NCBI GenBank assembly: GCA_964019335.1
Contig: OZ025671.1
Coordinates: 186,001-250,000 of the forward strand
Length of the DNA stretch: 64,000 nt
Origin: Diplonema japonicum
Taxonomy: Eukaryota > Protista > Euglenozoa: Diplonemea
Reading direction: 5' to 3'
Made by a program: the position numbers and the translations under genes. Position 1 is the stretch's first letter; the number at the start of each line of letters is the position of its first letter. Shown here one piece after another: positions 1-64,000 of this stretch. The notes beneath the pieces were generated by a model, which was not told the DNA's origin, did not search any database, and was given only the letters and a program-made list of their open reading frames with translations.

Positions 1-771
1 ATCAACAGCAGCTTGAATAAGCTGACAATCCGTCAATCTCGTCGCCTTCTGCCCCGGAATGAAATGCACATTAGTGCCCTGCAAAGGAACCGCTCGACCG
101 GCATCAGTACACACTGCAGCATGCGCGGCCGCCTTGTGCATCAAGGCCAACGAGACTGTTAGTGAAGGACAACTACTTTTTGACCGAATCACATTATGAG
201 CAGCCACCGCCATCTCCTGCACTGTCATAATGGTGTCATCGTCATCGCTTGTGTCATATTGCGGTTGTGCGAGGCTGGCACGGCGCGACTCACAGTACAT
301 ACTGTCAACGTAGGCAATGCTGAGCCTGTCCACAAGGGCATCCTCTACACTTGTTGCTGGTGTTGGTTTGACGTGTCTTTTGTAGTAGTCAACACTTGCT
401 GTTATCTTGTCCTCTAGTGCCTTGGCGTTCACGGGTGTCCAGTCTGTCTTGTTCGCTCCTGTTAAAAGCCTTGCGTAGTTGTTGTTGTTGTTGTTGTGTT
501 TCGGTGATGATACTGGGGGTGCTCTTCTGCCTGTGTTCTGTGCCGGGCTGTCCCACACGCCCTTCGACATGAACTCTTTTAGTAGTATGGCTGCTCGTTG
601 TTGTGCTTCCTCTGGTGTCCGTGGTTTTGCGTCCATGCTCCCCTGTTGGACGAGCATTTTCGCCAATCTTAACGCATCCTCAGGTGTTGCCACAGCGTCC
701 CTCATCGACCTCACCGAGTCGGGGTTAGGGTGTGCTGGACTTTTATAGGGGTACATCACTCCGTTGTACAT
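1..771 (-). CDS. Hypothetical protein, N-terminal part (runs off window start)
   Basis: Open frame from ATG at 771 (MYNGVMYPYKSPAHPNPDSVRSMRDAVATPEDALRLAKML...) to position 1 with no stop; preceded by CTTTCCAG|G acceptor-like site. Not in the ORF track because it has no stop in the window. Confidence 0.75.
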   Translation of the reverse strand, partial: MYNGVMYPYKSPAHPNPDSVRSMRDAVATPEDALRLAKMLVQQGSMDAKPRTPEEAQQRAAILLKEFMSKGVWDSPAQNTGRRAPPVSSPKHNNNNNNYARLLTGANKTDWTPVNAKALEDKITASVDYYKRHVKPTPATSVEDALVDRLSIAYVDSMYCESRRASLAQPQYDTSDDDDTIMTVQEMAVAAHNVIRSKSSCPSLTVSLALMHKAAAHAAVCTDAGRAVPLQGTNVHFIPGQKATRLTDCQLIQAAVD

Positions 772-1251
772 TTCTTGGTGATGGGCCCCTGGAAAGTTTT
801 TTTTTTTTTTAAATTGTTTTGGTGATCGTTTTGAATAGGAAAAAAAAAAGGGAAAGAAATCGAAAAAAAAAAAAGGAAAAAAAAAAAAAAGAGCTCACTT
901 TTCTCTTATTTGTTCTTTTTTCGAATATTTCTCTTATCAACGCACGAAGAAACACATGGATTACATAAAAAAGAAAAAAGAAGGGGGGGGGAAAGGGGGA
1001 GAAAGAAAGAGAAAGGGTGAGTATGCAAAGAGGGGGTTGTACTGTTCCTCACTTTTTCATTTACTTTTTCTTTTCATCCCCGCCTGAGGGGTTTTTTTTT
1101 TGTTTTTGTTTTGATTTGCTGCGGTCGTTTCTCACTAAAAGGCTTTTGAGAGGAAAAATAAAAGAGAAGGTGGGGAGAGGGGAATTGACATTACTTTTGT
1201 TTTCTTTCCACCCTCTCCCCCTCCCCCCCACTTTTCTTTTTTTTTTTGAAC

Positions 1252-2469
1252 TTACTGTAAAGCTTCCCACCTAACCGAAGATAGCGCAAAGGTAGCACCG
1301 ACAAAGGCCCCGAACATAGAGAAAAAACAAATCAATGTAAGAAGAAGCACAAGGTGCTTTATGGGAAGTCCCGCGATAAGATTCTGCGGGGCGGCATCTC
1401 CCGGCTTGCCAGAATCAGGCGATCGGATCTGTCTTTTCGACTTCCTAGCCGGCGACCCGTTACTAGACGGTGCGGAGGTGCTGCCAGTACCAGGGGACCC
1501 GGGGTTCACATGCTTGTTCACATACTTCGCAACAAGTAAATCAATTGGCTTCCCTGCTTTTTTCAACTCCTTCAAACCCGATTTCTCAATCGTCATTTTG
1601 AGCAATTTCGGGCAGGAGTCGACCCAGTTCACCCGTGCTTTCGAGTACATCTTAACCTGACCATCCTCACCAGTAAACATATGGAAGGATTCTGTTCGAA
1701 ACGACGCTCCATACATTATATCAGGAACCTGCCCTGACCGGTGGAACGACAGCTTCTCCACCCCGCCTTCTTTGGAATACGCGAATCGATGTGCTTCGGT
1801 GTACGATTTCGGACCGAACGGGGTGCTTCCTATGCAGTTCATCACCCGCATCCCACCGAACTGGTCAGTCTTTGCCCACGGCCCTATTTGGATGTTCTCG
1901 TCATTGCGGCTTACATGGTAATCGTTGGTGTAGCCGGACTGGTCGGATAACAGAATGTGCCATAATTGCTGGATTGTGCAAGGGAGAATGACTGTTGAAC
2001 CAGTTGGGGTGTCGAGGTCCTCTTCGGGTGAGAATGAGTTTTTTGTGATCTCCGCCATGAAGACTACCTTCTCGACGGCTTCTAGATGCGGGCCTTCAAA
2101 TGGTTCAATACCGTTAGTGGGGTCAAATGACATGATAGGTGTTGCAGGCTCTACGTCGCCGTTCTGGTCTCGCTTGGGAGGTCTTGCGCCGCCTTTCTTG
2201 AGTATTTCCGAGGCTTTGATTTTTTTATCGCCCATGCTGTAGTAGTTAGTGCCGGCTTTGACAGGGCTGCCCACGACGTGGACCTCGATGTAGTAGAAAC
2301 TGCCCTGTGCGACCTCTTCAGTGATGATGGCCTCGCATCCTTTTTCGATGACGACCGGCTCGCCTCTCTTGTTGGCCTTCCCCTGCAACGCGATGCCGCC
2401 TCCCGTCGTGAAGTGCTTCACTTCTATCGTGTCGCGGAGATCATTCTCCACACTGAAGCTTCCTCCCAT
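1252..2469 (-). CDS. VASt (StART-like, LAM/GRAMD1-type) lipid-transfer domain protein with C-terminal TM helix
   Basis: LPCTIQQLWHILLSD...IGPW...GGMRVMN...PFGPK...VPDIMYGASFRTE...VNWV...LLKMTIEK pattern; hydrophobic C-terminal segment; MG start. A possible extra intron 1143-1255 (GTAAGT...AAAG) would extend the C-terminus to 1061. Confidence 0.75.
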   Translation of the reverse strand: MGGSFSVENDLRDTIEVKHFTTGGGIALQGKANKRGEPVVIEKGCEAIITEEVAQGSFYYIEVHVVGSPVKAGTNYYSMGDKKIKASEILKKGGARPPKRDQNGDVEPATPIMSFDPTNGIEPFEGPHLEAVEKVVFMAEITKNSFSPEEDLDTPTGSTVILPCTIQQLWHILLSDQSGYTNDYHVSRNDENIQIGPWAKTDQFGGMRVMNCIGSTPFGPKSYTEAHRFAYSKEGGVEKLSFHRSGQVPDIMYGASFRTESFHMFTGEDGQVKMYSKARVNWVDSCPKLLKMTIEKSGLKELKKAGKPIDLLVAKYVNKHVNPGSPGTGSTSAPSSNGSPARKSKRQIRSPDSGKPGDAAPQNLIAGLPIKHLVLLLTLICFFSMFGAFVGATFALSSVRWEALQ

Positions 2470-2668
2470 TTCTTTTTCAAATTTTCTTTTTTTTTTTCTC
2501 CCCGCCCCGCCCTCCCTCTCTCTCTCGGTTTTTTTGGGGTGGGATATTATTTAGAAATTGAAAATAAGAGAAATAAGAGGGGGGAACTTACAAATGGCGG
2601 TTTTTCTTTTTTTTTTTTTTTCTTTTTTTTTTTTGTCGTTGGTGGTTGTCTAAAAAAAAGAAGAAGAA

Positions 2669-2715
2669 ATTCTTGGATTAAAGTATGCGTTTTTTTTTTT
2701 TGCGCTCACCGGCCG
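2669..2715 (-). mobile_element. Micro-copy of the 3' end of the retroelement at 42601-43384
   Basis: + strand ATTCTT..TTAAAGTATGCGTT(T-run)GCGCTCACCGGCCG followed by an A-run matches ATTCTTTTAAGGTATGCGTTGCTCACCGGCCG at 42603-42634. Confidence 0.55.
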
Positions 2716-3328
2716 AAAAAAAAAAAAAAAACATATGCTTCCAACTGGGGCAGCGGAAAACTGCCAGAAAAAAAAAGAAAAGAAAGGAAAAACCCAAGGT
2801 CTTCTTAGATCTTTTAAAAAAGTTTCGTTATTAAACCCACCTTAGCATCAGACATACAAGCCATTTTAATAAAAACTAACTGACATGTAAGCCTTGCGTT
2901 CTTGTGCTCACCAGCTATCCCGCGGCGCTTTCGAAAATAAAAAAGAAGGAAAAAGATATAAATAGAGAAGAAAAATGGATGAAATTATGGGGAGAAAAAA
3001 GTGAAAACAATAGTGGGAGGGGGGGGGGGGGAGGGGATAGGAACACGACAGCTAATATTACGGAGATCCTTTTTTTGTTTCAAAGACGAAAATACAAAAT
3101 ATATTGCACACCCCCCCCCCCCCCCCGTCCATTCTTCTCCCACTCCTTTTTTTTCCCCTTATTCTTCTTTCTCTCGATCTCTTTCTTTTTTTTAAACCCC
3201 CCCTGTTTCATCTATTTCTTCTTTTCTTTTTAAGTCTGTCTCCCCGATCTCTATCTATCTAAGTTTTTTTTTCCTCCCCCCTTCTATGTTTTTTTTTTTT
3301 TTTTTTTTTTTTTTTTTCCTTCAAAAAT

Positions 3329-3392
3329 TCACCGCCATTGACTCGTGCTCCCTCGCGAGGTGCTAGACGAAAGAGGTTTAATCCGGCTTCTG

Positions 3393-3424
<32 letters not shown>

Positions 3425-4075
3425 CCCCTGTTCCCTCTCCAAAACACACCCTGTGGACATTGTAGAGGAAACGCTCCCAGGACCACCAGTCCGCCTTGTA
3501 GAACGCGACATCGTCGACATCGTTTCATCAGCTCTGAAGGGCCTCGTGTCAGGGGGTGGACCAGGACAAGGCGGGCACCCGAGGATATGCCCTGAGTGGT
3601 GTCTTGCATACTCCTTTATACCCCCTGTCAGCACAAATATATTGTCAAGCCCCTTCTCAAAAAGCACATTAGCGATCCGCCCCACCGTCGACTCGTCCAT
3701 GTCATAAGCAACGATGATGTGCTTTTCTTTGTTTTTGAACGGATACATCTCAGGTATGAAAGGTGTCATAGCCTTGCACAGGGTGAGCGGGGGGTAGTGT
3801 ACAGAGCCATCTATTCTGCACTCTTCAAACTCTTCCCGTTCTCGTACATCGATGACAAGCACCTTCTCCTCGCAGTCGTCCTCGCTCATCAGTCGGAACA
3901 ACGTTCCTGGTTTTATCCTTTTGAAATGCTCCAAACCCCTCTCCGCTCTCGACTCCTTCGGCCGTGTGTTCAACACATTATTCCCCGTGTCGATGGTCGA
4001 TCTGGTGTCGTACTTCTTAACCGGCTTGATAATCTTATCCAAGATGTTCCTGTCACCTATTGCTGGTTTCGCCAT
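3329..4075 (-). CDS. CEP41: CEP41-like rhodanese-domain ciliary protein (228 aa; intron 3390-3449)
   Basis: KKYDTRSTIDTG N-terminal motif; VLVIDVREREEFEECRIDGSVHYP...YPFKNKEKHIIVAYD...GLDNIFVLTGG rhodanese fold. A 60-nt GTGTGT...(A)nGCAG intron removes the spurious poly-Lys. Confidence 0.8.
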
Positions 4076-4498
4076 CTTTTTTTTTTTTTTTTTTTTCTCT
4101 TTATTTTTTTTAGGTGGTGGGGATAACATAGAAATATAAGAAGTACATCAGATGTGTTGTTCGCTGTTGACCTCCTCGTCGGTCATCACCGGTAGCGCCC
4201 GAGTGGAAGATCATAAAGCAGATGCTCAGGGTGACGAACAGGCAGCAAACTGCACGAGCGCAGAATCTTGGTTACCCGGAACGCCCCTGCTAGGGTTGAG
4301 CACACCGCACGCATTAAGGACACGACGCGGAACGCAGAAGAAGCTACTGCTCGGCCGAGGAGCGCCCCCTGTAATCAAGTAGGAAGTTCGTGCTTCGTTG
4401 CACGCTTAATGCCACCTAGTGTTGCAATCAAAGCCCCATTTTTTTTTTTTTTTTTTGTGCAACAAAAAAAAAAAAAAAAAAAAAATCTAAAATCTTAC

Positions 4499-5002
4499 TC
4501 ACCGAAACAATTTCCGTGCATCGGGGGATCGCTTAAACAGAAGCTTGGTGTCAAGCAATTTCAACTTAAACTCCAGTGGTTTCGTATCGGTACAACAGGA
4601 ATGGCACACAGCCCTTCCGAATAGTGTATAAGGAGAAGATGTGTCGGGGCGGCACAGGAGGTACACAGGGCTTCCATCGATTTCAGAGGAGTTGATGAGA
4701 GGGGTGTAGAACACCGAGGACATTGACATGGAGGACGAGCCGTAGTATGTTACAAAGTAAGAATGGCCCTTTTTTATGAAGGAATTTGAGTATGCGTCAG
4801 AGTCCAGGTTGATCCAGAGCATTAGGCCGTTGCCCCATCTCAGGATACCCCCCATTTTGCTGAATTTCACCCCGGAGAGGCCTGCTGCAGCGTCCACCAC
4901 GCACTGCTTCCCAGCCTCGCTTTGCTCGTTGCCAACCCATTCATCTACAAAATCATCGAGAATATCTTTATAACAAAGCTCAAAGTTCTTTCTTTGCTTC
5001 AT
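4499..5002 (-). CDS. Small protein resembling DUF3427/SRA-like (PUA-superfamily) nucleic-acid-binding domain
   Basis: LWINLD..YSNSF.....VTYYGSSS.....PLI......VYLLCRP.....YTLFG.......PLEFKLKL pattern; motif-level resemblance only. Confidence 0.5.
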   Translation of the reverse strand: MKQRKNFELCYKDILDDFVDEWVGNEQSEAGKQCVVDAAAGLSGVKFSKMGGILRWGNGLMLWINLDSDAYSNSFIKKGHSYFVTYYGSSSMSMSSVFYTPLINSSEIDGSPVYLLCRPDTSSPYTLFGRAVCHSCCTDTKPLEFKLKLLDTKLLFKRSPDARKLFR

Positions 5003-5154
5003 TTCCCCCCCCCCCTTTTTTTTTCTTTCTTCTTTCTCCTTCTTGCAAAAGATTCGGGGGAAAAAAAATGTCAAAAGAGAAGAATAACACTCCGGTTATA
5101 ACAAAGTAAGTATTATAAACATTTTCTCCCCCCCCCCCTCCCCCGTATCTTTTT

Positions 5155-8100
5155 TCAAAAGCACGAGGGTATGAACTCGCTCATATCAGGGAGGTAGTAG
5201 ATCTTTGGGAAGTACTGTTTGTTCGTGTGCAGGAATTTGATGACCTCCTGTTCGATCAGCCTTCTGGTCGCGGAGTTCTCCTTTGTCACGGACTCAAGAA
5301 GCTGATTTCGCGAAGACGCATCGATCTCACTTGCCCCAGACTGCTCAATGTACTTCGCGATAACAGACCTAAGCCTCTTTGTTTCGTCGTGCTCCTTGAG
5401 CTTCTCCCGCAGCGACGAGAAAAATGAGGCGAACGCAGAGTGGTACACAGCATAAGCCCACTGTAAAGTATTATTTTTCTTTCTTTTTTCTTTTTTTAAA
5501 ACAAACCCTTGATCGTAAATATTGTAACAAGTCCAAAGTTGCGCCTCGCGAATTTTTACCTTGTTCATAGGCGTACACCACGTTCACCATTGACTCCGGG
5601 AGGCCCACCAACGCCATAAGGTTGTGCATTTCAATCTCTTCGGACCCTAAGTATGTAATGCACTCGATGTACTTGTTGGGGCCGATGGACAGCTTGATGT
5701 AGCTGTCACCACGGTTGTTGTTCGACGTGAGGTCCATGCACTGCGCTGATACTTCGGAGTACTTGGCTGTTTTACACCGGAAGAAATAGTAATTGTTGGG
5801 AAGGTGCACCTTCGTGCTGACCTTTTCCGTGTATTCCGGTAAGGCTTTGGGTGCCATTGCTTGTTTTGACACTTCGCTCTGTGCGTCCGGTGCACCGTCA
5901 CCTGTCGTGTCTTCCTCGTCATCATCTTCATGAAATTCTTCAACACCGACGAATCCGAGAACGGTTTCCGCAAACCGAGTGCCGACTTCAAGTGGATTGA
6001 AGCTTTCGAATTCCTCGGAAGGTCCGAATCTCCCGCTGAACATTGCTATCGGCCCCACAGCGTAGATGCTTGGGTCGGTTGTGCGGTAGTTGTACTTCAC
6101 AATAACTCGCCCGTCGAACACAATGCTTCTCTTGTTGAGAGCCGACAGGATCTGGGAGTCGATGTCCTTCTCGTGACAGTAGATAAACATCGTGGCGGGG
6201 ATCTCCGTTATCTTGTTCTTCTTCTTCTCGTCATTGGTCTCCTGGCTCAGTAAGTACACCGCATTCAAATTATGGTCCTCATCGTATTCCATCCTGTCCA
6301 GGACGTGCCCTTTGTATGTCTTAGCTCCTTGCGACTCCATCAGCTTGTCTACACGATTGTCGATTTCCGAATCTCCAAATACCGATATCTCATCGGAACC
6401 TTCTTGTGGTAAGACGAGGACGAGTCGTGACGCGCTCAGTCCAATTTGTGTCAGTGATGTTGCCACGCTGTACACCTCCATGCTGGATCCATAGACGACA
6501 GCGTTGGAAAGCTCGTCCTCATACGCCTCGGACTCCCTGATGTGCTGTTTGATTTTGTGAATCTGCGACACTGAGCTTAGTTCGAACATTCCGTTTTTCG
6601 CTAGGTTCTTCGTCGCCAGCTCCTTCGGGATGGTGAATTGCCGCCCCGCCGTCACGATGAGGTGGTCGTACGGCTCCACGAACCCATTGTCTGTCACGAT
6701 GTACTTGTCGTTCCTCTCGAAGTCAATCATCGTGCCCTCGATGATGCGCACCTTCCCGCCTATCTTGAAGAGGATGTACTCCCTCTCCAGCCACGTCAGT
6801 GTGTCGACCGACCAGTGCTCCGAGTCCTGCGTGTTCGGATGAGGCAGAATGCCATCCCTCGACACCAGTACAATGTTCGCGATGTACAGGTACGGTATCT
6901 TGAGCCACGCGTATATGGCCGCCAGCCCAGTCGTCGACGCCCCGATGACGACAAGCCGTGAGTAGATTTTCGTCTTTTCATCGGACAGCTGTTTCTTGGA
7001 CATGAAATGCAGGCACACAAGCTCCTCGTTGTCGTCGACAAGAGGCGTCTCGTCCTCGCCGCTCTCCTCGATCATCCTTCGCGGCATAGAGAGGATAAGC
7101 TCTGCAAGGAGGGACTGAGACGCTTCGTCAATCGGCGTTAGGCAGTAGAAGAGAAGCTGCGTGCACGACTGCCGCATGATCTCCCGTATGAAGACACGTA
7201 TCCTGTTGCGGAAGGTAGGCTTCACGTAGAAGTGTGTCACAAGCAGCGACGGCATCTTCGCGGACAGCTCGTGTCGTGTGTCTTCAGCATCGGGGTTGAT
7301 GTCGGTGGCGGTGTAGTTGGGCTTCCCGTCGGGCACGAAGTTCACAAGGTGGTCAAGCTCAAAGTTCGCACGCAGATGGTGCACTTCCCCGTTTGTCAAA
7401 ACCCGGACGTTGCACATTCCGACCACTGTTCCCTCATAGTCGTGCAGGCAGTAGCTTAACAACATCCCTTGTTCTGCCTCTGCATCACCTTCCATAGGGT
7501 CAGTCTCTGTGGTTGTTATTGCCAGTTCCACGAACCGTGAACAAGTGTCGGCTGAGTAGTCCACCTGCGCTTCAAGCATGCCCTTAATCTCTTCAATATC
7601 ATTCTCTTCCGTGTTGCTCACCACTATGGGTAAGATGCTGTGCCGACATAAAAGCCAGGTCCCGTTCGGAAGCGTCAGCCCTTGCTTCAAAGGGAGGTAC
7701 GCGAAGTCGTGCAGCAAGGGGTGCTCCGTCGTGGTGTGTGGAAGTGTGATGAGGCAGTACTCAACGTTCTCGAACTGCGCGAAGGCGGGTTTGATGAACG
7801 ACGCTGCACGGCTTTCATATTCAGGGTTCAGGTAGAAGAAGGTGATCTGGAAGCTGTTCTGACCAACACGGTCGCGATCCGTGTGCCGGAGTTTGTTGTA
7901 CACATCAGTGTTGTAATGCTTCGTGGTGTAGGATTGGTTCTCGCTGCTCTTGACCATACACATGAGACCGACGATCTGACGGGTATCAGGGTCTTCCGCA
8001 ACAAGGACGGAGTGGTTGACATCCTGGTCTTCAAGAGTCTCGTCTAGAAAGAACTCCTCAGGGGGAGATGTCAAGACACCGTCGCCTGCTTGCAGCAACG

Positions 8101-8677
8101 GCATTAAATCGTCAAAGTCCTCAACAAGTCCTTTTCTTATAACAAGGTCTTGAAGGATGTCCTCTCGCGTGCAGTAGAAGACCGACAACGACGACGACAC
8201 CTTACCAGGCAACCGTTTGAACAGCGATAACAAGGGCGGGAACAGCCCTGTTGAGGTGGGGACGGCGAAGAGTACGTACTCCAGATCTTGCAGGGTTGTT
8301 GCGATGGTGTTGAAAACGTGGTCTTGTACTGCGTCCGTGTACTGTGCCTTCCCGATGAGGAGGGAGAGCCACAGTGTGTTATGAGGAAGGAGCCCTGGTG
8401 TTTTTGTCATGTCACAGGTTTCCGCCAGCCATCGTTCCCAGACCCTTCCAGGTATTTCACCGTTCTGAGAGAGTTCGGGGGAGTCGCTGAAGCTCGCAAA
8501 CCCGACAACTCCTTCTTCCTCTTCTTCAATCGCTATTGACAAATAACTTTTTTCCACCAATTCACAAAAATTTACCTCACCGTACTTCCTTTCCCAGGCA
8601 TGTAAGCCTGTGTCTCCCATTATGCTTCGCACCACTGGCACGTCATCAATGTTCGCCCTCCTCGCGGAGATAGCCAT
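5155..8677 (-). CDS. CFAP61: Cilia- and flagella-associated protein 61 (1158 aa; intron 5461-5506)
   Basis: IRKGLVEDFDDLMPL, RLVVIGASTTGLA, YDHLIVTAGRQF, SIVFDGRVIV...TTDPSIYAVG. A 46-nt GT-AG intron joins ...YLRSR to WAYAVYH in frame. Confidence 0.9.
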
Positions 8678-9743
8678 TTTTTCTTTTAACTGTTATTGCA
8701 AGTCGGAAAGAAGGAAAGAAAGAAAGGGAAAAGAATGAAAGAATAAGGAAAATACCTCCCCCCTCCCTTTACTATTTCTCCACCCCCACCCCTTTTCTTT
8801 TAATTCTCATCCCTTCCCCCGTTTTTTTTTTTCTCTTACACCCTCTTTTGTCATTTCTTTCCCCCCCTAATATAAAGAAAACGAGTTGTTCAGAAAATGA
8901 TGGCTGTTTTTGTTTGCAGATTAATAACAACTCCTGACTCAAAAAAAAATATGAAATGACGAAGGTGTAAAGAAAAAAACAAAAACCTTAGCTATAATTT
9001 TGTTGGTAATAAAAATAGCTATTTCCTCCCCCTTTTTTTTTCTTTTTTGGTGAGATAAAGAAATATAAAAATAAGTAAATAAATAAACTGATCTCTTTTT
9101 TTTTCTTCCATTTTATTTCTGTTTTTCTATTGATTACTTTTTTTCTTCTTCTTTCGTTTCATATCCCCCCCTCGCTTCTTTTTCCGTTTTAAGTAAGATG
9201 AAAGGCGGCAAGGCGGAGATGGGCGATGCCACGGGGTGAGGGAAAAGGGGCACTTGGAATTCTTTTAAACAAAAAGAATTTAGATGACATGAGCAAAATT
9301 TTTGATAATATGGATCTTCTCGTTACATCCCTTGCTCGAACAAAAAAAAAAAGATAAAGAAGAAAAGAAAAAAGAAAAGAAAAAAAGGGTTAGTGCAGCA
9401 AAATCAGCAAAAGTGGGAAAGCACAGAGGAGGGAAGGGGACGACGTTGGATCCTCTCTGGCCTTGAGTTGCGCACTTTATTCTGTTTTTATTTTTTTTAT
9501 TTTTTCTCGTTATTTTAAGATGCATGATACTAGGCTCTTCTACTTCCCTTTTTTGTTTTCCTCTTTTTCTTTTACCAGTACACCGGGACACGAAGCCCTC
9601 TCGGCGTAGCCTGGCTTTTATGGTGGGTTAGTAAACGGACTCAAATATAAAAAAAAAAAAAAAAAAAAAAAGGATTGTTCGGCAAATCCCCATGTCCCTC
9701 CCCGTCTCTTCCTTTATGAGGAGAGAAAAAGAAGAAAAAAAAA

Positions 9744-9783
9744 TTCACTATGATAGGAACGAAGTGGTTAGCAACGGCCCGCC
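9744..9783 (-). repeat. 40-bp dispersed repeat, copy 1 (17 nt downstream of the exportin-T stop)
   Basis: + strand TTCACTATGATAGGAACGAAGTGGTTAGCAACGGCCCGCC between A-runs; also at 28176, 34829 and (diverged) 37682. Confidence 0.9.
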
Positions 9784-9800
9784 AAAAAAAAAAAAAGACT

Positions 9801-12800
9801 TCAACTTCTCGACACAATGGACCATTGTCGCACAAGTGTTTTCATGGCCTTCGCAGGGCTTGCACTTGTTAAAGCCTGTTGTTGTTATATTATTTTATTT
9901 TCCGACTTTTTCTCCCCCACTTTTTTCTTCATTTTTTTTCCAAACACAAACCTGCTGTGCCATGGCTACGTGTTCCGCAGGGAGGTTCCAGGTATTTTGC
10001 AGCGCGAGTAAGAAAGCATCGGCACCTGCTGCAGAGTTGAGAAACACATAGAGATTGGCGATCTCACCCACCACAGAATAGCACTTTGCGTCGGAGGGAC
10101 TGAACGAAGGCTGCTGGATAGTGTGGAGGGTCATCGGAACAACTTGCTGTGCAAGAAAGCCCGAGAACCCAGGCAGCGTAGTGTACCATGACATGGCCAT
10201 CTTGGTGATGATCTGATAACTGGTCTTCGCCACGTCCATCTCCGGATGAGAGACACACCCCCGTGACAGCGACTCCAGAACCATGTTCAGTGTGGGCTTC
10301 GACTTCTCTGTAAGGAACAAGTGGATGCACTCCGGCTGAGCCGCCTGGATCAACAGTGCGTAGTACGCCCTAAGAAGGTCGAGGTGTTCCCTCGCCTGCT
10401 CTGAGTGCATGATGCTCACCTTCCCCAACCACTCTACGCTCGTCAGTTCGAACACCTTTCCGATCAACGGGACGAACAGCCCGTCCACAACAGGCACAGC
10501 CTCCGCCTTCATGCGTTGCAAGAGTTGTGTAGGGACTCGCACCAGTTTGCACGCATCTGTGATATCGCAGCTTCCAGTCATCTGTTCCACCAATGGTGTG
10601 ATGTACACCAGGACACCCGTCCCCAGCAGGTCGATCATGCGGTGTACAAAGAGAAGTACCTTCTCCCGCACGGACTGCACGTGGGCATATGCCGCACCGC
10701 ATGCCATCACCGCATGGGCGATCTCCTTCCACGCCTCGACTACCTCCCTGTTGACGCGTCCCATTGCCGGTGCTGACAACCCGCTGAACCCCTTCGACAG
10801 GTACGCCAAGTACAGCACCGTGTTCGCCACGCTGACGCCATACGCATCGGAGCGTGCCTGCAGCGCTGTCGTCAGGTTCGCTAGTAGTGGGCTGCTCATC
10901 ACCTTCAGGTATTTTTGGCTTTCAGGCAGCTTCGCTTCATTCTGCGAGATCAGCACGCCCAGCGTTTCAAACAGCGCGCATTTGTCATTCAGCTCCAACC
11001 CACTCGACGCCAGCAGCCTCTCCACGTTGGCCATAATGACGTCCACGCTGTCGGTCATTAGCTGCTTCGCTGACTTTGCCAGCTGCGAGAACGTGGCACA
11101 AGCCTTAGCCTTGACCTTCGGGTGGGGGTTCGCGACACCGCTGGGGCCGAGCGTAAGCTGCAGCAGCTGCGGCCTCTTCTCAGGGTACTGGATAAAGTAC
11201 TGGTAGTAACGCTCAACGACCTCGAGGAACGCAAGAGAGACGGCCTGTGGTGCTGTGGTGGGTGTTGGGTGCCTCATACCTGGTGCGTGTGCTGAGAAGC
11301 GATGCTCGAATCGAACAAGTCTGTCATCGTCTTGCAGAAGATGTTGTCAGTTTGTTTAAACAGAGCGCCTTTCGAGGTGCCGAGCTCCTGTGGTGGGTTG
11401 TATTAAATCCTGATGTGCATACCTCACCGAAGGTGTAGAGGATGCGCAGTGTGGCTTCCACCTGTGACCATGTGGGGCTTCCTGCAATGCAGGAGTTCAC
11501 ACGCTCAACGATCATGCGCATGACCATGTCTCTGTCCAGGGCTGCGATGTTCCTGAAGACGATGAGCAGCTGCTTCCGTAGCAATGTGACTGTGTTCTCG
11601 TAGTCGCTGGGTTGGTCGAAGTTGTAGGCGACCTGGTGGTACTCCAGCCTAGTCACCACGATGTTGAGGATGGACGGCAGGTGGCTGCGCGACAAGGCTG
11701 GCTCGGGGTGCTTCTTAAGCAGCTCGACGTACTTCCTGATGGAGTACTCGCAGACTTTCAACGAGATGCCGGAGTGGCCGCAGGAGAGGAGTTCGTAAAG
11801 CATCGGCAGGCATGTCTGCAGCATGTTCAAAGCGGTCGAGGCGGCGGGGCTAGGGCCCTGGGTCAGCATGCTGCCGAGGACGTCAATGAGCTCGAGGCAC
11901 ACCACCTGGCAGAGGTCTGTAACACGCGAGAGGAAGCCGTTCCCGTCGTCGAAGGACTCGTCACCTGCTGCGAGCATGGGACGCACTTGAATCATGGTCT
12001 GCGAGACCATCCCTGGCATGCAGTCTGTGACTCTAAGAGACTGCAGCAGTTGCAGCTTGGAGCTTGTATCTGCGATTTTCTTCTCGCACAGCTCCACGAT
12101 GCAGCCGATGGCATCGTCACGTAGATCGACACGTCCCACGAAGTGATACAGCATGTTGATCCAGTCGTCAGAGGACACAAGCGTGATGTCGATCCACGCG
12201 AAGTAGGGGCACATGACCTGCATGCACTGCCTTGTGAGGTCGGGGTGGGACTCATGATACTGAGAGAGGATGTGGTACCAGGTGTTCGTGATTTGTGGGA
12301 TGCATGTGAGACGCATGGTGTCCTTGATGAGAGTGTCCCGTGCACGCACATCGGAGTCGCGTTGGTCGCGCAGGTTGTCGACGATGTAGTTGTCGATGGC
12401 GTCAAGGGTGCGGAGCCAGAGGTCGATGAGCTGCATGCCTTTGGGAAGCAAGGCAAAGATCTCGTCGAAGAAGCTTCCCCACCTTGTGGGGTACCCGGAG
12501 TGCTGGAAGGCGATGACAAGAAGCTGCGCGAATTTGTTTTGAACAAATTGCATTTTTTGAAGGTCTAGATGCGGGCAGACCTCGGCTGCGAACGACATCA
12601 TTGCAGCCTCGAACTGTGTTTTTTCGCTGTCGGGAAGGGAGGCGTAGACACCCCCGCCGATGAGCTCCAGCAGCACCCCGCAACACCAGAAGATCTCCGT
12701 CGCCTCAAAAGATTCTTTAGGGCGGCGGAGGATAGAAAGACAGAATTCCCATATCCTGGGGTTTCTCTTCAAAGACCCTAGGTACTGTTCGGCTTCGGCC

Positions 12801-12973
12801 CGAAGAGCCACTGCCGACTGCGATGCGATACTTCTCGTCGTGATACTAGGGTCGAGAGCCACCCTCACTGCCCTGGAGAAATCACTGAAACCTTCCATGT
12901 CCGCACCACCAGGGGAGTGAAAGGTAACTGTCGAGCCACCACTACCGGGTGGGGTCACTTGTGGCGTGCACAT
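9801..12973 (-). CDS. XPOT: Exportin-T / Los1 tRNA export receptor (~1008 aa; introns 11388-11422, 11245-11279, 9876-9951)
   Basis: FVQNKFAQLLV...YPTRWGSFF, IKDTMR, FAWIDITLV, WSQVEATLRILYTFGE, AVSLAFLEVVERY, GVANPHPKVKAKAC. Three GT-AG introns (35, 35, 76 nt) restore one continuous frame. Confidence 0.9.
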
Positions 12974-13747
12974 GTTGTTCAACAATGTACAGGGACGGGA
13001 CAAAGAAAGAAGTGAAGATTAAGATGCTAACCGAAAGACGACGGTGGGGGGGGGGGGGGGGGGGGATGTAGAAGTGAGAGATGCCTTTGAGATGCTATGA
13101 ACTGGGGTAACCATTCACTACTTTGCTAAAACATTTAGTATTTTCTTTTTTTTTTTTGAGTGTGCTTCCTTTTTATTTTTCTTTTTAAAAAAACAAAAAA
13201 CCTCTCCCTGCAACAAAAAAAAACACAAATAATACTAAAAAATGATGGGAAATAAAAAAAATTGGGGGAAAAAAGAAAAACCTGAACGCATTGCAAAAAA
13301 AAAAAAAAAAAAAAAAAAGAAAAAAAAGGGTACGCCTCTTAGCAAGACACAAGTACACACTAGTGGCTGTCGGAGTGGATAAAAATAAAGGGGTAATTCA
13401 TTTAGTACCCAAAAAAAGTATCTTTTTTTAAAAATTCACCATCTACCCAAAATAGGTTTTTTGGGTATTTTTGGTTCTAGGGGCCGTGAGCAGGCTGCAC
13501 ATCGCTGCAAATATGGCCATTTTGGCATCAAATGCCACCCACAACTTCCCATCGGGAGGCAGGCTCAAAAAAAAAAAAAAAAGAAATACTATTTTTCAGT
13601 GATATCTGATGGGCCCACAGACTCCAAAAAACCGGTTTTAAGTGAACTACCCCAAAAATTTAAAAAAAAAAAAAAAAAAGCAAAATGGAAAATAAAATGG
13701 GGAGGGGGGGAATGATGTCTCTACTTATTTTTCTTGTCTTTTTTTTT

Positions 13748-15193
13748 TTAAATCTTCTTCACACCGCTAATGTCCCCAGCAGATCTCACCGATTTAGCCG
13801 ATTTCTTAACCACCTTGAAGTCAGCCACGCTCCTCACGGCTCCAGTGGTAGTGTGCGCAATCCGCCCGATCCCCCCACCGAGCACAGAGGTCTTCTCCAC
13901 AGATGCACCTTGCATCCACGTTCGAACTTTTGACTTCACACCATTCCATCCAGTTTTTTGAATTTCCTATTTTTGAAAAAAAAAAAAAAATTAAAAATCC
14001 GTTAAATTTTCCATCAATTGTAATATACCATATTGCTCCTTGGTGCCTGCTGGATGCTGGGAATTTGGAAATAACGTCTGAAGGCCCCTGAACGGAGCAG
14101 CAAAGGAGGCATTATACCCCACACGGCCGACACCACGAACCCAAGAAGAACACCGGCAGAGTTCCCAGCGAAAATGTACATCCCCACAGCGCCCATGCAA
14201 CGGCCTCCCCATCGCTGGAGAACGTAGTACTTTGACTTAGTAGGCATGGACTGGGAAAGGGTCATCTCAGTGCCTGTTACAATGAGGACGTAGGCTATGC
14301 AAATTAGAGCGCCAGAGGGGTCGGCAGCCGACAGGTCTTTGAACCACAAAAACCCGCCCTCTTTCACACCTGGCTCATCCATAATGAGCCTCCTCACACA
14401 GTAGAACACCAACCCGAACGGGACCACGGCAGCTAACGACAGAAAGCTCAGCCATTCTTTGAAACCCCCTTTCTCGCAAACCGCTTTGATCCTAGCATCG
14501 TAGTTGTTCTTCACCAACGCACGCTCCTTGTCCGTCAGCGTGGAGTTCTGGAGCGCGCTTTGCTTCTGCTGCTTCAGCACGCCCAGCTCGGTCGTATACT
14601 GGGCTGTTTTTTTTTTTTTTTTTTTTTTTTTTTTTGTTTTTCATTTCTCCTTAATACATACACATTCTAATTGCATTTCGCGATGCGATGAGCTGGACAG
14701 GCAGCAGGGCGAATCGAATTGTACTGGACACCAACACAATGCACATCCACCATTCGAAGCCCAAATCGTGCAGCCCGTACAGGCCTCGGTTTATCCACCT
14801 GAACGGGGAGACCACGTCGAGCACCGTGTCCCACAAGCCGTCTACCTGCTCGAAGAAGGTGAGCTCTGGTTCTTCGTACTGAGAAGCGTCGTCCCTTATA
14901 ATGTTCTGAAGATCTTCTAGTTCCTGCTTTTCGAGTTCTTCAAGGGTGGTGGCAGAGGTGGAGGTAGTTGTGGTTGTTGTGGGGGTGGGGGTGGTGGTGG
15001 TGGTGGTGGCTGCCTCGGAGATGTCTTCTTTCTTTGCGAACGGATTCAAACTTCCTAAACTAAACATTCTAACTTGCAGCGGTGCCTCTCCCCGTGACAG
15101 TGCGCCCCACCGAACGGCACCCCCCACCAACCCCATTTGAGTCTGTGTCACTCCAGGCCTTATCAACCGCCTTAAGCCCCTGCCGCGGAGCAT
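13748..15193 (-). CDS. Mitochondrial Oxa1/Cox18/YidC-family insertase (441 aa; introns 14604-14661, 13967-14028)
   Basis: Arg-rich N-terminal presequence; LHDLGFEWWMCIVLVSSTIRFALLP; GGFLWFKDLSAADP. Two introns restore the frame. Confidence 0.85.
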
Positions 15194-15796
15194 TTCTTGT
15201 CCGTGTTATTAATCTACTCCTTTTTGTTGTTTGTGTGTGAAGATTTAAAAAAAAATAAATAAAATCAAGCAGGCCGGTGTTGGTGGGCGCCTGAAGAAAA
15301 ATAAACTATGAGAGAGGATACTAGAAGGGCAAAACCGAAAATCTACGTGGGGCACAAAAAAAATGGAATGAGAAAAAAAAATACAAGAAACATGTATGAA
15401 ACTGACCAGCTTTAGAAATACTAAATTCGAGAAAGTCTTTTTCACGATGATGACGCAGTACGGTGCCGACCACGACTTCCTCCTGTTTCTTTTTTGACTA
15501 TGTGAAATGAAATAAAAACCCCTCCCAAGAAATGCATGCATTCCTGTAGCTGGACTGTTTCATATACCAGGGCCCATCCCCAGGCGCTCCCTAAGGGTCT
15601 TTTTATTTTTTCATCATTCTCATCGTCATCGTGCTTTTGGGTTAGAACGAAACTTCGGTATGAATCCATTGTTCGGGAAGTGGAGGAGAAATACAAGTCT
15701 TCCCTTTCTTTTTTTTAAAACAGTCAGCGGGTGCTCGACCCTTTGAGGGGAGCAGTCCCTTTATGTCCTTTTTTCTCCAAAGCGCTTTCCATCTTC

Positions 15797-15903
15797 CTAG
15801 CCTTTTTTTTTCAATCCTGCATCTTCCATCTGTTTTACTCGCTTCATAAATGCAATGGCACGTTCATGCCTGCGGCAATAGCTGTGGAAGTGGGTGTGGT
15901 GTG

Positions 15904-15936
<33 letters not shown>

Positions 15937-16356
15937 TATTTCCCCTTGATCCCCTCGATTCCTCGTTCAACGGATGGACCCATACATGTTCAGAAAAGAC
16001 GTGAGGCACATCCGCTCATGCATGGGCATGCAAAGGTTTGTGAACAACTGCTGTCTTGCTCTGTTATCCATCAACAACAAAGCGTTGCGCGTAGCACCTC
16101 GAGAATAAAACTGCTTCCAACAAGGCAGGCGGCACCTCTCACACTTAGCACGCGAAAGAAACCTGCACAGCTCCTGCTGCTCCTTCGAGCGTGGCATGGC
16201 TTCCGTGCTCCGAACCCTCATACGGCCTAAGCTGTCCGTCAGCCCCTGTATCGTCATCAAGCTGAACGCAGTTTCTCTCTGTTCAGCCTTTCCCGATGTC
16301 TTGTCATCGCTGCACCCCGTTCCAAGGCTAAACGGCTCCCCCATGGTGGTGTCCAT
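15797..16356 (-). CDS. Hypothetical protein (~151 aa; intron 15882-15985)
   Basis: ATG directly after an A-run; a GTATGG...(A)n...CCACAG intron joins FLN(I) to YCRRHERAIAFMKRVKQMEDAGLKKKG*. The C-terminus depends on the length of a 9-nt homopolymer. Confidence 0.55.
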
Positions 16357-16468
16357 ATTCTTTTTTTTTTTTTTTTTTTTTTTTTTCTCGTTCTTCTCCC
16401 CTCTCTTCCTATTGACAATTTTTAAAAATATTTTGTTAGGAGGTAAGGAGAAGGAGGGACTGCCTGTA

Positions 16469-19400
16469 TCAGTCGTCGTCCCTGTTAACCTCAAGGTAAG
16501 CATGCCCCCCTCGACTCCTCCAATACCAATGCCCGACACTCAAAAGAAAACCCATCAACAAGGCAGCGACATGAGCCACAGTTGTTATCGCATCAGACGT
16601 CACAGCGTAGTACACATCAGTGGACAAGAGGAGCAAGCCTGACACAACGACAAGGCGAGTCTCAACAACCGAAGACTTGAAAACACCTTGCTTGAGGTCA
16701 TAGGCAAGATGGCCCCACATGCTGTTCCACACAATGCTGATACCTGTGCAGCCTTCGATAAGGCACAGCCCGATTTGAAATGCCCATAGATATGCAAAAA
16801 CGCTGAACCACCAAAACAGGAGGCAACTGGTCTCGCCACGTATCATGTGTAAGACGGGAGCCACTAGCATCGCTGCCAACATCGTGTAATTGATGGCAAT
16901 GTCAGTCCCGCAGCCGTCGTAGGTTAGAATATCCTGCACGGTCATGGTGATGGATTGCCTATCTACGGGGGTTTTGTCGTTTTTGGGGAAGAAATCTGAA
17001 AGACAAAAAAAAAATAATAAGTTAGTGCAGCTTACTGTGTAAAACGCTGAAGTAAGAGAGTAGCTCATCCTTGCCAAGCCCCTCTTCGGCGGGGTGCTCC
17101 AAAAACGGGATGTGAAACTTCTTCGGTGTGCAGCTTGTAAAAGTTTGCAGAGCGCTGTTCACCAACTGGGCATCGTTGGTGAAGTGATAGAGCTGAGTCG
17201 ATGTAACTACATTTGAAGGTGGGATGATGAAGTAAGAGGCTGCAAGTTGAAAAATCTCGTACCACGCGTTCAGGGTGAGCCAGTGCGTGTGGTTGTACAC
17301 CTTCAGCTCGTTCGGAAAGATGCGTACGACATGCTCCCTGTCGATCATGCAGGACTCTACGAAGTTGCTTTTGTTTGTGTATCCATCGGGCGCGAAATCG
17401 TAGAAAGAGTTCATTAAGCTGCCCACTCGCCACACCATCTTCCTGAATAAAGAAACGCTGTACTCAATGGCCACGCCTTCGGGAAGGATCGAGAACAAGC
17501 CCTTTGTCCACAGGCAGGGGGAATCCATGGATGTTGTGTGGCGAAACCGCATCTGCGTTTCTAAGTAACACACCGCAGCCAGTTTCTCGGCAGCAAAGAC
17601 GTCAACATCCTTGCCAATAGCGTAGCTCACCGCACGCCAGAACAACCCCTTGTCGCATTCTGCCACACACCCGTTCCATCGCAGGTCTCCTGTATACAGA
17701 TCATACACCCTTGTGTCGATATTTCTAAATTCGTCTTCTGCTGAATCTTCGATGTACACTGTTTCGCACGACCTGATGAAGAGGTGTACTTTTTCTGAGT
17801 TTGACAGTTTGAATTCTGGGTTTATGGATCGGTATTCCGCCATGATGGGCTGCCAGTCCCACAGTGTGTCATTCAGCATTGTGGTCTCTTCGTCCGGCTG
17901 CATCATATGAACACTGAGGTTGTTCTCTTCGAGGAAGGCGCACAGTTCCTCTGTTCCATCGGACTGGAACAGGCTGTTGAGGTACATCATGTGCAGGACT
18001 GCGTCTAATGACCTGAAGAACGGTGCGTTCAGGAAGGCTGTCGCGCACTCTCCTAAAGGCACACCGACCGCCTGGAGAAGCTGCTCGGTTTTTCTTTGTG
18101 TTCCCTTCTGTGAAGCTTCGTCACACAATAGTTCCCACGGATGTTCCTTGCACAGCTTTAACTCGCAGACCGCCTCATACATGGACAGTAACTTCTCCGC
18201 CCAATCATTTCCCAAGCACTTCATCACGTAAGTCTCTAAACGACCCCCCTTACACCCCGTCAAGATACCTGCGTCTACTGCCACTGCCACCGTGTTCGCG
18301 TTCTCCATCATCTTCCGCTGCGGTGACATGTACAAGATATCTGCAAGATTTTGGTACGACTGTTGCGGCTTCCGTCTTAGCATCCGGATGAGCATTGGGT
18401 CGCACAGAGAATTACTAGCAGCGGCGTCGTGTAGCCTTTGGAGAGTGCAGCATTGTGACCACATGCACATGTAATGCCCTGCAGTTTCCATGGTCTCTAT
18501 ATTAAGCCATTTGCACAGTACAGGGAGCAAAACGGCTGTTATATCGCAGCTAACAAGCTCCTCGCACACAAGGTGTTTCAATATCTTGCGCGAGTCATGC
18601 TTGTCTTCCGCATTCTCAAAAGCGACAAGCAGCCCTTCCACATCGTTACATAGCTTCACAATGTTGTGCTCAACTCTGTTCCCTTCTATCTCGGCTACGT
18701 TCCATAAGGATGTTATGAACGCTGATCTTTCTTTATTGCTCTCTTGCACTAGAGAGGGGAATATTTCGATTATTCTTTCGTAGCACTCGTAAGGCGTCAT
18801 GTTGGGCTGCAGGGAGATTCGCAACTTGAGGCACATCACAGGAATGCTTTGTGAGAGCTTTCGTATGACGAGGTAGTCACGGAAGCGGCACATATCGAAC
18901 GGTTTGACCCCTGCGCTCTCCACGAAACCAATCAGCTCGTTGCAATCCTCTTCGTTATCGATGCCCACCAGCTGCTGCATACACGCAAAGTTTGATACTC
19001 GGCTCCGTTCTAATTTAGATTTCTCCACCACCACGTCTATCAGGGTCCGCAGCAGGTTATGCAGCGTGTAAGGGACATTCATGTCGATAACCTCGTTCAG
19101 TTCCGATTCCTCGAGATCCAGACCGCAGGTGGCGAGGAGCTGCGCAGACCATGTGTCGTTCAGACGGAATTCCGTGAAGCAGTTGTAAAGAACCTTCAAC
19201 ATGGTGAACACGATTTCTTTCAATGGCGGCTGCAGCACGCCGTACATAGTGCGCGTCAGGTGGTGCAACATAAGCCCGTCCACCTCATAGAAATTAGGTA
19301 GGCAGTGTGCCACATCGTCCCACGTTGTGCTTGCAACGAAGGTTATGTAGCTGTATGGGGTGTCGACGCAGAAGTGCTCGGAGGCGAAGTAGCAGTCCTT

Positions 19401-20027
19401 TCCTTCGGCGATCTTGCACAAGGCGGCATATGTCCCGCTTGCCCGGATTGTGTCGAACAGCATGGCGACGTACGGTCCAGTCTCCCTCGTGACATCCTCC
19501 AGGTGGCTGACATCAACGGTTTTAGCCAGTTTTTCTTCAAGAGAGATATAGTCCTTCACAAGGCACCAGGCACGGAGGGCAGCGTCGTAGTCGATGAAGG
19601 TAGGCAGCTTGCTGGTTATCTCGCAATGCACCGGATCACCTGTTTTCAGATGTTTCATCCCGAAATCTTGCAAAAGTTTCATGAACTCCTTACCTCCAGC
19701 GCCGTTGGGTATTTCGCCCAAGGTCCACCCTCTCACAGCAGGCCACGATTTTGCAAACTGCCCGGATACTAGTGAGAGTACTTGGCTCACGGCAGAATGC
19801 GCCTTATCCGGTGGCAGGCGTCGTTTTCCCACAACAGTCTTGACCTTCTCCCATGTCTTCTCTTCGATTGTGTAAAGCGTGCCGAGGTTCTTCTCCAGTA
19901 CACCGTTCACAGCATCGACGGTCACGTTCTTGCCGTGTTTTTTGTAAAGTGTTGCTAGAGCGCTTGATATTTGTGTGCTTGCCTTTGTCGGCACTTTTAT
20001 CTTCGAATTTCTGATCTCCGCCTCCAT
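16469..20027 (-). CDS. Large uncharacterised protein, probably spliced (intron 16996-17035) onto a C-terminal rhomboid-like membrane domain; alternatively two genes (17022-20027 and 16469-16945)
   Basis: 1001-aa ORF ends at GTAAGC-CTAAC-polyT-TTTCAG (40 nt), whose removal fuses it in frame to a hydrophobic domain with CTGIS and AHVAALLMGFLL motifs. Confidence 0.65.
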
Positions 20028-20119
20028 CTCCCGCTTGCTGTCGTGGTGTCGACGGAGCCGCGGAGAAAAAGAAAAACAAGAAAAAAAAGGTTATAAAAAA
20101 AAAAAAGGTCGTTTTCTTT

Positions 20120-21395
20120 TTAGGACCTTCGGGCCATTGTGTCCGCCTTCTGCACGAGCCTCATGAGAAGCTTCTTCTGCGAGAGACGGAAGGTGACGAT
20201 CATGCGCATACGGAAGCTTGTAGAAGGTTCCGAGAGGACAGCGTGGTCCTCCCTGCGGATAGAAAATAAAAACCATATTCTTCCCCCCCTCTCCATATCC
20301 ATACCGTGGTGTTGTGTGATACTTTTCAAGCTCCTTATGAAGGATGTCTATGAGAAGACTGAAAGGGTCGCCCTTAGAGGCGATGCGAAGCGCTGCTATG
20401 AACTGAGGGGGGAAAGGTTTAAGCGACGTGAGGCAGTATTGGGTAGAAGGATCGTGGTTAGAGGCTCGCAAGGACTTCCTCACAGCAGTGGTGAGCTTTT
20501 TGCTGACATGTGACAACGATACATCAACACAGTCCTGGCTGTTCTCCTCCAATGCGAACCCATGGTGCAAGAAATAAATGTAGTTCCGCTGCCCGTAATT
20601 CTCGAAAACCTGTTCTCCAGACGAGAAGCTCCAAGCGGCGTATGTGTTTGCAAAGCCGCTCATGTCTTTTGTTGTGTGGATCTTGTTTGGGTCAGGGCCC
20701 TCTTTGCAGTTGACCATATCAAGAAATGGTACAAAATTAGGCCTTCCGCCCACCCATATACTCCTTGTGTTGTAGATGCTCTGTGCCCACTCAAACATCT
20801 CCCACGTCACGTCAATGGGAAGAAAGAAATCTTTCCTTTTAAGAGTGCGGAATGTGTTTCTCCATTGCCTGGTGTCTTCAATGGTCTTATCCTCGATGTC
20901 CGTTCCCTTCAGTTCGGAAAATTCCGACTTCGAGTAGAAGTGTGGGGTGTCCATCACCGTTGGTATGGTGTTGATGTAAGGGTGGTAGAAGGAGTTCTTC
21001 CCCTTTACAAACTTCTCGCTGAGGAGGAATATAATCAGCCTTGTGCTTTCCTGGACGTTGGCCGTGGCTTTGTACAGACCCGGGTCCATTTCTTTCATGT
21101 TTTGCACGGATAGAAGCAGTTTTTTCGGGATTTTTAGGTAAAGCTCGCCTTCTCGGATCTTCTGGGTTGCGTAGACACCCCATGCACCACCTGTTTCTTG
21201 GGCGCCCCGGACCTCGAGTTTCAGTTTCTCTCCGTCTTTCTCATAGTTTTCTTTGAACCACGCGTTGAAGTACGCTATTCGTGTGGGGTCGTTCTCTGTC
21301 TGGCCTGTCACGTAGCCCTTTTTTAAACCATTGCCGCTGGGCAGCTGCGTCAACGTGGAGATGGCTACCAGTAGTGTAATGACTGGCTTCGCCAT
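20120..21395 (-). CDS. SET-domain methyltransferase, Rubisco-LSMT/SETD3-like (407 aa; intron 20253-20304)
   Basis: WGVYATQKIREGELYLKIP, SFYHPYINTIP, FEWAQSIYNTRS, VPFLDMVN, GEQVFENYG, HGFA. Splicing gives the TTPREDHAVL...FRLSQKKLL substrate-binding tail. Confidence 0.85.
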
Positions 21396-22544
21396 TTTCT
21401 TTTTCTTTTCTTTTTTCTTTTAAAAATTCACAGTTTTTATTTCCCTTAGTTGTGAAAAAGTCGTGTTTCAGCAAGAAAATTGGACTCTGATTCCAAAGAC
21501 ACCAATATTCCCCATTGATATGGCGCCCGGCCCGCAGCGGAGAACCTCCGGAAATCCGTAGTTACCCAGACCCAATAAGTTGTAATTTTCGGGCGCAATA
21601 TAAAAAAAAAAAAAAAAGAAACACAGTTGTGGTAGTGAGGGAAGAAAAAAAAAAAAGAAGAAATCTTTCAGAAAAAAAATGGGGGGTGGTGGGGTGTGGG
21701 GGGAAAGGATTCATTTAAACTTTGTCTTTCTCTCTCTCTTTTTTCTTTTCAAAACCTTAGGAGGGGGGGGGGAGGGTTTTCCCCCCCCCACCCTTAGAGT
21801 TCTTTTGAGCGCTACCGTTAAAAAGACGCTGTGTTACTATTGCTGTTGCTGTTGTTGTTTTTGCTCTTCCTTTTCCTTTTTTAGTTCCCCTCTCCCCATT
21901 TATTTCTTCTTTTTTTCTTTTTTTTCTCTTTCCTTCTTCTCCAATCCTTTTCCGAAAATTTAAATAGAACAATGAAAAGCGACAGGTGAAGACCACGTAA
22001 AAGAAAACGAAAAAAAAAAAAAGAAGAAAACAAATTGCAATGTATCTCCAAGCTAGTGGCTAGGGTTGGAAGAACCACTCCTCTTCTGTGCTGAATGCTG
22101 CTCACATTGCAAAGTACAAGACAGGAAGGGAGGTTTGGCTTTTGGAGTAATTTTAGACTAACGTGTAATGAACCTCAGTATTACCTTATTAGCAGTAAAT
22201 AACTATTCTTTTTACAAAGACCCCGGAGCGGCATTCCAACAACACACTAGAGATACGGAGCAGTACAAAAAAAAAGGGGGGTTTGTCAATCTCTTGTAAA
22301 GGGGGAAGGGACTTTCTTTTTTTTTTTCTTTTTTTTTTTTTTTAAATTCCCACCTAGATCAAAGGGGAACAGATGACGGAGGATCGATTGATTAGCAATC
22401 GTTGAATTTTGTGTTCTTTTTTTTTTTTTTTCCCTTCCCCCCCTTATTTTTTATTCTCAATGACAATGCGAGGAAGGAGAAAAAAAATTAATAAGAGGAT
22501 TGAACGGGAAGGCCGGGGGGGGGGGGAGGGACTGTTTCAGAACC

Positions 22545-22576
<32 letters not shown>

Positions 22577-22642
22577 CAACACTCGAGCAACAAATTAAAG
22601 TTCAATTTTCTTTTCCCCTTTTTTTTCCTCGTTCCAAACCAC

Positions 22643-23343
22643 TCAGCTGAACAGTGCAAGTAGCTGCTCTTTCCGGGTGCCAACCGTGTTGGGGTCGCCA
22701 GTAACATCGCCGAAAACTCCTTGAGGGGACGTTGGGCTGGTCATTGAGGAACAATTCGTGCCCTGTCTGTCCAAATCACTTTCAGAGCCGGTGCTCTCAG
22801 AGTCCTCTACAACAGCCTTCTTCTCTTTTTTCCGAGATTTCTTCTCGCTTGTTCGTCCGTCCCGTTTCTTCGACTCCCGTTTCAGCCAAGATTTAAATGT
22901 TGGTGGTTTCTTAGAACCACATGACTCCATTCGTGCATACTTCCCCTTTATAACCTCTATTACCACCTGGTCATCTGTGTTCTCTGCAGGCCGACACACT
23001 CCCTTCTTAGGTTTTGCTTCCAGGTACTTTTTTTTATTTTTATTTTTTTGTTTGGGTGTTGGTGGCATACCTCCCTCGCCCTTTCGTTCCCCATCTTGTC
23101 CATCCATCTGACCTCGTCAGGCCCCCACTTGTCCAGGTTTAAGCTCTTCACTTTTGAAATGTGGGTTCCCAAATTTCTGTGAATCCCGGAGCACCTGATG
23201 CACACGAAAATCCCCCAGTTGACGACAGCCCAACGGGGTGCGTTTGCAGAGCAGTCCATACACTCCGAGTTCCCAGAATCTTTGGTCATGGAAATGAGGA
23301 GGCTGCTGAGCTGCTCTGGGGTTGAGTCCGGGTTAATCTTCAT
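22643..23343 (-). CDS. ArfGAP zinc-finger protein (218 aa; intron 23027-23070)
   Basis: NSECMDC...PRWAVVNWGIFVCIRCSGIHRNLGTHISKVKSLNLDKW...MGNERA. A 44-nt intron ending in an A-run plus AG restores REYLEAK...KY. Confidence 0.9.
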
Positions 23344-23450
23344 TATTTTTTTTTTTTCCTCTCCCCCCTTTTTTTTTTTTTTTTTTTTTTTGTTACATAT
23401 ACAATGGGGGGGACAAAAAAATAAACAAAAAAACAAAAAAAGAAAACCAC

Positions 23451-24709
23451 CTAACGTGTCGGGTTGTTTTTGTCCGGAACCATAGCATTTTTGTCCATTT
23501 CCATTGCCATTTCAGCTGCTATTCTGTTCCCTTCGTCAAGAGCTCGTCTTTGAGCTTCTTCTTCCGCTTCAAAGAGATACCCAAGCTCCTTGTAGGCAAT
23601 CTTCTCAGCTGCATCGTGGTTGCACAGGCGCTGCCTCTCCCTGACGACCTTGCGGGCCAGCTCGCGCATGGTGTTGAAGTGAAGCGGGAGAATCTTTAAA
23701 AGTGCGGCTGAATAAATTGGTACATTTTGTGTCACCATACCATCATTGGCCCCCAGCGACGCTAGGTGGTCCAGCCTGTCAACCCCAAAGTCGACCAGCT
23801 TCTGGAAGTAGCCATATCGGGCGTATTCCAGTTCGTTGATGATAATTTCAACATCCTTTTTTTTTTTTTTTTTAAACTCCCTTCTTTTTCTTACCTTTGC
23901 ACCTCTCCCCCTATATATCCACGCAGGCCTCTCATCAAAGCGCTTCGGGACACTATCACTTTCGATGACTGGTTCTACTTGCGATGGGTGCGCGTCGAAG
24001 CGCACACCGTTTAACCGGACCTTTTTTTTATTCTTCTTTATTTTATTATTTTCCATCCTTTCTTACCTGTGCTGGCGAATCGGGTGCACTTCCAGGGACG
24101 CTTGTGATGACACCAAGCGTACCTTGCGGGATCACCTGACTGTTGCGGAGGACGATTCGCTTCACAGCACGCACTGCACCACCCACAAGGAACTGAAAAT
24201 GTTTGATTTTTTTTTTTTTTTTTTTAAATTTCTCACACCAGAGGTACAAAGTCCAAGGTAATGTGGTGTATCAGTGAGGTGCGGTGGTCTCGTGCCACGA
24301 TGACCCTTTGGAAGTCACCGCTGTTCCTGATGCCGACTCCGTTGCATCGCCGTATCGTGCGGCCTTTGTACTTTCCTAGCCCCGCTGCCTCTGCAGGGGA
24401 CCCTTTGTCCACAGCTGTGATCATCAGGGAGTCCGTGTACACGAACCCATATCGCCTGGTGGCAGGGTCTTTCTGGACAACTATTTCATCATAAGATATC
24501 TGGGTGAACCCGCCTTGCTCGGGGTGTAGCACGCTGGTCACAAACGGCAGCATCTGTGACGCGCCAATCATGAACCCTAACATCATCACCCACACGCACG
24601 CACCCCATCTTCTGTAGGTTCTGTGTAGGTCCCATTTCTCTTCTGTATCTTCATAATCAGACAGCAGATCCTGTTCTTTACGTTTTTTTCTACGGTGCTT
24701 GCTTGCCAT
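23451..24709 (-). CDS. Single-pass membrane protein with PDZ-like domain (375 aa; introns 24193-24238, 24021-24066, 23856-23894)
   Basis: TM segment, then YGFVY...ITAVDKGSPAEAAGL...IRRCNG PDZ motif. Three phase-0 A-rich introns link three track ORFs into one frame. Confidence 0.75.
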
Positions 24710-24798
24710 GAGATATCCAATCTAGACGCAGCACATTGGGCCCTGTTATGAGTTAAACGTGGGGAATGAAAAAAAAAAACGGGGGGGGTTTTTTTTTT

Positions 24799-25392
24799 TC
24801 ATTCAAGCGGGAGAAGCTCTTTGAGCTGCGACTTAATCTTTTTGTAGTAGTTGGCTTTCAAGAGGAGTTCTTCCGCGGCCTCCCAGTCACGCTGGGCGAG
24901 CTTTTCCGTAATGGTGTTGAAGATGTTTGCGTATAGCTGGTCGTTGTCTTGTCCGATCTTTCTCAACATTTCATAGTCGTCTTCGTTCTCGTTCATTTCG
25001 ATTTTTGTCTCGAGCATATCTGTGAGAAAGTCGTCGTCCAGCTTGTCTGCTAGCTCTTCAGCGCGTTCTTCGCAGTTGATGTCTCTGCCGCTTTCCAAGA
25101 ACACGATTAAGCAAGCTCTGGAGTAGTCGTCGATTAGCGTAGAGTAATCGGTGTTGCACTTGGCCGACACTTCCAAGAACAGGTCTCTTACTTCGTCGTC
25201 TTCGCCGCCAGCTTTGTCCGGATGATATATTTTTTGCATTTCTTTCATTTTTCCTTTCAAGTCATCGCCGATCTCAAACTTTCTTTCAATCTTCAAGGCC
25301 TCGAATGCGTCAGCACCCAAGATCCTCTTCCCCTCCACTATAGACTCCGAAACGCTTAGCCATCTCTTTCCTGCAATACACCTGCGTAACAT
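24799..25392 (-). CDS. HSCB: Mitochondrial Fe-S cluster co-chaperone HscB/Jac1
   Basis: MLRR presequence; J-domain LKGKMKEMQKIYHPDK, YSTL...RA, DFLTDMLE and C-terminal YYKKI helix. Confidence 0.85.
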   Translation of the reverse strand: MLRRCIAGKRWLSVSESIVEGKRILGADAFEALKIERKFEIGDDLKGKMKEMQKIYHPDKAGGEDDEVRDLFLEVSAKCNTDYSTLIDDYSRACLIVFLESGRDINCEERAEELADKLDDDFLTDMLETKIEMNENEDDYEMLRKIGQDNDQLYANIFNTITEKLAQRDWEAAEELLLKANYYKKIKSQLKELLPLE

Positions 25393-25830
25393 TTTTTTTT
25401 TTTTTTTTTTTTTTTTTTTCCCTTTTCCTTCTTCCCCCCGTTCTGTTTTCTGATTCGAGTGAAAAAAAAAAAAAAAAAAAAAGAAAAAGGGAAAAAAAAG
25501 AAATGAATATTTAGTATAAAGCGTATGGGAAGAAAAAAAGAAGAAAAGAATTAAAAAAAAAAAAAAAAATAAGAATGGGAATCCATTCAGAAATCCGGTG
25601 ATATTTGGCTTTGGGGTGGTTGGGGCTATGAGGGTATTTGAGAATAAAAAAGGGATGGGTCCTCCATTGCCTCTTTCTTATTTTCTTTTTTAAATGGTCC
25701 GGACTGTCAAGGCTATGAGCATTTTTGTCCAGCCGGACATGTCTTGTAGTGTACAAAGCTAATTGGAAATAAATTTTCTACGATGCTTCCCTTTTGGAAA
25801 AAAAGGAAATTCACGCCAGCCCCTCACGTT

Positions 25831-27832
25831 GAGAGTACCCTTGATGAATCAGTGTGGAGGTCAGATATCTGTGAGTGCTTTTGTTTTGTTTTGCGGGCAT
25901 ACGTTCGTGCGTGACAGGATGGCTGTGCTGGTTGCGACGAAGTCCTCCTCCCCCACATAGCAGGAGCCTTTCCCCACTTCCCAGAAGTAGCCGATGAGCC
26001 CTTGCAAAACGGCGATGGCATCCGAAGGGTTCAGGTACGCGGCGGAGTAGCCCATGGAGGCGAGGGAGACGGCGATGAACTTCACGTCCCTGCTGTGCAC
26101 CACGATCGGGCACCTCAAGCCCTCCCCCGCCGTCCCCGCTGTCTCCTCCACCACCTTTTTCGCAAGGGACACGAGACACGGAGGCCCCGCGTTCAAGACG
26201 TACACCGCGAACCCCCAGTCCTTCTCCTGCAAGAGCTCTACCTGTGCCCGGAAGTAGCACCGCTTCACCTCGTCCCGACACTTCTCGGGAACGTTGTCCA
26301 GGAAGACCCCGAGCCCCATCGGGAGCACGCAAGGATGTGTCACCCCTTGCACCTCCGCCGCCGTGAAGATGCACTTGTACAGGTTCTTCACCCGCTCGTA
26401 GAAGTCCGTCTTCTCCCGAGGACCCTTCCAGTCCTCGAACTTCCCCCGCAGCGGCTGCGTCGCCTCCCACTTGGCCGACACCGTGAAGTACTTGCTCCCC
26501 TCCACCACTGTGCTCAGGTCCGTGCAGAAGTCGATCCCCGCCGCCGTGAGGAAGGTCAGAGGCCGCTCCGTTTTCCCGCACAGCTGGTTCGACACCCCCT
26601 CTGCTCCCCCCACCATGAAGTAGCCCTTCTGGGTCTGGCACACGCTGCTCGACAACTCGTTCAGTGAAGTCGCCAGCACCCGATTCACATGATCCTCGTC
26701 CTTGAACCCGTACCCCTTGAAGTCCCGCCGCACCTTCTCGATGAAGGCTTGGTGTTCCGAATCGATTTGTGGTGCGTGTTCCAACTGTTTCAGAGAGATC
26801 TCTGCGCTCTGTTGTGTTGTGTTGTGTTGTGTTGTGTTGTGTTTGTAAAAGAAAAATAAATAACAAACAAACCTCCAGCTTGCCTTGGTAACGGTCCTTC
26901 TGATATGCCCATTTCTCGTACTCCTGTACCTCCTCACTGTGGGGTTTTTGTGTTGGTCGTTTCTTTTTTTTCTATTTTTCTCTTCTTCTTCCTCTCGTCC
27001 GCTCACACACCTCGTTGACTTCTCACTCACCTCCTTCGGGCTCGCGAGGAGGTCCTGCAGCAACCCCATGCACCGCTTCATACATTCCTCCAACATGGAC
27101 CTCAGGTGTATCGTCTGCTCGGGCTTCCCGATCTCCGCAAGGGCTTGAACCCGCCGGTCTGAATAGTAAGCGACGTGCTTCGTGGTGAGGGCCGCCAGGG
27201 AGGTGTAGAAGGCCGGGGGAAAGGCCGAGGGGTCACACACAACACGACCAGATGCCTCCAGGTCCCGCGCCTCCGCCACCGTCATCGAGAAGGTGCAGGA
27301 ACCCCACACCGCAAGGGGGTCCTCTTCCCCCTCCCCCTCCCCACACCGAATCCCCTGCGCCCTCATCGTCTCCATCATCGTCTCCGCATTGATGCGCAGC
27401 TCCCTCCGCGGGTCCTCTGCCGCCTGCTCCTCCAAACTCTTCTCCAGCTGCACGTCCGGTAGCCGTCCAATCCGTGTCCTTTCATCCTCTTCTTCTTCCC
27501 CTCCGCCCCTCCCCTTCCTCCCCAAGAGCCGCAGGAGCGTCGTAGTCGGCCGCAGCCGCTTGTCGTACGCCCGCACACACCCGCAGATCGCGTGCGTGTT
27601 GTACGCCGCCCCGCTGTGCACAGGGCCCGTCTTCCCCCGTACCTTGTACGAGCTGAACCCTCCCAGGCCCGCGAACGCCTTCCGCAGCCCCGTCTCCGCT
27701 TCCCCCTCAAGCTCCCCGTACACGTATAGCTCGTTCCCTTCCTCTACTGCGATGCGCTGCATGGTTGCCCCACCCTTTCCTTGTCATGGGAATAGTTAAA
27801 GGGGGTGTCCAAAGATGGAAGGAACAAAGTAG
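25831..27832. repeat. 2002-bp direct repeat, copy 1
   Basis: Identical by eye to 31451-33452 (offset 5620). Both start GAGAGTACCCTTGATG and end GGAACAAAGTAG; the flanks differ. Confidence 0.95.
25861..27762 (-). CDS. Protein with C-terminal atypical macrodomain/PARG-like domain, copy 1 (587 aa; introns 26937-27010, 26809-26872)
   Basis: Two introns restore KSTSEEVQEYEKWAYQKDRYQGKLESAEIS. C-terminal part has FLTAAGIDF...LYKCIFTAA...VLPMGLGVF (GxGxF loop)...LNPSD...GYFWEVG...YVGEED. The gene is well supported; the domain call is tentative. Confidence 0.6.
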   Translation of the reverse strand: MQRIAVEEGNELYVYGELEGEAETGLRKAFAGLGGFSSYKVRGKTGPVHSGAAYNTHAICGCVRAYDKRLRPTTTLLRLLGRKGRGGGEEEEDERTRIGRLPDVQLEKSLEEQAAEDPRRELRINAETMMETMRAQGIRCGEGEGEEDPLAVWGSCTFSMTVAEARDLEASGRVVCDPSAFPPAFYTSLAALTTKHVAYYSDRRVQALAEIGKPEQTIHLRSMLEECMKRCMGLLQDLLASPKEVSEKSTRCVSGREEEEEKNRKKRNDQHKNPTVRRYRSTRNGHIRRTVTKASWRFVCYLFFFYKHNTTQHNTTQQSAEISLKQLEHAPQIDSEHQAFIEKVRRDFKGYGFKDEDHVNRVLATSLNELSSSVCQTQKGYFMVGGAEGVSNQLCGKTERPLTFLTAAGIDFCTDLSTVVEGSKYFTVSAKWEATQPLRGKFEDWKGPREKTDFYERVKNLYKCIFTAAEVQGVTHPCVLPMGLGVFLDNVPEKCRDEVKRCYFRAQVELLQEKDWGFAVYVLNAGPPCLVSLAKKVVEETAGTAGEGLRCPIVVHSRDVKFIAVSLASMGYSAAYLNPSDAIAVLQGLIGYFWEVGKGSCYVGEEDFVATSTAILSRTNVCPQNKTKALTDI

Positions 27833-28175
27833 TTAGTGACGTGACGGGAGAAAGCTCGTTGGTATCATTTAAAAAAAACATGATAGCACGTCCAACAGAA
27901 AACCTTTTGAGACCACCAACCCAGAAAACCTAATAAATGAGGTGGGAAACCTCTTTATTACACAAATCTGGGATTCGGCATCGCTCACCTGGTTGGAATT
28001 AAGGAATACAACCTTTCATAATAGTTACGCTAGTTTTCTTTTCTTTTTTCTCTCTTTTTTTTTTTTGCTTCCTCCTTGTCCTGAGTAGAAGCTCGTTGGC
28101 AGACGGCTTAAATACCTTCAAAGGAGAACGAGGAAATCGAATAGAAGTTCTATTAATCTGAAACAAAAGAAAATA

Positions 28176-28212
28176 ACTATGATAGGAACGAAGTGGTTAG
28201 CAACGGTCCGCC
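28176..28212 (-). repeat. 40-bp dispersed repeat, copy 2
   Basis: ACTATGATAGGAACGAAGTGGTTAGCAACGGTCCGCC; one substitution versus copy 1; A-rich flanks on the + strand. Confidence 0.9.
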
Positions 28213-28496
28213 TAAAAAAAACCCCCCCCTGTCTAACTCCTGCTTTAAAATAACCACTTGAGAAAAAAAGAGTGCAATCATCTCTCTGTAAAACTTACAA
28301 TGAAATAAATTTCTCGTTGTGTATTCTTTTTCTCTTTTTCATTTTCAAGGTCATACAAAAAAAAAAGTGAGTTGAATAAGGGGAAAAAAAAATACAAAAA
28401 AAACGAGACTGTTAACCGTCTGGTACTACACAATTAAAGGCCGCTTTTACAAAGACCAGCCAACATGAAGATAGGGGGAAAAAAATACAAAAAAAA

Positions 28497-29084
28497 CTCA
28501 AAATACAGGACAAGCCCCCCCGCTAGAGGGCCGCCCTATGGGGGGGGGGGGGGTCTATCTGTTAATACTCCCCTTCTGGAGCATTGCTTTCATCCCGATC
28601 GTGGCTGTGAGCATCTTGCGAAGTCGAGTGATGCGATCCCGCTTGTAGGCGGCCTTCAAATCCATCAGCTTGTCGTGCGTGGACTGGGTAGCAAAAATGG
28701 GCCTCCTGGAAAAGCCTATAGCTGCCTTTCCTCCTATGGCGATGAGGGACTTCACCCTTTTCTGCTCATCCGCTGGGAAGGGGCGTCGCTTCTTCCGTGC
28801 CCTGCACGCTGCGTTTATCTTTACGATTAGGGCCTTGATTCTGCGTGCCCTATATTCCAGCAGGCCTCCTAATGATTTACCGGTCGTCCATTCGAAGTCA
28901 ATGGCTAGCTCCACCGCCGACACCTCCGAGGTGGTGTCCTTCTCCACCCAGCGCAGCTGTGACAACCATTGTAGCAGCGGGTTCAGGTACTGGGACAGGA
29001 CCCCACCCACTCCTTCGAGCTCGCCTGCTATCGGAACGGGGCATCTCTTTCCTACTACATTTCGTTCCCACGGTAGCGCCCCCC
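28497..29084 (-). mobile_element. 5'-truncated non-LTR retroelement remnant (ORF C-terminus and 3' UTR)
   Basis: PLLQWLSQLRW...VSAVELAIDFE...FPA...RVKSLIAIGG...GFSRRPIF is homologous to 42601-43384. The WL..L.W...ELxxDF motif resembles C-termini of protist LINE pol proteins. Starts abruptly at a homopolymer. Confidence 0.6.
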
Positions 29085-29299
29085 AAAAAAAAAAAAGTGC
29101 AATGATAGCATTCGAATTAATCAGAATTCGTGTGAAAGACGCTGACAACCACCGCCCTTGAGGCTAGCTGGGCAGTGGGAGCATCTATCACAATCCGAAG
29201 CGCAGTGTTGGGAATTAGGTAAATCACGTGACTACTCGCACACTACACAAGCGGGGAGGTGTTATAATCGTATGTGACTGAGCACCCGAACAACTCGCT

Positions 29300-30766
29300 T
29301 CACAGCAGGTCCTGGGTCTCAGGTATGGTCACCATCTCATCATCATAAGTGGCATCACTCCCACTCCCTGCACCTTCTTCATCACTGTCGCCGTCTTCCA
29401 CCTCAGAGCGCTTCTGGGCATCTGCAACATACTTCTCCCAATCACTAGTGTAAATGAGGTACCATGACCACACTATGTTAACGCTAAACGAAATGTTCAG
29501 TGCGATTATCAACCCAATAGCACCCAGTTCGTATTTATAAGTAAACAGAGCAGCTAGGGGTACGCTGATGCACCACGAACTGACATTATTGGTGATAGCA
29601 GAGGCCCAAGGCCTACCTTGGCCATCAAGCGCAAACAACGAGGTGAAGCCAAGAGGCAGAAGGGGCATCGAACTCACGATATAAGGCACCATGTCATACA
29701 CCAGGGGGACAAGCTCGGGGTCGTCGGTGAAAACATGCGCTATTTCGGTACGGAAGATCATAAGCACCACCGACATTAACCCCGACATCGACATCAAGAA
29801 GCACAGGTTGTACTTCATCGTCTTCTTGCACGACTCCACAGATCGATCCCCAAGGTAGTACGCCACTCTGATGTTCAGGGCCTTCGCAAATCCTATGTGC
29901 ACTCCTGAGAACAAAAAGTAAATCGATGCTTGGATTGACCACAATGCGACCTGAATATTGCCACTGTGCGTGTTGAAGACCAACATGAGCTGCCATTGTG
30001 CTTCCTCCACCCAAAGACCTAAGGCACCAGGAATAGCAAGTTTCATGTATTCCTTAAGACGCTTAAGAGTCAATGACCCCCGTATATCCCATCCGCCCCA
30101 GTAGTCACTGTGGTGCTTCCACCACACGCACCACGCCGAGTAAGCTAATGTCTTCACAACCGAACTGATTGAGGTGGCAGCAGCAGCACCTTGGACACCC
30201 ATTCCAAACCAGCCGATCATGACATAGCACAGACCCATGTTGATAAAGGTGAAGATGATAGAGAAGGCTGCTGCAGGCTCAGCATGTCCCACAGAAGAGA
30301 AGTATTGTTCTAAAGCGGTCTGTACTCCCATGAAGTAGTAGCCGGGTATAGCGAACCTGCAGTAGGTCTGAGCATCGGGGGCGACAGAGGATGAGACTCC
30401 AATGAGAGAGAGGAACGAGCTTGTCGCGAAGAACCACAAAATGTATACTGGGATGGAGACGATCGTGTTGATGACGAGAGCAACTTGAAGCCAGGTTCCG
30501 ACAAGTTTCAGGTTCTTTGCTCCACGTGCCTGGCTGCTGAGGGTGTCGAGGCACATTGAGAAGCCGTTTATAAAATTGAAACACCAGTACATCCATGTCA
30601 ATGACGAACTAGAAACAGTTAGGGCATCAGTGCCCAGCAGTCTCCCAACCACTATGTTCTGTACAAAACCCCCTGCAGCAGTGAACACATCGGTGATTGC
30701 CATGGGCCATCCTATCTTCCAGTATCCTTTCCATTCTTTCGAATGCAATACTGCGCCTGCAGCCAT
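29300..30766 (-). CDS. MATE-family (DTX/SLC47-like) multidrug efflux transporter (488 aa)
   Basis: VGRLLGTDAL, LDTLSSQARGA, MGVQGAAAATSIS, KLAIPG...EE, IRVAYYLG, DGQGRP; many TM segments; intronless. Confidence 0.92.
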   Translation of the reverse strand: MAAGAVLHSKEWKGYWKIGWPMAITDVFTAAGGFVQNIVVGRLLGTDALTVSSSSLTWMYWCFNFINGFSMCLDTLSSQARGAKNLKLVGTWLQVALVINTIVSIPVYILWFFATSSFLSLIGVSSSVAPDAQTYCRFAIPGYYFMGVQTALEQYFSSVGHAEPAAAFSIIFTFINMGLCYVMIGWFGMGVQGAAAATSISSVVKTLAYSAWCVWWKHHSDYWGGWDIRGSLTLKRLKEYMKLAIPGALGLWVEEAQWQLMLVFNTHSGNIQVALWSIQASIYFLFSGVHIGFAKALNIRVAYYLGDRSVESCKKTMKYNLCFLMSMSGLMSVVLMIFRTEIAHVFTDDPELVPLVYDMVPYIVSSMPLLPLGFTSLFALDGQGRPWASAITNNVSSWCISVPLAALFTYKYELGAIGLIIALNISFSVNIVWSWYLIYTSDWEKYVADAQKRSEVEDGDSDEEGAGSGSDATYDDEMVTIPETQDLL

Positions 30767-31450
30767 ATTCTCGACCCTTTTCCTGTAAAGAAACAATCAA
30801 AGCAGTTTCAGATGCGGGTTTGAAATATAAAAAAAAAAAAAAAATAATAATAAAATAAACAGAAAGGCAAGAACACCCATTTTCTTATATTCTTTTTGGC
30901 CATGGGAAAAGAAGAAAAAAGAAATGCTGTAAAAGAGAGCCACAACGGCTTTTCCGTTGAAAACCTACGCCTGCGGTGTGCCTTAGCAGCCGTAATTTTC
31001 TTTAGTTTTCTTTTTTCTTTTTTCGAAACGTAAAAAATAGTGTAGAGACAGTGTTCCCCCCCTCTTTTCTTCTTTAAATAAAGAAGGATGTCTTTAACTG
31101 CCTCTAAAAAGTTATCATTTTCTTCTTATTTCTTTTTTTAAAGATAAAAGAAACCGCCCCAAAAAGACTGTTTACCCCAACCTTCGTGTATATAAATATA
31201 TATTTTCTCAGCAGTTTAAGGCTTTTAAAGCAGCCCACCACCGACGACGAAGAGTACGTATAAAATCGAGAAGCATCATCTCACCTCCCTCTTTCTTGTA
31301 TCACGGTGACCACCTTGTATCCTTAGTTTACATCACCTGCGATCATGTGACAAGATAGGAATGAACATTACAACAAGAAGCACACGTTCCTGACTCACGG
31401 CTAGAAAGGCCACGGAACATGCTTGTGGATAGCTTAATGCGGGCTACGCG

Positions 31451-33452
31451 GAGAGTACCCTTGATGAATCAGTGTGGAGGTCAGATATCTGTGAGTGCTT
31501 TTGTTTTGTTTTGCGGGCATACGTTCGTGCGTGACAGGATGGCTGTGCTGGTTGCGACGAAGTCCTCCTCCCCCACATAGCAGGAGCCTTTCCCCACTTC
31601 CCAGAAGTAGCCGATGAGCCCTTGCAAAACGGCGATGGCATCCGAAGGGTTCAGGTACGCGGCGGAGTAGCCCATGGAGGCGAGGGAGACGGCGATGAAC
31701 TTCACGTCCCTGCTGTGCACCACGATCGGGCACCTCAAGCCCTCCCCCGCCGTCCCCGCTGTCTCCTCCACCACCTTTTTCGCAAGGGACACGAGACACG
31801 GAGGCCCCGCGTTCAAGACGTACACCGCGAACCCCCAGTCCTTCTCCTGCAAGAGCTCTACCTGTGCCCGGAAGTAGCACCGCTTCACCTCGTCCCGACA
31901 CTTCTCGGGAACGTTGTCCAGGAAGACCCCGAGCCCCATCGGGAGCACGCAAGGATGTGTCACCCCTTGCACCTCCGCCGCCGTGAAGATGCACTTGTAC
32001 AGGTTCTTCACCCGCTCGTAGAAGTCCGTCTTCTCCCGAGGACCCTTCCAGTCCTCGAACTTCCCCCGCAGCGGCTGCGTCGCCTCCCACTTGGCCGACA
32101 CCGTGAAGTACTTGCTCCCCTCCACCACTGTGCTCAGGTCCGTGCAGAAGTCGATCCCCGCCGCCGTGAGGAAGGTCAGAGGCCGCTCCGTTTTCCCGCA
32201 CAGCTGGTTCGACACCCCCTCTGCTCCCCCCACCATGAAGTAGCCCTTCTGGGTCTGGCACACGCTGCTCGACAACTCGTTCAGTGAAGTCGCCAGCACC
32301 CGATTCACATGATCCTCGTCCTTGAACCCGTACCCCTTGAAGTCCCGCCGCACCTTCTCGATGAAGGCTTGGTGTTCCGAATCGATTTGTGGTGCGTGTT
32401 CCAACTGTTTCAGAGAGATCTCTGCGCTCTGTTGTGTTGTGTTGTGTTGTGTTGTGTTGTGTTTGTAAAAGAAAAATAAATAACAAACAAACCTCCAGCT
32501 TGCCTTGGTAACGGTCCTTCTGATATGCCCATTTCTCGTACTCCTGTACCTCCTCACTGTGGGGTTTTTGTGTTGGTCGTTTCTTTTTTTTCTATTTTTC
32601 TCTTCTTCTTCCTCTCGTCCGCTCACACACCTCGTTGACTTCTCACTCACCTCCTTCGGGCTCGCGAGGAGGTCCTGCAGCAACCCCATGCACCGCTTCA
32701 TACATTCCTCCAACATGGACCTCAGGTGTATCGTCTGCTCGGGCTTCCCGATCTCCGCAAGGGCTTGAACCCGCCGGTCTGAATAGTAAGCGACGTGCTT
32801 CGTGGTGAGGGCCGCCAGGGAGGTGTAGAAGGCCGGGGGAAAGGCCGAGGGGTCACACACAACACGACCAGATGCCTCCAGGTCCCGCGCCTCCGCCACC
32901 GTCATCGAGAAGGTGCAGGAACCCCACACCGCAAGGGGGTCCTCTTCCCCCTCCCCCTCCCCACACCGAATCCCCTGCGCCCTCATCGTCTCCATCATCG
33001 TCTCCGCATTGATGCGCAGCTCCCTCCGCGGGTCCTCTGCCGCCTGCTCCTCCAAACTCTTCTCCAGCTGCACGTCCGGTAGCCGTCCAATCCGTGTCCT
33101 TTCATCCTCTTCTTCTTCCCCTCCGCCCCTCCCCTTCCTCCCCAAGAGCCGCAGGAGCGTCGTAGTCGGCCGCAGCCGCTTGTCGTACGCCCGCACACAC
33201 CCGCAGATCGCGTGCGTGTTGTACGCCGCCCCGCTGTGCACAGGGCCCGTCTTCCCCCGTACCTTGTACGAGCTGAACCCTCCCAGGCCCGCGAACGCCT
33301 TCCGCAGCCCCGTCTCCGCTTCCCCCTCAAGCTCCCCGTACACGTATAGCTCGTTCCCTTCCTCTACTGCGATGCGCTGCATGGTTGCCCCACCCTTTCC
33401 TTGTCATGGGAATAGTTAAAGGGGGTGTCCAAAGATGGAAGGAACAAAGTAG
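31451..33452. repeat. 2002-bp direct repeat, copy 2
   Basis: Identical by eye to 25831-27832, including the (CAACA)n intronic microsatellite. Confidence 0.95.
31481..33382 (-). CDS. Macrodomain/PARG-like protein, copy 2 (introns 32557-32630, 32429-32492)
   Basis: Same translation as 25861-27762. Confidence 0.6.
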   Translation of the reverse strand: MQRIAVEEGNELYVYGELEGEAETGLRKAFAGLGGFSSYKVRGKTGPVHSGAAYNTHAICGCVRAYDKRLRPTTTLLRLLGRKGRGGGEEEEDERTRIGRLPDVQLEKSLEEQAAEDPRRELRINAETMMETMRAQGIRCGEGEGEEDPLAVWGSCTFSMTVAEARDLEASGRVVCDPSAFPPAFYTSLAALTTKHVAYYSDRRVQALAEIGKPEQTIHLRSMLEECMKRCMGLLQDLLASPKEVSEKSTRCVSGREEEEEKNRKKRNDQHKNPTVRRYRSTRNGHIRRTVTKASWRFVCYLFFFYKHNTTQHNTTQQSAEISLKQLEHAPQIDSEHQAFIEKVRRDFKGYGFKDEDHVNRVLATSLNELSSSVCQTQKGYFMVGGAEGVSNQLCGKTERPLTFLTAAGIDFCTDLSTVVEGSKYFTVSAKWEATQPLRGKFEDWKGPREKTDFYERVKNLYKCIFTAAEVQGVTHPCVLPMGLGVFLDNVPEKCRDEVKRCYFRAQVELLQEKDWGFAVYVLNAGPPCLVSLAKKVVEETAGTAGEGLRCPIVVHSRDVKFIAVSLASMGYSAAYLNPSDAIAVLQGLIGYFWEVGKGSCYVGEEDFVATSTAILSRTNVCPQNKTKALTDI

Positions 33453-33788
33453 CCGACAGGGAGAAACGAGAATGTTTGGTCCACCTTGCCTGCAAAGGCT
33501 CCACAATGAACCTGCTTGCGACACCCGGTCTGTTTCTTCTGGCTACTGATTTTCTGCCAGGACAGTCCGGGATCCGAGGTGTCAATTTTACGACAAAATG
33601 TGTCGTGAAGACACTCGTACTATTGTGGTTCTGTCTGGCTGTTCCGTGCGCAGTCTATGGTGATGGCTCAGCATGCCGACTTGGGAAATATAAAAAATGA
33701 AAAATAAAAATTAAAAAAAAAAAACCGTATGACGTACTGATATACTGATATGATGGGGGAGGGGAGGTGTCGGAAAATAAAAAAAAAC

Positions 33789-34228
33789 TCATTCCATCGG
33801 TGCCCCATAGGCATCAGGGAGGCGCTCCACAGTGTACTTGTGCTTCGATATGTACATAATGGGGACACCAGGAATCTTCCGCAGCCTTCTCTTCAGGTCC
33901 TTATCCGCTGTGGCCACGATGTACACAGGGAACTGCGACACAGTGTTCACAATACAGTCATCGGCGTAGGTAGTTCCACAGGTTAGCCTTTTGTACCGTG
34001 GGTCCTTGGCCATTCTGAGGGCCACTTTGAATTTGTCCCCCAATTTCTCGAGCTCTGCGATGACGCAGGAGCAGATGTACACCGAGACCTTGGCGTAGAG
34101 ACAGTCCATGCAGCCCTTTATTATATCGATCTTATTTTGCATCGAAAAATTGATAAAATTGGTATCGATCAGCACCCGGTAAGGTGGGCCCAGTGCTTGG
34201 TTGTGTCTCAAGTACATATTGCTTTGCA

Positions 34229-34267
<39 letters not shown>

Positions 34268-34482
34268 TGAAATACCTGTTGAACTCGCTTCACAGACTGC
34301 TCGTCGAATTCCGCGGCGCCCTGGTCGGCAAACCGGCTTCTTTGCTCTGTTTTCTTTTCCGCAGCTTTTTGCTTTTTATCCGCTTTGTCCTGTTTTTTTT
34401 TCTCTTTTTATTTTCTTCTTTTTTTTCTTCGTACCTTATTCAAGATTTTCTTTTTTATCGCAAACATTTGCTTTCGCCCCAT
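33789..34482 (-). CDS. FCF1: rRNA-processing PIN nuclease Fcf1/Utp24 (200 aa; introns 34390-34434, 34230-34275)
   Basis: [21 protein letters not shown]...YADDCIV...[24 protein letters not shown]. Two poly(A) introns add [20 protein letters not shown]...KRVQQ in frame. Confidence 0.95.
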
Positions 34483-34828
34483 TTTGAGTGTTGTTGGTTC
34501 TTTTCTTCTTTTTCTTCTTCTTTTTTTTCTTTTACCTAGAGATTCTTTTTTTTTTTCGAGGCAGTGTCAAATGAAAATACCAAGAAAGTCGAGGGATAAG
34601 CAGCACCATTATCAAATGAAAAAGAAAAATAGAAAGAAGAAAAAAAGGAAGAAAAAGATGCTTTTATTGCACTGTTGTTGACCGCTTTCTTTTTTTTCTT
34701 CTTCTTTTGCTTTTCTGCTTTAGTTCACTTTTTTTGCTCTCTTGCCTTCAGACGCTGGGTTCGGCCTCTTCTTCTTTTCCGTGGGCTGAATCACCTTTTT
34801 TGATTTTTTTTTTATTAGAAAAAAAAGA

Positions 34829-34868
34829 TTCACTATGATAGGAACGAAGTGGTTAGCAACGGCCCGCC
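34829..34868 (-). repeat. 40-bp dispersed repeat, copy 3
   Basis: Identical to copy 1; A-rich flanks on the + strand. Confidence 0.9.
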
Positions 34869-35512
34869 GCAATAAAAAAAAAAAAAAAGGAAAAGTGCAC
34901 TCTCCCCCATGGAAAAAAAAAAGTCAATGTCCCTACTAAAGAGAGGGGGGATACACTAAATGAAACTCTTTTTCATCACAAGCGAGGGAAAATAAAGTTT
35001 TCGATAAGTTTCAGTGTTTCAGGGGCGAGCGTTCACTGTTGAATTCACGCCCTGCGGTTGCCCAGTGTCTGCGGTGGCTGTTTGTCGCGAAGAGGTGCGC
35101 GGCGCCTGGGCGAGAAACTTTGCTGCATACCCTTTGGGATGCGACCCAAGAGATATCACATTCTACTTGCTCCCCGTTTCAAACACAAAAAAACTCAAAT
35201 TAGCATGCAAGCTCCCCGAGACGAAGCTGCATGCCCTAAAAAGGGGGGTGGGGTATGGTCAGTACTAGGTAGCTCTCAGTTTCGGTCAAATCTAGCGACT
35301 CCTCCAGGTGCTGACCTCTTCAGGCGAGAGGCATGGCTCCTACTAGCTTCCCAGCAGGTTTGGTGAATACTTTTCCCGACCACAATAAAAAAAAAAAACT
35401 GGAAGAAAAAAAAGGCGTCTTGAGGACCCCCTTTTAAAAAAAAAAAAGAAACCTCCACTCTTCAAAGGGATAGGAAGAAGGTGGTCAAAAAAAAAGTGCT
35501 GAAAAATGCAGT

Positions 35513-35540
<28 letters not shown>

Positions 35541-35546
<6 letters not shown>

Positions 35547-37136
35547 CACCTTGGATAAAAAAGCAAGGATTTCACCACTGTTGGCTGACGGGAACTCGAC
35601 CTGGAAATCCAACTGCTTCTTGTACGCCTCCCGAACGTCTTTGCCATTGATCTTCAGCGAGGTCTGTTAATTTTCCCTTTTCCCCCCCCCCCCCTCTCCT
35701 ATTCATACCATGAGCACATCCCCCTTCACACACGGCTTTAGATCAGGCAGCGCTGATAAGAGCTCGTCACGCTTCACTTGCTGTATCAAGTGTCTTCCCG
35801 GTACTTCACTACCAAAGCATTTAATCGAAGAAATTACAGCGGCCTGCTTCCAGTAGTACTGAACTATCTGCTCCCCTTCATTATCGTACTTCAGAATCGC
35901 CTGTTGCATAGCAGTTGTAAGCACAGTCCGGTTAGACTGTGGAAGCGGTGTGCTGGGGTGAGGCGTGCCTTTGCCTTCAAGATGGTCTAGATCTAGCTCC
36001 CAACCTTTTTCTTCCGGTAGTTCCCGGCCGCTGCCTATTGTACCTTCATTGTTCTTCCAAAATGAGGTGAACGTTGAAACCGAATTGAGAATGAGTAGCA
36101 CGACCTCGGTAGTCCGTCTTGACAGCTTAAGCCCGTTGGTGATTACCGATTGCAAGAAAGGCTCTAACTTGGGATGATTGGGGAGCTTCGATTCATCGAG
36201 GTTTAACAGCATAGTTGCAATGCACCCTTCCAAACCGAGAATGTCGGACATATTGGCGACATGTTTTGAACCCTCATTCCATTCTTCTTCGGTGAACCCT
36301 ACGGGGGTGGCGGTGAGAACGTTGCCTTTCTTGTCGCATTTGCACGATTCGAAGATCACGTCATAGATGCCGAAATCATGAAAAACCTTCAAACACCTTC
36401 CTGGGCTCGGCCCTGTAAGCATCTTCTTCAGCTCGATTCCGACCCTCTCCCTGGATACTTTCTTTTTCAACGATTCATGAATTTCCTTGTCGCGAGCGGC
36501 TTGTACTATATCACCATGGACCTCGCAGTCGAATCGTGCTGCGAACCGCACACATCTTAACAGCCTTAAAGGATCATCGTGAAATGTAATCGATGGGTCT
36601 AAGGGTGTACGGACAACTTTCTTTTCTAAATCAACCAAACCAGATGTAAAATCCTCCACCTCTTCAGTGTGTAGGTTGTAGAACAGGGCGTTGATGGTGA
36701 GGTCGCGTCTTCGCGCGTCTTCCAATGGTGTTCCTGGGCGGACGACAGGGATTCTGCTGTCGGCGTAGTCCTCGGCTCTGAGGTTCACCAAGTCAATTGC
36801 TTCGCCAAAAATGTGTGTTGTTGCGGTCTCAAGGTGTTTGGACTGTTCAGGGTTGACCTTTATGACTCCTACGTGGTGGGTTTCCATGTCATGCTCTACC
36901 TGGTATTTTGTTATGTATGAAGCGAACATCTCTCCTGTCATGGCCTTGCCGTCCACGTCGCCCTCTAAGGCGACGTCGATATCGTTGGAGACCTTGCGCA
37001 GCATCCTGTCTCTGACCCAGCCCCCGGCTACCCTTAGGGTGCAATTCAGTTTGTATCTGTCGTTGACGGCCAACAGCAATTTGAATATTCTTGATTCAAG
37101 CTCTGTTGCGCCGAGAGGGAGTAGCGATCGTTGCAT
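35541..37136 (-). CDS. CCA1: CCA tRNA nucleotidyltransferase, class II (516 aa; intron 35664-35708)
   Basis: LRVAGGWVRD...DID, NPEQSKHLETA, DLVNLRAE, EDARRRDLTINALFYN, DDPLRLLRCVRFAAR, KVSRERVGIE. A 45-nt purine-rich intron adds the last exon TSLKINGKDV...LSKVV*. Confidence 0.93.
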
Positions 37137-37681
37137 TTTTTCTTCTTTTTTTTTTCTTTTTTTTTCTCCCCTCCTCTCCCCCCACGTTCTCTGTTTTTTC
37201 TTTGGTTTTAAAGTATTTTTTTTTTTGACCCCCTCAAGATTTTGACACGGTTACATTGAACATTTAATAAAAAAAAAAAAAAAAAGTGAGAGGAAGAATA
37301 TGGGGATGGGGGAGACAAGAATGAGCGGAGGAGAAGAGGACTAAATGAAAGAAAGGGATACTAGGAGGAATTAAAAATGGCAGGGATTTAAAAAAAAAAA
37401 AAGAAGAAGACAAGAAATGGAGATTCGGAAGAAAAAAGAAGAAGAAGAAGAAAAAGAAACAGAAAACGTTAATGCCGCGCGCTTTTCTTTTTAAGAAGCG
37501 AGGAGGGCCTTGTCCCCCCCCCTCAGTATTCGCAGCTCGGAAAGACATAATTGTGGGATCAGTTACAGTGGGGGTCATGCAGCATGCGACACAGTGGCCA
37601 CCCTTGTGAAGCTTCACTTTGAAGCCTCCCAAGTCCCCTGTGGTCGCGTAGGGGGTAAAATTGAGAAAATAAAATTAAAAA

Positions 37682-37714
37682 TTCACTATGGTAGGAAACA
37701 AAGCGGCTTAGCAA
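37682..37714 (-). repeat. 40-bp dispersed repeat, diverged copy 4
   Basis: TTCACTATGGTAGGAAACAAAGCGGCTTAGCAA aligns with copy 1 with several substitutions and indels. Confidence 0.6.
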
Positions 37715-38977
37715 GGAAGAGCTTAACTTGTGGGAATGAATCACCCTTTCTTCAGAAACGAGAAAAAGAAAAGAAAAAAAAAAACCGCGATGCTTTGCTA
37801 GATTCCTCCTACAAAAAAAAAAAAAGAAAATTCGAAAACAGCTTATTAGGGGTAATTTTTCTCGCTCTTTTTTTTTTTTTTTTTTTGTTTTGAAGGTCTT
37901 TCTTTGGTTCTTTTCTCTAAAGCTTATTTTTCTTTTTTTTTTTTTTTCTTCTTCCAGAAATCCTTGTTCAAATTATCTCCTTTTTTTAATTAAGATATTC
38001 AAGCCGGCAAAAAAAAAAAGATTTCTTCGAAAAGGGAGGATCAGAGGTAAATGGAAAATGTTTTTTTTTTTTCTTTCTTTCCATAGAAGATGAAATTTCT
38101 CAACAAAAGGCCTTCAATCAAAATCCTTTCTTATTTACTTCTTTTTTTTTTTTAATTTCTCTTTTGTTTTGAGTCCTCTGTATCTCCTGCCTTTTCTCTT
38201 TATTTGCGCGGTGTCAAGGGGGTGGAGGTAAGACGAACAAGGATAAAAAAAAGAAAATTCAAAAAAAAAAAGAAAGAAAAACTATTTTAAAAAAAGAAAT
38301 GAAAAGAAGATAATTTTTTTCTTCTTTACGGGTAACCCTCAAAAAAAAATGAAAAAAAAGAGTTGGCGATGGTTGTTTGTGTCAGCAAGCAAGCACTCGG
38401 GTATATTGGTAAAGAGGAAATGGCCGTTGTTTGTACGTGCTTGGTAGAAACCTGGAGAAGTTTAAAACACGTAATTGGGTTGCCAATGTTCTTCCTGTTT
38501 TGTATAGACAAGTCAAATAAAATTGCAAAAGCGAAACAAAGAAAAGAAGAAAATTAGAATTACAATAAATAAAAGAAATGGAGCAAAGTTATTTTTCTTT
38601 TTTTTTTTTTTTTTGCGGTGTTGTTTTACATTTCCCCTTTGGATAAATACCATGTATTCGACTTCTTAGGGAAGGGGAAAAAAAAAGGGGGGGGGAAACC
38701 AAAAAAAAAACACACACATGCCCAACATTCCTATTCTCCTTTTTTTTCTTTTTTTGAAAAATTTACCATTTATTATCACTCCCAGGGGGAAAATGAAAAA
38801 AAGGGGGGGGGGGGAAACACGTTTTAGTACACCGGACGGGGCCCGACGACTGCGTTCGATTCCTCTTAAAAAAAAAAAAAAAAAAGAGCCTTTTCCCCAT
38901 TCCAACCGGTAATGGAAATCACCCCTCCCTCTTATCAACATTCCTTACCCTCTCCCGGGTTTCCATTCCTTTTTTTT

Positions 38978-41416
38978 TTAAGCCTCTTTTTTGTCCATTT
39001 TGAGAACGTCCTCTTCCCACCTTTGGAGGGTAAGCTGTGCAGCTTCCTCAAAATCGTAGCAAGGGGTGTAGTTAAGGAGTTTTTTGGCTTTCTCTCCACA
39101 AGTAGAGAAGGTCATGGCAGCAGTGTCAAGACAAGCAGGGGTCATGATGTCAAGGCTGATTGAGGCGAGAGTGATGTGTCCCTTAGTGATGTAATGAATG
39201 GCCTCTACGACTGCGGCAATGATCCAGAGGAGGCGAACAGGAGGCCGGACACAGACACCGACCCTGAAGCGAGCGTAGTGTCTGAAGGTGGCAACCATCT
39301 CACGGTAGCTACGTGACTCACCTGGGGAGATGTTGAAGGCTTCGCCAGCGACCTTAGTATCCCTTTCGTTGAGCCTGGCCTCGCCCTTGAGCAACCCAAG
39401 CACCACCTCGTCAACGTACACCCAGTCAAGCTTCACATCAATGGGCACAACAAGGATAGGGACCGTGAAGACGCGCTCCGCGATCTGTTTGTCCTTCGCC
39501 CCGAACACCCCAGAGCACGGTCTGCAGGCCACTGTCATCATACCCTTGTTGTCGTTCGCCTTGCATACCATCTGTTCCGCTTCTGCCTTTGTCCATGAGT
39601 AGTGGTTGTGCGACACAGCTCTTGTCGCGTACGGGCACGTCTCGTCCATCTTCCCGTCTTTGCCGTGTTTTTTCTCGAAGTCTGCGATCAGTTTCGGTGT
39701 GCACATCACATTCGAAGTACTTGTCTGGACAAAGGTCGTGACGCCAGCCCTCTTCGCCTCCTCCAGCACGATCCTCGTGCCGTCGATGTTCACCCTCGAC
39801 GTCGTTATCGCTTGGAAGTCCAGCCTCTCCCAGAACCTTATCATCGCGAACGTTGTGATAACTGTTTCGACACCTTTCATCGCCTGCGCCACTTCGTCCT
39901 TTTTGCACACGTTGCCCTTGATGTACGTCACGTGAGGGTTCCCCTCCCACGGGTTGTGCGGCGAGATGTCGAACGCGCGAATCTTCGTTTCGCCCCTCTC
40001 GAGTAGCTTTTCCACCAGACGCTGTCCCACAAAGCCCACACCCACCACTAGGTACTGCCTGCCTGTACGCGGGCAGTCAGCACTGGCTTTCTCCCATGAC
40101 TTCTCCTTGAAGGACCCCCACGGTGCCTTGGGTGGGATCACAGACGGGCGGACCTCACGGACTTCTGCAGGCCACATCAACACAACGAAGATGAAGAACC
40201 CTACACCGCCACCGATCCACGCCGCAGGCATGGCCACGAAGATGGTGAGGAACCCAATAGCGGAGAGGGGGATGACAGGCATCTGCCCTTCAACCTGGCC
40301 CTCTTGCTTGTAAGCACGGTTGCTGCTCGAGTCGGACCAGGTCTGCTCAAAGAGGACACCGAAGCCGAACCACGAGGCGTAGGACAGCAGAACGAGAGTG
40401 TGCACGGAAGACCATGGGGACGTGGCAGCCTCGGTGACGGCTTCCACACCAGCGAAGATCTCTGCGAAGCTCACGACGTGCTCAACACGAGCGCTGAGCG
40501 CGAAGGAGACCCATTGGAAGAACACCGTCGAGAAGAGGGTGATGAGGATTGTCAGCACTGACAGGTTCCAGTTCTTCCTCATGTTGCTCTTATTGCCGCG
40601 GCCGCAAGGGATTGAGTACAGCAGCTTGTTCATGGCGGAGCACGTTACAATACCCAACACGAGTGTCAGGGTGTGAGTGCCCGATGCAAGCTTCGAGAAG
40701 GAGTCTGGGCGTGTGATGGTCGCCTCGCTGAACGTTGTGCCGAACAAGCCTGCAAGCACCGAGAAGCGGGAGCAGTAGTTCCACAGCGGGACGCAACCGA
40801 ACCTGAAGAAGACGATCGATGACACGTAGAAGACGCAGATACGCGGGAGGTACCTTGCCACCACCGCGGGCACGACACCGTGGTCCTCCTGACCTAGAGA
40901 AGCGAAGGCCATCGCAGTGGCGAACCACAGCGTCATGTGCATCGTAGCAAGCGCACCGAAGTAAAACGACTCGTCCGCAATGTCCTCTGGGTAGTGGAAC
41001 GCCTTCGCGAAGAACCTGCACCCCACGTAGTTCTGCTCGTAGGTCTCAATCATCAAGAAGAACACAGCAGTGGCGAAGAGGGCGGTCACAAGCAGCCCAA
41101 TGATCAAGCCGACGAAGACGGACTTGATCCTCTTCAGAGAGTTTCCCATTACAACACCGCTCAAAGCTATCCCAGTGTGTACCCCCGCAGCACCAATGAT
41201 GGCGGGCCACCTCAGTTCTTCATCAATCCCAGAGCCAGGGATTAAACCGACCTCCTTGAACCATGCACCTACCCCAAGGTACTCGTGGACAAGCACATCC
41301 TGCCACACGCCAAGAACACAATCCTTGAACCACAGCACGGCTACATAGTATATAGCAGTAAGCTGGAAAATGGTCTGCCACTGGCTTGAGACGTGGCTAG
41401 GAGGTGGGTCGTGCAT
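38978..41416 (-). CDS. 3-beta-HSD / NSDHL(Erg26)-like SDR fused to a large N-terminal multi-TM domain (812 aa)
   Basis: YLVVGVGFVGQRLVEKLL...RAFDI, VNIDGT, TSTSNV, HYSWTKAEAE (YxxxK), RPCSGVFG, DWVYVD, GEAFNIS; preceded by about 420 aa of hydrophobic helices. Confidence 0.85.
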   Translation of the reverse strand: MHDPPPSHVSSQWQTIFQLTAIYYVAVLWFKDCVLGVWQDVLVHEYLGVGAWFKEVGLIPGSGIDEELRWPAIIGAAGVHTGIALSGVVMGNSLKRIKSVFVGLIIGLLVTALFATAVFFLMIETYEQNYVGCRFFAKAFHYPEDIADESFYFGALATMHMTLWFATAMAFASLGQEDHGVVPAVVARYLPRICVFYVSSIVFFRFGCVPLWNYCSRFSVLAGLFGTTFSEATITRPDSFSKLASGTHTLTLVLGIVTCSAMNKLLYSIPCGRGNKSNMRKNWNLSVLTILITLFSTVFFQWVSFALSARVEHVVSFAEIFAGVEAVTEAATSPWSSVHTLVLLSYASWFGFGVLFEQTWSDSSSNRAYKQEGQVEGQMPVIPLSAIGFLTIFVAMPAAWIGGGVGFFIFVVLMWPAEVREVRPSVIPPKAPWGSFKEKSWEKASADCPRTGRQYLVVGVGFVGQRLVEKLLERGETKIRAFDISPHNPWEGNPHVTYIKGNVCKKDEVAQAMKGVETVITTFAMIRFWERLDFQAITTSRVNIDGTRIVLEEAKRAGVTTFVQTSTSNVMCTPKLIADFEKKHGKDGKMDETCPYATRAVSHNHYSWTKAEAEQMVCKANDNKGMMTVACRPCSGVFGAKDKQIAERVFTVPILVVPIDVKLDWVYVDEVVLGLLKGEARLNERDTKVAGEAFNISPGESRSYREMVATFRHYARFRVGVCVRPPVRLLWIIAAVVEAIHYITKGHITLASISLDIMTPACLDTAAMTFSTCGEKAKKLLNYTPCYDFEEAAQLTLQRWEEDVLKMDKKEA

Positions 41417-41591
41417 GGTTGGTACTTTTTTTTTTCTTTTTTTTTTTTCCCTCTTGTAGTTGCGTTTATGAAAAAAAAAGCCCTCTAAGGTAAGAGAAAA
41501 AAAACTGGACAAAGAGGAAGAACAAAAAAAAAAAAGAAGAAAAAGAAATAGAGAGCGGAAAAAAGAAAAAAACAGACCCCCCCACGTTTGC

Positions 41592-42536
41592 TCAACGGGG
41601 GGACGCTGGTGCAGACGACTTTTTCTTGATGTTGTTGTCGTGCGCAAAGCGGAGGAAGGCGTTCAGCGGGGGAAGATAAGGGTGTATATGGGTACGTATG
41701 AAAGATGAGTGGATGGTGGGAGTTGCAAGAGGGAAGATCGCGAACATGTCTTCATAACAGAAACAGTACAGCGTCTGAGTAGCAGAGAGGGTGTGCGAGA
41801 GGTAGGTGATAGAGCTCGGTGACGACGAATAGTGAATCCGCGACAAAGTAAGCAAGAGACGATGCACGGCGGCAATGTGGAGACTTTCTTCTCGCTTTAA
41901 CTCTGTCGCCAGAACGGTTAGGATATTGGTGCCGAGGAGCTCCTTCATGTTCTCCTCCACGTCTGCTTTACTCAATGTGACTGCCGATGGAGGCTTTCTT
42001 GCTGCAGCTAGCAACTCAGGACACCTGCTACTCAACACCCAGTCACAGGTTCCAATCATACAAATAGCTTTCGCTAAGCTGCTGTTCAGCTTTTCTATTG
42101 CACTCCACACCACATCTGCGATAACTGGCCGCATCAGCTTCTTAAGAGAACGTACGATGCCTGATGCAGTTTTCTGAATTGCGTCTGCGTGGTTTTGTAT
42201 AAAGACCCCTGTCAGCCCTGTGGCTATGTCCTCCATGGTCTCTTCTGGTATGCTTTCCTCGAAGATAGTCACGGTTAGGAGATTGTTTTCAGGAGCTTCT
42301 CGGATCACCATCACCGACCCCCCTCCCGACACGCATCGCACCGTCGCATTCCCAGTTGCCATCAAATCGTTCGTCTTCATTTTGAACGCGCTCATCAACC
42401 CCGACAAGTTCATCGCATGCATCCGTGCATCGCACCCTTCCCTTGTGTCCAGGTCAGCCAACCCAAACCCCGCCCGCCACATCACATGGTGCACTGGTGA
42501 CCCTGTTGTCGTCTCTATGAACACCACGCCATTCAT
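41592..42536 (-). CDS. Hypothetical protein with longin-like N-terminal domain
   Basis: 314-aa ORF; VVFIETTTGSPV...AMNLSGLMSAF...SVMVIRE..NNLLTVTIF pattern suggests a longin/roadblock fold. The ORF is well supported; the family is not. Confidence 0.6.
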   Translation of the reverse strand: MNGVVFIETTTGSPVHHVMWRAGFGLADLDTREGCDARMHAMNLSGLMSAFKMKTNDLMATGNATVRCVSGGGSVMVIREAPENNLLTVTIFEESIPEETMEDIATGLTGVFIQNHADAIQKTASGIVRSLKKLMRPVIADVVWSAIEKLNSSLAKAICMIGTCDWVLSSRCPELLAAARKPPSAVTLSKADVEENMKELLGTNILTVLATELKREESLHIAAVHRLLLTLSRIHYSSSPSSITYLSHTLSATQTLYCFCYEDMFAIFPLATPTIHSSFIRTHIHPYLPPLNAFLRFAHDNNIKKKSSAPASPR

Positions 42537-42600
42537 CGCCTGCTATGGGGGATTTCAGTGAGAAAATATAAAAAAGAGAATCTCGTAAAAAAAAAAAAAA

Positions 42601-43384
42601 CTATTCTTTTAAGGTATGCGTTGCTCACCGGCCGCGCTGTACTTAGTCCCCGTTGTCCCCGTTCTGGGGGCTCTGGCGGGTTCCTACTGCGGTGGTAAAA
42701 CTGCGGGGCAGCCTTGTCGGGGTCTGCGACAGGTACGTGTCACGCAAGCCTTCGATGCTGCTCATGGTTCGCTCCGGGAATACTGGCTCCTGTCATACCC
42801 GTGTGTGGTCGGTCCTCCTATACAGCGCAGGGAGTTGACGCGATCCACTCGCGCTGCTGGGAACGCCGTCCTTCTGCCATCAGCGTGGTACAGGTCCTGG
42901 ACACGTCTCAGCACACCTCAGCCTCCTTGCCGTGACGGCCAGGTCCTCCACCTTGCCCACTTCCCCGCCGTCGTCTAGCGGCAGCTCCGTCTCCCGCTCG
43001 AAGTCGAGGGCAAGCTCCAGCGTCGTAACCGTCGTGTGCCGTCCAGGGGCGTCATCCCACAGCAAGCCACTCAGCCACCTCAGCACCGGCCCCAGCAGCC
43101 TGTCCATCACCTTCCCCGATGCTCCCAGCCCACGTAATTCGGCCACCGTCGGCGTCGGGTGTGCCCTTCCCGTCACGACCACCCGCCACGGGTATGTCTG
43201 CGTCTGCAATGCGCGGTTCGCTTCCACCGCCGTATCCCTCAGTGTGACCACCTCCAGCAGGTACCTTTGCACCAACAGGGCCCTCGGCTTGTCTTGGCAT
43301 CCCCTGGGCACTATCCCGTGGAGCGCCGTCGCGTTCGGCATGGTCGCCGGGTCGAGACTCGCACTCTGCCTTGCAGAGACAGAC
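42601..43384 (-). mobile_element. 5'-truncated, frameshifted non-LTR retroelement remnant
   Basis: GC-rich block between A-runs (+ strand). PVLRWLSGLLW...VTTLELALDFE, then after a frameshift AFPAARVDRVNSLRCIGGPTTHGYDR/PVF, aligns with the 28497-29084 element. Confidence 0.65.
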
Positions 43385-43417
43385 AAAAAAAAAAAAAAAA
43401 AAAAAGACGCCTTACTT

Positions 43418-44965
43418 CTACCATTGGAAGACCTTTACTGTCGCGGAACACGAGACACCGAACGGCACGTTGTTCCCTATCAGCTCCAACACCACCGCGT
43501 GATCAGAGGCCGTGCACTCATAACGCTTCGTGTACGTTGGGTGTTCGTCAACGTGCTTCACGGCGAATTCGTCGGGCGCAGTTCTAGTCACAGTAATGGG
43601 AAAGGGTGTGGCTGTGATAATGGGTACCAGGTCTTTGAGGGGTCCTCTGTAGGTTGTGTTGCCGTCGACAATCAAGGCGGGTATGACGGTGTCGGGGGGT
43701 GTGGGCTTTGCTGGTTTTGCTAGGAAGTTGAGAGCAGCTGCAGATGTGAAAGCCATCACTGAGCCAACAGCCCCTGCTGCCGCTGGAGTCGACCCAACAA
43801 GAGCTGCACCCGCAACAGCGGCGGTGCCCAAGACTGAAGCCCCCGCGACAGCCTTGCGGTCGCCACTGCTACCCGCCACCGCACCCCCCGCCACTGCCCC
43901 AACAGATGCAGCAACCATTGGTGCTCCCATTGCAGTGTTAGCCACACAGCTGCCGACTGCGAACAGGGCAGCCATCGTCTTGTCATGTACTTCCATCTGA
44001 TTGCTATCCTCTTGCTGTGCAATAACGTGCTCCCTCAGGCCTGCTTCGACCAGAGCTTCTTCCACCCATTGCAGCCCAGGCACTCTCGCCAGCAGCTCGC
44101 CGTGCACATCAAGCGTGATGACCTTTTGCTTAGCAGCTATGACCTCCACCTCGTTCTGCATGTCATGAGCAAGAAGGATGCGCACCACCTGCGCGTTTAC
44201 AGCAGGCGTCCTCCGCACCTTCCCGCTCACAAAGGTCAGCAACTGCTTCATGCATTCGAGGCTGTGCATCCCAGACAGTGCTATAAGCACATGGTCCTCA
44301 CGAATCACAGGTACGGTCTTGACCACCGACAGAATTTCCTGCTCGTCTGCAGAGGCGTAGGCCATGCATTGAAGGAAGACGCGGTAGGTGCCTTCTTCTT
44401 TGTTGGCGATGTGTTTCCAGACCTGCTTAGCCCTCTCATAATCACGAGTGTTTCTGCACACCACGAGCAGGCTGCGGTACATGACGTCTGTGGCATGCTG
44501 GCCTGCAAGGTCGAGGACGTTGATGGCGGTTTCCATGTCTGGAACAAGGCTGCAGCAGTGGATTAAGGCGGCCATCGAGCGCTGGCCAAAGATATGAGCC
44601 TCGCGTGCGTGCCACTGCAACTCGATGCCTTCCTCACGCAGGCACTCTGCTCTGTTGGGGACTGCTGTAGACGTTAATATACTGCTGAGGAAGATCATCA
44701 AACCTGAGACGGATCTGTCCGTGAGGACCACGCCTACCTCTGCTGCGTCTTGCGAGACCTGGAGGGGGGACTGCGGACAGTTCTCCGTCTGCAAAACAGT
44801 GGACATGGCTTGCATGTCGGCGTGCTTGAGCATCCCTAACTGTTCGTAGTAATCACCTTTTTTCCACTGCACATGGTGTCCTTTTACCCTGCTCGCGTGT
44901 CCTGCCTCCAGTGCGGACAGGATGTCGGAGGTGATGGCACAGAAACTCCCGATTGACCGGCGCAT
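43418..44965 (-). CDS. PPR-like helical-repeat protein with Gly/Ala-rich hydrophobic C-terminal region (515 aa)
   Basis: SMAALIHCC, VMYRSLLVVCRNTRDYERAKQVWKHI, TYRVFLQCMA resemble PPR motifs; MRR start may be a mitochondrial presequence. Confidence 0.6.
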   Translation of the reverse strand: MRRSIGSFCAITSDILSALEAGHASRVKGHHVQWKKGDYYEQLGMLKHADMQAMSTVLQTENCPQSPLQVSQDAAEVGVVLTDRSVSGLMIFLSSILTSTAVPNRAECLREEGIELQWHAREAHIFGQRSMAALIHCCSLVPDMETAINVLDLAGQHATDVMYRSLLVVCRNTRDYERAKQVWKHIANKEEGTYRVFLQCMAYASADEQEILSVVKTVPVIREDHVLIALSGMHSLECMKQLLTFVSGKVRRTPAVNAQVVRILLAHDMQNEVEVIAAKQKVITLDVHGELLARVPGLQWVEEALVEAGLREHVIAQQEDSNQMEVHDKTMAALFAVGSCVANTAMGAPMVAASVGAVAGGAVAGSSGDRKAVAGASVLGTAAVAGAALVGSTPAAAGAVGSVMAFTSAAALNFLAKPAKPTPPDTVIPALIVDGNTTYRGPLKDLVPIITATPFPITVTRTAPDEFAVKHVDEHPTYTKRYECTASDHAVVLELIGNNVPFGVSCSATVKVFQW

Positions 44966-45019
44966 GTTTTCACATCTATCTCCTGTGTGGTGTAGATGAA
45001 GAATGATCACAAATGGAAG

Positions 45020-45331
45020 CTAGAGGGCGCAGGGTGTAGCAGAGATGCCTGCTACATCGAGGTGCCCCCCGTCAGGGGTTTCCCACAATGTAAGCCCGCA
45101 CCAGACACGGGACACCCATTCCCGTCGGATTTTCAAAAAAACTGAGTTCTCGCTCTCCGCGACCGGCTCCGCCTCACTGGTGCTCACAGAACCGAATACA
45201 GTTCGCACACAGTCTTCGATCTGCTTGGACAGCTTCCGCTTGCCTCTCTCCCCTCGTATCTTCACCAGCATGAATAGGTGGGGCAGCCCACTGGGCTTGT
45301 TTCGCGCGTTTATCTTTCTCCGTTTCGTCAT
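45020..45331 (-). CDS. Rpp14/Pop5/Pop8-family RNase P/MRP protein subunit-like
   Basis: FMLVKI...IEDCVRTVFGSV...VFLKIRREWVSRVWCGLTL...LDVAGISATPCAL fits the family pattern; CCACAG|GAAAATG upstream. Confidence 0.6.
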   Translation of the reverse strand: MTKRRKINARNKPSGLPHLFMLVKIRGERGKRKLSKQIEDCVRTVFGSVSTSEAEPVAESENSVFLKIRREWVSRVWCGLTLWETPDGGHLDVAGISATPCAL

Positions 45332-45400
45332 TTTCCTGTGGCTTTGGTAAGTTTTTTCTTTTTCAGGACGTTTAAAGAATTTAGTGGGGAAGAAGAAAAC

Positions 45401-46636
45401 TTATCGTCTCGATTTTTTCCGTCGGCCGCCGTCGACAGCTATGCCGCAGTCCCTCAGAGCTAGCTCGACAGCTGCCTTGCTATGTTTGTAAATGTCTGCG
45501 TCCGCCGCCTTGTCAAGGATAGAAAACTGCTTCTGGTCATTAGGAAGGAACCCACGGAAGACTGGGTAAAGGTGGGGCGGGAAGTGAATTGTGTAAGCGC
45601 GAGATGAATGGTCCATAGGAGAACAGAAGGCAGGAGGCGCCTCGAGGGTTTTAGATGTAAGACGGTAGAACGTGTGGGGGTAAGGAGCAGGCACCGAAGA
45701 AGCGAAAAACGAGCTGGACATCATGTCGGCAGCCTCGCAGATAGCGTTCTCAGTCAAGGAAAGGTTCAGCGCTTCGGACATTGCGAGGACAGTGTCATGA
45801 AGCTTGTCAGAACGGTAGGATTCCCCGAGCGTCCACAGCCACCCGATGGGTAACGTCTTCCGCATCACTTCATGGAAGAAGAACTCATCGGTCCATGGGA
45901 CGGTGGTGCCGCATAACCCTGCAGCACATCCGAGCAACGCAGCAAAATTCCCACCCGTTCCAACATCAACAGTTAAATGCATGCTCAGATCATCGCCTAA
46001 ACCTACACAATGGTGGGCATAGCCCCGTGGAAGGTACAGTTTGTCGCCTTGGTTCAGAGTAACGATACCTTCGGTGAACGGAACAGCTTTCCCAGGCCGA
46101 CGATGGACCTCCTTGGGGTGTTCGGAGGTAGGAAGTGGAGGCAATGAACCTGCGTTGAGAGGAAGCGGTTTATGGTGTGTTATGACCCATTTCTTTTGCC
46201 CGCGAAGCTGGGTTACAAAACCGTTTAAGGGGTCCGTGTGTCTGGGGAAACCCTGCGTTTCGCTCGGAGTGATGTACACGTTTGACCCAACAGCCAATCC
46301 CCCAAGCAGCGCCTGCAACCTCCATAGATGCTCATGAATGCTTTGTGACAACTCGTGGCCGACAGTGACCCTTGCTGTGTAACCTTTATTCAGCATTTCT
46401 CGGAGTTCTGAGCTTGCTTCTTCCCAGATCCCGTTCTGCGTCATGCGAGAGAAGGTCAGTTCGAGGCCTTTGTTCGATCGTTCCATTACATCCTCGAGGG
46501 TTACTTCTTCTCCGGGGGATTTGTGGTCTCGCTTCTCGTCTGCGAAAACCACGACGCATGATTTATCCCAGGCTTCCTTGAGGCATCCTTGCATGCCCAG
46601 CTCCTCTTCGATTTGTTCCCATCGATCAGATTTCAT
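45401..46636 (-). CDS. JmjC (cupin-4) ribosomal oxygenase, NO66/MINA53-like (411 aa)
   Basis: VGSNVYITP...QGFPRHTD...FVTQLRGQKKW...LNQGDKLYLPRGYAH...SMHLT; HxD...H facial triad intact. Confidence 0.85.
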   Translation of the reverse strand: MKSDRWEQIEEELGMQGCLKEAWDKSCVVVFADEKRDHKSPGEEVTLEDVMERSNKGLELTFSRMTQNGIWEEASSELREMLNKGYTARVTVGHELSQSIHEHLWRLQALLGGLAVGSNVYITPSETQGFPRHTDPLNGFVTQLRGQKKWVITHHKPLPLNAGSLPPLPTSEHPKEVHRRPGKAVPFTEGIVTLNQGDKLYLPRGYAHHCVGLGDDLSMHLTVDVGTGGNFAALLGCAAGLCGTTVPWTDEFFFHEVMRKTLPIGWLWTLGESYRSDKLHDTVLAMSEALNLSLTENAICEAADMMSSSFFASSVPAPYPHTFYRLTSKTLEAPPAFCSPMDHSSRAYTIHFPPHLYPVFRGFLPNDQKQFSILDKAADADIYKHSKAAVELALRDCGIAVDGGRRKKSRR

Positions 46637-49600
46637 GCTTTTTTCTTCCTTTGCAAAAGGTACTGGGAATGATAATAGGGTAAGAAGGAAGAAGAAGGAA
46701 GAAGAAGAAGAAAGACAAATAAGGGGGAAGGGTTGTTCGCAACGTTCCATCAATTAGGTTTAAATCATTACAAAAAGTAAAGGGGGGGGAGGGAGGGGTG
46801 TGTGCGCGAAGAAGGTGCACGTGTGCATTCACGTAAGTACAACTAAAAGAAAAAAAAAAAGAAAAATATCTCACTATGATACCGTATTTTATAAGAATTT
46901 ATGAATAGAGTTATGAAAAACTATTTTGACTCAAAAAAAAAAAAAACCGTATGCGAAAAAGACCGAACTTTTGTCAGTCCGGGTGTTTTTCACTTTACAG
47001 AAATTTTAAAATACGGTATTTCTTTTTGTAAAAACCTCTTCTTCCCCCCCCCCCCCCCCCCCCCCTTGCGTGAACACATTGAAAATAATAGAAACCCCTG
47101 TGCAGACCAAAGCCTACTGGGGAAACATTTTGCACCAACATATCGCGTCCTAGGGTGTAGCTTTTTTTTTGCGGTTAAAAAGGGAAATCGCGCCGATCCC
47201 CACTCACGCTGTAAAAACGGAAAGGAAGAAAAAAAAAAAGAAGAAGAAAAAAAAAGGTCCCCCGCTTTACTTCTTATCTTTCTGGGGCCTCGGGTTTTTA
47301 ATCCCTTTTGAGGTTGTGTTCCATCCTTCTTGGATTCTCTCCAGGAGGCGGTGGAAGCTGTCCCTTCCTTTTGTTTAGTGAGTATAGCATATTTGCATTT
47401 GAATAAAGAGGGAAAGGGGAAAAAAAAGGCTTTTATTAAGATTTACCGTTTTTGTTTACCAGCTAGCTCAGGAAGCCTGAGCCTGGCTGGCATAAGAAGA
47501 ATAAGCAAAACATCCCCCCCCCCCCCCCCCCCCGTTTTGTCCTTTTTTTGCGTTCACTGGAGCAACCCTGTTGTAGAGCAACTATCGTTTTCTTTTTGTT
47601 TTCTTCTTTTTTTTTGACCACACTATTTTCTTTTCATTTTTTTTTTTTCTTTTCTTTTTCTTTTTTGATGTTTTTGATTTTACCAAAATAACAATGAAAA
47701 CAACGAATCCTGGCAAAAAAACTCCTCCAGATTTATTCCAGGAATTTCACAATTCTTTTTTTTGGGGGGGGTGTGTCACTATTCTTTCCTTCTTTAGAAA
47801 AAAAAAAGCCAAAATCCCATACGTTGCATTTAAAACGTGTGAATACGACTTTTTCTTTTTGTTTGCCCCCCTCCAGTACCTGCCCAAGGGCCTTTAGTTA
47901 TACTGTGCCATCGACACTGAGAGGGGAAAGAATATATTCTTCGGCCACGCGCAAGCCATCCATCGGCATCAAAAGTGTTCTCACTTGTGTTGTGCATGTT
48001 CCTTTTCTTCTTTGTGAGAGCCCTCGCAGCACAGACCTCCCTCCTAGCTTTTCAGATGAAGAGGTCATGCAGCAGAGAGTTGCAATGTTTTTTTTTTTTT
48101 TTTTTTTTTTCTTTTTTTTTCCCTTTAATTAAATGCAATGGGCGCAAATAAAAAGGAGAGGAGAGAGGGGGAAACTTATTCGCATCATATCTCTAAAACC
48201 CGTTTTTTTTTTTTTTTTTTTGACGCCCTTCCCCCGTTGGGGGGGACTGGAAAAAAAAAATTGCTGTTTCTTACTTTTTTCAAGGCCAACGGGTTTTAGA
48301 GATATGAGCGCAAAAAAAGCAGCAAGCTCTGAGTGTAATTACCACAATGCACGGCCCACGTACCATAGACCAAGAGTCATAGGCCGATTGTCGAGGGAAA
48401 AAAGGAGGGGTGAAAAAAAAGGAGGGTTTTCTTTATGGGAAAAACAATTGAGCTGGTCGACTGCACCCTGCGCCCCAGTGGCCACAGATTGTGCTACATA
48501 AGCCATTCCTCTGAGGCGAAGTAAGGTAGATGGTTACCCACACCACTGTATTTTATATTCCCCCAAGTGACTTTTGCCTTCCGTTTAATGAAGAAAGAAA
48601 GCAAGAAAAGGGGTTTTTGGTGCTCGCCCCTGTTTTTTTTTTTTATTTATTTTTTTTTTTTTTTTACGGTCGATTGAAAAAAAGAAGAGGAAAGAAAAAA
48701 AAAGAGAGAGAAAAAAAAAGAGGAGCATTTTTAAGAAGAAAAGAAAAAGAAGGAAGAAGAAGAACATGACCATACAACAGGAACTTAAAGAAAGGGAAGA
48801 AGAAGGGGGAAAAAAAAAGAAAAAAACTCGGTTGTGGTAGCATTGCGGTTTAAAATAAAAAAAATTAAAAAAAAACTGGAAATCTACAGCAAGGGGAAGG
48901 GGAAAAGAATGGGCTAGGGAGAGTGAAGGAGGAGCGGGAGGGAGAATCAAAGAAAGGCCATCTTTTTCCCCTCTTGCCCGGTCTTGCACTCATCATCATC
49001 CATTTTCTTTTTTTTTAGTAGAGTGGGGGGGGGGGGGGGGGGGGGGGAAGAAGAAACAAACATTTCTTCTACTTCATCTTTATAGCTGTGCCCTTACCCT
49101 CAGGAATAATATAGTCTCCATAATTTCAACGGGCTCAATGTTCGTCTTCAGTAAGCCAAACGTCGATCGTTGATTCACTTTTCGTCCCCAAAATCCTCAG
49201 AGCCGTTTCAAGCCTCAAAGTTCCTACACAAAAAAAACATACTTGCTTGGAAGCCTTTTTGCTGTTGTTGTTACCCACACCACAAATAAAAATAAAGGGG
49301 GGGGATATTTTTGATTTTTTTCTTTTTAGCTTGATAAAAAAGTAAAGTAAAGATTGCATTCCCCCCCCCCCCCCCCGTTCTCCATTTTTCAACCCCCCTT
49401 TTTTCCCCATTGTAAGGGGGAAGAAAGAAGAGGGAAAAAAAGAAAGAAAAATAAGGCTCAGAATCCACACATTGCTTGCGCCAACCCAAAACTGCCAGCT
49501 TTCTGGGGGCGCTTCCCCCGCTCCCCGCTCCCCCCCCCCCCCCCCCCCCCCTCACAATGTATTTTCTTCGTGGCAACAATTAGTGTTTAGATCTGAACCC

Positions 49601-49697
49601 GAAGCAAAAAAAGCCATGACATGAGCCTTTTGCTTTTTTTCTTCTTCTTTCTCTCTGTTTTCTGTCTCCCCCCCCCCCCCCCCCCCCCTTCTTTTCT

Positions 49698-51089
49698 TTA
49701 TTGACATGAACAACATCCCGCCTGAGTCCTATGGTTATTTTCATGCTGTTTAAACGAATCGCTGATCTTTGCGAACAGAAAGCATTCGGGTGGGGGAAGT
49801 GTTATATTATCGGGATTCGAGTGGTGCAGCAGGTTATCAGCACCTGAGGTTACGTTCTTGAGAGCGGAAAGATCAACGGTCCGGAGCACAGGGTTGCCAG
49901 CAAGGAAGTAAGATCCTACAAACGTCGTCTTGCGAAAAGAAGCGAGAGGCACAGACCGAAGCACAGTACATTTAGATATGAAGTACTCGCCGACGTATAC
50001 AGGCTTCATGCTACCTAAGTTAACATCTCTCAGTTTCTCGCACATGTAAAGAAAGTGGTTTCCGATAGACGACAACTTCCGGAATGACGAGAGATCCAGA
50101 CTCTCCACCGACGAGCAGTTCGATAAGAAATGGTCGCCGATTGACTTCGCGTGTTTGAACTTGAACTCCGTTGTCTCCAGTGTGTTGCAGTTTGCAAGGA
50201 AATAGTGCCCGATACTCGTTACATTCTCCATTTTCGTCATTTTGACATGAGAAAGCGACGAGCAACCGGACAGGAAATAATCCCCGACCGTAATGCTCTG
50301 CAGGTAAGGAAACGTCACGCTGACCAAATTCGTGCAGTTTGCAAGAAAATACTTCGGAATCTGCGACACGAAGATCAGCGAGCTCAAGTCCACATCAGAC
50401 AACGCCCGACACCCAGAGAGGAAGTACGTGCCCACGCTGACAAGGCTCTTTAATGGGTAAAGGTCGATTTCTTGAAGACCTTTACAGTTGCATATGAAAA
50501 AATTCCCGACAGACTCCGCGTTGCACAAAGGTGACAAGTCGATTTTTGTTAGTGCGTTGCAACCTGTTAAGAAGAAGGATCCAATGGTTCTCACGCACTT
50601 GAGAGGCGAAAGGTCTAGAACTGTCATTGTGCTGCAGTAGAACAGAAAGTTGTCTCCTATAGAGGTTACGTTGCAAAGCCCGTAGAGGTCGACTCTGTTG
50701 CGGTGCATACCCCGTAGGAAATCATCGCCGACTCGTTTGACTTTTCTTTTGCTGTCGATTAAGGTTAGGTGTTGTACCTTAGGTGGGATCCACTCGTTCG
50801 AGAGTTCGATCTTGCCGCCGTCCGAGACCATCCCTGATGCGTCGATTACAAGGACAAAATCAGGATCGTTCTGGGCCCTGTCCTCGATTTCGGCGTGTTT
50901 TGCCTCGAGCTCCGTCCTCCCGCTCACTGTCATAGAGTGCGCGTACGACTTCACCGCCATGGCTCCCTCCCACTCCCCCGACCTTATGTCCACAAAAGTC
51001 TTCTCTGTCGTTTCCATCCGCTCCAGCACCGCGTTAAACCCACCCGTTACCTCTTCACATGGCGTTATCTCGTCGTATGTACTCCCCAT
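49698..51089 (-). CDS. BspA/TpLRR-type leucine-rich repeat protein
   Basis: About 12 repeats of VxSIGxxFLxxCxxLxxxDLSxL; MG start and C-terminal CCSCQ. Confidence 0.85.
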   Translation of the reverse strand: MGSTYDEITPCEEVTGGFNAVLERMETTEKTFVDIRSGEWEGAMAVKSYAHSMTVSGRTELEAKHAEIEDRAQNDPDFVLVIDASGMVSDGGKIELSNEWIPPKVQHLTLIDSKRKVKRVGDDFLRGMHRNRVDLYGLCNVTSIGDNFLFYCSTMTVLDLSPLKCVRTIGSFFLTGCNALTKIDLSPLCNAESVGNFFICNCKGLQEIDLYPLKSLVSVGTYFLSGCRALSDVDLSSLIFVSQIPKYFLANCTNLVSVTFPYLQSITVGDYFLSGCSSLSHVKMTKMENVTSIGHYFLANCNTLETTEFKFKHAKSIGDHFLSNCSSVESLDLSSFRKLSSIGNHFLYMCEKLRDVNLGSMKPVYVGEYFISKCTVLRSVPLASFRKTTFVGSYFLAGNPVLRTVDLSALKNVTSGADNLLHHSNPDNITLPPPECFLFAKISDSFKQHENNHRTQAGCCSCQ

Positions 51090-51421
51090 TTCTTTTTTTA
51101 TAATTTTTTTTTTTATATAAATTTTTTTATGTCAGCATTTTTTTTTTCCTGTGGTGGGGTTGTAAATTGTGTGTTTTTTTTTTGGGGAGGGGTAAATAGA
51201 ACAAAAAAAAAAAAAAAAATTGCGCCAGAGTATCACAGGCCTTAACCCTGTTGTTCTGAGGGTGGCCGTGGTCAAAGTCGGCCTCGTCGGGGTCAGCGAT
51301 AGGATATTGTCCCAGATCCGTTGGGAGCGTTCAAGAAATATATATGGGGGAAGATAAAAAAAAAAGGAGAAAAAAAAAAAGGAGGGCTAGGGGTTAATAA
51401 TTCTGTGCAGTCTGAAGGAAC

Positions 51422-51452
<31 letters not shown>

Positions 51453-51713
51453 AAAGAAAGAAACTTACGCCGTAAGAGAGAGAAAGAAAAGAAAAAAAGA
51501 AAAGACGTGTTCGCATAGATAAAAGAAACTAATGTGTTTTTTCTTCTCTTTTCGTAGCTTCCTAGTTTTTTTACGAGACTTCTCACGCAAAGGAAAGGCG
51601 ATGTCATGCAAAACTCCGCATGAGAGCTGCGGGCCCTTAGAAGAAGGGTCAGTACTAGGCAGTATCTAATACCGTCACTGACAAAAAAAAAAAAAAATAC
51701 CGTGCCACTAAGG

Positions 51714-53336
51714 TTAGGGGGTGTTGACGGTACTAGGAATAAGGTGCACGCCATAAGTCGTGGAGCGCATCCGGACAGCACTGCCGTAGTCAACCAACCT
51801 TGAGTCGAGCTTGATGCAGTAGCTCTTCCACGAGGTTCCGCTGGGTTTCTTGGCTGAACTCGGGTGGTTCTTTTCAACCAAACGCTTCCACAGATCTTTC
51901 CCCACTTTGCCCCCCCACCACGTGCACACCAAGCTCACACAGAGAAGCTCCTCTGTGTTGCAATAGTACAAAATGGTGTTCAAAATGTCTTTCGGCCACA
52001 GCCGCGACATCTTCCACTCTTTAACCGCCATTCGCATATTCTCATCAGGGAAGTACACAAGCTCACCAGAAGAGAACATAGGCAACGGTGCTGATGGTAA
52101 ACTTGCGGTCGACATAAATCGTTGTTTTAAGTTTGCCAGATCGTAAGTTCGGCCATCTGTGGCGATGACAGGGTCGTCCATCGGCCGGGGGTGTTGCGGT
52201 GTGTAAAGCGACGCCAGAGGGCAGACCAAGTCAAGCGGGACATTCGATGGGTGTTCCTTTCGTTCAACAGGAAGCATCCTTTGCAGGTTTCTAATATCCT
52301 GATTAACCCCAAACAACACATCGCGTACCCTGTCAACCTCCACAAGCATGTCCTCATAACAAGCTCGAAAATTCTTATTAACATGGTTAACGATACGCCT
52401 GGTAAGCTGCCCGAACTCAAGCGTGCTCTTTGTTTCAACACGGTCGGCAGCAGACGCTGATACATTCGTCACAATACACGTGAGGGAGTTCCCACCCATA
52501 CAATCTCGGAGCAGCTTAGTTAACGCGGACCCTCGGAAGTTAATAAAACCGTCTTTTCCTTTAGGGTCGGACAGTGATATTATAACACCCTTCAAAGCAG
52601 CTAACGACCTGTTAATATTCCCCGCTTCTGTTATTGCAAGCCCCGTGGCTTGTGACCGACTGATGTCTTCAGACCCAGCAAGATCAACAAGATACATGGT
52701 TGAGTACATTACCTGGTGTTCGATAATCTGTTCGACCTCAACTAGTATGATGATGTGTGAGCGTGATGAGGACATGTTCATGGCTGTCTTTGCTACGATG
52801 CGTTTATCTTCTATGTCGTTGATTGTGGTGGTGACGTGGCCGGGGAGGAGTCTTCTGCGGGTGGCGGAGGGGATTCCAAAGACGCCGGTTGAAATCTCTC
52901 GGATTTTGACCTCCTTCATCTTTTTCTTCTCGTTTTCCTTCGGGGTGTAGAACAGGTCGTAGCACACCTCGTTGTAGATCTGAACCGCAGCGACGTTGAA
53001 CGTAGTTCTCTCGCCACCCTTAGAGAGAAGCGTGTTCATAATCTCCGGAGCCAACCCCGGCTTCGATTTGTTCCCCATCATCGTGTATGTCTTGCCGCTA
53101 CCTGTCTGCCCGTAGCACATGACCGCCGCGTTGTACCCATCAATGACATTGTCGATCGCATCGGGGCCTATACACGCGAAGACGTCGCTTTGAGAAGCAC
53201 TGCCGCCGATAGCCATGTCTACAGGGTATTCTCTATCTTCATCGAATATAATGCTTTTCCCGTCTATGCCACACCGGCATGCTTCCTTTCCCTCGGTGGG
53301 TCTTATTCTCGCAAGCACTTTGATGGCTTCGCTCAT
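51714..53336 (-). CDS. Kinesin motor fused to U-box and F-box domains (540 aa)
   Basis: IKVLARIRP, YGQTGSGKTYTM, NMSSSRSH, LVDLAGSE, INRSL, FRGSALTKLL; then DLVCPL...MDDPVIATDGRTYD (U-box) and WPKDILNTILYYC...LLCVSLVCTWW...LWK (F-box). Confidence 0.85.
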   Translation of the reverse strand: MSEAIKVLARIRPTEGKEACRCGIDGKSIIFDEDREYPVDMAIGGSASQSDVFACIGPDAIDNVIDGYNAAVMCYGQTGSGKTYTMMGNKSKPGLAPEIMNTLLSKGGERTTFNVAAVQIYNEVCYDLFYTPKENEKKKMKEVKIREISTGVFGIPSATRRRLLPGHVTTTINDIEDKRIVAKTAMNMSSSRSHIIILVEVEQIIEHQVMYSTMYLVDLAGSEDISRSQATGLAITEAGNINRSLAALKGVIISLSDPKGKDGFINFRGSALTKLLRDCMGGNSLTCIVTNVSASAADRVETKSTLEFGQLTRRIVNHVNKNFRACYEDMLVEVDRVRDVLFGVNQDIRNLQRMLPVERKEHPSNVPLDLVCPLASLYTPQHPRPMDDPVIATDGRTYDLANLKQRFMSTASLPSAPLPMFSSGELVYFPDENMRMAVKEWKMSRLWPKDILNTILYYCNTEELLCVSLVCTWWGGKVGKDLWKRLVEKNHPSSAKKPSGTSWKSYCIKLDSRLVDYGSAVRMRSTTYGVHLIPSTVNTP

Positions 53337-53449
53337 CTTTTTTTTTTCTCTCTCCTTTTTGGCTTTGTTGACAAACGATGGTTGGGGGGGGGGGGGGTAA
53401 ATATGTACTGATTTTGATGTCCCCCCCCTTTCTCTGGATCCTTTTTCTT

Positions 53450-54299
53450 TTAATTCGGATTCAGCCATGGTTTTGCCGCCCTGCCCGTCCCCGCTGTCCG
53501 TCCCTTCTTTGCCATCGGTTTATTGCTCCCGTCCCGTTTCTGGAAACTGTCCTTACTTTTCCCCTTCATCCCTCCTCCGTATGGTGTCTGATTCAGCTTC
53601 GACTGTTTTTTTTCTTTTTTTCTCTTTTTTTTTTCCCCCTATCTCGTACCTGGAAGCCAGTTAGTTGTTTAATCTGACCCTCTGCGGATTCCTTCCTGAG
53701 CTTTTCTTCTTTTTTCTTGTCGTTTTCGAGCTTCTTTTTCTTGGACGGGTTGTAGCGGTGCCTCCCTTTAGCTTCTATAAGCGGGTCAAGAGTCGCATTA
53801 ATGTGATTTAAAATTGCAGTACTAGGATCCTCCTATGATTGGGATGGTGTGGTGGTGTTTTCATCTATTGTTTCTTTGAATACCTTGAACTCATCGCAGC
53901 CCAGGACGTAGCTGAAGTGCTCGACCTCTTTTTTCACAGTCTCACTTCGTTGTTCTTCGGTCATCGGTGTGCTTTTGAAAATTTGCGGTTTCGGTGCATT
54001 CGCTTCCTTCTCTTTTTCCCCCGTCACCATTTTCATGACATCCTTCTTGATCCTGTCCGTCTTCACCCCTTTCCCAAGCTTCGACAAAGGCTGCACTGTT
54101 CGCCTGTTCTTCCCCCTGTACTTCGCCGGGCCCGTTGTGTTTGCTGCATATTCAGTCAGTCTCTTTTTCGCTGTGGTTTGTTCCCCCCCACCCAGATTTC
54201 CATACTTAAAGCCGACTGCTTCCCTTGAGGAGCCGCTTCTTTATTTTTCTGCCTCGTCAGCAGCACTCTCTTCGCCTTCTTGTTCAGGGTCTTCCCCAT
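53450..54299 (-). CDS. Slx9/FAM207A-like ribosome biogenesis protein (238 aa; introns 54171-54205, 53833-53883, 53603-53649)
   Basis: Three GT-AG introns give one basic protein starting MGKTLNKKAKR and containing KEVEHFSYVLGCDEFK-EDPSTAILNHINATL, the Slx9-type C-terminal motif. Confidence 0.7.
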
Positions 54300-54426
54300 C
54301 TTTTCGAACGACCCTCCTGTACAGTGGTGACGCGCAAAAAAACAAGCAAGAAAAAAAAAAAAAAAAGACTATTTTTTTGAAACAACTGTAAAAACAGACA
54401 AAAGGTGGAAACCATGTCATAACATC

Positions 54427-57400
54427 TTAATCTAAGGGTGTGTACATAAGTCGCGTGACGGCGGAACGTGGGAAGCATTCGTGGTTCGTGGTGCCGTCTT
54501 CTTCATGGAATTCGAGCTTCACAAAATCGTGTCGGACTACAAGAGCACTGCCGGTGCACCCAAGGAAGCGTGCCTTTGCAGGGGTCCAGTTCACGAGATC
54601 TGCGAACATGGTACTGTGGGTTGCAAGCCAGTCGTCGCATCGGCTCCGCACATCGGACACTGAGGAGTGCACTAGCACGTCACACTTTGCCCACAGCAGG
54701 TACTCCCCTAGGTCCATCTTGTGTTCTGTGACCTTGTCCAGCAAAGGGATGATTTTCATCGCCCCGTTGGCCACAGCAAGCTCCAAGGGTACGTACCCCT
54801 TGGCATCCTTTACATTTGGATCCGAACCGTTCTCTAGCAACATTTCTACAACGTGACATGTATCATGCCAAGTCACACTCGCCAAGTGCAGTGCTGTCGA
54901 CCGCTGGTTCACCGTCCCTGCCAATACCGTCCGTTCTGTTATCAATCGCCGCAAGGCTTTCAACCCCGCACCGCTGCAGAACTCATTCTTCAGCACTGCG
55001 TAGTGCAGCGGTACTGCGCCCACGATGTTTCCGTTGTAGCTGCACAGCTTCCCCGACGGGGTGCCTTCAAAGCAGTCCGCCTCGACAGGCGACAGGCCGT
55101 AGTCGAGCAACATGTTGACTGCATTTACATTCCCCGTCTCCGCAGCACGGTGAAGCGATGATATCGGGAAGTCCCTGATTGACACTTTGTAGCTGGAGTA
55201 CTTTAACAGCAGCATAACAATGTCGATACGGAGACGCGACGCGGCAAGCTGTATAGGCAACATGCCGTCGTCGTTGTAGGCGTCAGGGTTGCAGCCGCCT
55301 TCAAGCAGTGTCTCTGCCATCTGCATGTGCCCAGCGAACGATGCGATGTGCAGCGCTGTCACCCCCGCTCCCATCACAGGGTCGTTCGCCCGCATCGCCA
55401 TGTTCTCTCTCCCCATGATCTCCTTCATCACGGCACAGCCATCGTCGGTGTTGAAGGCTGCCAGCCGTGCCATCTCGTGCAGCATGTTGGTGCCCTTGTC
55501 GCTCACCATTAGAAAGTCGACCCTGTACGTGTCAAGCAGGCGCTTCAACTCCCTGCAGTCGCCCTTGTAAATCACCTTGAAAACTGCAACGCGTGCGTGC
55601 GACGTTGGGAGGTTCACCTTCCCCGTGTTACCTATGATGAGATGCACGATGTCGATGTGTTGGTTGATGGCGGCGATCTCCTCTGCAGTGTGTCCCTCGT
55701 TCGAGACAGCGCTGACACGCACGTTTTCCTCCAGCAGGAAGCGCACAATCTCCACATACCCCATCTCAGCAGCTATGTATAAAGGCGTCCTGCCAAGCTT
55801 GTCAACAACATTGAGGTCCGCAGGTAGCTTCCGCACCAGCCTGTCGTACCAAACAAGTACATAAAGCACGTCCATGGCCCCCTGCAGGCACATGTGGTGA
55901 ATCACGGTCATGCCTTCCTTGTCGCTGATGTTAGGGTCGACTGTCTGCTGCAGCAGCACCTTCACCGCTGGAATCAAGCCAGCCTCTGCCGCAGCATGCA
56001 GGGCCGTCTTCCCATTGATGTCTCTCTTGTCGCCGCCACTGTTCTTGCACAAGGTCTCGATCACCTTCACACCGGCCTCGCTACTGAATGCACTGCGCAT
56101 GCATAATTTATGCAGCAAACTCCCTTCCTGCAAACAGTTCGCGAAGCAGTATATTACCATACCTTCGTTTCCACGTCGGTGGACACACCACATGACAGCA
56201 GCAGCCCCACTTTTTCAATCTCGTCGTTATAAACAGCACGGTGCAGCATCTTGCCTGCTTGTGCAACCTATGCAAGGGTGACGACGTTGATGCCAGCATA
56301 CCTTGTTTCTTTGGAAGTCACTCTTTTTCAGTTTTGACTTCGTCAGCGGCATGAGGTACAGCACGATGTCCACTTCGAACATGAGTGCTGCAGCCTGCAA
56401 CGGGGTGTGCCCCACCATGTCCATCCTGTCTGTGAGGTCGAGACCCTGTGCGGCAGGGGAGTGCAGGATTAGTTTGATAACTTCAAGCTGGCCCAGCGAA
56501 GCCGCGATGTGCAGTGGGGTAACTTGCTGCTTGTCACGCTTCTGCACAGACTCATGAGTGATCAACTTGGTGATGGTTTCCAGACCTATAGATGACACAA
56601 ACTCAGTAGATTCGATAGCCAAGTGCAGTGAAACCTGCCCGCTTGAGTCCACGATGTCAGGGTTAGCGCCATTCTGCAGCAGTGTCTTAGTGACACCCAC
56701 GAAACCAAGGGACGAGGCAACGTGCAGTACTGTGTGTGTTTTTGGCTTGACGCCCTTCCTTTTGCTGGCTGAGACGCACTGCAAGTTCGGGTCCGCCCCT
56801 AGCTTGATCAGCTGGAGCAACGTGTCTTCCGCCTCGTTAATAACAGCGTGCTGCAGGGGCGTGGTGCCATGACTGTCTGAGGCGTTTATCGTTGTGGGGC
56901 CACACAACTGCAGAAGGATTGCGGGGTCGCTGAACCTTTTCATAACCTTTAGAGCGACGTGCAGCACCGTCTCGCCTGCGAGCGTCAACAGCTTAGGGTC
57001 CGCCCCAACATTGAGTAGCTCGCGTATCGTCTTCTCACAACTGTTGCCCGCAGCAAGGTGCAAAGATGTGTTCTTCTCGCTATCCACGCAGTCCGGGTCA
57101 ACACCCAACACAATCAACCTCCCTACGGCACAGTACGCACCCGACCTTGCAGCTTCCAACAACGCATGTTGCAGCATTATACAGCACGCCTCTTCATTGT
57201 TCACCAACCGCATGATCTCCCGTGTGATCGTGACCCCATCTGACGCATCGATCTGTTCATCCCTCCCAAGCATCTCCTTGTGAGGTGCCACCGCCGCATT
57301 CAGTGCCCGTTCAAAGCGTTGTTTTTCGATTTCTTGCATGACTGTGAAGAGCTGGCGGATGTAATCCGGTGCCTTCTTATAAGTTAGGGTGGGCATGATC

Positions 57401-60102
57401 GTCCTGATGAAGATCTCAAGCGACTCACCGACTCCTATCTCACGTAGGCTGATGTCGTGGTGCTTTGCCTCGTTTGAGACAGACACCACTTGAAATGTGC
57501 TGTTCGGGAGGTACAGGTAGTGTTTCTGCCTCGACGTCCAATTCCAAGGTGTGATGTCACGTACGTTCCCAGTGATAGAAAGGACAGTTTGCTTCTCGTT
57601 CTCCACATGATCTGAACACGACGAGTAAGCACCCCATAGCACTACGGTGCTTGTGGTGTACGTGTCCGTGAGCTTCGTCCCCGTGATGCTTCTGTTCGCG
57701 AATACAACCTCCTGAGGAAGCTGCGCAAGGGCTTTATCAAGATAATAAGCAAAGGGTCGTGTCTGGTCCACCATCCACCCGTTCACTTGCATGTTGGTAT
57801 CGTCCGCCCTCACGAACACGTGCTCCGGGACGCAAATTGCCCACCCTGCACCGATGTTCTCTGTGTCTTTTGCCCATGCTCCCCACTTCCCGTCCTTCGT
57901 GGAAAAACTGCATATGCTCGGCCCTGCGTGGTAGGTGCCAGACGCATCGCCAGTTTCTATCACAAGCCGTGCCTCCTGGTTCCCGTTCTTCACGGCTCTG
58001 ATGCAGTTGTTGAGCACGAGGTAAGGCTGATGATTTGCTTTTGAGGTAAGCCGCTGCACGGTGCACATTTCCTCTGTGGCGACGCATGCTAAGACGCACT
58101 TTGCACCCGACAGCATAGCAAGGTAGGTGGTGCCTCGCCAGTGTAAGAACTGAATGGATAGAGCTTGATGGATGTTGAGCGGGGTAGCCGTGGTGGTGTC
58201 TACCAGCTCCCTGAAGATGTTTTGCAGCAGCGTTGATGTTGTGTCTGTCTCGTCCACCTTGCTGCCATTGATGATTAGTAGCGAGCTGGGGTCGGCTACG
58301 ACTGCAGTCACCTCCGAGATATCTACGTTGTACACGCCGCTGTCGAGGAACTGCAGCGCTGCTGTCTCGATGTTGTCTCGCCGTGAGATGATGCGCTTCG
58401 ACATCGCAAGCTTCATGTTCAGTAGTTCGGGGACTGTGTCGTTGACCTTCTCTTGCAGAGATACCCATGACAGCCTCAAGATCTTCCCGTTCACGAATGT
58501 CAGGCAGTCTTCTTGTTGCACAGAAAGAAACGGTGCTGTGAGGTCGATCAGCCATGCATCGCCCATGTCGCTGAGCGAGCCGTGCGGTGTCCATGTAATT
58601 GCCAGCTCGTCAGAAGTAATGAACTCTTTGGTTTTCTTCTTCACGTCCTCCTTGCTAAGGTTCAGCCATTCCATGATTGGCTCAGATCGTGCCCGCCAAC
58701 ACAAACCTTTTATAACCTGCTTGGCTTGCGGGAGATTTTCGATAGCAGCTAAAGCCTGGTTGTACAGCGCCTCGTTCTTCGCTCGGGGGTTCGCACTGGA
58801 CGTACACTGCCGCACCACATCATCAAAGATGGCGTACTTCTCCGAGAAAGGGTAGGACCTCCATTCCTTCCCCGAAAGGTAAGTTGTGGCGCTCCTCGAA
58901 AAGAGGTACTCGATAATGCCCGAGGGAGGCATCTGCCCCACGCGGAAGGGTCCCGGGTTGAACGCTTGCCACACAGGGGGCAACCATACGACAGACGTTG
59001 CCAAGGGCTCAAAGTCGCTTTCATCCACAGAGCTTTCATTTCGGTACCTTACCAAGTACAAGACGTCCAGACCACTGGGGAGGGGCTTCGACAGCGTGAA
59101 GCGGTACACAGACAAGCCGTGCGAACTGTGCACCAAAGACAGCACCCCAAAGCTGCCCTTCATTTCTGTATAGATATCCTGAAAGTCAGGTTGGTCATAT
59201 GGGTTCAGGACGGCCGCCATCTCCTTAACAGCCGCTTCCGTGAGGTGCACGTCTTTGGCAGGCTTCGTGTTTTTGTAGCATGATTCCATCGCTTCGAACT
59301 TACAGAGCACACTCCACCTTGACACAGGGTAGGGGACGGGATCGACTGTCCAAACACAGTAAACGACAGGTGTGAGAACCTCAGAGGCGTACACGCTGAT
59401 GGGAAGAGAGATGGTCTCAGGATGGGTGGTGTCGTGGGAGGCGGTCGCGTGGGCGTTCGAGATCAGCTCTTTAATGCCTGTGTTCCAGTAGAGTACGTTA
59501 CGAGGGTCGTGCCATGTGGCAATGGACTTTATTGTCTTGTGGAGAAAGGCCTTGGGGTTGTACGAGGAGGGATAAAATACGGTGACGGGTGGCAGGTAGT
59601 GCTCGAGGTTCACGACGTGTGGTGCTTCGATGCCGTCGTTGGTGTGCTTGTGCTTGTGTCCTGACTCGTGCCTGATGGTGTCCTCAAGAGCTGAGAGAAG
59701 TGCGGCCTGTACGTCGCCCCGCGGTGCCGAGTGAAGCATCATCTCGACAACGATAGAGGCAACTCTCGCGACGCCTTCCTTGTTGGTCAGCGACTTCACT
59801 ACCTCCGAGAAGGTCGCCACAAGCCCTGACGAGCTCGGCTGTTCATTCACAAGCATCTGCCCAGCATCGACCCACCCTTGTATCTCCTGCATCGGGTTTG
59901 TGTCGATCGCTTTTAAATTCTTCAAGTACACCATTAGCGCAGCCACAGCACCCAGACGCTTCCTGTCCACCATGTGGACACAGGCTAACACCACGAGAAC
60001 AGGGTCAATTCGTGACACCATCATCCTCCTCTGTGCTGCTATTTTTGTCCCAGCGCTGACCACTGCCCCCGCCCATATCCCTGTCTTTGTAACGGGAGCC
60101 AT
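54427..60102 (-). CDS. Giant ankyrin-repeat protein with degenerate ADP-ribosyltransferase-like domain and C-terminal Mind-bomb-type SH3 repeat (1868 aa; introns 56268-56301, 56128-56162)
   Basis: 34- and 35-nt introns join the 1291-aa and 588-aa ORFs through an exon that is itself an ankyrin repeat (GKMLHRAVYNDEIEKVGLLLSCGVSTDVETK); many GxTPLHxA repeats. Confidence 0.85.
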
Positions 60103-60355
60103 GTCTCCTGTGATTTATTTGTGGGTGTGGCCTCGATATTTAAAACGATAAGAAATCATCGAAACTGTGGTTTGGCAAGGAGAAAAAAAAAAGAAAAAAA
60201 AACGAGAAATGCAAACGACTCAGGGAGAAAAAGTAAGCGTAAAAAAAAATCTGTATGGGAGAAGTACGGCAACGATTCAATATTTTCTTTTCTTTTTCTT
60301 CTCTCTGTTCTTTATTTATCTTTTTTCGGAAGAAAAAAGTTTCTTTTTTTTCAGT

Positions 60356-62611
60356 TTATCGGTACCGCTCCTCTCGGGACTCTTTGAGGGCTTTCAGAAG
60401 CTCCTTCTGTCTTCTCCCCAGCGCTTTCTCTTTTTTTGACAGCCTGTTCAAATAGCTATCCCGATCCTCTTTCGCCTTCATCAGCTGCGGTATCTGGACA
60501 GTGCCCCCAGGACACCACTGGACAGGTGCTGGGGTAATGATACTGGGCGTCTCGGGTCCCAGCAAACGAGACAGTGAAGGTGCAGTTAGCAGCTTTTTCT
60601 TTTTAATGGGCTTTTGCTTGCTGTAGGAAGACCTTCCTTTTGGAGAAAGTGAGGCGGTCGAGAGTGGTTGCCCTATTTCCGCCAGCGGTCGAGGTTTATC
60701 TTTCAAAGATGCCAGCGACCGTTCAGACTTAGTACTCCCTTCTTGTGCAAGAATAATAGGGAAAAGAGAGCCGTTCAAAGCTGTCTGCTGTTGTGTGCCA
60801 AGCATAATGCATCCTGTGATGCAGATCAGCGCAAAAAGCTTTCTTCTGTTGCAGCATGCAGCACCGATGACATGCATGTACTCTTGCAGCAGTGCAAAGG
60901 TGTCGTCGCCAGAAGTGTAGCCGTCGCTGCTTCGGTTCATCAGGTAGAAGAGCCGTGCGTCAGGAGCAGATAACTTGCGGGGCAGTGCCACATCGCTGGC
61001 CGTGTGTAGTGCTGCTATGAGGGCTTTCTTGAGCTCCCCCAACCAGCCTCCGTCGGTCATGTTGCCTGTTGGATATGTAGGCGGCTCCCATGGGGAGGTG
61101 TGCGCCATCTCAGCGGCTTTTTGAGCGCTGTCCCTCACTGGCTCCAAGCACTTCAAGTCGGCCATCGTCTCCAAGAAGGCTTTGTCGCTCTGGTGCTCCT
61201 TCTGCCACGCCTCTGCTGTCATCGACCGCTCGACCACACGCTCGTTCTCATCGAGCTCTGCCAGCAACGCGTCTTCACGCAGCATGTCATTCACATGTGA
61301 AACATACCGCTCGACCTCAGCCTTCTGCTCCTCCAACTTGAGCTTCCACTCCAACAAAAACAGCTTTTCCTCACACTCTTCAGCTGTGTGGTACGACAAC
61401 AATCTGTCAACCTCAACGCTGCCGCGTGTTAAAGATTTTATCTCATGCTTGAGGTGGAGCATCGTGTGGTGGTAGTGCACGCCTGTCTGCTTTTCGAATG
61501 CTTGCTTGATCCGTACTGCGTGGCGCTCCCTGTAGTCGGTCGGCTTCGCGGCTTTTAAGAAGGCCCGCTTCGCTTTGAGTATGGTGTTCTCACGTTCGTG
61601 GAGGACGTCTTTCATCCGCGTGCGTTCCTTCCGTTTGGCTTCGATCCCTCGCCATGCGGACTCTTCTTTTTTTGTGAGCTCGGGGGGCTTTTGGTCGAGG
61701 AGGTGTTGGAGCTGCAGCTGGAGATCAGGGATGAGGTCTTCTTTGATGTGAATGTACCGTTCGATGTTGTGGACCTTGCTGAGGGAGGGGGCGGTGGTGC
61801 TAGAGGGCGTGATGTGCTTGTGGAGCGCGGTGTGCTCCTCTTCAAGGTTGGCGAGCTGGGATTGAAGCTGGGCTTCTTGCTCGGCACGATCTGCAAGGAA
61901 AGCCTCGCGGGACTCCATCTTCAGCTTGGCAGCTGTCTCCAAACCCTTTTCCGAGAGCAGCCTGATATCATACCGTGGCCGCATGGCAGCTTCAACTGTC
62001 TTCAAAAACCTCTTCCTGCGTTCCTCGACATCGTAGATCCCCGTGCGGCGTACGTAGGCCGCCCACGCCAGCTGTTCATCGGGGGAAAGTTCGAGACGTT
62101 TCTTATCAGTGCTCCATGTTGCTACTAGGTTTTGTTCGATATCTAAGGCAGACGAAACAACTGATAAAGATTCGTCGTCGTGCAGGCCAACTGCACCCAC
62201 CACCCTTGAGCGGTGCGCTGTGATCATGTCTAAATGCTCTTCTGAGGATTTCTCCAAGGCCAGCAGTTTCACGTTAGCACTCTCCACCAGGTCCAAGGAG
62301 TTTCGTGGAAGCGACATCCCTCGTTTTCTTGTCATTTGTGGTTCTGACGGTTGTCGGCGTAGCAAGCCGCTTGACGCCCTTCGTGACGCGAGGGACTGTA
62401 GTGGGGCTGGTGGTGGTGTTACGGGTGCCGTCTTTTTTTTTGTGTCGTTTCTCTTCGTGGCGATCGGTGCTGGTGGCAGTGGGCTTGGCAGTTGTTGCAA
62501 TGGTGTGATTTTTCCGAAGGTGTCGTCTTCGTCATTGTCGGCCACCTCCTCTATCGCACACATTCCTTCTTCCCTTGTGAAGGCGAATTTTTCAAACCCA
62601 TCTTCTTGCAT
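60356..62611 (-). CDS. Hypothetical coiled-coil protein (751 aa)
   Basis: Long ORF with heptad-rich E/K/Q/L segments; ATG after an A-run; no recognised family. Confidence 0.75.
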   Translation of the reverse strand: MQEDGFEKFAFTREEGMCAIEEVADNDEDDTFGKITPLQQLPSPLPPAPIATKRNDTKKKTAPVTPPPAPLQSLASRRASSGLLRRQPSEPQMTRKRGMSLPRNSLDLVESANVKLLALEKSSEEHLDMITAHRSRVVGAVGLHDDESLSVVSSALDIEQNLVATWSTDKKRLELSPDEQLAWAAYVRRTGIYDVEERRKRFLKTVEAAMRPRYDIRLLSEKGLETAAKLKMESREAFLADRAEQEAQLQSQLANLEEEHTALHKHITPSSTTAPSLSKVHNIERYIHIKEDLIPDLQLQLQHLLDQKPPELTKKEESAWRGIEAKRKERTRMKDVLHERENTILKAKRAFLKAAKPTDYRERHAVRIKQAFEKQTGVHYHHTMLHLKHEIKSLTRGSVEVDRLLSYHTAEECEEKLFLLEWKLKLEEQKAEVERYVSHVNDMLREDALLAELDENERVVERSMTAEAWQKEHQSDKAFLETMADLKCLEPVRDSAQKAAEMAHTSPWEPPTYPTGNMTDGGWLGELKKALIAALHTASDVALPRKLSAPDARLFYLMNRSSDGYTSGDDTFALLQEYMHVIGAACCNRRKLFALICITGCIMLGTQQQTALNGSLFPIILAQEGSTKSERSLASLKDKPRPLAEIGQPLSTASLSPKGRSSYSKQKPIKKKKLLTAPSLSRLLGPETPSIITPAPVQWCPGGTVQIPQLMKAKEDRDSYLNRLSKKEKALGRRQKELLKALKESREERYR

Positions 62612-64000
62612 TTTTTTTTCCCCCCTCTTTTCTTAGAACTTTAACCACCCTGGGGCTACGTTGGCAGAGAAACGGGAAACATTTCCGTACCCGGAGAGCG
62701 TCCTGAAGAGATTGGATCTCGCAAGGTGGCCAGGGGTGCCACGACGAGCTCAAAAAAGCAGTGCGAAAGGAAGGGGAATGCACGACCCCCCCGCCGGCTT
62801 TGACGAGAGCCGAAACCCAGCCTGGAAAAAAAAGCGATAGCCGCCATGAACGCTGCGGCGATGGGGTCGATCCCGACGAGACTTCGAAGGCTGTTTTCAA
62901 AAAAAAAAAAGCTTGGAAATGCGTTTTTTCTTTTGCCAACATAGCCCTGGGGGGGGGGGGGGGGGGGGGACAGCAGACGAATAAATGAATAAAAATGAAT
63001 CAGAAAAAAAAATGGCGCTCCTTCTTGCCACCCCCCCTTCATTCCCCCCCCCCCCCCCCCCCCCTGTTGTTCTCTTTCTTTTTTTTTGTTCCTTCTTTCT
63101 GGTCTGTTTCATGGGGGGGAATAAAAAAAGGGGGGGAATCAGAGTGGATCAAAAAGAAGGCTTTTTTTTTGTTTTTTTTTTCCCTGCTTCTTTTGGTGTG
63201 TGTGTCGGGAGGGAGGAGGGGACAATCGAGGAAAGCAATAAAAAAAGGGGGGAAAGAAAGGGCGTGACCTTTCTTTTTACCTAACATGTGAATCAACAAA
63301 TGCAGGACAAACAATGAGGGTATGGAAGGGGGGGGGCAATAAAAAGAACGGGACAGGCTTCCTGCAGAATAGAACTAAAAAAAGAGGGGGGGAAAGGGAG
63401 GGGACATCGTGACAATGGGTCTTTTCTTTTCTTTATTTCTGTTACCTGCCTTGGCTGTCCGATCCGCATGAGTGAGAGACAGGCCGACCAAAATACTGTT
63501 TCTGCTTTTAAACGAGGCTCGGAGCACTCATCTGGGTTTCCTATTCTTCTTTTTTTGCCCTTTCCCCATTCTTTAATGATTCTAAATCAAAGTATTTTTT
63601 TTTTCTTTTTTCTTTTTTCTTTTCTCTCTCAACTATAACGAATTGCTAAGCACCGAATCTTGTTTTGCCCTGCCAAGCCGGCAAATACTCATGTCCCTCT
63701 TTACATCTGTATAAAGGTCCTGAAGGATCGTTTGGAAAAAGAAAAGAAAAAAAAAAAGAGAAGAAACGAGGGTTTTTTTAATTGTTTTTTTTTTCCTTTT
63801 TTTCCCATGGGGTGGGGGGGCTTTTCTGTGATCGGGTGTTTCCCTTCCAAGCAACACGGGCCGTATTTCAATTTTTTTTTAAAAAAATTAGAAGAAAAAA
63901 AAATCCTAGATCTTTTTTTCTGCCCAATGGGGGGGGGGGGGATTCTTTTTCCCCCTCGTAATTACTTTTTAATTCACACTTTCTTCCCCTTTTTTTTTCT

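Follow-up and report, generated by a model that had tools for sequence, protein, structure and literature searches.

Adenine-rich introns at the FCF1 locus and in the surrounding genome of Diplonema japonicum

The FCF1 gene of Diplonema japonicum is interrupted by two short, adenine-rich segments, the second of which is dominated by a single run of 35 adenines. This raises the question whether such segments are introns and, if so, how a 3' splice site is chosen when adenines stand where a pyrimidine tract would be expected. An earlier note had listed eleven A-rich or purine-rich segments of this kind, two of them in FCF1, as introns in the stretch of 64,000 nucleotides that was analysed here and is referred to as the window. 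Almost all long open reading frames of the window are located on the minus strand, a layout that is compatible with a polycistronic gene array. An Rfam scan of the window gave no match. Throughout the analysis, exons were searched singly, and the transcript proteins obtained in this way were then mapped back to the DNA.

Removal of the adenine-rich segments

The FCF1 gene is encoded on the minus strand in three exons. Exon 1 (34435..34482) comprises 16 codons beginning with the ATG start codon, and its translation corresponds to the N-terminus of P0001, a transcript-derived protein of D. ambulator (200 aa). It is followed by intron 1 (34390..34434; 45 nt, GTACG...CAG, 73% A), the interior of which is all purine except for two pyrimidines, and by exon 2 (34276..34389; 38 codons). 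Intron 2 (34230..34275; 46 nt) consists of GTATTTCAAT, A35 and G; it uses AAG as the 3' splice site and shows AGGT at both flanks. Exon 3 (33789..34229) contains 146 codons and the stop codon and encodes the Fcf1/PIN domain. When exon 3 alone served as query, transcript-derived FCF1 proteins of five diplonemids were retrieved (best match D. ambulator, 93% identity), and Pfam PF04900 is annotated on these matches. Removal of both introns restores the reading frame, as had been claimed before, and yields a product of 16 + 38 + 146 aa. The resulting 200 aa are collinear with P0001, with 0 indels at either junction, and also with transcript-derived proteins of four other diplonemids.

A PDZ-like gene, likewise on the minus strand, contains four introns, all of which were validated by transcripts. 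Intron 1 (24193..24238; 46 nt) carries an A19 run, intron 2 (24021..24066; 46 nt, 67% A) ends with A8 and G, and intron 3 (23856..23894; 39 nt) ends with A17 and G. Intron 4 (23708..23740; 33 nt, GTATGG...TTATTCAG) is not A-rich and was not among the introns listed in the earlier note. A profile-free search with the last exon led to P0122, a Trinity protein of D. japonicum itself (EukProt EP01064_Diplonema_japonicum), which is 100% identical to the window across all exons and omits all four introns, including intron 1, precisely. In P0124, an isoform of the same Trinity gene, two introns are retained, and the A17 run of intron 3 is translated in frame; thus, the length of this homopolymer is reproduced by an independent short-read (Illumina) RNA assembly. 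In intron 2, internal AAGs located further 5' go unused, so that the choice of the site needs more than the first AG past a minimum length.

The other listed segments are also located on the minus strand. In the CEP41-like (rhodanese) gene, an intron of 60 nt (3390..3449) ends with A31 and GCAG. It is in frame and free of stop codons, and therefore its removal is not forced by the frame; the segment is missing from the orthologous transcripts P0145 and P0147. The intron of the ArfGAP gene (23027..23070; 44 nt) ends with A8 and G. Its removal restores the frame, and the ArfGap Pfam match breaks at profile position 79 of 117, which is the precise end of the exon. For the introns of the Oxa1-like gene (14604..14661; 58 nt, A29+CAG, phase 1), the CFAP61 gene (5461..5506; 46 nt, purine-rich) and the gene of the CCA-adding enzyme CCA1 (35664..35708; 45 nt, purine-rich with a G13 run), the support is confined to frame restoration, and for that of the SLX9-like gene (53603..53649; 47 nt, interior purine only) to the gene model. 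The 5' part of the Oxa1-like intron was found nowhere else in the genome, and the exon downstream of it gave a weak match to 60KD_IMP. The exon upstream of the CFAP61 intron carries the domains CFAP61_N and CFAP61_dimer, and the intron of the CCA-adding enzyme contains an in-frame stop codon.

All eleven listed segments begin with GT and end with AG, have a length of 39–60 nt and are rich in adenine or in purines on the minus strand, which is the coding one. Four of them end with AAG directly behind the A-run, as had been stated before. The junctions in FCF1 and in the PDZ-like gene agree exactly with transcript-derived proteins, and precise removal was seen in such proteins for FCF1, the PDZ-like gene, the U2AF65 gene (described below) and the CEP41 orthologues. 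There can hardly be any doubt that the eleven segments are real introns. Artefacts would have to be homopolymer errors of the assembly or errors of the gene models, in which case the proteins would start downstream of the segments or read through them. It is true that the assembly is apparently a long-read assembly (132 contigs), in which homopolymer lengths are error-prone, and that the CEP41-like segment can be read through. Nevertheless, such an origin is extremely improbable. It is refuted for the introns of FCF1 and the PDZ-like gene, since these are skipped exactly by transcript-derived proteins, and the A17 run of PDZ-like intron 3 is no assembly artefact, as it reappears in frame in the intron-retaining isoform P0124. 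Furthermore, 87–94% of the sampled words of the region were found in five runs from two studies, and the trait has been published from RNA-seq split reads (PMC12621601, see below).

Intron signals and composition in the window and in the genome

The introns had been regarded in the earlier note as a candidate for an undescribed system. This view did not hold, because the A-rich introns of D. japonicum have already been described by Thakur et al. in 2025 (RNA 31:1826, PMC12621601), and the window provides instances of them and no new phenomenon. According to the available text of that paper, 10,131 RNA-seq-supported introns of D. japonicum were analysed, of which 98.3% are GT-AG introns; the analysed introns have a median length of 41 nt, with (G)/GTATG at the 5' site and CAG at the 3' site. 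The branch motif YTRAY occurs in only 13.9% of these introns. Upstream of the 3' site A is the commonest base, and in the published logo A is conserved in the region of the pyrimidine tract (PPT). The same text reports that U2AF1/2 and the snRNAs are present, that the trait was shown by RNA-seq split reads and RT-PCR, and that minigene reporters are available for diplonemids. As far as this text extends, the introns of the window show no essential difference from the published ones: they come from the same species, share GT-AG, GTATG and CAG as well as a length of about 41 nt, and have A as the commonest base before the 3' site. Compared with the available text of PMC12621601, the present analysis adds the frequencies of intron classes, the difference of introns from intergenic DNA, the anchoring of an A-run at the 3' end of a long intron, the loss of U2AF65 RRM2 motifs, comparisons of orthologous introns, and the motif GTATTT(C)A(n).

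The window set consists of 23–24 curated introns, which were ascertained in part on their A-runs. Since this list is biased, a composition-blind sample was taken elsewhere: 61 introns were predicted by a composition-blind gene-model program in twenty 10-kb pieces (200 kb) of other contigs. Introns were called by a dynamic-programming gene model, and the plus-strand output was discarded as an antisense artefact. In the last 20 nt, the window introns (n=23) contain 56% A, 17% C, 16% T and 11% G, and the predicted introns (n=61) contain 36% A, 27% C, 23% T and 14% G. All 24 curated introns begin with GT and end with AG. Among the 61 predicted introns, 72% have GTATG at the 5' site and 70% have CAG at the 3' site; their length has its mode at 32–35 nt and its median at 43 nt. 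An A-tract was found in about 11–15% of the predicted introns and a T-tract in 3–5%.

A pyrimidine tract is a typical, not an absolute, feature of U2-type introns. In the present sets, a pyrimidine tract of at least 8 nt in the last 25 nt occurred in only one of 24 window introns and in four of 61 predicted introns (7%). The branch motif YTNAY was detected in 5/24 window introns and 25/61 predicted introns, and the stricter YTRAC in 1/24 and 7/61, respectively. No conserved branch motif was found in the A-rich introns of the window and the sample. Classical introns do occur: one of 40 nt on the minus strand (16996..17035) has CTAAC and a T10 pyrimidine tract, and another (20253–20304) has a U-rich tract. 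Two further introns, one of 35 nt on the minus strand (11245..11279) and one at 11388–11422, are CA-rich, and this class is the commonest in the genome sample. The typical intron is thus a GTATG...ACAG unit of about 33 nt with a mixed or CA-rich spacer, and the poly(A) introns are a conspicuous minority.

These results bear on the proposal that 3' splice sites are defined by another rule in this lineage. It stands insofar as most introns lack both a pyrimidine tract and YUNAY, so that the definition of the 3' splice site departs from the textbook U2AF65/PPT rule. Poly(A) as the general rule has to be abandoned, because the poly(A) introns are a minority next to introns of the CA-rich, mixed and classical types, the last with a U-rich tract or CTAAC.

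The adenine bias is specific to introns. On the coding strand, the intergenic DNA of the window contains A and T in equal proportions (30% each), with 41 A8+ and 49 T8+ runs, whereas the window introns contain 48.5% A and 19% T, with 14 A8+ and 3 T8+ runs (introns versus intergenic DNA, Fisher p=0.007). The equal proportions and symmetric runs between genes rule out that transcribed non-coding DNA in general has a compositional strand bias. Homopolymers are very abundant throughout the genome (about 8–10 A10+ runs per 10 kb and equally many T10+ runs), and a window-specific excess was ruled out, since equal densities were found elsewhere. Raw material for A-runs is therefore at hand everywhere, yet only the A orientation builds up in introns, despite the presence of A- and T-runs genome-wide.

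The position of the runs is not arbitrary either. A-runs of at least 13 nt directly adjoin the 3' splice site, as A(n)G, A(n)CAG or A(n)GCAG, in six of seven short introns. The gene for U2AF65, the four introns of which were confirmed by the transcript P0127 that maps exactly to the genome, gives a further example; like P0122, P0127 is a EukProt protein of D. japonicum, and the exact match of both identifies the species. Its introns are an A-rich one of 37 nt, a C-rich one of 36 nt, one of 1429 nt that also ends with A22 and CAG, and one of 38 nt with T8. CA-rich and U-rich introns are neighbours of A-tract introns, and in the case of the U2AF65 gene the different types occur even inside one gene.

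Splicing machinery and choice of the 3' splice site

Loss or alteration of the splicing factors had been considered as a background of the unusual introns. Several copies of U2 snRNA were identified, which are canonical (matches to RF00004 of up to 141.5 bits); their GUAGUA branch-binding box is intact, and an altered box was thereby ruled out. An orthologue of U2AF65 with three RRMs is also present, and its best matches among PDB structures are all human U2AF65. With GUAGUA kept in U2 and a three-RRM orthologue of U2AF65, a loss or rewiring of the core machinery is not supported. What was found on the side of an alteration concerns RRM2 of U2AF65, from which the aromatic RNP residues are gone. 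A search with the Pfam SF1-HH profile gave no match, a result without bearing on the presence of SF1.

The canonical RNP motifs are kept in RRM1 of U2AF65. In RRM2, three aromatic residues are missing as judged by motif positions only: F is replaced by V in RNP2 (LVMSGF for LFIGGL), and Y by C and F by V in RNP1 (KACCVFEF for KGYAFCEY). This loss is common to D. japonicum, D. ambulator, Rhynchopus, Flectonema, Hemistasia and a Logan diplonemid; in plants, which were included in the comparison of U2AF65, these residues are not lost. The pattern would agree with a relaxed reading of the pyrimidine tract throughout the clade. Since the loss also occurs in diplonemids with C-rich tracts, it offers no explanation for adenine in D. 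japonicum specifically. A change of the U2AF65 RNP motifs specific to D. japonicum was ruled out; D. ambulator has the same motifs, and those of the other diplonemids compared are similar.

It is fairly probable that in D. japonicum a conventional spliceosome picks tiny introns by their 5' site, their length and (C/A)AG followed by G, and that the spacer is permissive, with A-runs expanding against the 3' site. The segments would then be ordinary U2-type GT-AG introns, in which the choice of the 3' splice site would have become independent of a uridine-rich tract in the D. japonicum lineage. The conserved signals would be three in number, namely a 5' site of the GTATG type, a length that is short and varies little (mode 32–35 nt), and (A)CAG or AAG with a G behind it. 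Between these signals, the spacer would be free to be of low complexity, that is CA-rich, mixed or sometimes U-rich, and in a minority of introns an adenine run would have expanded directly at the 3' splice site, probably by replication slippage. Introns would tolerate or favour A-runs over T-runs. Possible reasons are that adenine runs may be unstructured, that they may offer a branch adenosine anywhere within the run, and that they would not mimic the pyrimidine tract with AG found upstream of most genes.

The 3' anchoring of the runs and the asymmetry between A and T would equally follow from a tract that acts as a positive signal and is read by a factor. The A-tract would then replace the pyrimidine tract as the signal of the 3' splice site; it would be bound by an A-binding protein, for example an RRM protein of the nuclear poly(A)-binding type, or by a re-specified U2AF65, and U2 would be recruited to a branch A within the run. 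Long A-runs at the 3' splice site in six of seven short introns and in the 1429-nt intron of the U2AF65 gene would fit this idea, as would the enrichment of A-runs and depletion of T-runs in introns relative to intergenic DNA, the absence of the canonical stacking residues from RRM2 of U2AF65, and the conserved A in the PPT region of the logo in the available text of PMC12621601. However, an A-tract is present in only about 11–15% of the introns and most spacers are mixed or CA-rich, and the U2AF65 gene has A-, C- and U-type 3' regions side by side. A re-specified U2AF65 is further opposed by its RNP motifs, which do not differ from those of D. ambulator and resemble those of diplonemids with C-rich tracts, and orthologous introns of relatives work with U-rich or CA-rich sequence (see below). 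A positive role of the A-tract is therefore regarded as quite improbable.

Recognition by length and terminal motifs is also suggested by the analogy to the tiny introns of other protists. Introns have about 25 nt in Paramecium, 15 nt in Stentor and 18–21 nt in the Bigelowiella nucleomorph. Like these, the introns of D. japonicum are very short, fall into a narrow size range and lack, or show only weakly, a pyrimidine tract and a branch consensus. The ciliate and nucleomorph introns are AT-rich within AT-rich genomes, whereas the genome of D. japonicum has a GC content of about 49%, and its introns show a strand-specific A bias with homopolymers of up to 35–59 nt.

Within the Euglenozoa, C-rich or CA-rich 3' regions are found in the conventional introns of other diplonemids, according to the available text of PMC12621601, and of Euglena gracilis (PMC11170887). 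GT-AG ends, CAG, a non-U tract before the 3' site and a retained U2-type spliceosome are common to these introns and those of D. japonicum. In the other Euglenozoa, however, the tract still consists of pyrimidine (C) or of CA, whereas it is pure purine in a subset of the D. japonicum introns. In Euglena, a C-rich tract is moreover common to outrons and cis-introns (PMC11170887). The window appears to differ from this situation, as the regions upstream of genes carry pyrimidine tracts and the introns are without them.

A pyrimidine tract of at least 10 nt was detected within 260 nt upstream of the ATG in 15 of 17 genes, and in many cases a purine tract lies between it and the start codon. In kinetoplastids, such upstream pyrimidine tracts mark the acceptors of the spliced leader, and to our knowledge every mRNA of D. 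japonicum is trans-spliced. The upstream pyrimidine tract with AG may thus be a putative mark of spliced-leader acceptor sites. If this applies, the avoidance of U-tracts in cis-introns could prevent confusion with trans-splice sites.

Age and origin of the poly(A) introns

Orthologous introns were deduced from genomic open reading frames of other diplonemid assemblies that read through them. In P0146, a genomic open reading frame of CEP41, an insertion rich in F, V and L, equivalent to U-rich RNA, with an end like CACACAAACAG, is located at the position of the A31 intron of D. japonicum; the orthologous intron is U-rich and CA-ended. P0121, an open reading frame of FCF1 from a Flectonema-like genome, extends through an intron of about 65 nt located where FCF1 intron 1 lies in D. 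japonicum; judging from its back-translation, this intron would begin with GTATG and have a mixed body and an A/C-rich end. According to these comparisons, two A-rich introns, that of CEP41 and FCF1 intron 1, are positionally ancient, and their composition has changed in place. At the position of FCF1 intron 2, P0121 is contiguous, and the Flectonema-like genome contains no intron there. FCF1 intron 2, which has the purest A-run, therefore appears to be lineage-specific, by gain or by loss.

FCF1 intron 2 is also a member, with one mismatch, of a motif GTATTTC+A(n) that recurs in the genome. GTATTT+A15 is present in 98 copies versus 0 for the reversed control, and GTATTTC+A12 in 18 copies versus 2. 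About 100–180 units of GTATTT(C)+poly(A) are spread over the genome, and both flanks of these loci are unique. GTATTT is a rare 5' site overall, but before A-runs it is as frequent as GTATG. Many GTATTT+A(n) loci finish in (C)AG after 30–56 nt, with complex flanks on either side. Among the 18 GTATTTC loci, four are predicted intron starts in coding sequence; 11 are sense and five antisense to local genes.

Accordingly, FCF1 intron 2 and the other poly(A) introns of highest purity might be recent gains, produced by the insertion or repeated formation of a GTATTT(C)+poly(A) unit at AG/GT-like sites in the manner of a minimal introner. The unit would supply its own GT, and the A-run together with the following G would form the AG. 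Introners are transposon-derived intron families (reviewed in PMC11282704). The units resemble them in being short and dispersed, with unique flanks and with some copies located in genes as predicted introns, and flanking AG/GT would permit restoration of the exon upon excision. Besides the copy numbers relative to the reversed controls, the unique flanks, the four predicted intron starts and the many loci ending in (C)AG, this possibility is favoured by FCF1 intron 2 itself, which has AGGT at both flanks and no counterpart in the Flectonema-like genome, whereas intron 1 has one, and by locus L038, where a direct repeat of 10 bp surrounds an A39 run.

Several observations speak against it. L038 is the only one of 19 GTATTTC loci with a direct repeat indicative of a target-site duplication, and in contrast to introners the units have neither terminal inverted repeats nor consistent target-site duplications. 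The flank repeat of FCF1 intron 2 is limited to AGGT, which equals the protosplice consensus. The similarity between copies is confined to GTATTT(C) and the homopolymer, so that just 6–7 specific bases are held in common. Five of the 18 loci are antisense to genes and the majority is intergenic, and the absence of the intron from one relative could be due to loss instead of gain. The 5' parts of other A-run introns are unique and unrelated, two A-rich introns are positionally ancient, and A-runs genome-wide lack an endonuclease-like TTT/AAAA signature. A recent gain of the purest poly(A) introns from such units is, on balance, rather unlikely.

Poly(A) tails of retroelements as a general origin were rejected on similar grounds, namely the lack of target-site duplications, the unique 5' parts and the two introns at ancient positions. 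The L1-type target signature TTT/AAAA was absent around A-runs, which genome-wide are mostly located inside purine-rich tracts.

If units of this kind do give rise to introns, PPT-independent recognition of the 3' splice site would let a GTATTT(C)+poly(A) unit splice at once, and this would constitute a minimal, homopolymer-based route to intron gain. In D. japonicum, a conventional U2 snRNA and an orthologue of U2AF65 coexist with introns in which the "pyrimidine tract" consists of adenine alone. The trait amounts to a natural experiment on the dispensability of the textbook 3' splice-site signal.

Homopolymers and the GTATTT(C)+poly(A) motif

In the window and in the twenty 10-kb pieces from other contigs that served as a genome sample (L010-L029), the frequency of homopolymers was about 500-fold above the expectation from base composition. 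Runs of A10 or longer occurred about 8-10 times per 10 kb, and T10+ runs were equally frequent. Nearly all homopolymers were located in non-coding DNA, and the A-runs were mostly embedded in A/G-rich tracts.

Genome-wide in the D. japonicum assembly, GTATTT+A15 was found in 98 copies vs none for the reversed control, and GTATTTC+A12 in 18 copies vs 2 (e.g. the loci L030-L047 and, with one mismatch, FCF1 intron 2 at window positions 34230-34275). The flanks were unique for every copy; part of the copies were predicted introns, and others were intergenic, in both orientations. At one of these loci (L038, G000:C32:72661-75679), a 10-bp direct repeat (GGTATTTCAA) was present on both sides of an A39 run at about position 1500, which is antisense relative to the neighbouring genes. 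This repeat looks like a target-site duplication bordering a poly(A)-only insertion.

Filler and splicing of introns

Long G-runs (G13, G20, G12) were located directly behind the 5' splice site in several mini-introns (window 35664-35708; L029, position 9281 of the minus-strand copy; U2AF65 locus L009, 3844-3881) and are further low-complexity filler. The U2AF65 gene also contains an intron of 1429 nt (L009 = G000:C19:430300-434800, positions 1383-2811), which ends with A22+CAG and in which several ORFs (100-290 codons) are distributed over both strands. In the window, the gene-model program yielded implausibly long 'introns' at 38980-46636, where LINE-like remnants had been seen in the first reading of the sequence alone; this stretch was excluded from all intron statistics.

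Two tandem duplicate ORFs of 633 codons (window 25861-27762 and 31481-33382, minus strand) possess introns of 74 nt (purine-rich, then CA-rich) and 64 nt (T-rich, followed by a (CAACA)n repeat), which are identical between the copies. The duplication is recent.

In the Trinity isoform i2 of the PDZ-like gene (P0124, window 23608-24056), two A-rich introns were kept in the transcript, and a 33-nt intron was spliced to a 3' site 14 nt downstream, resulting in a frame shift. Therefore, either splicing of the mini-introns is noisy or pre-mRNA was captured.

Regions upstream of start codons

For 17 genes of the window, the 260 nt preceding the start codon were inspected; in 15 of them, a pyrimidine tract with a length of 10-43 nt was located about 60-220 nt before the ATG. 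Directly before the ATG, most of the same genes possessed a purine tract of 10-47 nt. These tracts possibly correspond to the region of the spliced-leader acceptor and to a 5' UTR that is rich in purines.
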